This document shows positions 1-47,697 of a stretch of 47,697 bases of DNA, in pieces; position 1 is the stretch's first letter; every line of letters starts with the position of its first letter. The notes under the pieces were generated by a model that saw nothing but the letters and a program-made list of their open reading frames with translations, had not been told where the DNA came from and did not search any database. The stretch spans positions 1 through 47,697 of the forward strand of contig JAZRCL010000081.1 of NCBI GenBank assembly GCA_045659745.1, written 5' to 3'. A program made the translations under genes and the position numbers. Source of the DNA: Eubacteriales bacterium. Lineage in GTDB: Bacteria > Bacillota > Clostridia > Oscillospirales > CAG-272.

Positions 1-86
1 TTATTCAAAATTTTTTTAATTTTTTGTTTTCATTTTTTTCCCCCAAAAAAAAATAAAATCACGCCGATGAAATCGGCTTCAACATT

Positions 87-155
87 TTATCCTCGTTTGA
101 TTTGAATCGAAAGTGGACAAGTGCTATGCGATTTCATCGAAATATGATTTTTCAT
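87..155 (-). CDS. Putative 22-aa peptide MKNHISMKSHSTCPLSIQIKRG (not in ORF track)
   Basis: Hand-translated. Preceded by a GGAGGTG RBS and a TTGACT-17-TATAAT promoter (~194-222, minus strand); followed by a GCCGAT-TTC-ATCGGC hairpin. Near the low-complexity window edge, so it may be a damaged longer gene. Confidence 0.35.
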   Translation of the reverse strand: MKNHISMKSHSTCPLSIQIKRG

Positions 156-333
156 TTTGCCCACCTCCATTTCTAAAAGATTATTACATGGTTATTATAC
201 TATGTATTTGTTTCAAAGTCAATAACTTAATAGTTTAAATTCTTCAACTGCGGGTTGAAAAAATTAAACCTTTGATTTATTGCGCAAAAGCATTTTATGT
301 GATATAATTAAACCAACGAAAGGGGATGATTAT

Positions 334-660
334 ATGGAAAACGTAAATATTGTATTAGCCGCAAACATTTTAAGGTATAGAAAGACAACCGGTCTTAGTC
401 AAGAAGAGCTTGCAAACAAATTGGGTGTTACTTTTCAAGCGGTTTCTAAATGGGAAAATGCAAAAGCAGCGCCCGATATTACATTTTTGCCGATAATGGC
501 TGACATTTTCGGTTGTTATATAGATGAGCTATTTGGAAGAATAGTAAGGACTGAAAATCACTTTGATCTTTGTACTGAACTTCCTTTCCCTGATGATGGC
601 ATTATGAGAGAAGTTTTGTGCAACGGAAGAAAAATAATAAAGATTAAACCTATTGGATAA
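334..660 (+). CDS. XRE-family HTH transcriptional regulator
   Basis: LSQEELANKLGVTFQAVSKWE..APDI HTH_3 motif; ATG 334 follows an AAAGGGGA RBS (ORF track start 280 is too long). Confidence 0.9.
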   Translation: MENVNIVLAANILRYRKTTGLSQEELANKLGVTFQAVSKWENAKAAPDITFLPIMADIFGCYIDELFGRIVRTENHFDLCTELPFPDDGIMREVLCNGRKIIKIKPIG

Positions 661-731
661 AAATCTTTAGTTTTAAGTCGGTAGGACATATTGGTTTTCA
701 TTTATATTATTAATAAACGATAGAGCGTAAT

Positions 732-1157
732 ATGACATATAAATCTAAAATGATGATTGTAATGCGTCGAGATTTAAAGATGCGTAAAGGAAAAATAGCG
801 GCGCAAGCGGGGCACGCTTGTATTGATGCTATCTTGATGGTATTGAACAAAGAAGGTCGTATGAACGATTTTGATATGACTTCTGACGAAATTGCTTTGA
901 AGGACACAAACAAACCAAGAACCCCTTTATCTGATTGGTTTTTGTATGGTTGCGCAAAGATTTGTGTATATGTAGATTCAGAAGAAGCTTTATTAGATAT
1001 CGCGCAAAAAGCAAAAGAAAAAGGAATTATTGCGTCTGTAATCACAGATGCGGGAATGACGGAGTTTCATGGTGTCCCAACAAAAACCTGTCTTGCGCTG
1101 GAGCCCTTGCCTGCTGAAATCGCAGACGAATTAACGGGTGATTTACCGTTATATTGA
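732..1157 (+). CDS. pth2: Peptidyl-tRNA hydrolase, Pth2 (archaeal/eukaryotic-type) family
   Basis: MIVMRRDLKMRKGKIAAQAGHA, AKICV and DAGMTEF..PTKTCLAL.P are Pth2 signature motifs. Confidence 0.88.
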   Translation: MTYKSKMMIVMRRDLKMRKGKIAAQAGHACIDAILMVLNKEGRMNDFDMTSDEIALKDTNKPRTPLSDWFLYGCAKICVYVDSEEALLDIAQKAKEKGIIASVITDAGMTEFHGVPTKTCLALEPLPAEIADELTGDLPLY

Positions 1158-1193
1158 GAAATGGTTCAATTCTGTTGGATCAACACAAAAAAT

Positions 1194-1222
1194 CAGGTAG
1201 GCATTTGCCTACCTGCTTTTTT
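1194..1222 (+). terminator. Intrinsic terminator after pth2
   Basis: CAGGTAGGC-ATTT-GCCTACCTG followed by a T tract. Confidence 0.8.
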
Positions 1223-1260
1223 CGTATCTCTCCTGCCGGACTCTCACAACAGCGACATTT

Positions 1261-1285
1261 ACAACAAAATCGCAGATTTTGTTGT
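1261..1285. repeat. REP-like perfect hairpin with GCA triloop
   Basis: ACAACAAAATC-GCA-GATTTTGTTGT in an intergenic region; no U tract. Confidence 0.45.
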
Positions 1286-1461
1286 GTGGTCGCATGGTTC
1301 GTTCATTTTCTCGGGCTTTCCTTACCTTGATGATACATCATCCCTCGCCTTGACTTTTTGATATATTTGTGTTATACTCCATTTAATAAGAGATAACACG
1401 CTTATAGCCAACAATAATCTATACACAACACTCTCGTAACGAGAAAAATTGAGGTGATTTT

Positions 1462-2364
1462 ATGATACCTTCTCCGCTTTACAAGGACCCTATTTATAAC
1501 GGCGCGGCTGATCCGATGATCATTCGAAAGGAATCGAATGGGAATTATTATATGTTTTACACGCAACGCAGAGCAAATCAAAACGTGGAAAACGTTTCTT
1601 TTGCTTATGGCACGGCGATTGGAGTTGCTGAATCTTTTGATTGTGAGGACTGGCATTATCTGGGGGCGCTTGATCTTAATTTTGAGTTTGGCCATAATAC
1701 CTTTTGGGCGCCGGAAATTGTTTATGATCCTGCGACCAAGCTATATCACATGTACGTGACATATATTCGCGGAATTTATACCGACTGGAAGGGTGTTGCA
1801 ACGCTGGAGCATTACACGTCGGAGGATCTGTTTTATTGGCAGCATATAGGCGGTTTGAGCTTTGGATCAAGCAGAATCATTGATCCGTGTGTGTTCAGAC
1901 TTCCTTCGGGAATTTGGCGCATGTGGTATAAGGATGAATGTCATAAGTCTAACACGTGCTATGCTGACAGCGAGAATTTATACGATTGGGATTTTAAGGG
2001 AGTTGCGACGAGCGATGAGGCGCAGGAGGGTCCAAACGTATTTGAGTTTGCGGGAAAATATTGGATGATTGCTGACGTGTGGCGCGGAATGGCGGTTTAC
2101 AGCTCTAATGATTGCGAGCATTTTTACAGACAAAAAGAAAATATCCTCTGCGGAGGCGGCAAGCGCAAGGACGACAACGTCAACGGCGCGCACGCCGACG
2201 TGTTCGTAGTTGGAGACAGAGCATTTATAGTTTATTTTACGCTCCCCGATTCAAATTTCAAGGAACGTTCTTGTGTTCAAATGGCAGAGCTTACGGTTGA
2301 AAACGGCATTTTGGTGTGCAACAGAGACGCAGAGTTTTCAATTCACGTTAAAAAAGAGGCTTGA
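1462..2364 (+). CDS. Five-bladed beta-propeller glycoside hydrolase (GH43-like), cytoplasmic
   Basis: AADP, FWAPE, IIDP, QEGP and AHAD motifs typical of GH43/clan F; no signal peptide. Confidence 0.85.
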   Translation: MIPSPLYKDPIYNGAADPMIIRKESNGNYYMFYTQRRANQNVENVSFAYGTAIGVAESFDCEDWHYLGALDLNFEFGHNTFWAPEIVYDPATKLYHMYVTYIRGIYTDWKGVATLEHYTSEDLFYWQHIGGLSFGSSRIIDPCVFRLPSGIWRMWYKDECHKSNTCYADSENLYDWDFKGVATSDEAQEGPNVFEFAGKYWMIADVWRGMAVYSSNDCEHFYRQKENILCGGGKRKDDNVNGAHADVFVVGDRAFIVYFTLPDSNFKERSCVQMAELTVENGILVCNRDAEFSIHVKKEA

Positions 2365-2405
2365 TTTCGGCGTCAGAGCAGAAAAATTGAGTTGTAAGCA
2401 AGATG

Positions 2406-2431
2406 AGCAGGTCAAATGACCTGCTTTTCTG
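2406..2431 (+). terminator. Intrinsic terminator after the GH43-like gene
   Basis: AGCAGGTCA-AA-TGACCTGCT followed by TTTCTG. Confidence 0.7.
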
Positions 2432-2544
2432 TTAGTTCTTCGCCCATAACTATCGAGCAAAAATCCTCAGACTTGATTTTTTACCCAAAGTATGCTATAA
2501 TATGTTCAACATACACCTATTTTTAAGAAAAAAGGAAAACTGTT

Positions 2545-4449
2545 ATGAAATTTGTAAAACGCTTACTTGCTATTTCTCTCGTTTTTGTGATGCTTTTGTC
2601 GTGCTTTTGTCTTTTGACGGGAGCCGAGAGTGTGTCGTCTGACGACGAGATTACAATTCTCTTTACGCATGACCTTCATTCCCACCTGCTCCCCTCGGCA
2701 AACGAGGACGGAGAAGGCGAGTACGGTGGATATGCCCGTCTTATGACTCTGATCAAGGAGCAGAAGGCGCTCGATCCTGACGCCATTCTGGTGGACGGAG
2801 GAGACTTTTCCATGGGCTCTCTGTTTCAGACCGCATTTGCCACCTCGGCAATAGAGCTGCGAATGATGGGGGCTATGGGCTATGATGCCACGACGTTTGG
2901 CAATCACGAGTACGATTATCTTCAGGACGGGCTCAAGTCTATGCTGAACGTGGCGTCAGACTGCGGCGACCCCGTGCCGCCGATTTTGTGCGCTAACTAT
3001 TGGCCGCCTATTGAGGGTCAGGATGGTTATGACGCTGCTATGTGGGACGCGTTGAACAATTACGGCGTAAAGGATTACAAGATTCTTGAGCGCGGCGGAG
3101 TTTACTACGTCATTTTCGGCATTTTCGGTAAGGACTCGGATGACTGCGCGCCAAATTCGGGTATGATTTTAGAGGATCCTATCAAGATTGCACAGGAGAC
3201 TGTGGATATAGCTGTCAAGGACTGCAAGGACACTTACGGAGTGGATCCCGTCGTTATCTGTCTCTCCCACAGCGGCACAGAGGACGGCAAGGGCGAGGAC
3301 TACGAGCTTGCAAAGGAGGTTGACGGCATTGACGTTATTATATCGGGACACACCCATACAACCCTTAATGAGCCCATCGCGGTCAACGACACGGTTATTG
3401 CGTCGGCAGGTGAGTACGGCCGCTATCTTGGCGTAGTCAAGCTGACACGTGACGGAAGCCTCAAGAGCTACGAGCTTATTCCCGTGGACGAGACGGTGGC
3501 AGAGGATCCCACTATAGCCGCTATGGTGGAGGGCTACAAGACCTCTGTGGAGGAGGATTATCTTTCAAAGTACGGCTTTGGATTTGATCAGGTGCTTGTG
3601 AACAACAAGTACAAGTTTGACACCGTGAACGAAGTATATGCGACTCAGCACGAGTCAACGCTTGGCAATCTGTTTTCTGACGCCTACAAGGCTGCAGTAG
3701 AGAAGGCCACGGGCAAGAAGGTTGACGTGGCGCTGACGGCTTCGGGTGTTATCCGAGCAAGCATGCCGATTGGTGATGTCAAAGTTTCAGACGTGTTCAA
3801 CGCCGCGTCTCTTGGCGTGGGCACGGAGGGCGAGCTTATCGCTATTTATATTACGGGCAAAGACCTGAAAAACGCCATTGAGCTTGACGCGTCGGTTCAG
3901 CCTCTTATGAACTCTGCGCAGCTTTTTATGTCGGGTGTGGAATATTCCTTCAACAAAAACCGCATGATCTTCAATAAGGTGGATTACGCGATGCTTCGAA
4001 ACGAGGATGGAACACTCAGCGAGATTGAGGACGACAAGCTCTATTATATCGTAGCGGGAATGTATATGGGACAGATGCTGGGCTCTGCCGAGGAGACATC
4101 TATGGGAATTCTGACTATTACGCCCCGTGATGCTGACGGCAATCCTATTGAGGTGAGCGAGCTGGTCAATTACGTGGTAAAGGACGAAAACGGCAATCCC
4201 CTCAAGGAGTGGTACGCTATTGCGGACTACCTCGACAATATGGGCGGCGAAATGGACGCTAAATATGCCGAGACCGACGGACGCAAGGTGGTGTATTCCA
4301 GCATAAATCCCATCAGCCTTCTTCGCAACGCCAATATTTTCACGTATATTGCGCTGGCATTGATACTGATTCTGCTTTCCGTGATCGCATTGGTGGTCTG
4401 GCTCGTGATAAGACGTATCAGAAGAAAAAAGCATGTACAGACTGCTTGA
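2545..4449 (+). CDS. Membrane-anchored bifunctional metallophosphatase / 5'-nucleotidase
   Basis: Signal peptide; DLHSH, DGGD, GNHEYD, LSH and GHTH metallophosphoesterase motifs; 5'-nucleotidase C-domain; C-terminal TM plus basic tail. Confidence 0.92.
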   Translation: MKFVKRLLAISLVFVMLLSCFCLLTGAESVSSDDEITILFTHDLHSHLLPSANEDGEGEYGGYARLMTLIKEQKALDPDAILVDGGDFSMGSLFQTAFATSAIELRMMGAMGYDATTFGNHEYDYLQDGLKSMLNVASDCGDPVPPILCANYWPPIEGQDGYDAAMWDALNNYGVKDYKILERGGVYYVIFGIFGKDSDDCAPNSGMILEDPIKIAQETVDIAVKDCKDTYGVDPVVICLSHSGTEDGKGEDYELAKEVDGIDVIISGHTHTTLNEPIAVNDTVIASAGEYGRYLGVVKLTRDGSLKSYELIPVDETVAEDPTIAAMVEGYKTSVEEDYLSKYGFGFDQVLVNNKYKFDTVNEVYATQHESTLGNLFSDAYKAAVEKATGKKVDVALTASGVIRASMPIGDVKVSDVFNAASLGVGTEGELIAIYITGKDLKNAIELDASVQPLMNSAQLFMSGVEYSFNKNRMIFNKVDYAMLRNEDGTLSEIEDDKLYYIVAGMYMGQMLGSAEETSMGILTITPRDADGNPIEVSELVNYVVKDENGNPLKEWYAIADYLDNMGGEMDAKYAETDGRKVVYSSINPISLLRNANIFTYIALALILILLSVIALVVWLVIRRIRRKKHVQTA

Positions 4450-4455
4450 TATACA

Positions 4456-4495
4456 AAACAGCAGGTAGGTGAAAGCCTACCTGCTGTTTGATTTT
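4456..4495 (+). terminator. Intrinsic terminator after the 5'-nucleotidase
   Basis: AAACAGCAGGTAGGT-GAAA-GCCTACCTGCTGTTT. Confidence 0.8.
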
Positions 4496-4643
4496 CACTT
4501 GCCACCCAACATTAAGGTTGCGACAAGGCAGAGAGTTATCCTTTTAGTTGACCCCGCAATAAAAATGCGTTATTGATTTTTGAGGCCTTAGGCGGTATAA
4601 TTAAATTGTGAGGACGTCCAATAAATTTATTTGGGAGGACAAT

Positions 4644-5687
4644 ATGGAAATAAGCAATAAAATTAAGCAATTAAGATACAAGTCAGGGCTTACGCAAGAG
4701 CAGCTTGCCGCGCGGCTCGGGGTCAGCGCGCAGTCGGTGTCAAAGTGGGAAAATGCGGTCGCCATGCCGGACATAACACTTTTGCCGCTTATCGCGGAAA
4801 TATTTGGCGTGAGTATTGACGAGCTTTTTGATCTCACGGTGGAGCAGAAGCTGCGCCGCATTGAAAATCGTATTGATGTCGAGGAGGAGTTTTCTCCCGA
4901 GCTGTTCAAGGAATACGAGGATTTTTTGAAAAGTCAACTTGATGATAACAACGACAAGGTACGTATTATGGAGCTGCTTGCCAATCTGTACCATCATCGC
5001 ATGGAGTCCGACGCGCGCCGAGTCAGCAAATACGCCCGCGAGGCAATTTTAATGAAGCCCGAGCATAAAAACTGCCAATGGCTTTTGCAGATGGCAGAGG
5101 GACATTGTGTTTGGGATTGGAATATGGCAAATCATTCTACGGCGATTGATTTTTATAAAAACGTAATTGAGAGCGATAAGGGAGAGCCCAAAACGACAAT
5201 GCCGTATTATTACGTCATTGATAATCTGCTCGCAGACCACAGAGCCAAGGAGGCGGAGGAGTATCTTAATATATATCAGACGCTCCCCGCGCACAAGCCC
5301 GCGATGATTCCCGTGTACCGGGCGCATATTGCTTTGGCGGAGTACGACGTAGAGCGCGCTGATGCAATTATTGAGGACGCAATGGTAGGTTTTGCGGACA
5401 ATGAAACGTTTCTGTTTGAGGCGGCGCAGTATTACGCGCACAGATGTGAGTATGAAAAGGCGATAAAAATCTACAAGCTTTCATGGGAGAGAGGCGAAAA
5501 GCCCCGACACACCGACGCGCTGCACGGAATATCCATTATATATGAAATACTTGGAGACAACGAAAAGGCAGTTCAGACGCAAAACAGACTTCTTGAATGT
5601 CTGAAAACCGAATGGGGATTTTCAAACGACGACAGAGCAGTGCTTGAGACTGAGCGTGAAATATCAAGGCTTCAGCGAAAGGGCTAA
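4644..5687 (+). CDS. XRE-HTH regulator with C-terminal TPR-like helical domain
   Basis: LTQEQLAARLGVSAQSVSKWE HTH; TPR-like repeats (YEKAIKIYK, ALHGISIIYEILGDNEKAV); ATG 4644 follows GGGAGG. Confidence 0.88.
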   Translation: MEISNKIKQLRYKSGLTQEQLAARLGVSAQSVSKWENAVAMPDITLLPLIAEIFGVSIDELFDLTVEQKLRRIENRIDVEEEFSPELFKEYEDFLKSQLDDNNDKVRIMELLANLYHHRMESDARRVSKYAREAILMKPEHKNCQWLLQMAEGHCVWDWNMANHSTAIDFYKNVIESDKGEPKTTMPYYYVIDNLLADHRAKEAEEYLNIYQTLPAHKPAMIPVYRAHIALAEYDVERADAIIEDAMVGFADNETFLFEAAQYYAHRCEYEKAIKIYKLSWERGEKPRHTDALHGISIIYEILGDNEKAVQTQNRLLECLKTEWGFSNDDRAVLETEREISRLQRKG

Positions 5688-5823
5688 TGTTTGGTGTGGA
5701 ACTTTGAAATTCACCAATTTTAATACTCACTCTCAACAAACGTGATATTGCAAAATGAAAATTCGGGTGATATAATATAATCAGAAGGTGCGCAGCTTCA
5801 AATTTTTTTGAGGAAGGTATTTT

Positions 5824-6957
5824 ATGAACCTGAATTTTGCAGAAAATTTCAAACGCTTACGAAAAGAGAAGGGCGTGACACAAGAGAAGCTTGCGGAGGC
5901 GCTTGACGTGTCGTCGCAGTCTGTGTCGAGGTGGGAGCTTAGTATATGCTATCCCGACGTTGAGTTGTTGCCGTCAATAGCTAACTATTTTGGGGTGACT
6001 GTGGACAGCCTTCTGTCCAATGACGCTTGTTCAAAGGAGCGCGACAGGGAAATATTCAATCAAAAAATAGATATGCTTTCGGACGAAAGCGCCGAGCGCA
6101 TAGATTTTGTAAGGGAATATTGCCGCAAATACCCCGATGACGATTATTATTCATACAATATGGTGTGCGCCGTAAGGGATCATTTGCTTTCTGCTCCAAG
6201 TGATAATGAAAGATATATGCCGCTTATGCTCAAGCACGCGCAAAAATTGCTGGAAACGCAATATCGCAACGCCGTCATTCAGCTTATGGTGACTGTATGT
6301 GACGATAAGGACCTACCAAGTTGGCTTAATATGTCTCCATATCGCGCGGGATTTTCAAGACGCGCCTGCCTCGTTTCACGCGCATCGGTGCAGGGTACAC
6401 CCGCGGAAGCGTACATTCAACACGGGCTTGAAATGCTTGAGACTATGGCGGATCAGCTTGACGCGCGCTGTCCCGATGCTATGGGTGCGCAAAGAAAGGT
6501 TGTATTCCAGAAGGACGTTTTGAGGACTATCCGATCGTTTGGAAACGGCGTTGTGCCTGATGGCTGGAAGCTGTTTTACGCATACAAGCAGCTCGTGCTT
6601 TCCGCGTGTCTGTTTGGCTGCAGCGAGATGGACGAGGGCTGGGCAAACTTTGACGAGGCGATGGAGACTTGCAAGTCCGTCTATGCCACAAACAACGAAT
6701 GGCTTGACCTTGGCAGCGAGCTGTTCTCTGGGCTGAAGGTCAGTCGAGATTGGAACTACGCCATAGATGAGCAAGGAAACAAGCACAAGCTGTTTGGCGT
6801 TGTGAGACTGTCGTTCTATAATCCCGTATATATACGCGATCTGCTGACAAATCCCCGCTGGGCGTGGTTTCACCCTGTCAGAGAGACTACTGAATTCCAG
6901 GCCGCAGTTGAGTGGGCAAGGGCTATTGAAGAAAAATATAAAAAGAAAATGGAATAA
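5824..6957 (+). CDS. XRE-HTH regulator with large helical C-terminal domain
   Basis: VTQEKLAEALDVSSQSVSRWE..YPDV HTH; ~310-aa C-terminal region of unknown function. Confidence 0.88.
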   Translation: MNLNFAENFKRLRKEKGVTQEKLAEALDVSSQSVSRWELSICYPDVELLPSIANYFGVTVDSLLSNDACSKERDREIFNQKIDMLSDESAERIDFVREYCRKYPDDDYYSYNMVCAVRDHLLSAPSDNERYMPLMLKHAQKLLETQYRNAVIQLMVTVCDDKDLPSWLNMSPYRAGFSRRACLVSRASVQGTPAEAYIQHGLEMLETMADQLDARCPDAMGAQRKVVFQKDVLRTIRSFGNGVVPDGWKLFYAYKQLVLSACLFGCSEMDEGWANFDEAMETCKSVYATNNEWLDLGSELFSGLKVSRDWNYAIDEQGNKHKLFGVVRLSFYNPVYIRDLLTNPRWAWFHPVRETTEFQAAVEWARAIEEKYKKKME

Positions 6958-6962
6958 AAGAT

Positions 6963-7436
6963 ATGATACACCACCCGATACCGCCGATATATGATGAAAA
7001 TTCAAAAATACTGATACTTGGCAGCTTTCCGTCGGTTAAATCCCGAGAGATAGAGTTTTTCTACGGACATCCTCAAAACAGATTCTGGAGAGTGATGGCG
7101 GCTGTTTTCGAGAGACCTGTGCCGCAAACAATAGACGAGAAAAGAGAGCTGCTTTTGGCACACGGGGTTGCTGTCTGGGACGTAATTGGCTCTTGCGAGA
7201 TCACGGGAAGCTCGGATAGCTCGATCAAAAACGTTGTTCCGAATGATCTTGGTGAAATTTTTGCGGCCGCTGATATAAAGCAAATATTCGTCAATGGCAA
7301 AACCGCTGAAAAATATTATAATAAGTATATGAAAGAGAAGTACGGCAGGGAGGCGGTGTGTCTGCCCTCAACCTCGCCCGCAAACGCGTCGTGGACTACT
7401 GAAAAATTGGTTGAAGCATGGCGTGTTATCAAATGA
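6963..7436 (+). CDS. DNA-deoxyinosine (hypoxanthine) glycosylase, UDG superfamily
   Basis: LILGSFPSVKS, FYGHPQNRFW, WDV and LPSTSPAN motifs. Confidence 0.9.
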   Translation: MIHHPIPPIYDENSKILILGSFPSVKSREIEFFYGHPQNRFWRVMAAVFERPVPQTIDEKRELLLAHGVAVWDVIGSCEITGSSDSSIKNVVPNDLGEIFAAADIKQIFVNGKTAEKYYNKYMKEKYGREAVCLPSTSPANASWTTEKLVEAWRVIK

Positions 7437-7438
7437 TA

Positions 7439-7466
7439 AAAGCCCCAAGGTTATCCTTGGGGCTTT
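7439..7466 (+). terminator. Intrinsic terminator
   Basis: AAAGCCCCAAGG-TTAT-CCTTGGGGCTTT. Confidence 0.75.
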
Positions 7467-7564
7467 GTGCTATCCCTGCCACCATTTACAGCTTGAAAAC
7501 CCTTATGTTATATGGTATAATGTAATAGATGACGTCATTAAAACAACAGGAGGAATGTGAAATA

Positions 7565-8179
7565 TTGAAGAGAAGAACAGTAGTATTTATATTTAGTATT
7601 ATAGCAGTATTTATGCTCTTTTGCGTGAGTGTGTCGGCGGAAAACGTGACGCACACGGTCGTCAGGGGAGATACTTTATGGAAGATAGCGGTCAGATACG
7701 AGGTAGGGCTCGGCGAGATAAAAAGTGCAAATCCCCAATTTACAAACCCCGACCTTATATATCCCGGCCAGACAGTTTATATACCGCTGACGGACTCGTC
7801 GGTGTTGAATTTTGAGCGCGAGGTGGTAAGGCTTGTTAACGTTGAGCGTACCAAGGCGGGACTCAAAGAGCTTACTTATGACTGGGAGCTCAGTCGCGTT
7901 GCACGTATAAAATCGCAGGATATGAAGGACAATAAGTATTTTTCCCACAATAGCCCCACGTACGGCTCGCCGTTTGATATGATGAAGAGCTTTGGTATCA
8001 GATATAGAAGCGCGGGCGAGAACATAGCAAGAGGTCAGGCTACTCCGCAGGCGGTGGTAAACGCGTGGATGAATTCCTCGGGTCACCGAGCGAATATTTT
8101 GAATCCTTCGTTTACGCATATCGGAGTAGGGTACGTAGCAAGCGGCAGATACTGGACGCAGATGTTTGTGGGCAGATAA
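7565..8179 (+). CDS. Secreted LysM (SafA/ExsA-type) + CAP/SCP (YkwD/YlbC-like) protein
   Basis: Signal peptide; HTVVRGDTLWKIA..NPDLIYPGQ LysM; FSHNSP, GENIA and WMNSSGHRANIL CAP motifs; TTG 7565 follows AGGAGG. Confidence 0.9.
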   Translation: MKRRTVVFIFSIIAVFMLFCVSVSAENVTHTVVRGDTLWKIAVRYEVGLGEIKSANPQFTNPDLIYPGQTVYIPLTDSSVLNFEREVVRLVNVERTKAGLKELTYDWELSRVARIKSQDMKDNKYFSHNSPTYGSPFDMMKSFGIRYRSAGENIARGQATPQAVVNAWMNSSGHRANILNPSFTHIGVGYVASGRYWTQMFVGR

Positions 8180-8290
8180 GCCATATTGAAGAGCCAATGG
8201 CAAATTTTTGTTGACATAATACCTTTGTTTATGATATAATTAGGCATATAAAGCCACGAAATACGACATTATCTCGGAGGACAAGGAATT

Positions 8291-8608
8291 ATGAAAAAGA
8301 AGACCAAAAATGTGTTGAGAGTAATTATCAGCATTATCTATATCATCTGGGGATTTTATGCGCCCCTGTCAGCACTCAAGGCTGTGATCGCGCTTGACGT
8401 AGGAGCTATTGCTTCCGCAGCGGTAGGCGTGTTTATGCTGTTTGCGGGAATTTTCGGACTTTTCGGATTCAAGAAGAAAACAGGCAGAACTCTCGGCATA
8501 ATAATTTTCGTTTGTTCTCTCGTGGCAGTCATACTTGCGCTGCCGTCGATAAATGCAAGCTCTATAATCACCGCAGTGCTTGCTTGGTTGTTTATAATCT
8601 GCGGATAA
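8291..8608 (+). CDS. Small four-helix integral membrane protein of unknown function
   Basis: Own TTGACA-17-TATAAT promoter and GGAGG RBS; four hydrophobic segments; followed by a terminator. Confidence 0.75.
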   Translation: MKKKTKNVLRVIISIIYIIWGFYAPLSALKAVIALDVGAIASAAVGVFMLFAGIFGLFGFKKKTGRTLGIIIFVCSLVAVILALPSINASSIITAVLAWLFIICG

Positions 8609-8610
8609 AT

Positions 8611-8645
8611 AAAAAGAAGCCGACATCGGCTTCTTTTTATTTTTT
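8611..8645 (+). terminator. Intrinsic terminator
   Basis: AAAAAGAAGCCGA-CA-TCGGCTTCTTTTT. Confidence 0.8.
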
Positions 8646-8696
8646 CATTGACAAATTTCGAGAGGAATTGTATAATGGAAATAATATATTAAGTTA

Positions 8697-10442
8697 ATGC
8701 AAAAGGACACAAAAATGCTTAAAAGATTTCTCGCGTACTACAAGCCGCACAAATTCATATTCACGATGGACATGCTCGCGTCGCTTTTGATGTCACTGAT
8801 AGGAATTACCTATCCCATTATCACGCGTTATATGCTCAACGAGCTGTTTCCCGAGCGCCAATATAAGCTGCTCGTCATACTTGGCATAGCTCTGCTTTTG
8901 CTCTATATCATTCGAATGCTTTTACAGTTTTTCATACAGTATTACGGACACGTAATGGGCGTTCGTATGCAGGCGCAGATGCGCTCTGATATGTTCAACC
9001 ATCTTGAAAAGCTGCCGTATAAGTTTTACGATAATCACGAGACGGGTAAGATAATGTCGCGCATGACAAACGACTTGATGGACATATCCGAACTTGCTCA
9101 CCATGGCCCCGAAAATCTGCTTATTTCGTCCATTTCCATTATAATCTCATTCATATACCTCTGCACGATAAACACTCCTCTGACGCTGATTTTGTTCACC
9201 TGCGTTCCGTTTTTGCTTATCATCTCTATGGTGCTCCGCAAGAGAATGCGCGCGGCGTTCAAAAAGAGCCGTCAGTCAGTTGCCGAGATAAACGCGTCTC
9301 TTGAGAGTAGCATTTCGGGCATTCGCGTGACGAAGGCTTTTGGCAACGCGGAGCGCGAAAGCGAAAAGTTTGAGGTTGGAAATAAAAAGTTTGTCGAGGC
9401 AAGACGCGAAGCCTACAAGGCTATGGGTCAGTTCCATTCTACAACCTCGTTTGTGACGGATATATTCAACGTCGTGTTGCTTATCGCAGGCGGACTTATC
9501 CTCTTTGGTGCGACGGGTCTTGGCAAGGATATGGAATTTGGCGACTATTCCGCGTTTGTGGTGTCTATCGGCGTGTTCATTTCCCCCGTACTGACGCTTA
9601 TCAACTTTATGGAGCAGTTCCAGAACGGCGTGACGGGATTTGAGCGTTTTCTTGAAATAATGGACACCGAGCCCGAATGTGATCACCCCGACGCGACCGA
9701 CGTAGGTCAGCTTGAAGGCGAGATAGAGTTCATCAATGTTACTCATTCCTACGATGACTCAAAGGAAGTTATCAAAAACATAAATCTCAAGATAGGCAAG
9801 GGACAGAAGTTTGCGCTCGTGGGTCCCTCGGGTGGCGGTAAGACTACAATTTGTCACTTGATCCCTGCGTTTTACGACATCACCGACGGCGAGATACTCA
9901 TTGACGGCAGAGATATACGCACAATGACAAGGGCCTCATTGAGAAAAAATATAGGTATCGTTCAGCAGGATATATATCTCTTCAATGCGAGTATTAAGGA
10001 AAACATACTCTACGGCAGACTTGACGCAACCGACGAGGAAGTAGTTGAGGCGGCAAAGCGCGCAAATATCCACGACTATATTATAACTCTGCCCGAGGGC
10101 TACGAGACCCAGATAGGCGAGCGCGGAGTCAAGCTTTCTGGCGGACAGAAGCAGAGACTTTCCATCGCGCGCGTGTTCCTCAAAAACCCGCCTATACTCA
10201 TTCTTGACGAGGCGACGAGCGCCCTTGACAACGCGACCGAGATACTTATTCAGGACGCGCTTGACGAGCTTTGCCACGGCAGAACGACAATAGTCGTCGC
10301 GCACAGACTTTCCACCATCAAGAACGCGGACGAGATAGCGGTAATATCCGAAGGCTGCGTGCTTGAACAGGGAACTCACGACCAGCTCATAGAGCAGGAC
10401 GGTATGTACGCGGGACTTTATAAGCAGCAGTTCAGACAGTAA
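8697..10442 (+). CDS. ABC exporter, fused permease + ATPase (YwjA/MsbA-like); alternative start at 8715
   Basis: TM domain followed by Walker A GPSGGGKTT, LSGGQKQR signature, LILDEATSALD and VVAHRL. Confidence 0.93.
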   Translation: MQKDTKMLKRFLAYYKPHKFIFTMDMLASLLMSLIGITYPIITRYMLNELFPERQYKLLVILGIALLLLYIIRMLLQFFIQYYGHVMGVRMQAQMRSDMFNHLEKLPYKFYDNHETGKIMSRMTNDLMDISELAHHGPENLLISSISIIISFIYLCTINTPLTLILFTCVPFLLIISMVLRKRMRAAFKKSRQSVAEINASLESSISGIRVTKAFGNAERESEKFEVGNKKFVEARREAYKAMGQFHSTTSFVTDIFNVVLLIAGGLILFGATGLGKDMEFGDYSAFVVSIGVFISPVLTLINFMEQFQNGVTGFERFLEIMDTEPECDHPDATDVGQLEGEIEFINVTHSYDDSKEVIKNINLKIGKGQKFALVGPSGGGKTTICHLIPAFYDITDGEILIDGRDIRTMTRASLRKNIGIVQQDIYLFNASIKENILYGRLDATDEEVVEAAKRANIHDYIITLPEGYETQIGERGVKLSGGQKQRLSIARVFLKNPPILILDEATSALDNATEILIQDALDELCHGRTTIVVAHRLSTIKNADEIAVISEGCVLEQGTHDQLIEQDGMYAGLYKQQFRQ

Positions 10443-10444
10443 TC

Positions 10445-10482
10445 AAAAAAGGCAACGGCTTTATGCCGTTGCCCTTTGTTTT
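10445..10482. terminator. Bidirectional terminator between convergent genes
   Basis: AAAAAA-GGCAACGGC-TTTAT-GCCGTTGCC-CTTTGTTTT. Confidence 0.8.
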
Positions 10483-13310
10483 TATTTGAAGAATTTAATT
10501 GATTTGATATACATTAAGTCGCCTACCTGACATGAGCTTACAAAATCTATTCTAATACTATGGATCTCGCCCTGCCACTGAGGGATGGTTGAGGGTTGGA
10601 ACGTCAGCTTGGTGTATTGTCCGTATGTGCGCAGATATTGCGCGACTGATATTCCTGCGGTTGCGCCTTGCACAGAGCCTGCGCATAGGAAGAGTTCCAT
10701 ATTGTTGTAATGGTCTTGGCGGTTTGTGGCAGGTATCATAAACTCTATCTCAATATACGGATAATCCTGCGCGCTATAGCTTTCGGCAAAACGTGATATA
10801 TCAAAAGTGAAGAACGGATCGCTTGATTCGGTGACCTGAATCATAAGGCCATTTTCTGTCATAACCGCGGCACAGTTGTGGAAACCCGTAAGATAATTTT
10901 GAATATCGGGGTTTGTAAAGTCAAAATTCAAAACGGATGACGGATTAGACGGCTGGGGCGGCTGTGGTGGCTCGGGCATTTGGGGCTTCTCGCCGTCGCC
11001 CCAAACGTAGTCAAGCCAATCAAGGCGCAGATACAACCATTCCGACAGAAAATCTACCGCGTCGGCATGGCAGGTAAACTTTGAATGACAATCCACGCAA
11101 TGATGGAATAAGAGGGTGCGTTTCCAATATGCATAATCCTTCTGGTAATACTTGCCGTAAAGTGCGCACATAACGTTAAGATTGTTCGCGACTCCGTAAA
11201 GCTCGTCGACGTGCTCCTCCCAGACGTCCTTTATCATATCCTCAAACCACGGGATGTTGCCGAACAGCACGAACATGGTGTTGACGCGCATACCGTCGCT
11301 ATAGGTAAAGTTTGTCGCATAGTAATCAAACGGCGAGTGAGTTGAGTCGTAATGTGTATTCGCGAGCGCGAAGTCAAAGTCCCAAGGAGGACCGAGCGTC
11401 AGTCTGCCGTCGCCCTCGGGGCTTAAGTCAACGTACATATTATACGTTCCCGCGTCAAGATTTTTGACTATCTCGTCAAGTATGCAAAGACGCACGCATG
11501 CGTCTATGTTGAACACGGCATCAATAGTCTCTATCTGCTTTTCTTCTTTTGTCGTACCGACAAAGGAGGTTTTTTTCGAGAGATTTCCTTGTTTGTCAAG
11601 CGTATAATACTTGTTATGATTGACAGCCTGATTTATTACCTCGTATACGCCCTCGACGTATTTTTTTACGTAAGCTATCTGCGCATTGGTATAATCTCCG
11701 CCCGAGAGCGAGAAGTTTCCGCCGCCTGCGTAGGAGGTAGTGCCGTTTCTGTCGGTTGTGTAAATGGTTGTGCCGATAGACACTGTGTTGGGCTCGTCGC
11801 TGCGTCCGCCCTGACCTACGAGAAGATAACCTATCTCGAGCGAAGTATCAGTGTCCTCGCGCTCGTATATGTTAACGCGATTGCCGTCTATCTGCGTCTG
11901 CTCGCATAGCAGATAAACGCCCTGATACCTGTTGTTTATATACACCTCGACGGGAGTGAAGTCGGATGAGAAATATTTGCCATCGTTGAGTATGTCCGCC
12001 ATACTGAAGGTAGTGTACGTGCGTAGCATGGTGGAATCAAAATAATCCGCAAGCAATACCCAGCTCTTGAATTTCTTACCATTGTTGAGTCCGAGTACGT
12101 TTTGTTTTTTGTCAAATTTTATGCGGTAGGGCTTTTTGGGTGCGCCTGCGGTGGAGTTTCCACGCAGACGTATTCCTGCGGTTATATCCGAAAAAGCAAA
12201 TTCTTCGTCGCATCCCGAAAGAGATATTTTAGCCGACGTATAATTTTCTGTGGAGTTTATACCCACTCCGCTTGTGTTGACGTCAATTCTCGGGAGGGTG
12301 GACGCTTCAACGTCACCGGCGGTTAACGTATCGCCGCAGCCCGTACACATACTGTATTTGTAAATGTGCCCCGTGGGGGGAATCTCCGTCTGCGCGGACA
12401 TGACAAGCTTACATCTTGAGCAATACGTTCCTCCCTCAAGCCCGGAATCCGTGCAGGTGGGCGGTACGTAATCAGCGCTTATTTCCGAGTGACCGAGTGT
12501 GTCAACAAGCTTCTCGTCGCAGACAGTACATAACTGCGGAGTTGTACAGGTAGCGATGGCTCCTGGTGTGTGCCCCTTTGCGCCTTCCACAACAGCCTTG
12601 CAGACCGAGCAGGTTATGGACGTAGTACAGCTCGCTTTGCCCTCGGGAGTGTGGGGAAGAAGATCAAGCACTAACTGTCCGACTATCGCGCCGCAATCGA
12701 GGCAGAAGTTGATATCTGTGCCGTTTTGAGAGCAGGTGGATATGCTGAAATTTTGCCACTTGGTGTTCTCATGAGCGCAACCGTAGCCGCAGACCTCACA
12801 TATATCCGTGCCGCCTGTTTGATGCTCTGACGGCGACGTGGTCAAATCACACCCGGTGCATTTCTGCCAATGCTTGTTTTCGTCTGCCTCATAAGACATA
12901 TTCCAGATATGTCCTTTTGCCGCGAGCGTCACTTGCTCAAGAATGACGGTGTTGCAGACAGAGCATACCGCTCCGTCCGAGATTCCTTGTTCAAGACAGG
13001 TTGCGGGAGTGCCATTGACGGTCACCGGCGTGTGCGCGAGCTTTGCTGTTTTTGCGGGAGTGAGGATTATCTCTCCGCACTCGGAGCATTTTTTGCCCTC
13101 GGTGTAGCCGTCCGACATGCAGGTCGCGGGGACGGCAGGAATAAGCTCCTCGGTGTGTATATGATCATTTGAGCTTGGTTTTTCAGTTGGGGACGGGGAT
13201 TGCTCTCCCGGGTCTTGAGGGTCACTGCATGCGGATAGGCACAAGCATACCGCAAGCATCAATACAAGTGCCAGAATTATGTAAATACGTTTGCTAAAAA
13301 ATGCCTTCAT
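10482..13310 (-). CDS. CotH-kinase-family lipoprotein with Cys/His-rich repeat stalk
   Basis: Lipobox LSAC; repeated H..ATC..G..C..C units; CotH motifs RLRGNST, KKPYRIKFD, WVLLA, YQGVYLLCE and GPPWDFDFA; Pro linker and C-terminal beta domain. Confidence 0.85.
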   Translation of the reverse strand: MKAFFSKRIYIILALVLMLAVCLCLSACSDPQDPGEQSPSPTEKPSSNDHIHTEELIPAVPATCMSDGYTEGKKCSECGEIILTPAKTAKLAHTPVTVNGTPATCLEQGISDGAVCSVCNTVILEQVTLAAKGHIWNMSYEADENKHWQKCTGCDLTTSPSEHQTGGTDICEVCGYGCAHENTKWQNFSISTCSQNGTDINFCLDCGAIVGQLVLDLLPHTPEGKASCTTSITCSVCKAVVEGAKGHTPGAIATCTTPQLCTVCDEKLVDTLGHSEISADYVPPTCTDSGLEGGTYCSRCKLVMSAQTEIPPTGHIYKYSMCTGCGDTLTAGDVEASTLPRIDVNTSGVGINSTENYTSAKISLSGCDEEFAFSDITAGIRLRGNSTAGAPKKPYRIKFDKKQNVLGLNNGKKFKSWVLLADYFDSTMLRTYTTFSMADILNDGKYFSSDFTPVEVYINNRYQGVYLLCEQTQIDGNRVNIYEREDTDTSLEIGYLLVGQGGRSDEPNTVSIGTTIYTTDRNGTTSYAGGGNFSLSGGDYTNAQIAYVKKYVEGVYEVINQAVNHNKYYTLDKQGNLSKKTSFVGTTKEEKQIETIDAVFNIDACVRLCILDEIVKNLDAGTYNMYVDLSPEGDGRLTLGPPWDFDFALANTHYDSTHSPFDYYATNFTYSDGMRVNTMFVLFGNIPWFEDMIKDVWEEHVDELYGVANNLNVMCALYGKYYQKDYAYWKRTLLFHHCVDCHSKFTCHADAVDFLSEWLYLRLDWLDYVWGDGEKPQMPEPPQPPQPSNPSSVLNFDFTNPDIQNYLTGFHNCAAVMTENGLMIQVTESSDPFFTFDISRFAESYSAQDYPYIEIEFMIPATNRQDHYNNMELFLCAGSVQGATAGISVAQYLRTYGQYTKLTFQPSTIPQWQGEIHSIRIDFVSSCQVGDLMYIKSIKFFK

Positions 13311-13447
13311 ACATTCCTCCCAAGCGATAACTTTCCAATTATATTTTACACTATTTTATAGTATATGTCAAGAGTCGCATGCCACCGTTGACAAATTCGC
13401 GCAATTGAGGTATAATAAACTAAAGCATATCCAAAGGGGTAATTTAT

Positions 13448-14080
13448 ATGAAGATAGTGACAGTAAGCCGCGAGTTTGGAAGCGGCGGAAGAGAGCTTGG
13501 ACGCAGACTTGCAGAAAAGCTCGGATTTGATTATTACGATCAGGAAATTATAACGGCGATAGCGCAAAATTGTCCTTTCGACGAGGGCTACGTTGAAAAA
13601 ACGCTTGAGGAAGGCGGTTGGCAGACAATGACGCTCAACTGCGGTTGCTCGCTTGACGGCTTGGTTGCAGTGCAGAATCTCCAGACCGAGATTATCGCCG
13701 AGGAGAGAAGAGTGCTTGAGGGCATTGCGGCTCGCGGCAGAGATTGTGTTGTCGTTGGAAGAAATGCGGACGCGTTTCTGTCTGAGGAGCAGCTACTCAA
13801 GGTGTTTGTCTGCGCTACTATGGAGTCGCGTGTTCAGCGTTGTATGAAGCATCTCAGAGAAGACGAGAAAAATATTACCCCTCAAAAAATGGAGAGAAAA
13901 ATTCGAAAGGTTGACAAAAACCGTGTTCGCACGGCGGAGTTTTTCTCGGAGTCGGGCTGGGGTATTCCCGAAAATTATAATATCGTCGTAAACACGACGG
14001 GCTGGGATATAGACGAGCTTTCGACGGTGCTCGCTGAGTTCTCAAAAAAGTGGTTTGATAAGACCGAGAAAAAGATATAA
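13448..14080 (+). CDS. Cytidylate kinase-like family protein
   Basis: TVSREFGSGGRELGRRLA, VVVGRNAD, D..R and YNIVVNT motifs of the Cytidylate_kin2 family. Confidence 0.9.
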   Translation: MKIVTVSREFGSGGRELGRRLAEKLGFDYYDQEIITAIAQNCPFDEGYVEKTLEEGGWQTMTLNCGCSLDGLVAVQNLQTEIIAEERRVLEGIAARGRDCVVVGRNADAFLSEEQLLKVFVCATMESRVQRCMKHLREDEKNITPQKMERKIRKVDKNRVRTAEFFSESGWGIPENYNIVVNTTGWDIDELSTVLAEFSKKWFDKTEKKI

Positions 14081-14118
14081 CAAAAGCCCTTGTCTGCACA
14101 GGCAAGGGCTTTTGTTAT
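14077..14118. terminator. Bidirectional terminator
   Basis: ATAACAAAAGCCCTTGTCTG-CA-CAGGCAAGGGCTTTTGTTAT between convergent genes. Confidence 0.8.
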
Positions 14119-14987
14119 TATATTTTGTTGTAGATATCGTCTGCAAGCTGACAAATCTGCGCCGCTTCTGCATCAGAGCAGGTCTTGAGTGTGGTCTTTT
14201 TCGGCAGTCCCCATATATCAAAAAGGGAAGGGCCAATCCACTCATTTTGGCCGCAGTCACAAAACAGTCCGCGCAAAATACAAAGGCTTGCTTTTTTGGG
14301 GCTCATAAAAAGTACTTTCATCGGGTGCTTTATAAGCGCGAAAATCACCCTTGGGTAGTGCGAGGTGATGTTTGTAAACGTAATTCCGGGGTGTACGACC
14401 GAAAGCCCACTCTCGCCCTCAAACAGACCGTAGAGCGAGAACATAAGAAATCTTTTGGAGTTTCCGTACACCTTGCTTGACTTTTTGCGCGTTGAAAAGT
14501 CGATGTCACCTGTGTCAATTTTTGAGTAGTTGTGCGCGATACTGCCAACGGCGACTATTTTGCCGCCCTTGTCTTGAATGTAAGGCTTCAGCTCGCGCGC
14601 CATATAATACGGCGAGAGAAAATTGACCTGAAAAATATTGTTGTAGCCACTTTTACATACAAATCTCGGCACGTGATAAATTCCCGCGTTGAAAATTATA
14701 TAGTCGGGCGGTTGCTCGCATAATTTGTCTGTGACAGACTTGACGTTATCAATATCCGACAGGTCAAGTCGCATATAGTCAGCGCGCAGGTCGGGATGAG
14801 TTCTTTTGAGTTTGTCAATGAGCTGATTTGCCTTGTTCTCATTTCTGTCGAGAAGCAAAAGCGACGCGCCGAGGTCTGCAAGATGTGAGCAGAGCGCCTG
14901 ACCCAGCCCGCCCGTCGAGCCGCTTATCGCCACGACCTTGCCCGATAGGGAGTATGTATTTTTGTTAAGCCATTTTTGTGTGTTCAT
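14118..14987 (-). CDS. Short-chain dehydrogenase/reductase (retinol-DH-like subtype)
   Basis: SGSTGGLG Rossmann motif, FNAG, catalytic YGNSK, VHPG. Confidence 0.9.
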   Translation of the reverse strand: MNTQKWLNKNTYSLSGKVVAISGSTGGLGQALCSHLADLGASLLLLDRNENKANQLIDKLKRTHPDLRADYMRLDLSDIDNVKSVTDKLCEQPPDYIIFNAGIYHVPRFVCKSGYNNIFQVNFLSPYYMARELKPYIQDKGGKIVAVGSIAHNYSKIDTGDIDFSTRKKSSKVYGNSKRFLMFSLYGLFEGESGLSVVHPGITFTNITSHYPRVIFALIKHPMKVLFMSPKKASLCILRGLFCDCGQNEWIGPSLFDIWGLPKKTTLKTCSDAEAAQICQLADDIYNKI

Positions 14988-15077
14988 GGGAGTCCTCGTG
15001 GGTGTTTTATATGGATATTATATCATACAAATGAGCGCATTTCAATATTTTTTGAACAAAGATGGATTGGGATAATA

Positions 15078-15284
15078 GGGATTCGAACCTTTACATAGCC
15101 TGCGGCAGGTGATCGATTTCTCTTGCCCTCCCTCTCCGCCAACGCAAAAAGCATTGAACAGGGAAGTATGGTTAGGCAGTGTTGACGGGATTCGAACCTT
15201 TACATAGCCTGCGGCTATGTGATCGAGTTCTCTCACCCTCCCTCTCCGCCAACGCAAAAAGGACGCCATTGGCGTCCTTTGCAT
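15078..15284. repeat. tRNA-Ser-associated tandem repeat: two ~74-bp units plus hairpin, built from tRNA-Ser 3' sequences
   Basis: Near-identical units at 15078-15151 and 15187-15261, each GGGATTCGAACC...CCCTCCCTCTCCGCCAACGCAAAAAG; ~110-bp periodicity continues to the tRNA T-arm at 15298. Confidence 0.85.
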
Positions 15285-15373
15285 TGGCGGAGAGGGAGGG
15301 ATTCGAACCCTCGTGTGCTTTCGCACAAACTGATTTCGAGTCAGCCCCGTTATGACCACTTCGATACCTCTCC
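15285..15373 (-). tRNA. tRNA-Ser(CGA)
   Basis: GGAGAGG..CTGACT-CGA-AATCAG..long variable arm..GGTTCGAATCC..CCTCTCC-GCCA; upstream promoter TTGCAT-17-TATAAT at 15415-15443. Confidence 0.97.
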
Positions 15374-15531
15374 ATGTTTATTAAGTTGTGTGCCGTAATT
15401 TCTGCGACTTATGTATTATATCATATATTTTTTGAAAATGCAATAGCAAATCATAAATTCTTTTTCAAAGATTTTGTCTAAATTTCGGCAAGTGTGTTTT
15501 CTATAAATGGGGAGGTATAATTCACAATAAA

Positions 15532-15611
15532 TTTGAGAATCATTCTCAAAAGTCATTGACAATTGCGCGAGTATATGGTATAATTTCTTTTGGTTTTGAG
15601 AATGATTCTCA
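15532..15611 (+). promoter_or_regulatory. SigmaA promoter flanked by two Fur-family 7-1-7 operators
   Basis: TTTGAGAATCATTCTCAAA (15532-15550) and TGAGAATGATTCTCA (15597-15611) flank TTGACA(15556)-17-TATAAT(15579), with an extended -10 TG. Confidence 0.85.
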
Positions 15612-15638
15612 TTTTTATTTGTTCAACAGGAGATAAAT

Positions 15639-16061
15639 ATGTCAAGAAAATATAAAACACAGGGAAAAAGCAAGCTCGAGGAGTTCCTCTGCGCTCATCC
15701 CGACACGCATTATACCGTTGACGAGGTATGTCTTGCGGTAAACGGAAGCCTGAACGCCAAAAGCTCGATATACAGAAATCTTTCCATCCTTTGCGAGCGC
15801 GGATATGTGCGCAAGTTCAAGGACGAAGGGAAGAACTGCTCCGTATATCAATATATCGGCAAAAAAAGCGCGTGTAGCGACCATTTTCACTTAAAGTGTA
15901 TTGAGTGCGGACATCTTGAGCATCTGGAGTGCTATATGGGAGACGACTTGTGCCGTCACATAGGCGAGCACCACGGCTTCTCGATTGATAGCGGAAGAAG
16001 TATTCTTTATGGAGTCTGTGCGAGCTGCCGCGAGAGCCAAAAGCAAAAAATAACTGTTTGA
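15639..16061 (+). CDS. Fur-family metalloregulator (Zur-like)
   Basis: HYT.DEV, SIYRNL, HFHLKCIECG and C-terminal YGVCASC; first gene of a Zn-ABC-type operon. Confidence 0.9.
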   Translation: MSRKYKTQGKSKLEEFLCAHPDTHYTVDEVCLAVNGSLNAKSSIYRNLSILCERGYVRKFKDEGKNCSVYQYIGKKSACSDHFHLKCIECGHLEHLECYMGDDLCRHIGEHHGFSIDSGRSILYGVCASCRESQKQKITV

Positions 16062-16062
16062 G

Positions 16063-17034
16063 GTGAGAGGATTGAAAAAAATATCAGTCATTTTGATTTT
16101 TTCTCTGCTCTTGCCTTGCATACTGCTTTCGTCGTGCGGTCAAAGGCCAAACTCTGACGATGGCAAATTCACAGTCGTCTGCTCTATATTTCCGCAATAT
16201 GATTTCTGCCGGATAATAACGGGCGGCGAGGACGAGGTCATACTGCTTCAGGAAAATGGCGTGGATATGCATTCATACGAGCCGACCTCAAGAGATATTC
16301 TGACTATCGCCAAGGCTGATATGCTGATATATACGGGCGGTGCGTCGGACGCGTGGGTAAACGGTGTTATTCGCTCGGCAGATAATGATACGATAATCAC
16401 CGTGTCACTGTTTGAATATGCAGACCTGCTTTGCTCTGACGAGCTTGAGACGGAGCATAATCACGACCACGGTCACGGGGACGGTGAGGCTTGCGCAGAG
16501 TATGACGAGCACGTGTGGACGTCGCCGAAGAATGCGATAAAAATAGTTCAAGGGCTTTGCGAGGAGCTTTGCAGAGCAAATCCTGACGGAAGTCAGAGAT
16601 ACCGCAAAAACACTTTAGAATATATAGAAAAATTACAGACGCTTGACGAGTCTTATGAACAGTTTTTCTCGTCCGCAGAGCCCATGCTCATAGTCGCGGA
16701 CAGATTTCCTTTTCTGTATCTTGCCCACGATTACGACGTAAATTACCACGCGGCGTTTTCGGGTTGCTCGTCCGAGACGGGCGCGTCGTTTGAGGTGGTG
16801 CTGTCTCTCATAGACGAGGTAAGAAAGAGCAAGGCAACAATAATATTTGACACCGACAGCTCAGGCTCGGACGTAGCGAAGAGAGTCGCTGCCGAGTGCG
16901 GAGCAGAGATAAAAACTCTGTATTCCTGCCAGAGTGTGACGGGGGCTCAGCTTGAGAGCGGAGAGTCGTATATATCTTTTATGAAGAAAAATCTTGAGAC
17001 CTTGAGGGAGGCTTATAAAGATGTCAATTCTTAA
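16063..17034 (+). CDS. znuA: Zn/Mn ABC transporter substrate-binding lipoprotein (ZnuA/AdcA-like)
   Basis: Lipobox LSSC; DMHSYEP; His-rich loop HNHDHGHG; DEHVWTSP. Confidence 0.88.
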   Translation: MRGLKKISVILIFSLLLPCILLSSCGQRPNSDDGKFTVVCSIFPQYDFCRIITGGEDEVILLQENGVDMHSYEPTSRDILTIAKADMLIYTGGASDAWVNGVIRSADNDTIITVSLFEYADLLCSDELETEHNHDHGHGDGEACAEYDEHVWTSPKNAIKIVQGLCEELCRANPDGSQRYRKNTLEYIEKLQTLDESYEQFFSSAEPMLIVADRFPFLYLAHDYDVNYHAAFSGCSSETGASFEVVLSLIDEVRKSKATIIFDTDSSGSDVAKRVAAECGAEIKTLYSCQSVTGAQLESGESYISFMKKNLETLREAYKDVNS

Positions 17035-17917
17035 ACAAAAAGCCTTGGACAGCAAGGTCAAAAGAAAAAAAGAAAAAAAGCTCCCGCCCGTTGGCGCGTG
17101 GGGTAATTACAAGAGCCGTCGCCTGCGCGTGTCAGACCGCGAGCGCGAAAGAAAGCTGCTCGTTGATGTGGCAAGTCTGACGCTTGCATACGAGGGAAGG
17201 ACGGTTATCTCAGACCTGTCGTTTCAGGTGTACAGCGGAGATTACATCTGCATTATAGGCGAGAACGGAAGCGGAAAGACCACTCTTCTCAACGCGCTGC
17301 TGGGACTCAAAAAACCAAGTAGCGGCAAGATAGAGCTTTGTGATCTCAAGAGATGTGAGATAGGAGTGCTTCCGCAGAAGACTCCCGTGCAGAATGACTT
17401 TCCCGCTCTGGTGTCCGAGATAGTGCTCTCGGGGCGCGTAGGCAAAAAACTCGGCGCGGCATTTTACAATAGACACGACAAGAAAATCGCCTTTGAAAAC
17501 ATGGAAAAGCTTGGCATCACGTCGATTTCAAAGCAAAGCTTCCGAGAGCTTTCGGGCGGTCAGCAGCAAAGAGTGCTTTTAGCTCGCGCGCTGTGCGCGG
17601 CTGAAAAGCTGATAGTTCTGGACGAGCCTGCCGCAAGCCTTGACCCCAAGGCGAGTGCGGATATGTATCATCTTATCTCAGATATAAACAAGGGCGATAA
17701 TATGGCAATTATAATGGTCTCGCACGACGTTGACCACGCGCTTGAATATGCAACTCACATTTTACAGATAAACAAGCGTTCTGTATTCTTTGGAACTACA
17801 GAGGAATACAAGAGTGAGTTCTCGCAGTTTATATGCACTTGCAAGAGCGGTCGTGAGAATACCTCCTACGGCGACAGTGACGCCTATAAGTTCAAGGGAG
17901 GTGAGGCAGATGCTTAA
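17021..17917 (+). CDS. znuC: Metal ABC transporter ATPase (ZnuC-like) with basic N-terminal extension
   Basis: GENGSGKTT, LSGGQQQR, LDEP and VSHD motifs. Confidence 0.88.
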   Translation: MSILKQKALDSKVKRKKEKKLPPVGAWGNYKSRRLRVSDRERERKLLVDVASLTLAYEGRTVISDLSFQVYSGDYICIIGENGSGKTTLLNALLGLKKPSSGKIELCDLKRCEIGVLPQKTPVQNDFPALVSEIVLSGRVGKKLGAAFYNRHDKKIAFENMEKLGITSISKQSFRELSGGQQQRVLLARALCAAEKLIVLDEPAASLDPKASADMYHLISDINKGDNMAIIMVSHDVDHALEYATHILQINKRSVFFGTTEEYKSEFSQFICTCKSGRENTSYGDSDAYKFKGGEADA

Positions 17918-18776
17918 GATACACCTTCCCGAGAATGTTTTTGAGACGCTGAGGGAATACTTCTCGTTTGACTTTGTGTGGTATGCACTTATCGTAGCGA
18001 TACTCGTGTCACTTTGCTCAGCGCTGCTTGGTGTGTCGCTCGTGCTGAAAAGATACTCTATGATAGGAGACGGACTTTCCCACGTAGCATTTGGCGCTGG
18101 AGCGGTCGCGGCAATACTTGGTGTGACGGACAATATGCTGGTCGTTTTGCCAATAACCGTGATAGTCGCGATAATCCTACTCAAGACAAGCTCTGAGGGC
18201 AAGATAAAGGGAGACGCGGCGATAGCAATGCTCTCGGTGGGCGCGCTTTCGGTGGGATATTTACTGCTTAATATCACGAACACGACGTCGTCAAACCTCA
18301 GCGGAGACGTTTGCACCTCGCTTTTTGGCTCAACCTCGATTCTGGCGCTTGACACGACAGACGTTATATCCTGCATAGTCCTCTCACTTATAGTGATAGC
18401 GGTGTTCTTTGTGTTTTACAACAAGATATTTTCCGTCACGTTTGACGAGAGATTTTCAACAGCGACAGGAACTAAAACACAGCTCTACAACCTTCTTATT
18501 GCCGCGGTGACTGCCACGGTGATAGTTGTGGGAATGAAGCTTGTGGGAGCTTTGCTTGTGTCCGCGCTCATAATTTTCCCCGCGCTTTCGGCGATGAGAG
18601 TGTGTAAAAGCTTCAGAGGCGTTATAGGGGTAGCGGCAATTATCTCGGTAGCCTGCTCGGGCATCGGAGTTCTGTCTGCGGTGCTTATCGGCACGCCCGT
18701 GGGTGCGAGTATAGTAGTAATAAACATTATAGTTTTTGGGATTTTTGCCCTCATAGGAAAAATTAAAGGTAGATAA
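17910..18776 (+). CDS. znuB: Metal ABC transporter permease (ZnuB-like)
   Basis: SMIGDGLSHVAFG and KLVGALLVSALIIFPA motifs; ATG 17910 follows GGAGGTG. Confidence 0.9.
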   Translation: MLKIHLPENVFETLREYFSFDFVWYALIVAILVSLCSALLGVSLVLKRYSMIGDGLSHVAFGAGAVAAILGVTDNMLVVLPITVIVAIILLKTSSEGKIKGDAAIAMLSVGALSVGYLLLNITNTTSSNLSGDVCTSLFGSTSILALDTTDVISCIVLSLIVIAVFFVFYNKIFSVTFDERFSTATGTKTQLYNLLIAAVTATVIVVGMKLVGALLVSALIIFPALSAMRVCKSFRGVIGVAAIISVACSGIGVLSAVLIGTPVGASIVVINIIVFGIFALIGKIKGR

Positions 18777-18806
18777 TTAAAGATAATAATTTTAAGGAGA
18801 AATAAA

Positions 18807-20168
18807 ATGACATACGACGTAATAATTATCGGCGCGGGACCCGGCGGAATATTTTCCGCATACGAGCTTGTTAAGCTCAATAAGAACTTAAAGATAGCAG
18901 TTTTCGAGGCGGGACACGCTCTCGCAAAGCGTAAGTGCCCCATCGACGGCAAGAAAATTAAGACCTGCATAGGCTGTAAGTCCTGCTCTATAATGAGCGG
19001 ATTTGGCGGCGCGGGCGCGTTCTCGGACGGAAAGTACAATATAACAAACGACTTCGGCGGCACGCTTTATCAGTACATCGGCAAGGAAGAGGCGCTTGAC
19101 CTTATGAGATACGTTGACGACATCAACATGGCGTACGGCGGAGAGGGAACAAAGCTTTATTCCACCGCAAACACCAAGATAAAGACCGACTGTATCCGCA
19201 ACGACCTGCACCTGCTTGACGCGTCTGTTCGTCATCTCGGCACGGATATAAACTATATCGTTCTTGAAAACCTTTATGATTTTCTCAAGGACAAGGTAGA
19301 GTTTTATTTTGACACTCCTGTGGAGAAGGTTCAAAAGCTTGATGACGGCTATAAGATAACAAGCTCCAAGGGTGAATATGAGTGCAATCAGTGCATAATC
19401 TCGGTCGGTAGAAGCGGAAGCAAGTGGATGGAAACTGTTTGCAGCGACCTTGATATTCCCGTAAAATCCAACCGCGTTGACATCGGCGTACGCGTTGAGC
19501 TTCCCGCGGAGGTGTTCGCTCACCTGACAGACGAGCTTTACGAGAGTAAGATTGTTTACCGCACACCCAAGTATGAGGATAAGGTGCGTACATTCTGTAT
19601 GAACCCCAAGGGAGCGGTAGTTAACGAGAACACAAACGGCATTATTACCGTAAACGGTCACAGCTACGAGGACCCCGCAAAGCAGACAAAGAACACAAAC
19701 TTTGCGCTGCTCGTTGCAAAGCATTTCTCCGAGCCTTTTAAGGATTCCAACGGCTACGGTGAGTCTATCGCAAGACTGAGCAACATGCTCGGCGGCGGTG
19801 TAATATTGCAGAGATTCGGTGACCTTATACGCGGTCAGCGCTCCACTCCCCAGAGAATTAAGGAGTCCTTTGTGACACCTACCTTGAACGCAACCCCCGG
19901 CGACCTCAGCCTTGTGCTTCCCAAGAGAATTCTTGACGGCATTATCGAGATGATATACGCGCTTGATAAGGTCGCTCCCGGTACGGCAAACGACGATACG
20001 CTTCTTTACGGCGTTGAGGTTAAGTTCTACAATATGGAGGTAGAGGTTGACGAGCATCTTCGCGCTATGGATAACCTTTACGTTATCGGAGACGGAAGCG
20101 GAATCACCCACTCGCTCTCCCACGCGTCTGCAAGCGGAGTTTACGTTGCAAGAGAGATTTGTAAATAA
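18807..20168 (+). CDS. FAD/NAD(P)-dependent oxidoreductase, conserved uncharacterised family
   Basis: IIGAGPGG, Cys cluster CIGCKSC, GGAGAFSDGK, VRTFCMNP and GDGSG. Confidence 0.88.
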   Translation: MTYDVIIIGAGPGGIFSAYELVKLNKNLKIAVFEAGHALAKRKCPIDGKKIKTCIGCKSCSIMSGFGGAGAFSDGKYNITNDFGGTLYQYIGKEEALDLMRYVDDINMAYGGEGTKLYSTANTKIKTDCIRNDLHLLDASVRHLGTDINYIVLENLYDFLKDKVEFYFDTPVEKVQKLDDGYKITSSKGEYECNQCIISVGRSGSKWMETVCSDLDIPVKSNRVDIGVRVELPAEVFAHLTDELYESKIVYRTPKYEDKVRTFCMNPKGAVVNENTNGIITVNGHSYEDPAKQTKNTNFALLVAKHFSEPFKDSNGYGESIARLSNMLGGGVILQRFGDLIRGQRSTPQRIKESFVTPTLNATPGDLSLVLPKRILDGIIEMIYALDKVAPGTANDDTLLYGVEVKFYNMEVEVDEHLRAMDNLYVIGDGSGITHSLSHASASGVYVAREICK

Positions 20169-20169
20169 T

Positions 20170-20198
20170 AAAAAAGAGCCACGAAAGTGGCTCTTTTT
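20170..20198. terminator. Bidirectional terminator
   Basis: AAAAAGAGCCAC-GAAA-GTGGCTCTTTTT. Confidence 0.85.
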
Positions 20199-21033
20199 AT
20201 TGCTTTAATCTTTCTGCAAGCTCCATAGGTACTCTGAGATTGCCTCTGCCTGTGCCGAGACTGATGTCTGGCTTTTTTGCGCCGTGGTAGTCGCTACCGC
20301 CACTTTGCTCAAGGTCAAATTCTTTTGCGATTTCTATAGAACGCTGAATCTGCTCGGGGGAATATTTGGAGTACAGAGTTTCCATTCCCACAAGTCCGCG
20401 CGCCTTTGCCTGCGGCAAAAATTCAAGCAGAGTTTCCTCGTCAAGGCTCAAAAACGGGTGTGCAAGCACGGGTACTGCGCCCGTTTGTGTGATAAATTCT
20501 ATCACGTCAAGCGCGTCGGGTCGGAGCGGGGGAGTGTAATATTTGTTTGAGGGACTGAGAAGTGTGCGGAACGCCTCCTTGTAGTCTTCGGTATATCCAA
20601 GGCGCGTAAGCTCCGCGGCAAAATGCGCGCGGTTAATATATCCATCGGGGATTTTGGCTCGCATCTCGGCGTAGTTGACGGCGTATCCGTCGGCGTTGAG
20701 TGCTGAAGCGAGGTCTATATTGCTTTGCTCCTTGCGGGTCTCAAAATCTCCCGCGAATTCCTGCATTTTAGGTATGCTCTCCTCGGGGATAAAAAGTCCG
20801 AGAATATGAAGCTCGCGGTCACAATATTCGCTTGTAAGCTCTATTCCGCGTATGGCGAGAATGTTACGACCCTCCACCGCGGACATAAATTCGGACAGAC
20901 CTCGCGTGGTGTTGTGGTCGCAGAGGGCTATTGCCGAGAGCCCAAGGTTGACTGCCATATCTATAAGCTTACTTGGTGAGTCCGAGCCGTCGGAATAATA
21001 TGAATGTGTGTGCAGATCACAAAAGCCCTTCAT
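20197..21033 (-). CDS. PHP-domain metal-dependent phosphoesterase (TrpH/YciV-like)
   Basis: DLHTHSYYSDG, LCDHN, GIE, LHILG, LAHP and GGSDYHG. Confidence 0.92.
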   Translation of the reverse strand: MKGFCDLHTHSYYSDGSDSPSKLIDMAVNLGLSAIALCDHNTTRGLSEFMSAVEGRNILAIRGIELTSEYCDRELHILGLFIPEESIPKMQEFAGDFETRKEQSNIDLASALNADGYAVNYAEMRAKIPDGYINRAHFAAELTRLGYTEDYKEAFRTLLSPSNKYYTPPLRPDALDVIEFITQTGAVPVLAHPFLSLDEETLLEFLPQAKARGLVGMETLYSKYSPEQIQRSIEIAKEFDLEQSGGSDYHGAKKPDISLGTGRGNLRVPMELAERLKQ

Positions 21034-21095
21034 TTTTCGCCCTCCTTTGTGTGTTATATACCTATTATACCACGGTTTGCGGAAAAAATCAATGC

Positions 21096-21126
21096 AAAAA
21101 AGGTCTCCCGAATTTTCGGGAGACCT
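21096..21126 (-). terminator. Terminator after the nucleoside kinase gene
   Basis: AGGTCTCCCGAA-TT-TTCGGGAGACCT with an A run on the plus strand (U tract on minus). Confidence 0.75.
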
Positions 21127-21131
21127 AAATT

Positions 21132-23186
21132 TTATTTCCTATAAAACGCGTTTCCGCCGATAAACTCACGCACGATGCTCGTGGGAGGGATCTCGTCGTC
21201 AACGTCTGCCTCGTGGACATAGTTGAGTATCTTTACCATGGCGCGCACTTGATCGTAGCACTCGTCGCCGGGCTGAATTTCCGTCAGAAGCGGGAAGATG
21301 TGCTTTTTGATAACTGCAAGCTCGTAAAGGGTTGAGCTGTTGAATATAACGTCCGCATTCTCTTGGAACGGGAATATCCATCTTTCCTCGCCGCGACGGA
21401 CAGAATCCCACATTGAAAGCGTTCTCTGTACCGACGCGCCTCGGGTTTCAAAGTCGCGCACCGTACGGCGCAAAAGTCTCAGGTAGCTTGACGCGATTCT
21501 GTTGTGGTCGTCAAGATTAAGCGGGAGTAGAGGGGAGACGTACATTCTAAATATAAGATTAGGCTCAAGATCTGTGGGGAGCAGAGTAGGATTCAGTCCG
21601 TGCAGACCTTCAACTATAATGACGGAATCATCATTCAAATGAAGCTTATGTCCTGCCCACTCGCGCTTGCCTGTTTTGAAATTAAAGGTGGGGAGTTCAA
21701 CCTCCTGACCCGCAAAAAGCGCCTTGAGGTGCTTGCCAAACAGCTCTGTATCAATTGTGTTGATATGTTCAAGGTCAAGCTTGCCGTCGGGGCCGGGAGC
21801 TATCTTATCTCTGTCTATATAGTAGTCGTCAAGGCTCATAAGAATTGGCATTTTTCCGTGACCGCGAAGTTGTGTTGCAAGTCTGTTAGCGCTTGTCGTC
21901 TTACCTGACGAGCTGGGGCCCGCAAGCATAACTGCCTTTGCGCCACGCTCGCAAATCATATCCGCAATCTGTGAAAATCTCTTTTCATGCAGAGCTTCGT
22001 TGACGCGTATAAGCTCGCGTATTTTGCCTGAATCAACAAGCTCGTTAAGGTCTGCCACGGTTTCGCAACCCATCAGCTCGCCCCAACGCTTGCCCTCGGT
22101 ATAGACGCTAAAGAAATTGGGCATCTCGTGATAGCTTGATATTTTGTCGGGGTCATGTGGGTCGGGAAAGACGAATATAAAGCCCTCGGTGGCGGGGAGT
22201 ATATCCCACGAGCGCAAAAACGACGTCGTAGGAGCCATCTCGCCGTAAAAATAGTCCGCGAAATCTCCGTTTTCATATACATCGAGAGTTGCTTTTTTGC
22301 GATAGGTTAAAAGACGTGCCTTGTCGGTCTGACCCTGCGAGGTATAGTATTCTATCGCTTGAGACGTGGGGATGCGGCGTCTGTGAAGTGTGATATTTTC
22401 GGCAACTATCTTCCATACCTCTTCCTTGAGCTTTTCAGCCGAAAAATCGGTAGCGCCGACCACCTTAACGTACAGTCCCGCGCCCACTGTACAAGCCATT
22501 TTCGCGCGAGCCTCGGGCCAGAGTCTGCGGATAGCCAAGAATAGCACAAACTGCGCCGTGCGCCTATAAGCGTCGCGTCCTGTGGGATCGCTGTAACGAA
22601 TCAGCGTCACCGTTCCGTCGGACGCCGCCATAGCCTTTCGAACCGAGCCGCGCTCGGGGGTGTCGATGTCCTTTTGACGAACGGGGATGTAATTGAGCGT
22701 AAAGACGCGTCCCGCGATCTTTGCGGCTATAGGGTCTGTGGACAGTTTTCCCGTGACAAGCCCAAGATCCTTTACCATATCGTATAAAGACTGGTCGGGC
22801 TTTGGAATATATGCGTTGTTATCAATAGTCAAAGTCATTTGAGTTTTTTCTCCTTTCGTAGTCTGCTCGGGTTGAGGCTTTTCGGGTTGAGGGGCGGGTG
22901 CGCCCTCAATAGCCGTATCCTCGGCAGCTTCTGCCTGCTGACGCTCGCGCTTTCTGCGGCGCAGCTCGCGTATTACTTGAAATATATTTATAATGATAAG
23001 GCAAATATTCATTATAACTACCGCCCACGCGCCGTAAAACACGGAATATATCGCGCTTATCACGCCGCCGCATATATTTATAATGCGGAGCTTTAAGACG
23101 GAAGTCATCATCATAGATATTATGACGAGAGCTGTGCCAACGTAACCGAAAATTTCAAGATATATATTTACATCTGAACCAAACAT
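21132..23186 (-). CDS. Fusion of a YgjV-like membrane domain, ThrRS-N-like domain and uridine-kinase-like nucleoside kinase
   Basis: aa 1-75 have ~3 TMs (EIFGYVGTALVIISMMM..KLRIIN); kinase motifs AGPSSSGKTT, SLDDYY, VEGLHGLN, RR.VRD..TRG and GEERWIFPFQ. Confidence 0.85.
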   Translation of the reverse strand: MFGSDVNIYLEIFGYVGTALVIISMMMTSVLKLRIINICGGVISAIYSVFYGAWAVVIMNICLIIINIFQVIRELRRRKRERQQAEAAEDTAIEGAPAPQPEKPQPEQTTKGEKTQMTLTIDNNAYIPKPDQSLYDMVKDLGLVTGKLSTDPIAAKIAGRVFTLNYIPVRQKDIDTPERGSVRKAMAASDGTVTLIRYSDPTGRDAYRRTAQFVLFLAIRRLWPEARAKMACTVGAGLYVKVVGATDFSAEKLKEEVWKIVAENITLHRRRIPTSQAIEYYTSQGQTDKARLLTYRKKATLDVYENGDFADYFYGEMAPTTSFLRSWDILPATEGFIFVFPDPHDPDKISSYHEMPNFFSVYTEGKRWGELMGCETVADLNELVDSGKIRELIRVNEALHEKRFSQIADMICERGAKAVMLAGPSSSGKTTSANRLATQLRGHGKMPILMSLDDYYIDRDKIAPGPDGKLDLEHINTIDTELFGKHLKALFAGQEVELPTFNFKTGKREWAGHKLHLNDDSVIIVEGLHGLNPTLLPTDLEPNLIFRMYVSPLLPLNLDDHNRIASSYLRLLRRTVRDFETRGASVQRTLSMWDSVRRGEERWIFPFQENADVIFNSSTLYELAVIKKHIFPLLTEIQPGDECYDQVRAMVKILNYVHEADVDDEIPPTSIVREFIGGNAFYRK

Positions 23187-23204
23187 AATAAAATCCTCCT
23201 AAAC

Positions 23205-23305
23205 AAAAAATATGGCTGGCTATCGGTGAAACTTAAACCGGTAGTCAACCATTATCGGTGGTTTGTAGAAACGTCTGCCCGTATTGCAGACTTATACCTG
23301 AACTC
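23205..23305 (-). ncRNA. Purine (guanine-type, C74) riboswitch aptamer with overlapping terminator
   Basis: Minus strand reads CAGGUAUAA-GUCUGC-AAUACGG-GCAGAC-GUUUCUAC-AAACCA-CCGAUAA-UGGUUG-ACUACCGG, matching the purine aptamer consensus; followed by a hairpin plus U6. Confidence 0.9.
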
Positions 23306-23338
23306 GTAAATTTGTGCGTCTCCTTAACGCGTTTGTTT

Positions 23339-23367
23339 ATTGTAGCACATTTTGAACAAAATGTCAA
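23339..23367 (-). promoter_or_regulatory. SigmaA promoter for the riboswitch-kinase transcript
   Basis: Minus strand TTGACA-17 nt-TACAAT. Confidence 0.75.
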
Positions 23368-23568
23368 GAGGCTTTTTCAAATTTTTGTGAAAATTATCAA
23401 AAAATAACCATCGGTGCGCTTCATTACGCTTAGTTTAGACCCACCGCGGGGTATTCTGCGGTATTTAGAATATTTTTACAACAAAAAAAACTTACTCTTT
23501 AACAAAATGTTCACCAAAATATACTGCGTATATGATACAATAATATAACCAAAAGAGAGGAGAGTTTT

Positions 23569-25029
23569 ATGAAGGAAAAACACGGAGGAAAATTTAAGAT
23601 AATTTTAACCTTCGCAGTACTGTTTGCAGTAGTTTCGGTGCTATTGCTTTTGGTATTTTTCGCAGGAAAAAAGACGCATATCGTGCACTTTGACCTTGAT
23701 GGCGGTACCCTTATCAGCGGCTCTCTTGAACAGCACGTGACTCAAGGACAGGACGCCACACCGCCCACAGCGGTAAAGGACGGAGCATATCTCCGTGGCT
23801 GGAGCACATCATACAAGCAGATAACCAAGGACGTTGTAATAAGGGCGATCTGGGAATACGAGACCACCCCCGGAATTATATATTCGAGTGGATCCAATCA
23901 GAATTTTGTTGAGATTGCTGGTGCATATGAATACATACGCGGCGAGATTTATCTCGGTGCTTATTATGGCGACAAAAAGGTGCTTGGAATACGTGATTCT
24001 GCGTTTGCGGATTGCGATGGAATAACAAAGGTTTATCTTCTTGACGGACTTTTGTCCATTGGCAATGGCGCATTTTCCGGTTGTACCGCGCTTGAGTCGT
24101 TAGAGATACCCGAGACGGTGACTCATATTGGCAACGGAGTGTTTTTAGGTTGTGAATCTCTTGAGATGCTCACTCTGAACAAAGGTCTTTTGGAAATAGG
24201 TGACAACGCGTTTGAGGGTTGCGCTAAGCTTGAGAAGATAGTGATACCCGAAACTGTGACACATATCGGAGCGGGCGCGTTCAAAAATTGCACATCGCTT
24301 AAAGAAATAGTTATTCCCGAAACAGTCACCCATATAGGCGAGGGGGCGTTTGAGGGATGTGAGTCGCTTGAGGTCGTTATCTTTAACAATCAGCCTACCG
24401 AGATAGCAAACAGTTCGTTTGTAGGCTGTACTTCGCTCAAACAAATTGTTATTCCCGAGACCGTGACGCTTATTGGCGTCGGTGCGTTCAGGGGCTGTGA
24501 GGCACTTGAGACGCTCGTGCTCAGCGAGGGGCTCCTTGAAATAGGAAGAGCTGCTTTTTCTGATTGTGTGGGGCTTGAGGAGATTGTATTACCCGAGAGT
24601 CTTGAAAAAATAGGCTATAACGCCTTTAACGGTTGTGAGAATCTTACAATAACCGTAACGCACGTTGAGGGTAAAAATTACGATGGCTGGATCGGAGGCT
24701 GGTGCGGAGACGCAGAGGTAATACTGCCCGAGGGCTTAACAAGAGAAGACCTGAATTTAGACAGAACAAACTTGGAAGTTTTCCCCGGCATAGTTCAAAG
24801 ACCGGGACAGATATGGCCCGAAGGCGCTATCAAACCCGGATTTGACATAGAGATAAACCCTGATGACTCAACCGAGTCTGAGGACACGGAAACACCCGAG
24901 ATCGACACGGAAAAGCTTCCCGCAGGACAGATAAAACCCGGAACAGGCAAAGAAAGCTTTATTGAAGGACTGACAAGACCTAAACTTGAACTTGAAACAG
25001 ACGAGTCCGGCGAGCCGACAGATGAATAA
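23569..25029 (+). CDS. BspA-type leucine-rich-repeat surface protein with InlB-B-repeat-like N domain
   Basis: N-terminal TM; VHFDLDGG..P..KDG..GW..IRAIW; multiple 23-aa L..I.IPETVTHIG.GAF.GC repeats (~24000-24640). Confidence 0.9.
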   Translation: MKEKHGGKFKIILTFAVLFAVVSVLLLLVFFAGKKTHIVHFDLDGGTLISGSLEQHVTQGQDATPPTAVKDGAYLRGWSTSYKQITKDVVIRAIWEYETTPGIIYSSGSNQNFVEIAGAYEYIRGEIYLGAYYGDKKVLGIRDSAFADCDGITKVYLLDGLLSIGNGAFSGCTALESLEIPETVTHIGNGVFLGCESLEMLTLNKGLLEIGDNAFEGCAKLEKIVIPETVTHIGAGAFKNCTSLKEIVIPETVTHIGEGAFEGCESLEVVIFNNQPTEIANSSFVGCTSLKQIVIPETVTLIGVGAFRGCEALETLVLSEGLLEIGRAAFSDCVGLEEIVLPESLEKIGYNAFNGCENLTITVTHVEGKNYDGWIGGWCGDAEVILPEGLTREDLNLDRTNLEVFPGIVQRPGQIWPEGAIKPGFDIEINPDDSTESEDTETPEIDTEKLPAGQIKPGTGKESFIEGLTRPKLELETDESGEPTDE

Positions 25030-25041
25030 GGGGGCGAGAGA

Positions 25042-25788
25042 ATGCACATAATGCACATGCTCGGGATAATCTCCCTTATCTTCTTGGCGTCGCTGTTCCT
25101 GATGTGTATATTCCGCGACAAGCTTAATCACCCTATTGTAAATCCATTACTTATATGTGCGTGTGCAATATTTATGTTCTCCTGGACGTATGCGATGTAT
25201 GAGCACAACGGACTTAAGGGCGGATTTATGACGTTTGATAACATAAGCCCATATATCTGTACCGTTATACCGCTCACACCGCTTATGAACAAAAAGGTGA
25301 GAGATTTTGCTTACTGCGCGATGGCCTTTCTTGGATTTGGCATGTTTGTGGCTATGTTTGTCAGCCCTGAGGTTGAGTATATTTTAAGATACAGTCACGA
25401 TGCAAAATTTATACACGTGACTGAGGCAGCATGTCACCTTATTATGGGGATTTACGGATTTTATCTGATACTTTCAAACAAAGTCAAGATAAATCTCAAG
25501 AACCTTGCAAAGGGCTTGGTGTTTATCTATGCGTCGATAGGCTTTGGAATGTTTCTTAACTTCTTCTTCCACCGTTCTTATTTCGGTATGAACATGTACG
25601 GAAATCACTCTATATACTTTATGGACATATTCGGCAGCTTTGGAGCAACGCTTGCGGCATATCTGTTAGGAGTGCTTTTCACAATATTGGTTGGATATTT
25701 TGTTGGAATGTTTTTGGATTGGCTCAGCCGACCCAAGCATAAGCCGTCGGGAACTCAGGAAATAACACAAGAAACAACACAAGAATAA
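25042..25788 (+). CDS. Multi-pass integral membrane protein (YwaF-like)
   Basis: About seven hydrophobic segments; 12 bp downstream of the LRR gene with a GGGGG RBS. Confidence 0.7.
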   Translation: MHIMHMLGIISLIFLASLFLMCIFRDKLNHPIVNPLLICACAIFMFSWTYAMYEHNGLKGGFMTFDNISPYICTVIPLTPLMNKKVRDFAYCAMAFLGFGMFVAMFVSPEVEYILRYSHDAKFIHVTEAACHLIMGIYGFYLILSNKVKINLKNLAKGLVFIYASIGFGMFLNFFFHRSYFGMNMYGNHSIYFMDIFGSFGATLAAYLLGVLFTILVGYFVGMFLDWLSRPKHKPSGTQEITQETTQE

Positions 25789-25789
25789 T

Positions 25790-25816
25790 AAAAGGACACC
25801 TGAGGGTGTCCTTTTT
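25790..25816. terminator. Bidirectional terminator with AAGGACACC/GGTGTCCTT core
   Basis: AAAAGGACACC-TGAG-GGTGTCCTTTTT. Confidence 0.8.
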
Positions 25817-25827
25817 GTGTACCTTTA

Positions 25828-27372
25828 TTACAGCACATCGGTCGCAAGTCGCTCGACCTCGAGTCCTTTTTTGTATTTTTCCATAAAGGCGGAGAAGGAT
25901 TTTTGCTCCGACTTACTTGCAGACACGGTGGTCTTCTGCGCATCTTTGAATATTCCGTCGAGGAAGCTCTCAAAGTTATGTTCGCCGAGGTGTGCAAACA
26001 AAGCAAGAACCGCAATACCCCATGCGCCGCCCTCGCCTGCGTTTTGCATGACTGTCACGGGGGCGCCGATAGCTGCAGACATTGCGCTCTGTCCGACGAA
26101 GGGGGATTTGAAAAATCCGCCGTGACCGCATACGCTGTCTATCTGCACGTCCTCCTTATGCAGCATCTCGCAGCCAAGCGCGAGAGAGCCGAGCGCGGAG
26201 TATATATGCATTTTCATAAAGTTTGCCAGTGTCAGCTTGCCGTCGGAGGCTCGGACTATCAGAGGAGCGCCGCTTGCCACGTTCACTATCGGCTCACCTG
26301 CAAGGAAGTTGTAGCCCACAAGTCCGCCGCAGTCCTCATCTCCCTCAAGAGACTTTGCGTACAGCGCGTCAAACAGGGCTCCACGGCTTATATTGCCGCC
26401 ACCGAGCGTTATCACTTCTTCAAAAAGATTTGTCCATGCGGTTATTTCTGATGCGAAGTTGTTGACATGAACCATCGCAACGGGTGCGCCGTGGGGCGTG
26501 GTGACAACGTCTATTTCTTTGTAGTAGGAGCTGAGATTCTTTTCAAGCACCGCCATAAGGAAGCCAGACGTTCCCGCGGAGACGTTTGCGGTTCTGGGAG
26601 TCACACTGTTTGTAGCCACCATTCCCGTGCCCGCGTCACCCTCAGGAGGGCAGAGCATACAGCCTGCTGCAAGCTTTCCCGTGGGATCAAGCCACTTTGC
26701 ACCCTCTGCAGTGAGCGTTCCCGCGTTTTCTCCCGCAACAAGCACCTTGGGGAGAATGTTCTCAAAGGGAGTGTCAATGCCTTTTTGCTTCAATAGGGTA
26801 TTGAATTTGCAAAGCATATCATTATCGTAATCATTGTTATTTATGGGGAACATACCCGACGCGTCACCTACACCGAGCACCTTTTTGCCTGTGAGCTTAT
26901 AGTGAACGTAGCCTGCAAGCGTTGTGAGGAAGATGACGCTTTTGACGTGCGCTTCACCGCTCAGTATTGCCTGATAGTAGTGCGACACGCTCCAACGCAT
27001 AGGAACGTTAAACTCAAAAAGCTCCGTAAGCTCATCAGCCGCTTTTTCGGTGTTGGTGTTTCTCCAGGTTCTGAACGGAGCGAGGAGGTTGTCGTTTTTG
27101 TCAAATGCGAGGTATCCGTGCATCATACCCGAAATACCGATAGATGATATTTCTCTAAGCTCTTCCCCGAATTTCGATTTATAGTCAGCGGCGAGATTTG
27201 CAAAGCTGGTCTGCATTCCGCATTCAACATCCTCAAGAGAATACGACCAAAGACCGTCGACAAGCATGTTTTCCCATTCGTATGAGCCCTGTGCGATAGC
27301 CTTTGCGTTATCGTCCACAAGAACAGCCTTTATTCTTGTCGAGCCAAGCTCGATTCCTAATATTTTTTTCAT
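25828..27372 (-). CDS. FGGY-family pentulose kinase (ribulokinase/xylulokinase-like)
   Basis: LGIELGSTRIK, GISGMMHGY, FRTWRN, GDASGMFP, PPEGDAGTG, HGGFFK and EGGAWG. Confidence 0.88.
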   Translation of the reverse strand: MKKILGIELGSTRIKAVLVDDNAKAIAQGSYEWENMLVDGLWSYSLEDVECGMQTSFANLAADYKSKFGEELREISSIGISGMMHGYLAFDKNDNLLAPFRTWRNTNTEKAADELTELFEFNVPMRWSVSHYYQAILSGEAHVKSVIFLTTLAGYVHYKLTGKKVLGVGDASGMFPINNNDYDNDMLCKFNTLLKQKGIDTPFENILPKVLVAGENAGTLTAEGAKWLDPTGKLAAGCMLCPPEGDAGTGMVATNSVTPRTANVSAGTSGFLMAVLEKNLSSYYKEIDVVTTPHGAPVAMVHVNNFASEITAWTNLFEEVITLGGGNISRGALFDALYAKSLEGDEDCGGLVGYNFLAGEPIVNVASGAPLIVRASDGKLTLANFMKMHIYSALGSLALGCEMLHKEDVQIDSVCGHGGFFKSPFVGQSAMSAAIGAPVTVMQNAGEGGAWGIAVLALFAHLGEHNFESFLDGIFKDAQKTTVSASKSEQKSFSAFMEKYKKGLEVERLATDVL

Positions 27373-27490
27373 AAATACTCCTTGTTTGAGATTTGTAAAA
27401 TATCTACTGATTTATTATAGCATAGATTCGGTGGTTTGTAAAGGGGAGGGGAAGCGGGGGATATTTTCATGTGAAGATTTTTGAATGATT

Positions 27491-27527
27491 AAAGGGCTAT
27501 CCGTGATATTAGCGCGGATAGCCCTTT
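27491..27527 (-). terminator. Hairpin terminator after the GntR regulator
   Basis: AAAGGGCTATCCG...CGGATAGCCCTTT. Confidence 0.7.
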
Positions 27528-27530
27528 GTG

Positions 27531-28658
27531 TTAATCATTATCATTACCCAATACAATGTTTGCGGGTACTATTATCTTTGTGTTTGATATGTCTGCTCCG
27601 TTCAGCGCGCTCTGCATCAATTTGATTGCCTCAGCACCTATTTTGTAGCTGTCCTGCATAATGTAGGTCGGGTGTCTGCCGGGGCTTGCGGTCTCGAACT
27701 GCATCGGGTTGAAATCCAGGTAAACTATCTCAAAACGGTGTTCATAAGGGTCACCGAGAGTGTTCAGCATTTTTGCCAAGTGAAGTCCACTGGAATAATC
27801 GGCGGTGATAATTGCGCTTATTTTGGTATTTGCGTCGAGAAATTCACGGAATTTATCACAGAAGGAGAGAGATGTCGGATCGGCGTCACCCTCAAATGAA
27901 TAGAAATACGGTCTGTAATTGTGTGCGCTGTAAAGTGAATTGATAAAGCTCTCCTTGCGCATTGAAAGCGAGGAATTTGTCTTTATATTTGCGTTAAAAT
28001 ACAGAATGTATTTATGGCCGGCCTCAAGCAGATGATTTGCGGCGAGCTTAACCATGCTTTCGTGATCTGTGGAAATGTATGGCAGGGAGAGACCGGGTAA
28101 AAGTCTGTCAACGAGTATCAGAGGGAAATTTTTTGTCGCAAGCTGAAGAATAGTAGGGTTGTATATCTCGTTATCAACCGGATAGAGAATTATTCCGTCT
28201 ACATGCATTGCAATATATTTGTCGATAAGCTCCTGCTCCTTCTGTAGCGACATTGAGGAGCTGTCAACTATTATCACTTCTTTTTCGTGCTTGTCGATTA
28301 TTGCCGCGAGAATGTTATTTATATGATGGCCTCCCATCATTTTAGGGATAATAACTGCGACCGTTTTGTTATCCTGGGGCACGGATTTTGGCATGTGATT
28401 ATTTGTGTGCAGTATGGAGAGTGCTGTCTTGAGAGGAATCTCGTTGTTTATTCTTGTGCCTCCGCGCTTTGAGCGTATGACAAGACTGTACTCTTCAAGT
28501 ATAGCGTACGCCTTTCGTGCGGTTATACGGCTGACACCTATATCTCGCACGATCTCCGCCTCGGTGGGGAGCTTATAATCCTCATCACCGTGGTGCTCGA
28601 TAATAAGCTTTGACAAATATTCAGTTACCTTTTTGTATAGGAATGTTTCTCTTTGCAT
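27531..28658 (-). CDS. AraR-like regulator (GntR wHTH + LacI-type sugar-binding domain)
   Basis: KLPTEAEI..IGVSRITARKA..L GntR HTH; VDGIILYP, PLILVDR and L..AGHK effector-domain motifs. Confidence 0.88.
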   Translation of the reverse strand: MQRETFLYKKVTEYLSKLIIEHHGDEDYKLPTEAEIVRDIGVSRITARKAYAILEEYSLVIRSKRGGTRINNEIPLKTALSILHTNNHMPKSVPQDNKTVAVIIPKMMGGHHINNILAAIIDKHEKEVIIVDSSSMSLQKEQELIDKYIAMHVDGIILYPVDNEIYNPTILQLATKNFPLILVDRLLPGLSLPYISTDHESMVKLAANHLLEAGHKYILYFNANIKTNSSLSMRKESFINSLYSAHNYRPYFYSFEGDADPTSLSFCDKFREFLDANTKISAIITADYSSGLHLAKMLNTLGDPYEHRFEIVYLDFNPMQFETASPGRHPTYIMQDSYKIGAEAIKLMQSALNGADISNTKIIVPANIVLGNDND

Positions 28659-28947
28659 TTTTTTACTACCTTAATGTATTGTTTTTATTAAAATTATATA
28701 CCATTATTTGATTTTTGTCAAGCGCGATTCGATAAAATTTGAGTTTATACAAGGGTAGTGTAATTGTGCGGAATTATTAGTTAATTAATATGAGAATGCG
28801 TAGACAAAAAAACACTAATTGTCTTTTGTCTTGTTTATGTTATTGTTATAAAACATTATTCTCAACACAATGGCTAAATGTTGTTAGATTTTGTTGTTAA
28901 TTTTACACGAACTTAAGCTCGTATTGTGTATGATGTACAAAAATCTG

Positions 28948-29026
28948 TTGACTTTGTAATGAAATTGTGGTAATATATAGGTGATAAATGTTATACTTGA
29001 AGAGTAAATGTTATGTAAGTATAACA
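28948..29026 (+). promoter_or_regulatory. Promoter of the sugar operon with putative GntR operator
   Basis: TTGACT(28948)-17-TAATAT(28971); downstream TAAATGTTAT repeats at 28985 and 29005; inverted pair TGTTATACTT(28989)/AAGTATAACA(29017). Confidence 0.6.
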
Positions 29027-29050
29027 AAATATACAGGAGGAGAATTAACA

Positions 29051-30697
29051 ATGAAAAAATCTTTCAAAAAAATTGCAAGAATAGCCTTGCTTGCAGTGTG
29101 CATTTCGATGATTGCTTCTTGCTTTGTGGGTTGTTTTGGCGGCGGCGACGATCCCGAGGAAGAAAAATACAAGGATCTCGTAAAGCTCACTATTGATGCG
29201 GGCGGCCAAAATGCACAGTATAATACAACGTCTTCCTTGGAATATGACAAGTTCCTTAATCCCTATCCTTACAATACACTTGAAACTCTCGTTAAAGCTT
29301 GGAACGAAGCTAATGCGGAGAAGTACGGCTATTACTTTGTAGTAGCTGATAATTCCATTAATATGGACAGAGAAACCATGGCCCCCATGCTTTCCAACGG
29401 TTCAGCTCCCGAGATACTTTACTATCTGGGAACAACTATTGCCGAGGACCAGAGCAAGGGTTGGTTTTATGATATTTCCTCCGCTATGGAAACGCCCAAC
29501 AAGTATTCCAAGCCCGGCGAAGCAGGAAGCGAAAAGTGGAAGGATATTTGGGATAGCACATCCTACGTAAGCACGTTTGCACCTAACGGTGAGAAATATA
29601 CGGTTGAGATGGAGCAGAACCCCATAGGCATTATTTATAATAAGACACTTTTTGAGGCTGCGGGCATTACGGAAACACCCGTGACTTACAAAGATTTTAT
29701 GGAAGCTCAGGATAAGCTCAATGCTTACGCACAGACAGTAAGCAGAGCAAATCCCAGCGATGACGCTACATATATTTGCCCTTACTTCCATATGTATCCC
29801 TGGTATGACTGCTATCTTGAGTCCACGCTTTGGGCAAGTGAGCTTGAATATATGGACGTAATTACAGTTGACGGCGGTGTAGATGCTGAAGAATATGCGA
29901 GAGCATATATGCAGAAGGACCCCGTGACAGGCGAAAGACGCTTCTCCCCTGAGGACGAGAAATACGTTGAACTCTTCCGTTTGATAAAGCAGATGACAAA
30001 GTATTACCCGACAAATTACAGCTCCTACTATGCTGAGCAGCAGTTCCTCGTGGGAAATCTTGCTATGCTTGAGGTAGTAGGCGGAAGCATTCGTGAACTT
30101 GTTGACACAGTTGACGGTGAATTTGAAATAGGCGTTATGCCTTATCCCGTGCTTACACAGCAGCCCGAGAATGAAGCAGATAACCCCTACTATACAACTT
30201 TCAATGTTGACAAATACGTTCGCAGAGGCTTTTCCGGTTATTCAACAGGTTGGGCTATTACAAACTCCGCTATGAATAAGGATAGTGAGGCAGGCAATAC
30301 AAACTGTGTAGATGCTTGCGTAGACATTCTTATGTATCTGAGTTGCTTCGAGAACAACGACAAGATGGTCAACGACCTCGGATTTGCAGTTCCTCTTTCC
30401 GGAAACACAACCAACCCGTATTTCCAGGCTCTTGCTGATACCTACAAGAGCGATATTGCAAACGAAAACACCGTATCCTGGTCCTGCGTAACGGCGGGCG
30501 ATACGATGAACAAGGACTACTACGATGCATTCTACCTCTTCAGACAGGATGCAATCGGACTTAGCCTGGCTGATATCGAGGGCAAGCTTCCCATTCTTAA
30601 AAACTCGTTTATCAATGCAGTAAACACACTTTATAATACAAACAAGTGGGACAACAAGGCTTGGCCCGCATACGGAACCTCTAACAAGGAAGGATAA
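29051..30697 (+). CDS. Carbohydrate ABC transporter solute-binding lipoprotein (CUT1)
   Basis: ATG follows AGGAGG; lipobox FVGC; GIIYNKTLFEAAGITETP.T SBP_bac_1-type motif; adjacent to permeases. Confidence 0.88.
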   Translation: MKKSFKKIARIALLAVCISMIASCFVGCFGGGDDPEEEKYKDLVKLTIDAGGQNAQYNTTSSLEYDKFLNPYPYNTLETLVKAWNEANAEKYGYYFVVADNSINMDRETMAPMLSNGSAPEILYYLGTTIAEDQSKGWFYDISSAMETPNKYSKPGEAGSEKWKDIWDSTSYVSTFAPNGEKYTVEMEQNPIGIIYNKTLFEAAGITETPVTYKDFMEAQDKLNAYAQTVSRANPSDDATYICPYFHMYPWYDCYLESTLWASELEYMDVITVDGGVDAEEYARAYMQKDPVTGERRFSPEDEKYVELFRLIKQMTKYYPTNYSSYYAEQQFLVGNLAMLEVVGGSIRELVDTVDGEFEIGVMPYPVLTQQPENEADNPYYTTFNVDKYVRRGFSGYSTGWAITNSAMNKDSEAGNTNCVDACVDILMYLSCFENNDKMVNDLGFAVPLSGNTTNPYFQALADTYKSDIANENTVSWSCVTAGDTMNKDYYDAFYLFRQDAIGLSLADIEGKLPILKNSFINAVNTLYNTNKWDNKAWPAYGTSNKEG

Positions 30698-30703
30698 TAA
30701 AAA

Positions 30704-31654
30704 ATGTCAAACAAAGACAGATCAGATAAAGGAAAGCTAAAGAAGTTCTTGCGCAAGAACAGAGGATATCAAGGACTCCTCTTTATATTGCCTGCGTTTA
30801 TTCTTTTGTGCGTCTTCTGTTTGTATCCTACGATAATGGCATTTGTAAACTCCTTTACCGATTGGGACGGCGGCTCGGGAGCCGAATTTATTTGGTTCGA
30901 AAATTACAAGCGCGTATTTGCGGATAGGCTGTTCTGGAAATCTCTTCTCAATGCCGTTATCCTCACGGTCGTTGGAATGATACTCGGTAACGCGGCATCA
31001 ATCCTTCTGGCTGAGCTTATGTATAATCTCAGGTCCAGAATGATGCCCATTTACAGATTTTTATTCGTTCTTCCTGCTATGATCCCCGGCATTATCGTGC
31101 TCCTTCTTTGGCAAAAGCTTGTTTTTTCGGGCTCGTCCGCGGGTCTTGCCAATACGATAATTTCAATGTTTGGCGCAAAGCCACTTGAATGGTTTGCAAG
31201 TAAGGAGACGTGGGTAGTATTTCTCAGTATATTCCTCTACGGATTCCCTTGGGTCGGCGGTACCTCGTTCCTCATTTATCTTGCGGGACTTAACGCCATT
31301 GACCGCAGCGTTATAGAGGCGTCGCAGATTGACGGCTTGTCCTTCTGGGGAAGGGTGTTCAGAATAGATCTTCCTCTTATCAGCGGACAGCTCAAGTACT
31401 TCCTCGTAATGGGCTTTATAGGCGGACTCCAGAACTATTCAATGCAGTATGCCATCACCAATGGCGGACCGGGCGAGGTAATAGATAGCATGCTGTCGGG
31501 AACGATGGTTCCGGGTTATTACATTTACAGACTTATTACCGGCTCTTCTAAGGAGGGCGCGTACGGATACGCTTGCGCGATGGGCGTTGTCATGTTTGTT
31601 ATTATAATGATAGTAACCATCATTAACAACAAGCTTATCAAGTCGAAGGAGTAA
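30704..31654 (+). CDS. Carbohydrate ABC permease (MalF-like)
   Basis: LFILPA, SFTDW, FIWFENY, EAA loop YLAGL.AID.SVIEASQIDG and YGYACAMG. Confidence 0.93.
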   Translation: MSNKDRSDKGKLKKFLRKNRGYQGLLFILPAFILLCVFCLYPTIMAFVNSFTDWDGGSGAEFIWFENYKRVFADRLFWKSLLNAVILTVVGMILGNAASILLAELMYNLRSRMMPIYRFLFVLPAMIPGIIVLLLWQKLVFSGSSAGLANTIISMFGAKPLEWFASKETWVVFLSIFLYGFPWVGGTSFLIYLAGLNAIDRSVIEASQIDGLSFWGRVFRIDLPLISGQLKYFLVMGFIGGLQNYSMQYAITNGGPGEVIDSMLSGTMVPGYYIYRLITGSSKEGAYGYACAMGVVMFVIIMIVTIINNKLIKSKE

Positions 31655-31657
31655 GCT

Positions 31658-32530
31658 ATGAGAGATGTAAAAATAAATAAAAAAAGAAAGAAGCTGACAG
31701 TAGGACAGGTCTTCTCCCATATCATCATAATCTGCTTGCTGATAATGGTGCTGTTTCCTTTCTACATACTGATTATCAACAGCTTCAAGGCCCCTGCGGA
31801 TATCCTGAAAAATCCTCTTTCATTTCCGGGTGCGGAAGATGCGAAGGTGATTACGGGCGCGTTCAAATCCGCTTGGCCGTATATTTCAAAATATATTCTG
31901 AATACCTTTTGGGTAGCATTTCTTGAGGTCTTTGGCGTATTGCTCTTTTCCAGCCTTGCGGCATACGGCTTTTCAAGATTCAAATTCAAGGGCAAGGACA
32001 CGCTTTTTATGGTGTTCCTGGCATTTATGATGATCCCAGGTATTTTGACACTCGCCACACAGTATTCTCTGGTATATTCAACTTTGAATCTGAAGCAGAC
32101 GTATGCGGGCGTGGTGCTACCTGCAATAGCGGGAGGTATGCCTGTAAACATATTCCTTATCAAGACGTTTTTGGATGGAATTCCTTCCGATATTTACGAA
32201 GCCGCCGAAATGGACGGCGCGAGCAAGCTGGGCTGCTATTTCAGGATAGCTATCCCGCTCAGCACTCCCATCCTCTTTACCGTGGGACTGTCAACACTTC
32301 TCGGCGCGTGGAATGACGTTATCTGGGCAAGACTTATCCTTTACGGAGCAGAGGACATGTACACCATAGGCGTCGGAGTATTTACCGTGTTTGGTTCAAG
32401 CGCAGCAAAGATACCCGATACAGTGATATATGCGGGATATTGTCTTGCATCATTGCCGCTTCTTATTGCGTTCTTCTTTACGTCAAAGCAATTTATTAAG
32501 GGGCTTACTGATGGCGCAGTTAAAATGTAA
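31658..32530 (+). CDS. Carbohydrate ABC permease (MalG-like)
   Basis: NSFK, LAAYGFSRFKFKG, IPSDIYEAAEMDGAS, WND and GLTDGAVK. Confidence 0.93.
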   Translation: MRDVKINKKRKKLTVGQVFSHIIIICLLIMVLFPFYILIINSFKAPADILKNPLSFPGAEDAKVITGAFKSAWPYISKYILNTFWVAFLEVFGVLLFSSLAAYGFSRFKFKGKDTLFMVFLAFMMIPGILTLATQYSLVYSTLNLKQTYAGVVLPAIAGGMPVNIFLIKTFLDGIPSDIYEAAEMDGASKLGCYFRIAIPLSTPILFTVGLSTLLGAWNDVIWARLILYGAEDMYTIGVGVFTVFGSSAAKIPDTVIYAGYCLASLPLLIAFFFTSKQFIKGLTDGAVKM

Positions 32531-32558
32531 TACGAAACAAACACAGCGAGGTGAAAAC

Positions 32559-33605
32559 ATGAAAAAATTAGCTTTACTTTTAGCTATTGTAATGCTTCTT
32601 GCGGCATTGCCGGGCTGTGAGAATATGCTTTCAACGCCTACGACTGATCCTGATGGCGAGCTTGTGCCTGTTGAAAGAGAGCTCCTCTTTGACAAGAATT
32701 TTGAGCAGGGAATCAAGATATCCAACCTAAACTCCCATCAGGTGGGTTATACCTGGTGGAAGTACGGTGAGTCGGGAGGCGAGGAGCCCTTTTGGTCGCT
32801 TGGTCAGTATTGCGATCTTTCCACAACGAGAGCAAATTACGATTCAACGAAAAATGACTTGTCATTGGGGAATGAGCTTTTTGACATTCCCGCATATGGA
32901 ATTGAGGGCGTTAACGGCGACTACTTTACCCTCACAAATGAATCCGGAAGCAAGTATATATCCGTAAACACCAAAACCGGTGAGTATAATCTTAACGTGG
33001 ACACCACAAAGGAGTACGTCAATCAAGAAACAGGCAAGCCTGTCGTTCGTAAAAACGGAGAAGATTGGGTGCACATGATAATTCAGCAAACACCCGGCGT
33101 GGTTTACCTAGACCAGGTAGAGTCCTTTATTATAGAGCTTGATTTCACGATAACGGAGAATATCGAATACGACAATTCGATAGGCGCTTCGCAGTTCCAG
33201 TGGATATTCTCGGTTCACGATAAGGAAAGTGTGTTGGGCGATTATATGTGGTTTAACGTAACGCTCTTTGACAATCGCTATGAGGTTTTCCCGGGCACAC
33301 AGCTTTATGACGGAGGCAAGGCAGACTCCACGGGCAAGTTCATATATGCACCTACGGGCGAGGAGCTTTTCCCCGAAAGCGGAGGTAAGGTAGAGGTAGG
33401 AAAGACCTATCACGTAAAGCTCGATCTGAAGGAATATATGAAGGCGGCCTTTGATCTTGCCAAGAGCAAGGGCGCTCTTGCTCAGTCCGAGTGGGAAAAC
33501 ATGGCGGTAAACGGTTTTAACATTGGTTGGGAGGTTTCAAACCTTGCCAAGGTTGGAGTTAAAATCGAAAATATGTCCTTGAGGGTGATAGACTATGAAA
33601 AATAA
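32559..33605 (+). CDS. Lipoprotein of unknown function, copy 1 of a shared ~300-aa domain
   Basis: ATG follows GAGGTG; lipobox LPGC; motifs shared with the genes at 33595 and 38378. Confidence 0.8.
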   Translation: MKKLALLLAIVMLLAALPGCENMLSTPTTDPDGELVPVERELLFDKNFEQGIKISNLNSHQVGYTWWKYGESGGEEPFWSLGQYCDLSTTRANYDSTKNDLSLGNELFDIPAYGIEGVNGDYFTLTNESGSKYISVNTKTGEYNLNVDTTKEYVNQETGKPVVRKNGEDWVHMIIQQTPGVVYLDQVESFIIELDFTITENIEYDNSIGASQFQWIFSVHDKESVLGDYMWFNVTLFDNRYEVFPGTQLYDGGKADSTGKFIYAPTGEELFPESGGKVEVGKTYHVKLDLKEYMKAAFDLAKSKGALAQSEWENMAVNGFNIGWEVSNLAKVGVKIENMSLRVIDYEK

Positions 33606-34707
33606 TTTGATCAAAGCTGTTGCTTTGATACTGACAATGGCTACAGGAGTAATTATGGTAAGCGGTTGCGATATTTTTAACGGTGCTTTGGAAACACCTA
33701 CAACGGAGAGACCCGATCTCACGTGGGAAGCGGTAACGGAAGGACAGTTGCTGGAAAGACCTAAATTTGACGAGGATGGCACAGTTGAGCTGCTCGACGA
33801 CCTCAACTTTTCCAGAGGATTTTCCGTAACACTCTTCCACGCAAATTCTTCTAACGGAAATCTTGCGGGCAATCTTGATTATGATGGCAATAAGGCGGAT
33901 GGAGACAGTGTCTGGCGTATGGCTCAGTGGGGCTGTACCAAGGATATGGCAACGGAAGGAGTTTTTGAGAGAGACGGTTCGGTTATTACATATAATGACG
34001 GAGCAAAATTTCTTCAAATTGATTCCGCAAAAACAGGAACTATTACGCTTGGAATAAAGGGAAGTGAAGAATATACAAGGGATGCGGACGGTAATATCCG
34101 TGAGCGTACCGACGGTGCCGAAAACTGGCCGCATATTCTTATTGAGCAGTCTGTAATGGCTGACACAAGCGATTGCAAGCATCTCTATATGGAGGTCGAC
34201 TACAAGGTGACCCAATGCGAGAGCCTTGTTGACAGAACGCTTTATCCCTTGAATACAAATCTGAATGCGGCTCAGTTCCAGTGGTTCATTACACTTACCG
34301 ATAGTAATCCCGATAGCGAAAGCTATGGAAATTCTATGTGGTTTGGCTTTTCAATGTTTGACACGCGTGCGCTTAACGACACACCCGGCGGTTTTGCGTC
34401 TTATGACGGGGGCAAAGAGGACAGCACAGGACTGTTTATCTATATGGTTTCTCTTCAGTCCGTTGCAGCACAGCAGAAAAATTCCGTAAACATTCCTACC
34501 GCGGTTATAGGTAAGGACGTAAGCGTTAAGGTGGATATTCTTCCTTATATCAAACAAGCTCTTAAAATTGCCCGTCAGAACGGCGCAATGATGGGAGCAA
34601 GTGCCGATCAGCTTGTAATCGGCAGTACAAATATTGGCTGGGAGCTTCCCGGCAACTATGATGTTGAGGTTGAAATATCCTATCTCAATATGTATAAATC
34701 GAATTAA
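33595..34707 (+). CDS. Lipoprotein of unknown function, copy 2 of the shared domain
   Basis: Lipobox VSGC; ENWPHILIEQ, AQFQWF, MWFG..FDTR, DGGKEDSTGLFIY and NIGWE. Confidence 0.8.
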   Translation: MKNNLIKAVALILTMATGVIMVSGCDIFNGALETPTTERPDLTWEAVTEGQLLERPKFDEDGTVELLDDLNFSRGFSVTLFHANSSNGNLAGNLDYDGNKADGDSVWRMAQWGCTKDMATEGVFERDGSVITYNDGAKFLQIDSAKTGTITLGIKGSEEYTRDADGNIRERTDGAENWPHILIEQSVMADTSDCKHLYMEVDYKVTQCESLVDRTLYPLNTNLNAAQFQWFITLTDSNPDSESYGNSMWFGFSMFDTRALNDTPGGFASYDGGKEDSTGLFIYMVSLQSVAAQQKNSVNIPTAVIGKDVSVKVDILPYIKQALKIARQNGAMMGASADQLVIGSTNIGWELPGNYDVEVEISYLNMYKSN

Positions 34708-34756
34708 TTATGGTGAGCCATATTAATTAATAAAATTCATTTTTTTGGAGGGAATT

Positions 34757-37700
34757 ATGAAAAAAAGAATTTTAGCGCTTTTACTTGCGTTCACAATGAT
34801 GATTTCATTATTCGGACAAATATTGGTATCTGCGCAGGACGAAACAGCTACACCCGTTTGGACAGCAAACGGCACAACTGTAACAGAAGGCGAAGACGGA
34901 TATTATAATGTTTCCGGCCTTCAGTATGACACAAGTGCGTATACGACCGAAAAGTACGTGCTTGACGGACTTACCGTTGAAATGAAGCTTGCTGACTTTG
35001 CGGCAAACATGGCAGCCGGCTTTGTATTCTCGTCTGAACCCGGCGCGAGCTACGGCACATCCAATGCGGTTGCTATGACGCTCTGGTTTGATCCTTATTC
35101 CATTGGTCAGTCCAGATTCCACGTAGGCGCTAATCACGACTACAATGGAGAAACTTACGTTTACAGGGATTCTCAAGGCGCTACAGGTCAGGGCTTTGGT
35201 CTTGACAAGACAATGGTTCTTAACAACGTAACAAACGCTGATATTAAGATCGAAATCAACTCTGAAAATGATATCGCCTATAGAGTTAAGTTTACAATTA
35301 TGCAGGATAACCTCCTTTGGGGCGACAATATCAACTATGCTGATGAAGTGGGCGGCGGACATTCTTGCACGTTCTATCTTGCAAAGGCTCAGTTTGCAAA
35401 CATTCTTGACGCAAACGGAGCGCTTTACGTTGCCGCAACAGGACTTACAGCGCCCAACTATAGCGTTAGAGTGACCGGAGTTACTGCTCCTGCTACCACA
35501 CCTGATCCTACACCCGATCCCGATCCTACACCCGATCCTGATCCTACACCCGATCCCGATCCTACTCCTGATCCTGATCCTACTCCCGATCCTGAACCTT
35601 CAGTTTCCACTATTGTAGGAACAACAGACAGTGACTGGAGCCAAAGCTTTAATACTCCCGCTGTATTGAAGTTTGCAGAAAACGGCTATACCGAAGTTTC
35701 TAACCTTAACGGCTGGGGAACACGTGCTCATTATAATCACCTTGTTAAGCTTGACGGACTTGAGCTCAGCTTCAGAGCCGCAACAAAATTCAAGGATTGC
35801 GTAGGTATAGTTTTGTCAAACGCGGCAGGCGCATATTTCACCGAGGCAAACACAATTGCTATCACATATTGGAACGATCCATTTGGCGCAGGACAGGCAA
35901 GACTTGCTTTTACTACCAATCACAACTATGAGAGTGAGCCTCTCGTTCACGTAGCTCCTGACCTCACATCTGCAAAGGGCTTTGGAGCCGACAAGTCTAT
36001 GGTAAGCAATGCTGCTGAAATAGTTGGCTATACAATCAAGATCGAGTCCTATAACGAAGAATTCTATTCTGTAAAGATCACAATGACTGATAGCGGTTTG
36101 TGGGAAATCAACGCAAACTACAACGCAGAAGATAAGAGCTGTACAGTATATCTTCCCAAGGCAGCGGTAGCAGGCATCCTTAACGAAAACGGCGAGCTGT
36201 ACGTTATGGCAGCAGGCTTCCCTGACGGTGCAAATCCCGCTCCCGCAGTAGAAGTGAAGATAGTTGATGACAACTATAGAGCTTATTTTGCAGGCGAGGC
36301 TGTAACAGGCGCGGTTGAAAAGTACGAGGCTTATGAGACAGCTGCAGGCGCTATCGTAGACGCAACCTCCTATGATGCGGCTATGACAGCAAGAGCAGAT
36401 GCACTTGCTTGTATCGGCGCACTCCGTTCAAGAGAGGCTGCTGAGCTTGCTCTTGCTATCTCTACAATTGATGCTGAGCTCTCAGCTAACGAAGAGATAG
36501 TTATTATCGTTAAAAAGGCAGTCACAGATAAAATTGACGCAGCTGTAGCTGCTTACGAGGCACTTATTGCTGATACGACGACACTCGCCGGCGAGTCTCT
36601 CGCAGCTGCGCTTGCTCTTACAGACGAAGCAAAGGCAGAATATGCAAACAGAGCGTCTATGCTCAGTGACGAAGCAAAGGCAGAGATTGAAGAATCAATT
36701 GCGGCTCTTGATTACGGACACGATTATTGCATAGGTCTTCTTTGGGTGACAACCTACGAAGCTATGATCGATGCTCTTGACGCAACAGATCCCGAAATCG
36801 TTAATGCTCTCGTTGATGTTAAGGCTTACAGAGCAGCATACGAGACAACAACAGCTTACACAAAGATCACCACAGTTCTCGACGAAGAGGACAGAGAAGC
36901 TCTTGAAGCAGCAATTGCAGCAGGCGACGCAGCAGTTGTAAATATTGAAACAGTAGTTCTTCCCCAGCTTAAGGAAAGCTATGTCAAGGCTATGGAAGAT
37001 AAGCTTGAAGCAGACCTTACAATCAAGCCTAATCTCGACGATGCTAAGACAGCATACGCAGAGATCGCAATTTACGTTACGATCACAGAAGATGACGGCG
37101 AGCTTTACAACCGTTATGTAGCGGGCTACAATGCACTTAAGGCAGCTTGCGAGGCATTCGTTCGTGCACAGATGGCAGAGGTTTCCGAGCTTCTTAAAAA
37201 GGAATACACCGTACTTGATGAATTTGTGCCTGTTCGCACAAAGTACAAGGCTATCAAGCTTGATTACCTTATGGAAGAAAACACAGAGATAGTAGCTGAG
37301 CTTGCTGAGCTTGAGCGCAACATTGTTGGAACCGTATTCTATTACATGAGTTCTACTAACGTTCCGTCTGTTGAACATAAGAACAACGGTATTGTAGTTG
37401 AGTCCACACCCGAATTCCCCTCACGCTTTAACTACAACAAGGCTATCAATCTCAAGACAGGAGCAGAATTTGTTATTGAGCTTACAAGCGCGGCATACTA
37501 CAATGACGGCACAAGCGCAAATAACCTTTGCTTCAACTTCTTGTCTGATCCTGATTCCTACAAGTCTATGAGCGACGGTATCTCCATTATTATCTGGCTC
37601 TATCCTACGGAATCCAACGTTCAGATTATGAACTACACCGATGTACCTCTTGCAAATAGCCCCATTGCTACTCCTCTTGACGGCGGCACGATCACCATTT

Positions 37701-38200
37701 CCGTTAAGTACGAGGAATATTACAGCTTTGTAGATGATTCTACATACTGGGCTTACGTTATCAGAGTAAACGAGGCTGAGATAGTACTTACTCCCGAGGT
37801 TCTTACAAACCAGGGCCACGATGTTCCCGATGAGGTTTACTTCTCTATGGGTTCGTTTGCAGATAATAAGGCTAACCCCAACATCCTTACACTCGTAAGC
37901 GCTAACGGTATTCAGTATGGTGTTCCTTCTGATGATACCGAGTGCAGAGAGCACGTTGACGCCAACTCTGACGGCAAGTGTGATAACTGCGGCGAAACCG
38001 TTGAATCACAGCAGCCCGGTGAGCCTAAGCCTGAAGATCCCAACACTCCCGCAGATCCCACAGATCCCGACGCTGGCAATGATGGCGACGGCAAGAAGAA
38101 GGGATGCAAGGGATGCGGCTCCGTTATCGGACTTGGCGCATTCGCAGTTGTCGCAACCATCGGCCTTGCAGGAATAGTTTTCCTCAAGAAGAAGGACTAA
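34757..38200 (+). CDS. Large cell-surface protein: duplicated beta-rich domains, PDPT linker, helical stalk, Cys-containing C-terminal anchor
   Basis: Signal peptide (..VSA/QDE); two clear internal repeats; Ala/Glu-rich stalk; C-terminal KKKGCKGCGS-TM-KKKD. Confidence 0.85.
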   Translation: MKKRILALLLAFTMMISLFGQILVSAQDETATPVWTANGTTVTEGEDGYYNVSGLQYDTSAYTTEKYVLDGLTVEMKLADFAANMAAGFVFSSEPGASYGTSNAVAMTLWFDPYSIGQSRFHVGANHDYNGETYVYRDSQGATGQGFGLDKTMVLNNVTNADIKIEINSENDIAYRVKFTIMQDNLLWGDNINYADEVGGGHSCTFYLAKAQFANILDANGALYVAATGLTAPNYSVRVTGVTAPATTPDPTPDPDPTPDPDPTPDPDPTPDPDPTPDPEPSVSTIVGTTDSDWSQSFNTPAVLKFAENGYTEVSNLNGWGTRAHYNHLVKLDGLELSFRAATKFKDCVGIVLSNAAGAYFTEANTIAITYWNDPFGAGQARLAFTTNHNYESEPLVHVAPDLTSAKGFGADKSMVSNAAEIVGYTIKIESYNEEFYSVKITMTDSGLWEINANYNAEDKSCTVYLPKAAVAGILNENGELYVMAAGFPDGANPAPAVEVKIVDDNYRAYFAGEAVTGAVEKYEAYETAAGAIVDATSYDAAMTARADALACIGALRSREAAELALAISTIDAELSANEEIVIIVKKAVTDKIDAAVAAYEALIADTTTLAGESLAAALALTDEAKAEYANRASMLSDEAKAEIEESIAALDYGHDYCIGLLWVTTYEAMIDALDATDPEIVNALVDVKAYRAAYETTTAYTKITTVLDEEDREALEAAIAAGDAAVVNIETVVLPQLKESYVKAMEDKLEADLTIKPNLDDAKTAYAEIAIYVTITEDDGELYNRYVAGYNALKAACEAFVRAQMAEVSELLKKEYTVLDEFVPVRTKYKAIKLDYLMEENTEIVAELAELERNIVGTVFYYMSSTNVPSVEHKNNGIVVESTPEFPSRFNYNKAINLKTGAEFVIELTSAAYYNDGTSANNLCFNFLSDPDSYKSMSDGISIIIWLYPTESNVQIMNYTDVPLANSPIATPLDGGTITISVKYEEYYSFVDDSTYWAYVIRVNEAEIVLTPEVLTNQGHDVPDEVYFSMGSFADNKANPNILTLVSANGIQYGVPSDDTECREHVDANSDGKCDNCGETVESQQPGEPKPEDPNTPADPTDPDAGNDGDGKKKGCKGCGSVIGLGAFAVVATIGLAGIVFLKKKD
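35501..35598 (+). repeat. 18-bp tandem repeat encoding a (PDPTPD)n linker
   Basis: About five copies of CCYGATCCTACWCCYGAT. Confidence 0.9.
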
Positions 38201-38377
38201 TTACAATCTGAATTAAAAATATTTAAGCCGGATAATTCATTCTTTAATTGAATTGATGGCAAATAAGCTTTGGATTTATCATAGGTAAATCCGGATATTA
38301 TGGCTTCCGGGTGTTATATTATAATGCCCGGAAGTTCTTATAAAACCTTTATTTCACAGCGAACGAGGTGAAACGAA

Positions 38378-40789
38378 TTGAAAAGAATAAATAAGCTCCT
38401 GGCGTTGCTGCTCGTGTTTACTGTTATAATCTCCTTGGTTTCATGCAATGCCTGGAACGGTTGGGAGGACAACTCCGACGGCGAGCCGAATACCCCCAAC
38501 ACACCTAACACCCCCAACACACCTGATGACAAGCCCGGCGAAAATAATCCTCCGGAAGATAATATGAAACTTGAAAATTATACGCAGCCCTTCTGGGTAG
38601 GTGATACAATGCACGATGAGAGCGTAATGCTCGTTGCAAAAACCGACAGCGAGGGCAATGTTATTGAGGCACCCCGTGCCAAACTCCTTTTTGAAGCAGA
38701 AAAAATTCAGTCCGTTACGTGGTATTTCCACGAAAACAACGGCTCTCAAATAAAAACGTTTACTGAAGGCGTAGATTTTGTTTATCAAAACGGATATATC
38801 GTTGCAAAGGGAAGTATTATTCACAACGATATACTTGAGATTGACGAATTCTCAACGAATATGCCCTACGTTACCGACAAGATGCTCACAGGTGAGCAGC
38901 AGTTCCCGGGGCTTACCTTACAGTCCGATATTCCATCAAAGACAAACGGCCTTTGTCTGCCATTTACAGAGGGATATCAGATAGTTCAGATGCAGCTTAG
39001 CGTCACTTATACTCATGCTGAAGGCATGTGGGAGGGAAGCGTACCTGAATATCTCGGCGACACAAAGTTGAGTGGAACACTTACAAAGCTCAAAAACAAA
39101 GATGAGGTAAACGTGCTTGTGTTTGGCGACAGTATTTCCACGGGCGCAAACTCATCCTCTGTACTTGGTATTACTCCAAATCTTCCCACATGGCCTGAGC
39201 TGTTTGCCAACGGGCTTTCCTCTTATTACGGCGGCACGGTCAATCTCAAGAATACCAGCGTTGGCGGTTGGACATCCTCAAACGGAGTCAGCGGCGGTAC
39301 AGGCTGGGTAGCAGGCAAGCAGGTACAAAAGCCCGGTCTTGCGACACAGTTTGCCTCGGGTGAGATCAAGGGCTTTGTTCCCGATATTGCCATCATTGGA
39401 TTCGGAATGAACGATGCGTCCCTCAGCCTTTCTATTAACACTTTTTGTAATAACATTATCAGTATGATAAAGACTATTCGTCAGCAGAATCCCAATTGCG
39501 AGATCATTCTTCTTGGAACAATGCTTGCAAATCCTATGGCGAAAAACCAGTCAAAGAATCAGACGGAATATACCGAATATCTTGGCAAGCTGTCAAAGAA
39601 TTATGAAAACGTAGCTGTTGTTGATATCGGCGCTATGCATCAGGATCTTCTTGATTCGGGTAAATACTATACCGAGATGTCCAGCAACAACGTAAACCAC
39701 CCCAACGATTTCTTCGCGCGTGTTTACGCTATGAATCTTCTTGCATCTCTTATAGATTTTGATTATGAGGTATCCGAGCCCGTTGACCCGATTGAACCGA
39801 ATGACCCTGTCAAACCAAGTGAGCCCGTCGAACCGAATGACCCTATCGAACCTGATGAACCCGAAACAGTTTACGATCAGTTTATAGAAAACGGCTATGA
39901 TGCGCTTTTTGCAGACCCGTTTCTCAAAAATGGGGTTTCAGTTTTAAGGCCTGACGGAAGTGTGGCAGGCACGATTTCCGGTGTCAATGCCGATGGCAAA
40001 CCCTCTTGGGTATTTCCGCAGTGGGGCTCAAAATATGATATCTACGATTACGCCGAAAGAAATTATTACAACGGCGGAGATGCCTTTACCTACGCATCCG
40101 AGGGTAAGACGGTTAACGGCGTCAATATTCCAGCTAAAATTTTGACTGTCGACAGCACGGATGGCTCGATATATATGGAGCTAAACGCGCAGGTGGAATA
40201 TGACCACCCCCGTCAGGACGGCGAGAGCTGGCCTCATACACTCTTGTCCCAGGATTTCGGTCCCGAGCTTGTTCACGTCAGCGAGCTTGATGATCTTGTA
40301 ATGAATATGAGCTATGAGATAACCAAGTTTGAGGACTGTATGGGTAGCTCCGCGGATTCAAATAAACACTGTGCTCAGCTCGTTTGGTATATTACACTCC
40401 AAAACAGAACGGAAGGGCACAAGGATTACGGCAAATACGTTTGGTTTGGAATTACCCTTTGGGATAACCGTATATCCGGTGCCGCCTCTAATGGATTTGC
40501 TGCAGAGGATGCAGGCAAGGATGACGCAACACACGCGTTCATCTACCAGCCTTCTTCCGCTATCGTTCATACCAATGGCAAATGCCCCACGGTGAACGAA
40601 TACAAAACGGTTGACTTCCATCTTCTCGATGCCGCAAGAGAGGCATTCAATACAGCCAAGGATAGAGGTTATCTTGGCGATACCGAGTGGGAGGACCTCT
40701 ATATTGGAGGAATGAACTTCGGCTTTGAGGTGACGGGAACATATAACGTCGCGGTCCAGATAGACTCCGTGGGAGTATATTACAAATAA
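38378..40789 (+). CDS. Lipoprotein: SGNH/GDSL esterase fused to copy 3 of the shared unknown domain
   Basis: Lipobox LVSC; VFGDSIS, VGG, FGMND and NHPN SGNH blocks; Pro linker; C-terminal domain with ESWPH, AQLVWY, WDNR, DAGKDDATHAFIY and NFGFE. Confidence 0.82.
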   Translation: MKRINKLLALLLVFTVIISLVSCNAWNGWEDNSDGEPNTPNTPNTPNTPDDKPGENNPPEDNMKLENYTQPFWVGDTMHDESVMLVAKTDSEGNVIEAPRAKLLFEAEKIQSVTWYFHENNGSQIKTFTEGVDFVYQNGYIVAKGSIIHNDILEIDEFSTNMPYVTDKMLTGEQQFPGLTLQSDIPSKTNGLCLPFTEGYQIVQMQLSVTYTHAEGMWEGSVPEYLGDTKLSGTLTKLKNKDEVNVLVFGDSISTGANSSSVLGITPNLPTWPELFANGLSSYYGGTVNLKNTSVGGWTSSNGVSGGTGWVAGKQVQKPGLATQFASGEIKGFVPDIAIIGFGMNDASLSLSINTFCNNIISMIKTIRQQNPNCEIILLGTMLANPMAKNQSKNQTEYTEYLGKLSKNYENVAVVDIGAMHQDLLDSGKYYTEMSSNNVNHPNDFFARVYAMNLLASLIDFDYEVSEPVDPIEPNDPVKPSEPVEPNDPIEPDEPETVYDQFIENGYDALFADPFLKNGVSVLRPDGSVAGTISGVNADGKPSWVFPQWGSKYDIYDYAERNYYNGGDAFTYASEGKTVNGVNIPAKILTVDSTDGSIYMELNAQVEYDHPRQDGESWPHTLLSQDFGPELVHVSELDDLVMNMSYEITKFEDCMGSSADSNKHCAQLVWYITLQNRTEGHKDYGKYVWFGITLWDNRISGAASNGFAAEDAGKDDATHAFIYQPSSAIVHTNGKCPTVNEYKTVDFHLLDAAREAFNTAKDRGYLGDTEWEDLYIGGMNFGFEVTGTYNVAVQIDSVGVYYK

Positions 40790-40883
40790 GAATAAGGGAG
40801 AGCTACGCGGCTTTGGAACGGCAGTGTTTGAGCTGGCCAAAGCGCTATAAATTTGATCTCCTTTGGCAATAGGAAATAAGATT

Positions 40884-43130
40884 ATGTACGGATTGGATAA
40901 AAACAAAAATTTCAGCGAAAATATTTATGACATAGCAGACGAACCCATTCTGGCGACCCTTTTTACAACGGGCAACGGATATATGGGCGTCAGAGGAAGC
41001 TTTGAGGAGTTTGGTTCTCAGCGTGTTCAGGGCGCATTCGTCCGCGGCTTCATAGACGAGATAATCGAGGTGACAGAGCCGTTCACGGACAACGAGTATA
41101 TGAAAAAATACTACCTTGACGAGGAAAAGCTTAAAACCTTTGAAAAGCAGGATAGCTGTGTCAACATGCACGATTTCCTAACGGTTAAGATAACCGTTGG
41201 TGAAAAAACCTTCTTCCCGTGGGAAGGGAAAGTAGTTAAGTGGCATCGTTTCCTTGATCCTAAAACAGCAGTTTATAAAAGAGAACTTGTATGGGATGAC
41301 GGAGAGGGAAACAGGACTGAGTTTATCTTTGAGCGTTTTGCTTCGTTTGCAGATGAACATCTCTACTGTCAAAAAATTAAGGTAAGACCCATAAATCACA
41401 GCTTGCCTGTAAAGATCATGTCGGGTATTGATACCTCAATCAAGACAGGCGGTCAGTTTATTACAAAAACGGATCTCTTGCAGATAGAGGGCTTTGATAT
41501 TCTTCACAGATATCACGCTACAAATAAATATGGCTTTTCGGCTTGCTACGGAATAAAAAATGTATTTCCTGCTGGCAAGGTGCTTGGAAAATACGATGAC
41601 AACGGTACGGTAGGCATTGAATACCTCTGTGAGAATGCAAAAGCCTATACCTTTGAGAAGATAACCTATATCATTACTGATAGAGACACCGACAGAGATA
41701 TTACTGATTGCGCCACAGAAAAGCTCGCAGTGGGCGATTTTGATTACACCAAGCTCAAAAAGGCACATATATCTGTATATAAATCGTATTTTGCAATGAT
41801 GGACGTCACAATTGAGGGTGACGACGAGGTGGACGCATATCTCAGATTTGCAAGCTACCATACTGCCATTTCCGCTTCAATGAATGACAGTGTTCACGGA
41901 ATCTCCGCCAAGGGACTCACAGGCGAAAGATATAATCAATTCGTTTGGTGGGACTGTGAGATCCACCAGATGCCATTCTTTTTGCTCACCGCACCTGAAA
42001 CGGCGAAAAATGCGCTTATGTATAGATACAGAATGCTGCCACAGGCAAAGAAAAATGCTAAAGAAAAGGGATATGACGGAGCTATGTTTGCCTTCTGCTC
42101 GTCTGTGTGTGGCGACGAAAGAGTATGGCAGTATGCGCGTCACCCCTTTATGCAGATACATATCAACTCCGATATTCCGTACGGCATTATAAATTATTAC
42201 CGATACACGGGTGACAGAGAGTTTATGACGGGCTACGGTATGGAGATAATACTTGAATGCCTTAAGTTCTGGGTATCCCGCGTAAGCCTCAACGGCGACA
42301 GATACGAGATATGCAGGGTGACGGGCACTGACGAGCATCACCCATACGTTGATAACGACGCATATACGAACTATTGTGTTAAATTCGCATTTGACCGTTT
42401 TATCTCCCTTTGCGAGGAGCTTTCTTATGAGGTTGAGCCGTCTTTACTTGAGAAGATGAGGGATATCGCCTCGAGGCTCTATCTTCCTATGTGCGAGAAC
42501 GGACTTATTCCTCAGTTTGACGGATATTTCGGGCTTTCTCGCTCGCTTGAAGAGCAGGGCAAGGGAACGTTGAAGCAGTTCCAGATGAAGAAGAGCGGGC
42601 TCTATCACAAGAGCCAGATAATAAAGCAGCCCGACGTTGTTTTGCTTTACACAATGGTTGACGTTGGTGTTGACAGATCTCATTTTGCGGAAAACTGGGA
42701 CTATTACGAGAATATGTGCGAGGTAAGCTCATCGCTTACGTTCCCTGTGCATGCCATAGCCTCTGCGCAGAACAAGCAGATCTTGTCCTTCCGCAAAAAC
42801 CTTCTCAACACCGTCAAAATGGACGTTGACGATATTCACGGAGTTGCATGGCAGGGCGTTCACAGCGGTTGCCTTGCGGGCGGCTATCTTGCGGTCATCT
42901 ACGGCATCTTCGGACTTTCTGTCGGAGTGGACGGTACGCTTTGCGTAAACCCCATCAGAACGCTTTTTGAAGGCGTTACGGCTCATTTCTTATACAAGGG
43001 TACAAAGATAACCCTGAGTATCAAAAACAATGAATTGACCATTAAAAAGAAGGGCGCAGGCGCTATCAACGTCAGAACTCCGGACGGTCAGGAGAGAATG
43101 CTCAAAAATACACTTGTTTATAAAATGTGA
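40884..43130 (+). CDS. Glycoside hydrolase family 65 protein (alpha-glucoside phosphorylase-like)
   Basis: GNGYMGVRGSFEE, AKGLTGE.Y, WWDCEI, HINSDI, GTDEHH (catalytic GPDEY equivalent), KQPDV and SSL; alternative TTG start at 40863. Confidence 0.92.
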   Translation: MYGLDKNKNFSENIYDIADEPILATLFTTGNGYMGVRGSFEEFGSQRVQGAFVRGFIDEIIEVTEPFTDNEYMKKYYLDEEKLKTFEKQDSCVNMHDFLTVKITVGEKTFFPWEGKVVKWHRFLDPKTAVYKRELVWDDGEGNRTEFIFERFASFADEHLYCQKIKVRPINHSLPVKIMSGIDTSIKTGGQFITKTDLLQIEGFDILHRYHATNKYGFSACYGIKNVFPAGKVLGKYDDNGTVGIEYLCENAKAYTFEKITYIITDRDTDRDITDCATEKLAVGDFDYTKLKKAHISVYKSYFAMMDVTIEGDDEVDAYLRFASYHTAISASMNDSVHGISAKGLTGERYNQFVWWDCEIHQMPFFLLTAPETAKNALMYRYRMLPQAKKNAKEKGYDGAMFAFCSSVCGDERVWQYARHPFMQIHINSDIPYGIINYYRYTGDREFMTGYGMEIILECLKFWVSRVSLNGDRYEICRVTGTDEHHPYVDNDAYTNYCVKFAFDRFISLCEELSYEVEPSLLEKMRDIASRLYLPMCENGLIPQFDGYFGLSRSLEEQGKGTLKQFQMKKSGLYHKSQIIKQPDVVLLYTMVDVGVDRSHFAENWDYYENMCEVSSSLTFPVHAIASAQNKQILSFRKNLLNTVKMDVDDIHGVAWQGVHSGCLAGGYLAVIYGIFGLSVGVDGTLCVNPIRTLFEGVTAHFLYKGTKITLSIKNNELTIKKKGAGAINVRTPDGQERMLKNTLVYKM

Positions 43131-43138
43131 GGGGTGCT

Positions 43139-43771
43139 ATGAAGGGATTTATATTTGACCTTGACGGCGTTATAGTTTCTACGGACGGACTTCATTATCT
43201 TGCGTGGAAGCAGATGGCGGATAAAGAGGGGATATACTTTGACGAGAAGATAAATAACCGTCTTCGCGGTGTGAGTCGTATGGCAAGTCTTGAAATTGTT
43301 CTTGAGCGCGCAAGCAGAGAATATTCTGAAGAGGAAAAGCAGATTCTTGCTACGTATAAGAACGATATCTACAAGGAGCTTCTTAAAAGCCTTACACCCG
43401 CAGACATACTTCCCGGAGTGGTAGCAACCCTTGACGAGCTTCGCACGCGCGGATATAAGCTTGCGATAGGCTCCTCAAGCAGAAATACTCCGGCCATACT
43501 CAAATATATCGGTCTTGAAGGATTTTTTGATGCAATTTCCGACGGAAATAACATCAAAAACAGTAAGCCCGATCCCGAGGTGTTCATCAAGGGCGCGCTT
43601 TTCTTGGGGCTTGATGCCTCGGAGTGCTACATCGTTGAAGACGCCAAGGCAGGCGTGGATGCAGGCAGAGCAGGGGGCTTTACAACCATCGCTCTCGGCG
43701 ATGCTTACGGATATGAAAATGCGGATCACTGTATCAAGCATTTTAACGAGATACTCGATATAGCAAAATAA
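43139..43771 (+). CDS. pgmB: Beta-phosphoglucomutase
   Basis: FDLDGVI, HYLAWK, LRGVSRMASL, SSSRN, KPDPEVF and VEDA HAD motifs; adjacent to GH65. Confidence 0.93.
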   Translation: MKGFIFDLDGVIVSTDGLHYLAWKQMADKEGIYFDEKINNRLRGVSRMASLEIVLERASREYSEEEKQILATYKNDIYKELLKSLTPADILPGVVATLDELRTRGYKLAIGSSSRNTPAILKYIGLEGFFDAISDGNNIKNSKPDPEVFIKGALFLGLDASECYIVEDAKAGVDAGRAGGFTTIALGDAYGYENADHCIKHFNEILDIAK

Positions 43772-43786
43772 ATGTAGAAAAATAAT

Positions 43787-43818
43787 AAAAGCGGCAGTTC
43801 ATTTGAACTGCCGCTTTT
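43787..43818. terminator. Terminator ending the sugar operon
   Basis: AAAAGCGGCAGTTCA-TT-TGAACTGCCGCTTTT. Confidence 0.85.
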
Positions 43819-43887
43819 ATATGTAATATATAGGGCACAGAGGGTGTCCTTTGTATTGGGTTATGTTGCCTTAATAGATTCCAAGCT

Positions 43888-44097
43888 TCAAAACACGTTG
43901 ATGCCGCGATCTTTCAAAATAAGCTTTGCCTGTTTAATCTGCTCGGCTTCGGGGATCCACTCTTTTCTTCCGTTATCCTCACCGCCGAGAAAGACCGACT
44001 TTGTGCCTCCGCAGGCGTGGTACGGCAACAGCTCCACCCCCTCGCGGTTTGACAAAGACGAGGCGATTTTTGCAATATCGCGATAATGCTCTTCATC
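43888..44097 (-). pseudogene. 3' fragment of a glycyl-radical-enzyme activating enzyme (radical SAM)
   Basis: Hand translation DEEHYRDIAKIASSLSNREGVELLPYHACGGTKSVFLGG..NVF*; VELLPYH..G..K is the PflA-family C-terminal motif; no start codon and no CxxxCxxC. Confidence 0.75.
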
Positions 44098-44854
44098 TTA
44101 TCCACTCACATCCTTTAATAAAGAAGTGCGCCAATATCTCACGAGCCTCATCGAGTGTCAAAGCACCGTTTTCAAGATCCTTTTTCAGATAATCACCGAG
44201 TAAATAGTCTATGCGTCCGATTCCTGGCCAGTTTCCGCAAAGACGAATAAAGGCAAAGGTGAACCAAAGGCTTTGCACCGCCTCGTAGAAGTTGCGCGCG
44301 GGCTCAAAGGGAACACGCTTCAGATTTTCGTAATTTGCCATGTATTCGGGAAGATCGTGCAGGGCATTCAGGTATCGTCCGTGCCATGTCTCGAACGCCT
44401 CAATGCAATTTAGACAGCTTTTAGCAAAATCTTCTTTTTCGGTCAAGCGATATTTTTTATAAGCCTTCTCCGCTTTTGCTTTTATGGCATTAACGCCCTC
44501 TTTCAGCACCGTTTCAAAGTCAACGGTCAGGTGGCTGATGCTGGAGAATAAAAGTGTTCCGTTGTAGATTGCGGGAACGTTGTGTCCCATCGCAAATCCC
44601 AGTGTTGCGGCGCCGCTCAGCTTTTCTCCGTCACAAATTCGGATAGGGGATTCTGCCGCAATTTTGCTAATTGCGATATCATGTTTTTCTATCTGCGAAA
44701 GTGTGTCAAAGCTCGGGATATGGTCAAGAATCACCGCACCTGTTTTTAAGGTGTCTTTGCCGTATTTTCGATTCAGTGAATCGTAGGCAAATATTCTTGT
44801 TGCTTCGGACAGTCGTATTGGACGTTTATTGCCGTTTTGTGTGTAAAACTCCAT
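44093..44854 (-). pseudogene. Truncated N-terminal part of a PFL-like glycyl radical enzyme
   Basis: SHLTVDFETVL.EG, VPFEPARNFYEAVQSLWF, GRID..L..YL.KD and LTLDEAREIL; ends at ~253 aa without the catalytic Cys loop or glycyl radical domain. Confidence 0.8.
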
Positions 44855-44969
44855 ATCATCACCTCCTGATATCATTATACATAACAAAACTATTAAAATC
44901 AATTGACAATCCTATATATATAATACCACATGAGAGAAACAAAGTCTATAACTTTCATAAAAATAACAA

Positions 44970-45267
44970 AAACGGGAGCCTCTTTTCCGCCACCGGCGGC
45001 GATTCGCCTCGCTCCCCCATGACCTCTGCTGCCTGCGTTTTTCGGAGGGATTTGAACCTCATGTTCTTGTCAAATTCTCTGCGGAGAATTTGGCTTCGGT
45101 CACCTCGCGGCTCTGACAGTACACTGGGCTGTCATTCACTACCGCTCGGCCGTTCGCTGCGCCCACTACCTCCAAGTTATTCGCCCTTCGGACTCATAAC
45201 CCGAAGACCATGTGGCACAGAATCAACTCTGCAACGCAAAAAGGACACCGATTGGTGTCCTTTGCGT
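44970..45267. repeat. tRNA-fMet-associated palindromic element with direct and inverted tRNA copies and REP-like hairpins
   Basis: 17-nt exact T-arm copy at 45047-45063; hairpins at 45071-45092 and 45098-45150; inverted anticodon-arm copy at 45188-45212; terminal hairpin at 45232-45269. Confidence 0.75.
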
Positions 45268-45345
<78 letters not shown>

Positions 45346-45393
45346 ATATATAAATTATAGTCACACGTTTTACGGTTTATGCAAAAACCGCAA

Positions 45394-45482
45394 TGGTGCC
45401 GGTGACCGGTCTCGAACCGGTACGATACTCTCGTATCACGGGATTTTAAGTCCCGGGCGTCTGCCAATTCCGCCACACCGGC
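45394..45482 (-). tRNA. tRNA-Leu(TAA)
   Basis: GCCGGTG..CGGGA-CTTAAAA-TCCCG..long variable arm..GGTTCGAGACC..CACCGGC-ACCA. Confidence 0.97.
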
Positions 45483-45522
45483 AGGCCTCGGACTGTTGGG
45501 ATCCCTTCAGTTCGCATTCGTT

Positions 45523-45551
45523 ATTATAACACAATATTTTTGTCTTGTCAA
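45523..45551 (-). promoter_or_regulatory. Consensus sigmaA promoter for the tRNA-Leu/tRNA-fMet operon
   Basis: Minus strand TTGACA-17-TATAAT. Confidence 0.8.
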
Positions 45552-45744
45552 CACCTTTTTTGAAATTTATTAAATTTTATTTTTGACAAGATTTCACAAA
45601 CGCATTTTTGCTCTCCGACGTGAACCTTTTTTTGTCTGAGGTGGCCGGAAGGAAACAACAAATTGTTTATAAATCAATTAGATCGCGAACGAAAGGGCCA
45701 TTTCGTTGCAAAAACAGCCCTTTACATTGTTTTTTATCTCTTCA

Positions 45745-46674
45745 TCAAAGATTCATTTGACTGAGGAGTCGCTTGTTGAACTCTTCTGCAGTGTTATAAC
45801 CCATCTTTTTCTGACGGTTATTCATAGCCGCGATTTCAAGAATGATGGCGAGGTTACGTCCGGGACGGACAGGAATTGTGATAGCGGGAATCTTTATTCC
45901 GAGAATGTCAACCTTCTGCTCGTCAAGACCAAGGCGGTCGTACATCTTGCCCTGAACCCAGGGCTCGAGATTGATAACCAAGTCAATTTTTTCGGACTGC
46001 TTGACCGCACCCATACCGAAAAGACGGCGAATGTCCACGATGCCGATGCCGCGAAGCTCGACGTAGTGGCGGATTATCTCGGGAGCGTTGCCCACAAGTG
46101 TTTTCGCGGAAACTCTCTTTATCTCTACCGCGTCGTCCGCGATAAGTCTGTGACCTCTTTTTACAAGCTCTATAGCCGTTTCGGACTTACCTACGCCGCT
46201 GTCGCCAAGTAGCAGAAGTCCCTCGCCGTAAACCTCGATAAGAACGCCGTGACGGGTAATTCTGGGCGCAAGATAGGTGTTGAGCGAGCCAATAAGCGCC
46301 GCCATGATTGTACTTGTCTTTTCCTCTGTACGAAGCACGGGGACCCCGTGGACTCTTGCAGCCTCTGCCATTTCCTCAAGCACCTCAAGGCCTGAGGTGT
46401 ATATAACTGCGTTGGGGCGCGCCTCAATAAAGTCCCAGATCTTCTTTTTTCTGTCCTCGGGCTCAAGCTCGGACAGATACTTATGCTCGGCGTTTCCAAT
46501 CAGGTGCAGACGCTCCTCGTCAAAAATGTCATAAAATCCCGTGAGAGCAAGACCGGGGCGCATTACCTCGGGGGTTTGTACGAGAATTTTGTCAAAATTT
46601 TCGGGAACTACTACCTGTTCAAGCTTAAATTCCTCTGCAAGCTGTGACAGGGGAATGCTGTATATTTCTTCCAT
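45745..46674 (-). CDS. hprK: HPr(Ser) kinase/phosphorylase
   Basis: RPGLALTG, HGVLIEVYGEG.LL.GDSGVGKSETAIEL, LIADD, ELRGIGI and IPVRPGRNLA. Confidence 0.97.
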   Translation of the reverse strand: MEEIYSIPLSQLAEEFKLEQVVVPENFDKILVQTPEVMRPGLALTGFYDIFDEERLHLIGNAEHKYLSELEPEDRKKKIWDFIEARPNAVIYTSGLEVLEEMAEAARVHGVPVLRTEEKTSTIMAALIGSLNTYLAPRITRHGVLIEVYGEGLLLLGDSGVGKSETAIELVKRGHRLIADDAVEIKRVSAKTLVGNAPEIIRHYVELRGIGIVDIRRLFGMGAVKQSEKIDLVINLEPWVQGKMYDRLGLDEQKVDILGIKIPAITIPVRPGRNLAIILEIAAMNNRQKKMGYNTAEEFNKRLLSQMNL

Positions 46675-46854
46675 AGCCTTTACTCCTTTGTCTGTTTTTC
46701 GGGGAAAAGTCTTCTCTGAAGTCCATTATAACATATTTTTTTGGTTTTGCATAGAGTTTTTTCAAAAATATGCCTTCAAAAAATTCGCAAATTCACACCC
46801 TTGTCATAATAATGCTGTATAATTACTCTGTAAAAATGTTTTTTGGAGAGCGAA

Positions 46855-47697
46855 ATGTCTGAAAATAATAAAAATAAACCTATTTCCCGCGAGGAACTCA
46901 AGGAAATAGTCAAAAAGAGAAAGAAAAAGAAGATAATTCTGGTCACCTGCATTACGGTTGCGGCAATAATTGTTGCGACTCTTATTGGTGTGCTTATCTG
47001 GCAGCTTGCGAGAGTCAAGCCCATAAAGAGGACTGACGAGCAGGCAGAGGTCGTGGGCAAGGTAGGGAACTATGATATCTATTACGACGAATTTTCCTAT
47101 CTTGTGAGCATTCACAAGGCGGATATTGAGTACAAGTACGGCACTGTGAATTGGGAGGGCAACTCTGATTTTGCAAACAAATGCAAGGAATTTGTAATGC
47201 AGGGCGTTCTTGATGACATTGAAAAGAACTACATAGTGCTTACTCTGTGCGAGCAGAACGGCATAGATACCGATAGCAAGGAGATAAACAGAGAAGTCAA
47301 CTCCCAGATAAAGACAATTATCAAGGAGGAGTTCGACGGCAAGCGTTCCGAGTATAAGGCGTGGCTTTCAGAGAATAATCTTTCTGACGCGTATTACAGA
47401 CTCGTATGGAAGGTAAGCATTCTTGAGGAAAAGCTCCTTGAAAAGCTTATTGAGGACGGAGACTACATAGAGTACAGCGTAAAGAATATTCCCGATTTTG
47501 TTGAGTACGCAAAGGAAAGCGACGATTTCATGTGCACCACTCATGTATATTATCCTAAGTGGTATAAGGATTACAAGCGCGACGAGAACGGTAATATAGT
47601 GTCATTCCTTTCGAACGTATCAGAGAAGACGTCGTCTCTGGCAAACGGCACGGCGAATGCGCTCGGCAATATAACCGATAACGCTCAAAGATATGCG
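46855..47697 (+). CDS. Membrane-anchored SurA/PrsA-like protein, truncated by the window end
   Basis: Hand-read open frame from ATG 46855 (after GGAG) to the end: basic N-terminus, one TM, VVGKVGNYDIYYDEF and YKAWL.ENNLS SurA_N-like helices. Confidence 0.6.
   Translation, partial: MSENNKNKPISREELKEIVKKRKKKKIILVTCITVAAIIVATLIGVLIWQLARVKPIKRTDEQAEVVGKVGNYDIYYDEFSYLVSIHKADIEYKYGTVNWEGNSDFANKCKEFVMQGVLDDIEKNYIVLTLCEQNGIDTDSKEINREVNSQIKTIIKEEFDGKRSEYKAWLSENNLSDAYYRLVWKVSILEEKLLEKLIEDGDYIEYSVKNIPDFVEYAKESDDFMCTTHVYYPKWYKDYKRDENGNIVSFLSNVSEKTSSLANGTANALGNITDNAQRYA

Follow-up and report, generated by a model that had tools for sequence, protein, structure and literature searches.

A candidate carbohydrate-active enzyme family with a GH12-like jelly-roll fold in a sugar-uptake locus of gut Clostridia

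The window analysed here is a stretch of 47,697 nucleotides from an Eubacteriales bacterium (contig JAZRCL010000081.1). It carries a sugar-uptake locus in which a regulator is followed by an ABC importer, two lipoproteins made of a domain that we call X, the surface protein P0004, an SGNH esterase fused to X, a GH65 phosphorylase and a beta-phosphoglucomutase. The features are as follows:

27531-28658, minus strand: divergent regulator with a GntR-type HTH and a LacI/periplasmic-binding-protein-type sugar sensor (PF00392, PF13407)
28988-30697, plus strand: ABC solute-binding lipoprotein (SBP) of 569 aa (PF01547), lipobox read from sequence
30704-31654 and 31658-32530, plus strand: two ABC permease genes, MalF/G- and UgpA/E-like (best NCBIfam matches, all below cut-off)
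32559-33605, plus strand: P0001, X paralogue A, a 348-aa lipoprotein with a single X domain (about aa 40-348), LPGC lipobox read from sequence
33595-34707, plus strand: P0002, X paralogue B, a 370-aa lipoprotein with a single X domain (about aa 63-370)
34745-38200, plus strand: P0004, a surface protein of 1151 aa with signal peptide, two L-type (legume) lectin-like repeats and a C-terminal membrane anchor
38378-40789, plus strand: P0003, an 803-aa lipoprotein with an N-terminal domain, a GDSL/SGNH esterase, a Pro-rich linker and X paralogue C
40863-43130, plus strand: GH65 alpha-glucoside phosphorylase (PF03632, 264 bits; PF03636, 133 bits), no signal peptide
43127-43771, plus strand: beta-phosphoglucomutase (TIGR01990, 240.6 bits, cut-off 189.4)

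X is a domain of about 300 aa found here in three paralogous copies, two of them as lipoproteins and one at the C-terminus of an SGNH-esterase lipoprotein, and a search of the genome gave exactly these three. The three reading frames are open on the plus strand, and the start of P0002 overlaps the end of P0001 by 11 nt. In P0003, an N-terminal domain without family assignment (about aa 62-240) precedes the esterase domain (aa 246-444, nt 39113-39709), which matches PF13472 with 71.3 bits (cut-off 32.9) and PF00657 with 46.7 bits (cut-off 23.6), carries the GDS catalytic-serine motif within VFGDSIS and is followed by X at about aa 500-803 (nt 39875-40786). The three copies are homologous, with pairwise BLASTP E values of 7e-32 (P0001 and P0002), 9e-25 (P0001 and P0003) and 6e-34 (P0002 and P0003) in matches that span almost the whole domain at about 26-29% identity. 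An initial annotation of this DNA had proposed three copies with collinear conserved blocks, one of them fused to an SGNH esterase, and both claims are upheld, by these E values and by the PF13472 match. Every conserved block that it had listed is present in the three-way alignment (L..D..F/L..G, W...QW/Y, E.W.H....Q, A/SQF/L.W, M/VWF.....D.R, DG/AGK.DS/AT..FIY and NI/FGW/FE). All 18 of the family-wide conserved residues that could be mapped are retained in the three copies, the key positions being D45, H172, Q212, G227, W231, D238, R240, D251 and E325 in P0001, D69, H180, Q227, G245, W249, D256, R258, D271 and E350 in P0002, and D513, H620, H664, Q667, G685, W689, D696, R698, D711 and E784 in P0003.

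The X family comprises 857 clusters at 50% identity (E<=1e-3), or 318 at E<=1e-30, and is rare in the phylum, occurring in two of 401 sampled genomes. Neither Pfam nor NCBIfam gave an X-domain match in the three window proteins or in 103 members scanned singly, and a PDB sequence search also gave none, which bears out the earlier view that the domain is unrecognised. Database relatives are all named 'hypothetical protein', Atlas neighbours are unnamed, and a literature search found no paper on the family. Conservation was scored on 103 aligned members, with residues numbered as in P0002. D69, W178, G348 and E350 are invariant (103/103), and Q111, Y160, R171, H180, Q227, W249, D256, R258, D271 and N346 are kept in at least 92% of members. 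Such a combination of four carboxylates with Arg, His and Trp is commonly found in active sites. H224 is present in 90 of the 103, with Gly in its place in P0001 and Asn in P0002. Members may be fused to SGNH or BD-FAE esterases, GH16, a dockerin, a T9SS tail or P0004-like lectin repeats. Some have no signal peptide, namely six among 52 X ORFs from metagenomes and the central paralogue of locus L030; an in-frame stop closely precedes the domain, where their reading frames begin, and they sit in operons with GH65 or GH106. As such members cannot be secreted, they fit poorly with a role of X as a surface lectin or as a binding module attached to other domains.

The AlphaFold model of P0002 (pLDDT 88.2, pTM 0.85) is a beta-jelly roll whose nearest solved folds are GH12 glycanases. 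The best 50 Foldseek matches listed are all GH12 or GH11 (best E 2.8e-8), with low TM-scores of 0.3-0.5. In VIA-align, GH12 takes ranks 1-5 of a wide search and ranks 1-23 of a second look, at Z 10.4-11.9 (10.6-11.9 in the second look), with about 175-200 residues aligned within model residues 69-370 and an rmsd of 3.4-4.1; other jelly rolls trail it by only about 1-3 Z units (CBM70 4d0q 10.3-10.5, CBM16 2zew 9.6, PL7 8.2-9.0, GH16 about 8.8). From Q227 to the C-terminus the model runs through five strands, one helix and two strands, an order that matches GH11/GH12, and it shows the jelly roll with one helix before the last two strands expected of GH12. The likeness to GH12 suggested at first is therefore borne out at the level of the fold, with GH12 chains heading both structural lists.

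At the level of sequence, the GH12 model PF01670 matched none of the three window proteins (E<=1) and none of 103 relatives (E<=0.01), while the same model picked up genuine GH12 genes in two control genomes and in two from the phylum. An hhalign comparison of the 103-sequence X alignment with a 26-sequence GH12 alignment was not significant (probability 0.92%, E 0.059), and two runs placed the AQF.W strand differently, so the residue equivalences that follow are of low confidence. In this weak alignment, G348-x-E350 falls on G241-x-E243, the G-T-E acid/base motif of GH12, and W249 on W159; E350, which lies on the penultimate strand 20 residues before the C-terminus, would thus be the acid/base Glu of the G-x-E. 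The GH12 E-x-M-I-W strand aligns with the (M/V)WF block of X, AQF.W being the preceding strand, and the nucleophile position is G245; the three window copies and 73 of 103 members have Gly there, the other members N, R or K, and no Glu is conserved on that strand. The initial annotation had placed the Gln of AQF.W at this position; that assignment is not supported, but what follows from it in practice, that X has no Glu nucleophile, stands. A Gly at the nucleophile position implies that a second catalytic group would come from elsewhere, for which D256, D271 and D69 are conserved candidates.

The span covered by the initial annotation also includes a fourth, unrelated gene, P0004 (34745-38200), which was not described there. 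Its lectin-like repeats (nt 34832-35479 and 35627-36304) are 38% identical to each other (E 2e-34) and are accompanied by a Pro/Thr/Asp linker, a long Ala/Glu-rich helical region and a third beta domain. The model of P0004 (pLDDT 93.6) has the L-type lectin fold, with legume lectins as top Foldseek matches (E about 1e-6) and VIA Z scores of 14.7 to 7exo_A (175 residues, rmsd 3.1) and 11.3-12.5 to the lectin domains of SraP, ERGIC-53, YwfG, Aap and VIP36. Pfam and NCBIfam scans of the locus proteins gave no candidate extracellular depolymerase other than X. In the window, the locus has no rhamnosidase, rhamnose gene or phosphoesterase gene; the only phosphoesterase counterpart elsewhere in the genome is a 34%-identical paralogue on another contig. 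The 1.67-Mb genome does contain RhaA matches as well as GH106-like and GH78-like matches, and an FGGY kinase near the window locus is unrelated to the rhamnulokinase-like FGGY kinase of the distant X-bearing genome G341.

The GH65 protein is the only one in its genome, against a background of GH65 in 68 of 401 genomes of the phylum (about 0.3 copies per genome). Its nearest PDB entry is 3WIQ (E 5.6e-76), and its K, S-S and H correspond to K330, S631-S632 and H675 of that structure, in agreement with the phosphate-site residues (Lys/Arg, Ser-Ser, His) listed in PMC11442529. The same paper gives kojibiose and nigerose phosphorylases a Trp-Glu pair in the +1 subsite (W391-E392 of CsKP); the locus enzyme reads F-C there and so lacks the mark of that subgroup. 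The motif read at six positions of the enzyme (S or E, C, S, gap, gap, K) matches no motif quoted in the text of PMC8537180.

The gene order of the window recurs in gut Clostridia. Among 35 related loci, the regulator stands at the same place in 21, the SBP is present in 25, a permease in 27, P0004 in 27, SGNH in 25 and GH65 in at least 14. A locus of the same kind, on a contig of Pumilibacter muris CLA-AA-M08, is 58% identical over paralogue A, and in L032 the GH65 gene lies between separate genes for X and the SGNH enzyme. A secreted metallophosphoesterase of 774 aa directly follows the SGNH-X gene in 16 of the 35, and two loci (L021 and L032) have a GDPD enzyme, neighbours that point to a phosphodiester-containing substrate. 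Among 63 non-redundant metagenome X loci, 30 of them of at least 8 kb, GH65 was found in seven, SGNH in ten, GH106 in four and GH78 in four, and rhamnosidases and GH65 occur together with X in L055 and L089. The tie of X to an esterase and GH65 noted earlier is thus recurrent and no one-off.

More distant members adjoin GH65, SGNH esterases, GH106/GH78 rhamnosidases, rhaA/rhaB/rhaD-type genes, SusC/D pairs and secreted phosphoesterases, and this association with sugar genes recurs across loci only 24-35% identical. X occurs also in SusC/D loci of Bacteroidota, in a dockerin-bearing protein, on a Planctomycetota-labelled contig and in rhamnose operons; in G341 the order is DeoR, GH106, an isomerase-like TIM barrel, a class II aldolase, an FGGY kinase, X and an SBP. 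In 96 scanned proteins (87 first neighbours and nine long X-bearing ORFs) we counted Aldolase_II five times and GH16 four times, together with two purple-acid-phosphatase-type proteins and two sulfatases, which suggest anionic substrates; a second tally over 102 proteins gave SusD seven times, RhaA three, FGGY three and GH65N two. The link to rhamnose comes from these distant members and not from the window locus.

Taken together, these data favour, at a probability of about one half, X being an undescribed carbohydrate-active enzyme family with a GH12-like beta-jelly roll that would cut acylated rhamnose/glucose glycans and is probably derived, at a distance, from clan GH-C. From the homology of the copies, the fold, the conservation, the neighbourhoods and the families of the neighbouring genes we infer that X is catalytic, which residues take part, what it acts on and how the proteins share the work. 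X would keep the Glu at the GH12 acid/base position (E350) within a non-canonical catalytic pair. At the cell surface, P0004 with its lectin repeats would bind the glycan, which would be O-acylated and bear alpha-glucosyl and probably also L-rhamnosyl units, as would, for instance, a rhamnopolysaccharide of a bacterial wall or capsule. There the SGNH domain of P0003 would strip its acyl groups, and the three X proteins, tethered to the membrane, would cleave it. The ABC system would import the fragments, GH65 would phosphorolyse the alpha-glucoside to beta-glucose 1-phosphate, and the beta-phosphoglucomutase would convert this to glucose 6-phosphate. The metallophosphoesterase and GDPD neighbours are accommodated only loosely by this scheme.

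That X might instead be a non-catalytic glycan-binding domain, either a degenerate GH12-like lectin or a new CBM, is the strongest alternative, though to us clearly the less likely one. Alone, X would then be a surface glycan-binding lipoprotein, and fused to esterases or GH16 a targeting module. Such a role would be consistent with the GH12 nucleophile place having no carboxylate and with the appending of X to three unrelated catalytic domains (SGNH, BD-FAE and GH16), since attachment to various catalytic domains is typical of binding modules. It would also agree with the scores of 4d0q (rmsd 2.8-2.9) and 2zew, near those of GH12, with that of the lectin-like C-terminal domain of esterase 6yp6 (Z 8.7), and with the several paralogues per locus, which resemble the surface glycan-binding protein sets of PULs. 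However, catabolic operons include members that have no signal peptide, P0004 already supplies the locus with a lectin fold, and about 18 near-invariant residues over some 300 aa in paralogues of no more than 25-30% identity (four carboxylates, two Arg and one His among them) are more than binding modules usually keep. Moreover, a binding role for X would leave the locus without any extracellular depolymerase.

We consider it improbable that X is an enzyme of a kind other than a glycoside hydrolase, such as a PL7-type jelly-roll lyase using His/Tyr with Arg/Gln or a phosphodiester cleaver acting on teichoic-acid-like or phosphoglycan polymers. The conserved R171, R258, H180, Q227 and Y160 and the frequent H224 could serve such chemistry, and PL7 lyases do appear in the fold list; yet GH12 stands above PL7 in every such list, H224 is replaced in P0001 and P0002, and no genes for handling unsaturated uronates were seen in the window. 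Cleavage of phosphodiesters would be in keeping with the metallophosphoesterase and GDPD neighbours, the phosphatase-type proteins and sulfatases, and permeases as close to UgpA/E as to MalF/G, but the window locus itself has no phosphoesterase, the genome having only the paralogue on another contig, and we know of no jelly-roll phosphodiesterase. Action on something other than a glycan, for instance as a structural cell-surface protein with an incidental association with sugar genes, is very improbable: the uninformative database names would allow it, but the links to GH65, SGNH, rhamnosidases, rhamnose catabolism, SusC/D and ABC importers recur at 24-35% identity, X is fused to GH16, dockerin and esterases, and its nearest folds are glycanases.

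Returning to X as a glycanase, streptococcal, lactococcal and enterococcal rhamnose-glucose cell-wall polysaccharides bear alpha-glucosyl side chains, O-acyl groups and glycerol-phosphate decorations. A joint reading, which we offer as a speculation and consider unlikely in its entirety, is that X could be a new GH family depolymerising rhamnose-rich bacterial surface polymers with a nucleophile-less, GH12-derived scaffold and a replacement Asp from another strand. GH65 would then be an alpha-glucosyl-rhamnose phosphorylase, the secreted phosphoesterases of related loci would strip phosphate decorations, and the whole would be the first described system for small-genome gut Clostridia feeding on the walls of other Gram-positives. 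The family has more than 800 clusters without a Pfam or NCBIfam name or a solved structure, yet is central to a conserved sugar-uptake locus whose hosts are poorly known, mostly uncultured gut Clostridia. If X is catalytic, it would represent a new CAZy family and an active-site variant of clan GH-C without the canonical nucleophile, and would link an orphan branch of GH65 phosphorylases to a polymer as its substrate. If that substrate is a wall rhamnopolysaccharide or a teichoic-type polymer, X would offer a handle on gut cross-feeding on dead bacterial walls, and growth and induction tests would be practical should P. muris CLA-AA-M08 (L033) be cultivable.

Among known systems, PL7 alginate and glucuronan lyases share the jelly roll, and Arg, Gln, His and Tyr are conserved in X, but the Q-x-H type motif, a feature of PL7, was not seen in X, no uronate pathway lies nearby and PL7 ranks lower. 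CBM70 (4D0Q), CBM16 (2ZEW), CBM4 (1GUI) and the C-terminal domain of the phage SGNH esterase 6YP6 have a jelly-roll core like that of X (Z 8.3-10.5, low rmsd), and X, like CBMs, can be appended to esterases and glycanases; unlike CBMs, of about 140-220 aa, it is often standalone, sometimes without a signal peptide, and keeps many charged residues over about 300 aa. GH11 xylanases, also of clan GH-C, have a fold of the same class as X (Z 9.4-10.2; E about 1e-6 to 1e-5 in Foldseek) but score below GH12 and show no sequence similarity to X, near which no xylan-related genes lie. The best structural match is GH12 (clan GH-C: P. furiosus EGPf 3VGI and 3WY6, T. maritima Cel12A 3AMM, B. licheniformis XG12 2JEM; Z 10.6-11.9 over about 195 residues), with which X shares a jelly-roll sandwich whose single helix precedes the last two strands, the G-x-E on the penultimate strand, a Trp aligned with that of E-x-M-I-W, and a place among secreted glycan-related proteins. 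X differs from GH12, of about 220-260 aa, in its N-terminal extension bearing the invariant D69, in the Gly in place of the nucleophile Glu, in having no significant sequence or profile similarity and in its conserved set (D69, R171, H180, Q227, D256, R258 and D271), which is not that of the GH12 alignment, and the neighbourhoods of X point to alpha-glucoside/rhamnose glycans and not to beta-glucans.

Three proteins of the window share an unnamed domain of ~300 aa, hereafter domain X, which we consider a putative new family of carbohydrate-active enzymes near clan GH-C, with a probability of roughly one half. Their genes are part of a locus with the following order.

Genes of the locus, in order
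Position 1, divergent: regulator of the GntR-HTH/sugar-sensor type
Position 2: solute-binding lipoprotein, 569 aa
Position 3: two ABC permeases
Position 4, 32559-33605 (+): X-A (P0001), 348 aa, domain X; lipoprotein signal peptide, LPGC
Position 5, 33595-34707 (+): X-B (P0002), 370 aa, domain X; lipoprotein signal peptide, VSGC
Position 6, 34745-38200 (+): P0004, 1151 aa, the fourth gene inside the same region
Position 7, 38378-40789 (+): SGNH-X (P0003), 803 aa, the last ~300 residues being domain X; lipoprotein signal peptide, LVSC
Position 8, 40863-43130 (+): GH65 enzyme
Position 9, 43127-43771 (+): beta-phosphoglucomutase

P0001, P0002 and the C-terminal part of P0003 are homologous in pairwise BLASTP comparisons (E-values of 7e-32, 9e-25 and 6e-34; 26-29% identity), and every motif block listed in the initial annotation is present in their three-way alignment. 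The fusion to an SGNH esterase that it proposed is also confirmed, with a GDSL/SGNH domain at aa 246-444 of P0003 over the Pfam cut-offs. The lipoboxes were read off the protein sequences, and the host genome (1.67 Mb in 101 contigs, 96% complete) has these three copies only. The start of P0002 and the end of P0001 share 11 nt (33595-33605), an overlap that suggests translational coupling of both lipoprotein genes. Within the first 240 residues of P0003 (38378-39100), Pfam gives no match for the ~180 aa that separate the lipoprotein signal from the SGNH domain. Related loci, L032 among them, keep this region together with the SGNH domain; in L032, domain X and this two-part enzyme are encoded by separate genes flanking GH65.

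Domain X had been described as unrecognised, and the searches agree. Neither Pfam nor NCBIfam has a match to it in P0001, P0002 or P0003, Pfam searches run one by one on 103 relatives gave nothing relevant, and profiles of 3 and 103 sequences retrieved only chance rows from the PDB sequences (E of at least 0.06). In the protein atlas, 30 of the 30 clusters nearest to P0002 and 29 of the 30 nearest to the query P0056 were without a common Pfam family. The source names of the matches were 'hypothetical protein' in all cases seen, and a literature search found no paper describing the family or its locus type. Domain X is unrecognised by Pfam, NCBIfam, the PDB and the protein atlas; it may have a recent CAZy number.

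A profile search over 1.84 billion representatives placed 857 clusters in the family at E<=1e-3 and 318 at E<=1e-30. The domain is rare across genomes, occurring in two of 401 sampled genomes of the phylum, the window's own included, in a count that scored at most five candidates per genome and that weak copies could escape. Invariant in the 103-sequence alignment are D69, W178, G348 and E350 (P0002 numbering), and F72, G75, W107, Q111, Y160, R171, H180, L182, Q227, W249, F250, D256, R258, D271, G273, N346 and G353 recur in 90% or more of the sequences. The window's three copies retain all these positions, bar hydrophobic swaps at F72/L182 and Asn for G353 in P0001. H224, found in 90 of the 103 members, is present among the window copies in P0003 only.

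The surface protein P0004 has two N-terminal repeats (34832-35479 and 35627-36304; 38% identity, E 2e-34), neither of which is covered by a Pfam family. They were modelled as L-type (legume) lectin domains with a pLDDT of 93.6, and VIA gave Z-scores of 14.7 against an archaeal legume-lectin domain and of 11.3-12.5 against lectin domains from three Gram-positive adhesins, SraP, YwfG and Aap. The repeats are followed by a linker rich in (T/D)P and by an extended helical part with much Ala and Glu; a further beta domain, the third, comes next, and the protein sequence shows a membrane anchor at the C-terminus.

The GH65 enzyme is the sole copy in the genome, has no signal peptide and retains the phosphate-site residues of the phosphorylases. 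Each of its best 120 homologues has either no name or a generic one, and no NCBIfam equivalog was over its cut-off. It has neither the Trp-Glu of the kojibiose/nigerose enzymes nor the two Phe residues found in the glucosylglycerol enzyme, as these appear in the available portions of PMC11442529. At its six specificity positions it agrees with no motif given in the available portions of PMC8537180, where a single-sequence GH65 subgroup with the motif SVSWRQ is described.

Window genes further upstream of the locus are seemingly unrelated to it. They include a 941-aa protein with a CotH-kinase domain (10482-13310, minus strand) and a 486-aa BspA-type leucine-rich-repeat protein (23569-25029, plus strand), both probably surface-associated and unrelated to the locus. 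A 300-aa ORF at 1462-2364 has a weak GH43 match of 27 bits, below the 32.2-bit cut-off. On the minus strand at 44093-44902, a 268-aa ORF matches positions 153-314 only of a 647-position pyruvate-formate-lyase-like profile, and resembles a fragment or else a shortened gene for a glycyl-radical enzyme.

With the three-sequence alignment as query, 35 related loci were retrieved from species-representative genomes, nearly all of them MAGs from gut or rumen that carry the labels Clostridia, Eubacteriales, Oscillospiraceae or Christensenella, and one from Pumilibacter muris. The binding protein occurs in 25/35, a permease in 27/35, P0004 in 27/35 and the SGNH enzyme in 25/35; GH65 is found, in conserved order, in at least 14/35, many loci stopping short of its place. 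Christensenella-type loci have a fourth paralogue of domain X. In 16 of the 35 loci the SGNH-X gene is directly followed by that of a secreted 774-aa calcineurin-like metallophosphoesterase (e.g. L010:18143-20464), which ends in a stretch similar by eye to the lectin repeats of P0004 and then a hydrophobic tail. A 704-aa GDPD phosphodiesterase is also present in two loci (L021:16957-18876 and L032:7652-9763). Because of these phosphoesterase genes in close relatives, the data suggest that the natural polymer also bears phosphodiester decorations, which are common on Gram-positive wall polymers. The window's locus has neither enzyme, and a 34%-identical paralogue of the metallophosphoesterase is found only on another contig (C45) of the genome. 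One related locus (L011:12310-12912) has a stop codon in frame within the region that corresponds to lectin repeat 1 of its P0004 orthologue; an error in the sequence or a damaged repeat could account for it.

More distant members came from a metagenome scan with a 25-sequence alignment, which gave 80 loci; 17 were dropped as having a domain X at least 85% identical to an earlier one, and among the 63 retained, 30 are at least 8 kb long and 52 have a script-called X ORF. Using proteins from the present study as tblastn queries, GH65 was found in 7 of the 63 (at 40-51% identity with the window's enzyme), SGNH in 10, GH106 in 4, GH78 in 4, beta-phosphoglucomutase in 3, and the ABC binding protein and permease in 11 each. 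GH106 is near domain X in L030 and GH78 in L041, and both GH106 and GH65 accompany it in L055 and L089. GH65 occurs in 68 of the 401 genomes of the phylum (~130 matches overall), and by a rough estimate the chance of meeting it in a random 20-kb stretch is well below 1%. Pfam was run on 87 first neighbours plus 9 ORFs of at least 400 aa that carry domain X, 96 proteins in all, and recovered class II aldolase (5), GH16 (4), beta-helix (3), GDSL (3) and TIG (3), and 102 second and third neighbours gave SusD (7), ABC permease (7), SusC-type Plug (4), RhaA (3), FGGY kinase (3), GDSL (3) and the GH65 N-domain (2). Since most neighbour families occur once, these tallies are recurring themes, with no uniform context.

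In the genome G341 domain X lies in a rhamnose-type operon (DeoR, GH106, isomerase-like TIM barrel, class II aldolase, FGGY kinase, X, binding protein). Outside the locus, the window's genome has matches to RhaA and weak ones to GH106 and GH78. The probable link to rhamnose draws on distant relatives and on these genes elsewhere in the genome, and not on the window's locus. The window's FGGY kinase at 25828-27372 was rejected as a G341-type rhamnulokinase, having no similarity to it and only weak XylB-like matches in NCBIfam.

Within the family, domain X is fused to an SGNH esterase (in the window), to an alpha/beta esterase of the BD-FAE type, to GH16 (in L038, on a contig labelled Planctomycetota), to dockerin, to TIG and to a T9SS sorting tail. 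Other architectures are tandem X-X and ~1200-aa proteins in which distant relatives of the P0004 repeats are joined to a C-terminal domain X. Three tandem paralogues occur in L030 (9330-12357), L089 (8898-11927) and L096, the outer two being lipoproteins and the middle one lacking a signal peptide. The paralogues come after a GH106 gene and an ABC importer and before the gene of a secreted ~940-aa protein with no Pfam match, beyond which L089 has a GH65 gene. Besides these middle paralogues, 6 of the 52 metagenome ORFs have no signal peptide. Such ORFs, L089:10001-10864 among them, start at the first motif of the domain, with an in-frame stop 5-25 codons upstream, and stand beside GH65 or GH106.

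The AlphaFold2 model of P0002, built on the 103-sequence alignment (pLDDT 88.2, pTM 0.85), is nearly all beta, with a single helix at 316-328. The top 50 rows listed by Foldseek against the PDB were all GH12/GH11 (best E 2.8e-8; TM-scores of 0.3-0.5). Against 48,161 representative chains, VIA-align put GH12 at ranks 1-5 (Z 11.6-10.4), followed by CBM70 (10.3), GH11 (9.4-9.8), CBM16 (9.6), PL7 (~9) and GH16 (~8.8). A second look at the Foldseek best 1000 gave GH12 at ranks 1-23 (Z 11.9-10.6), with ~175-200 residues aligned at 3.6-4.1 rmsd and 7-14% identity, spanning model residues 69-370. From these rankings the nearest solved fold to the modelled domain is GH12, by a modest margin over other jelly rolls.

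That small margin over binding-module folds, the missing nucleophile carboxylate and the fusion of domain X with a number of unrelated catalytic domains, a habit of binding modules, would all suit a domain that only binds. We nevertheless regard this as unlikely, since the number and kind of conserved residues suit an active site, the nearest fold is that of a glycanase with the Glu at the acid/base place kept, and some family members cannot be secreted. Moreover, a lectin-fold protein is already encoded separately in the locus, which has no extracellular depolymerase besides domain X. A lyase or phosphodiesterase is less likely still, and a role unrelated to glycans is very improbable.

On the favoured reading, the three tethered X enzymes would work at the cell surface on an O-acylated glycan, together with the SGNH esterase and the lectin protein. 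This glycan would bear alpha-glucosyl and probably rhamnosyl residues, and its fragments, once imported, would pass to GH65 and beta-phosphoglucomutase for the final steps. Domain X is attractive for bench work for its family's size, its lost nucleophile, the orphan GH65 partner and a possible link to bacterial wall polymers. New CAZy families turn up regularly, which tempers the surprise; the fold is of a known kind, and the family, its set of conserved residues and its locus are undescribed as far as checked.

For comparison with GH12, a 26-sequence alignment of fetched true GH12 genes was used (B. licheniformis protein numbering), in which E155 of D-E-x-M-I-W and E243 of G-T-E are both invariant. 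We take E155 to be the nucleophile and E243 the acid/base, and the E134C and E197A mutants named in PDB titles are consistent with these roles. The hhalign comparison of the two families was not significant (probability 0.92%, E 0.059) and served solely as a guide to residue register; despite this, its alignment is collinear with the fold match, and the resulting equivalences are of low confidence. The initial annotation had equated the AQF.W strand of domain X with the GH12 nucleophile strand E.MIW. In this tentative register the equation seems off by one strand, because hhalign sets E155 on G245. The two hhalign runs placed the AQF.W strand differently. The residue at G245 is Gly in each of the window's three copies and in 73 of 103 members, and the annotation's conclusion that a Glu nucleophile is missing would still hold. 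In the same register, W249 of domain X would fall on W159 of GH12, and G348-x-E350 on G241-x-E243.
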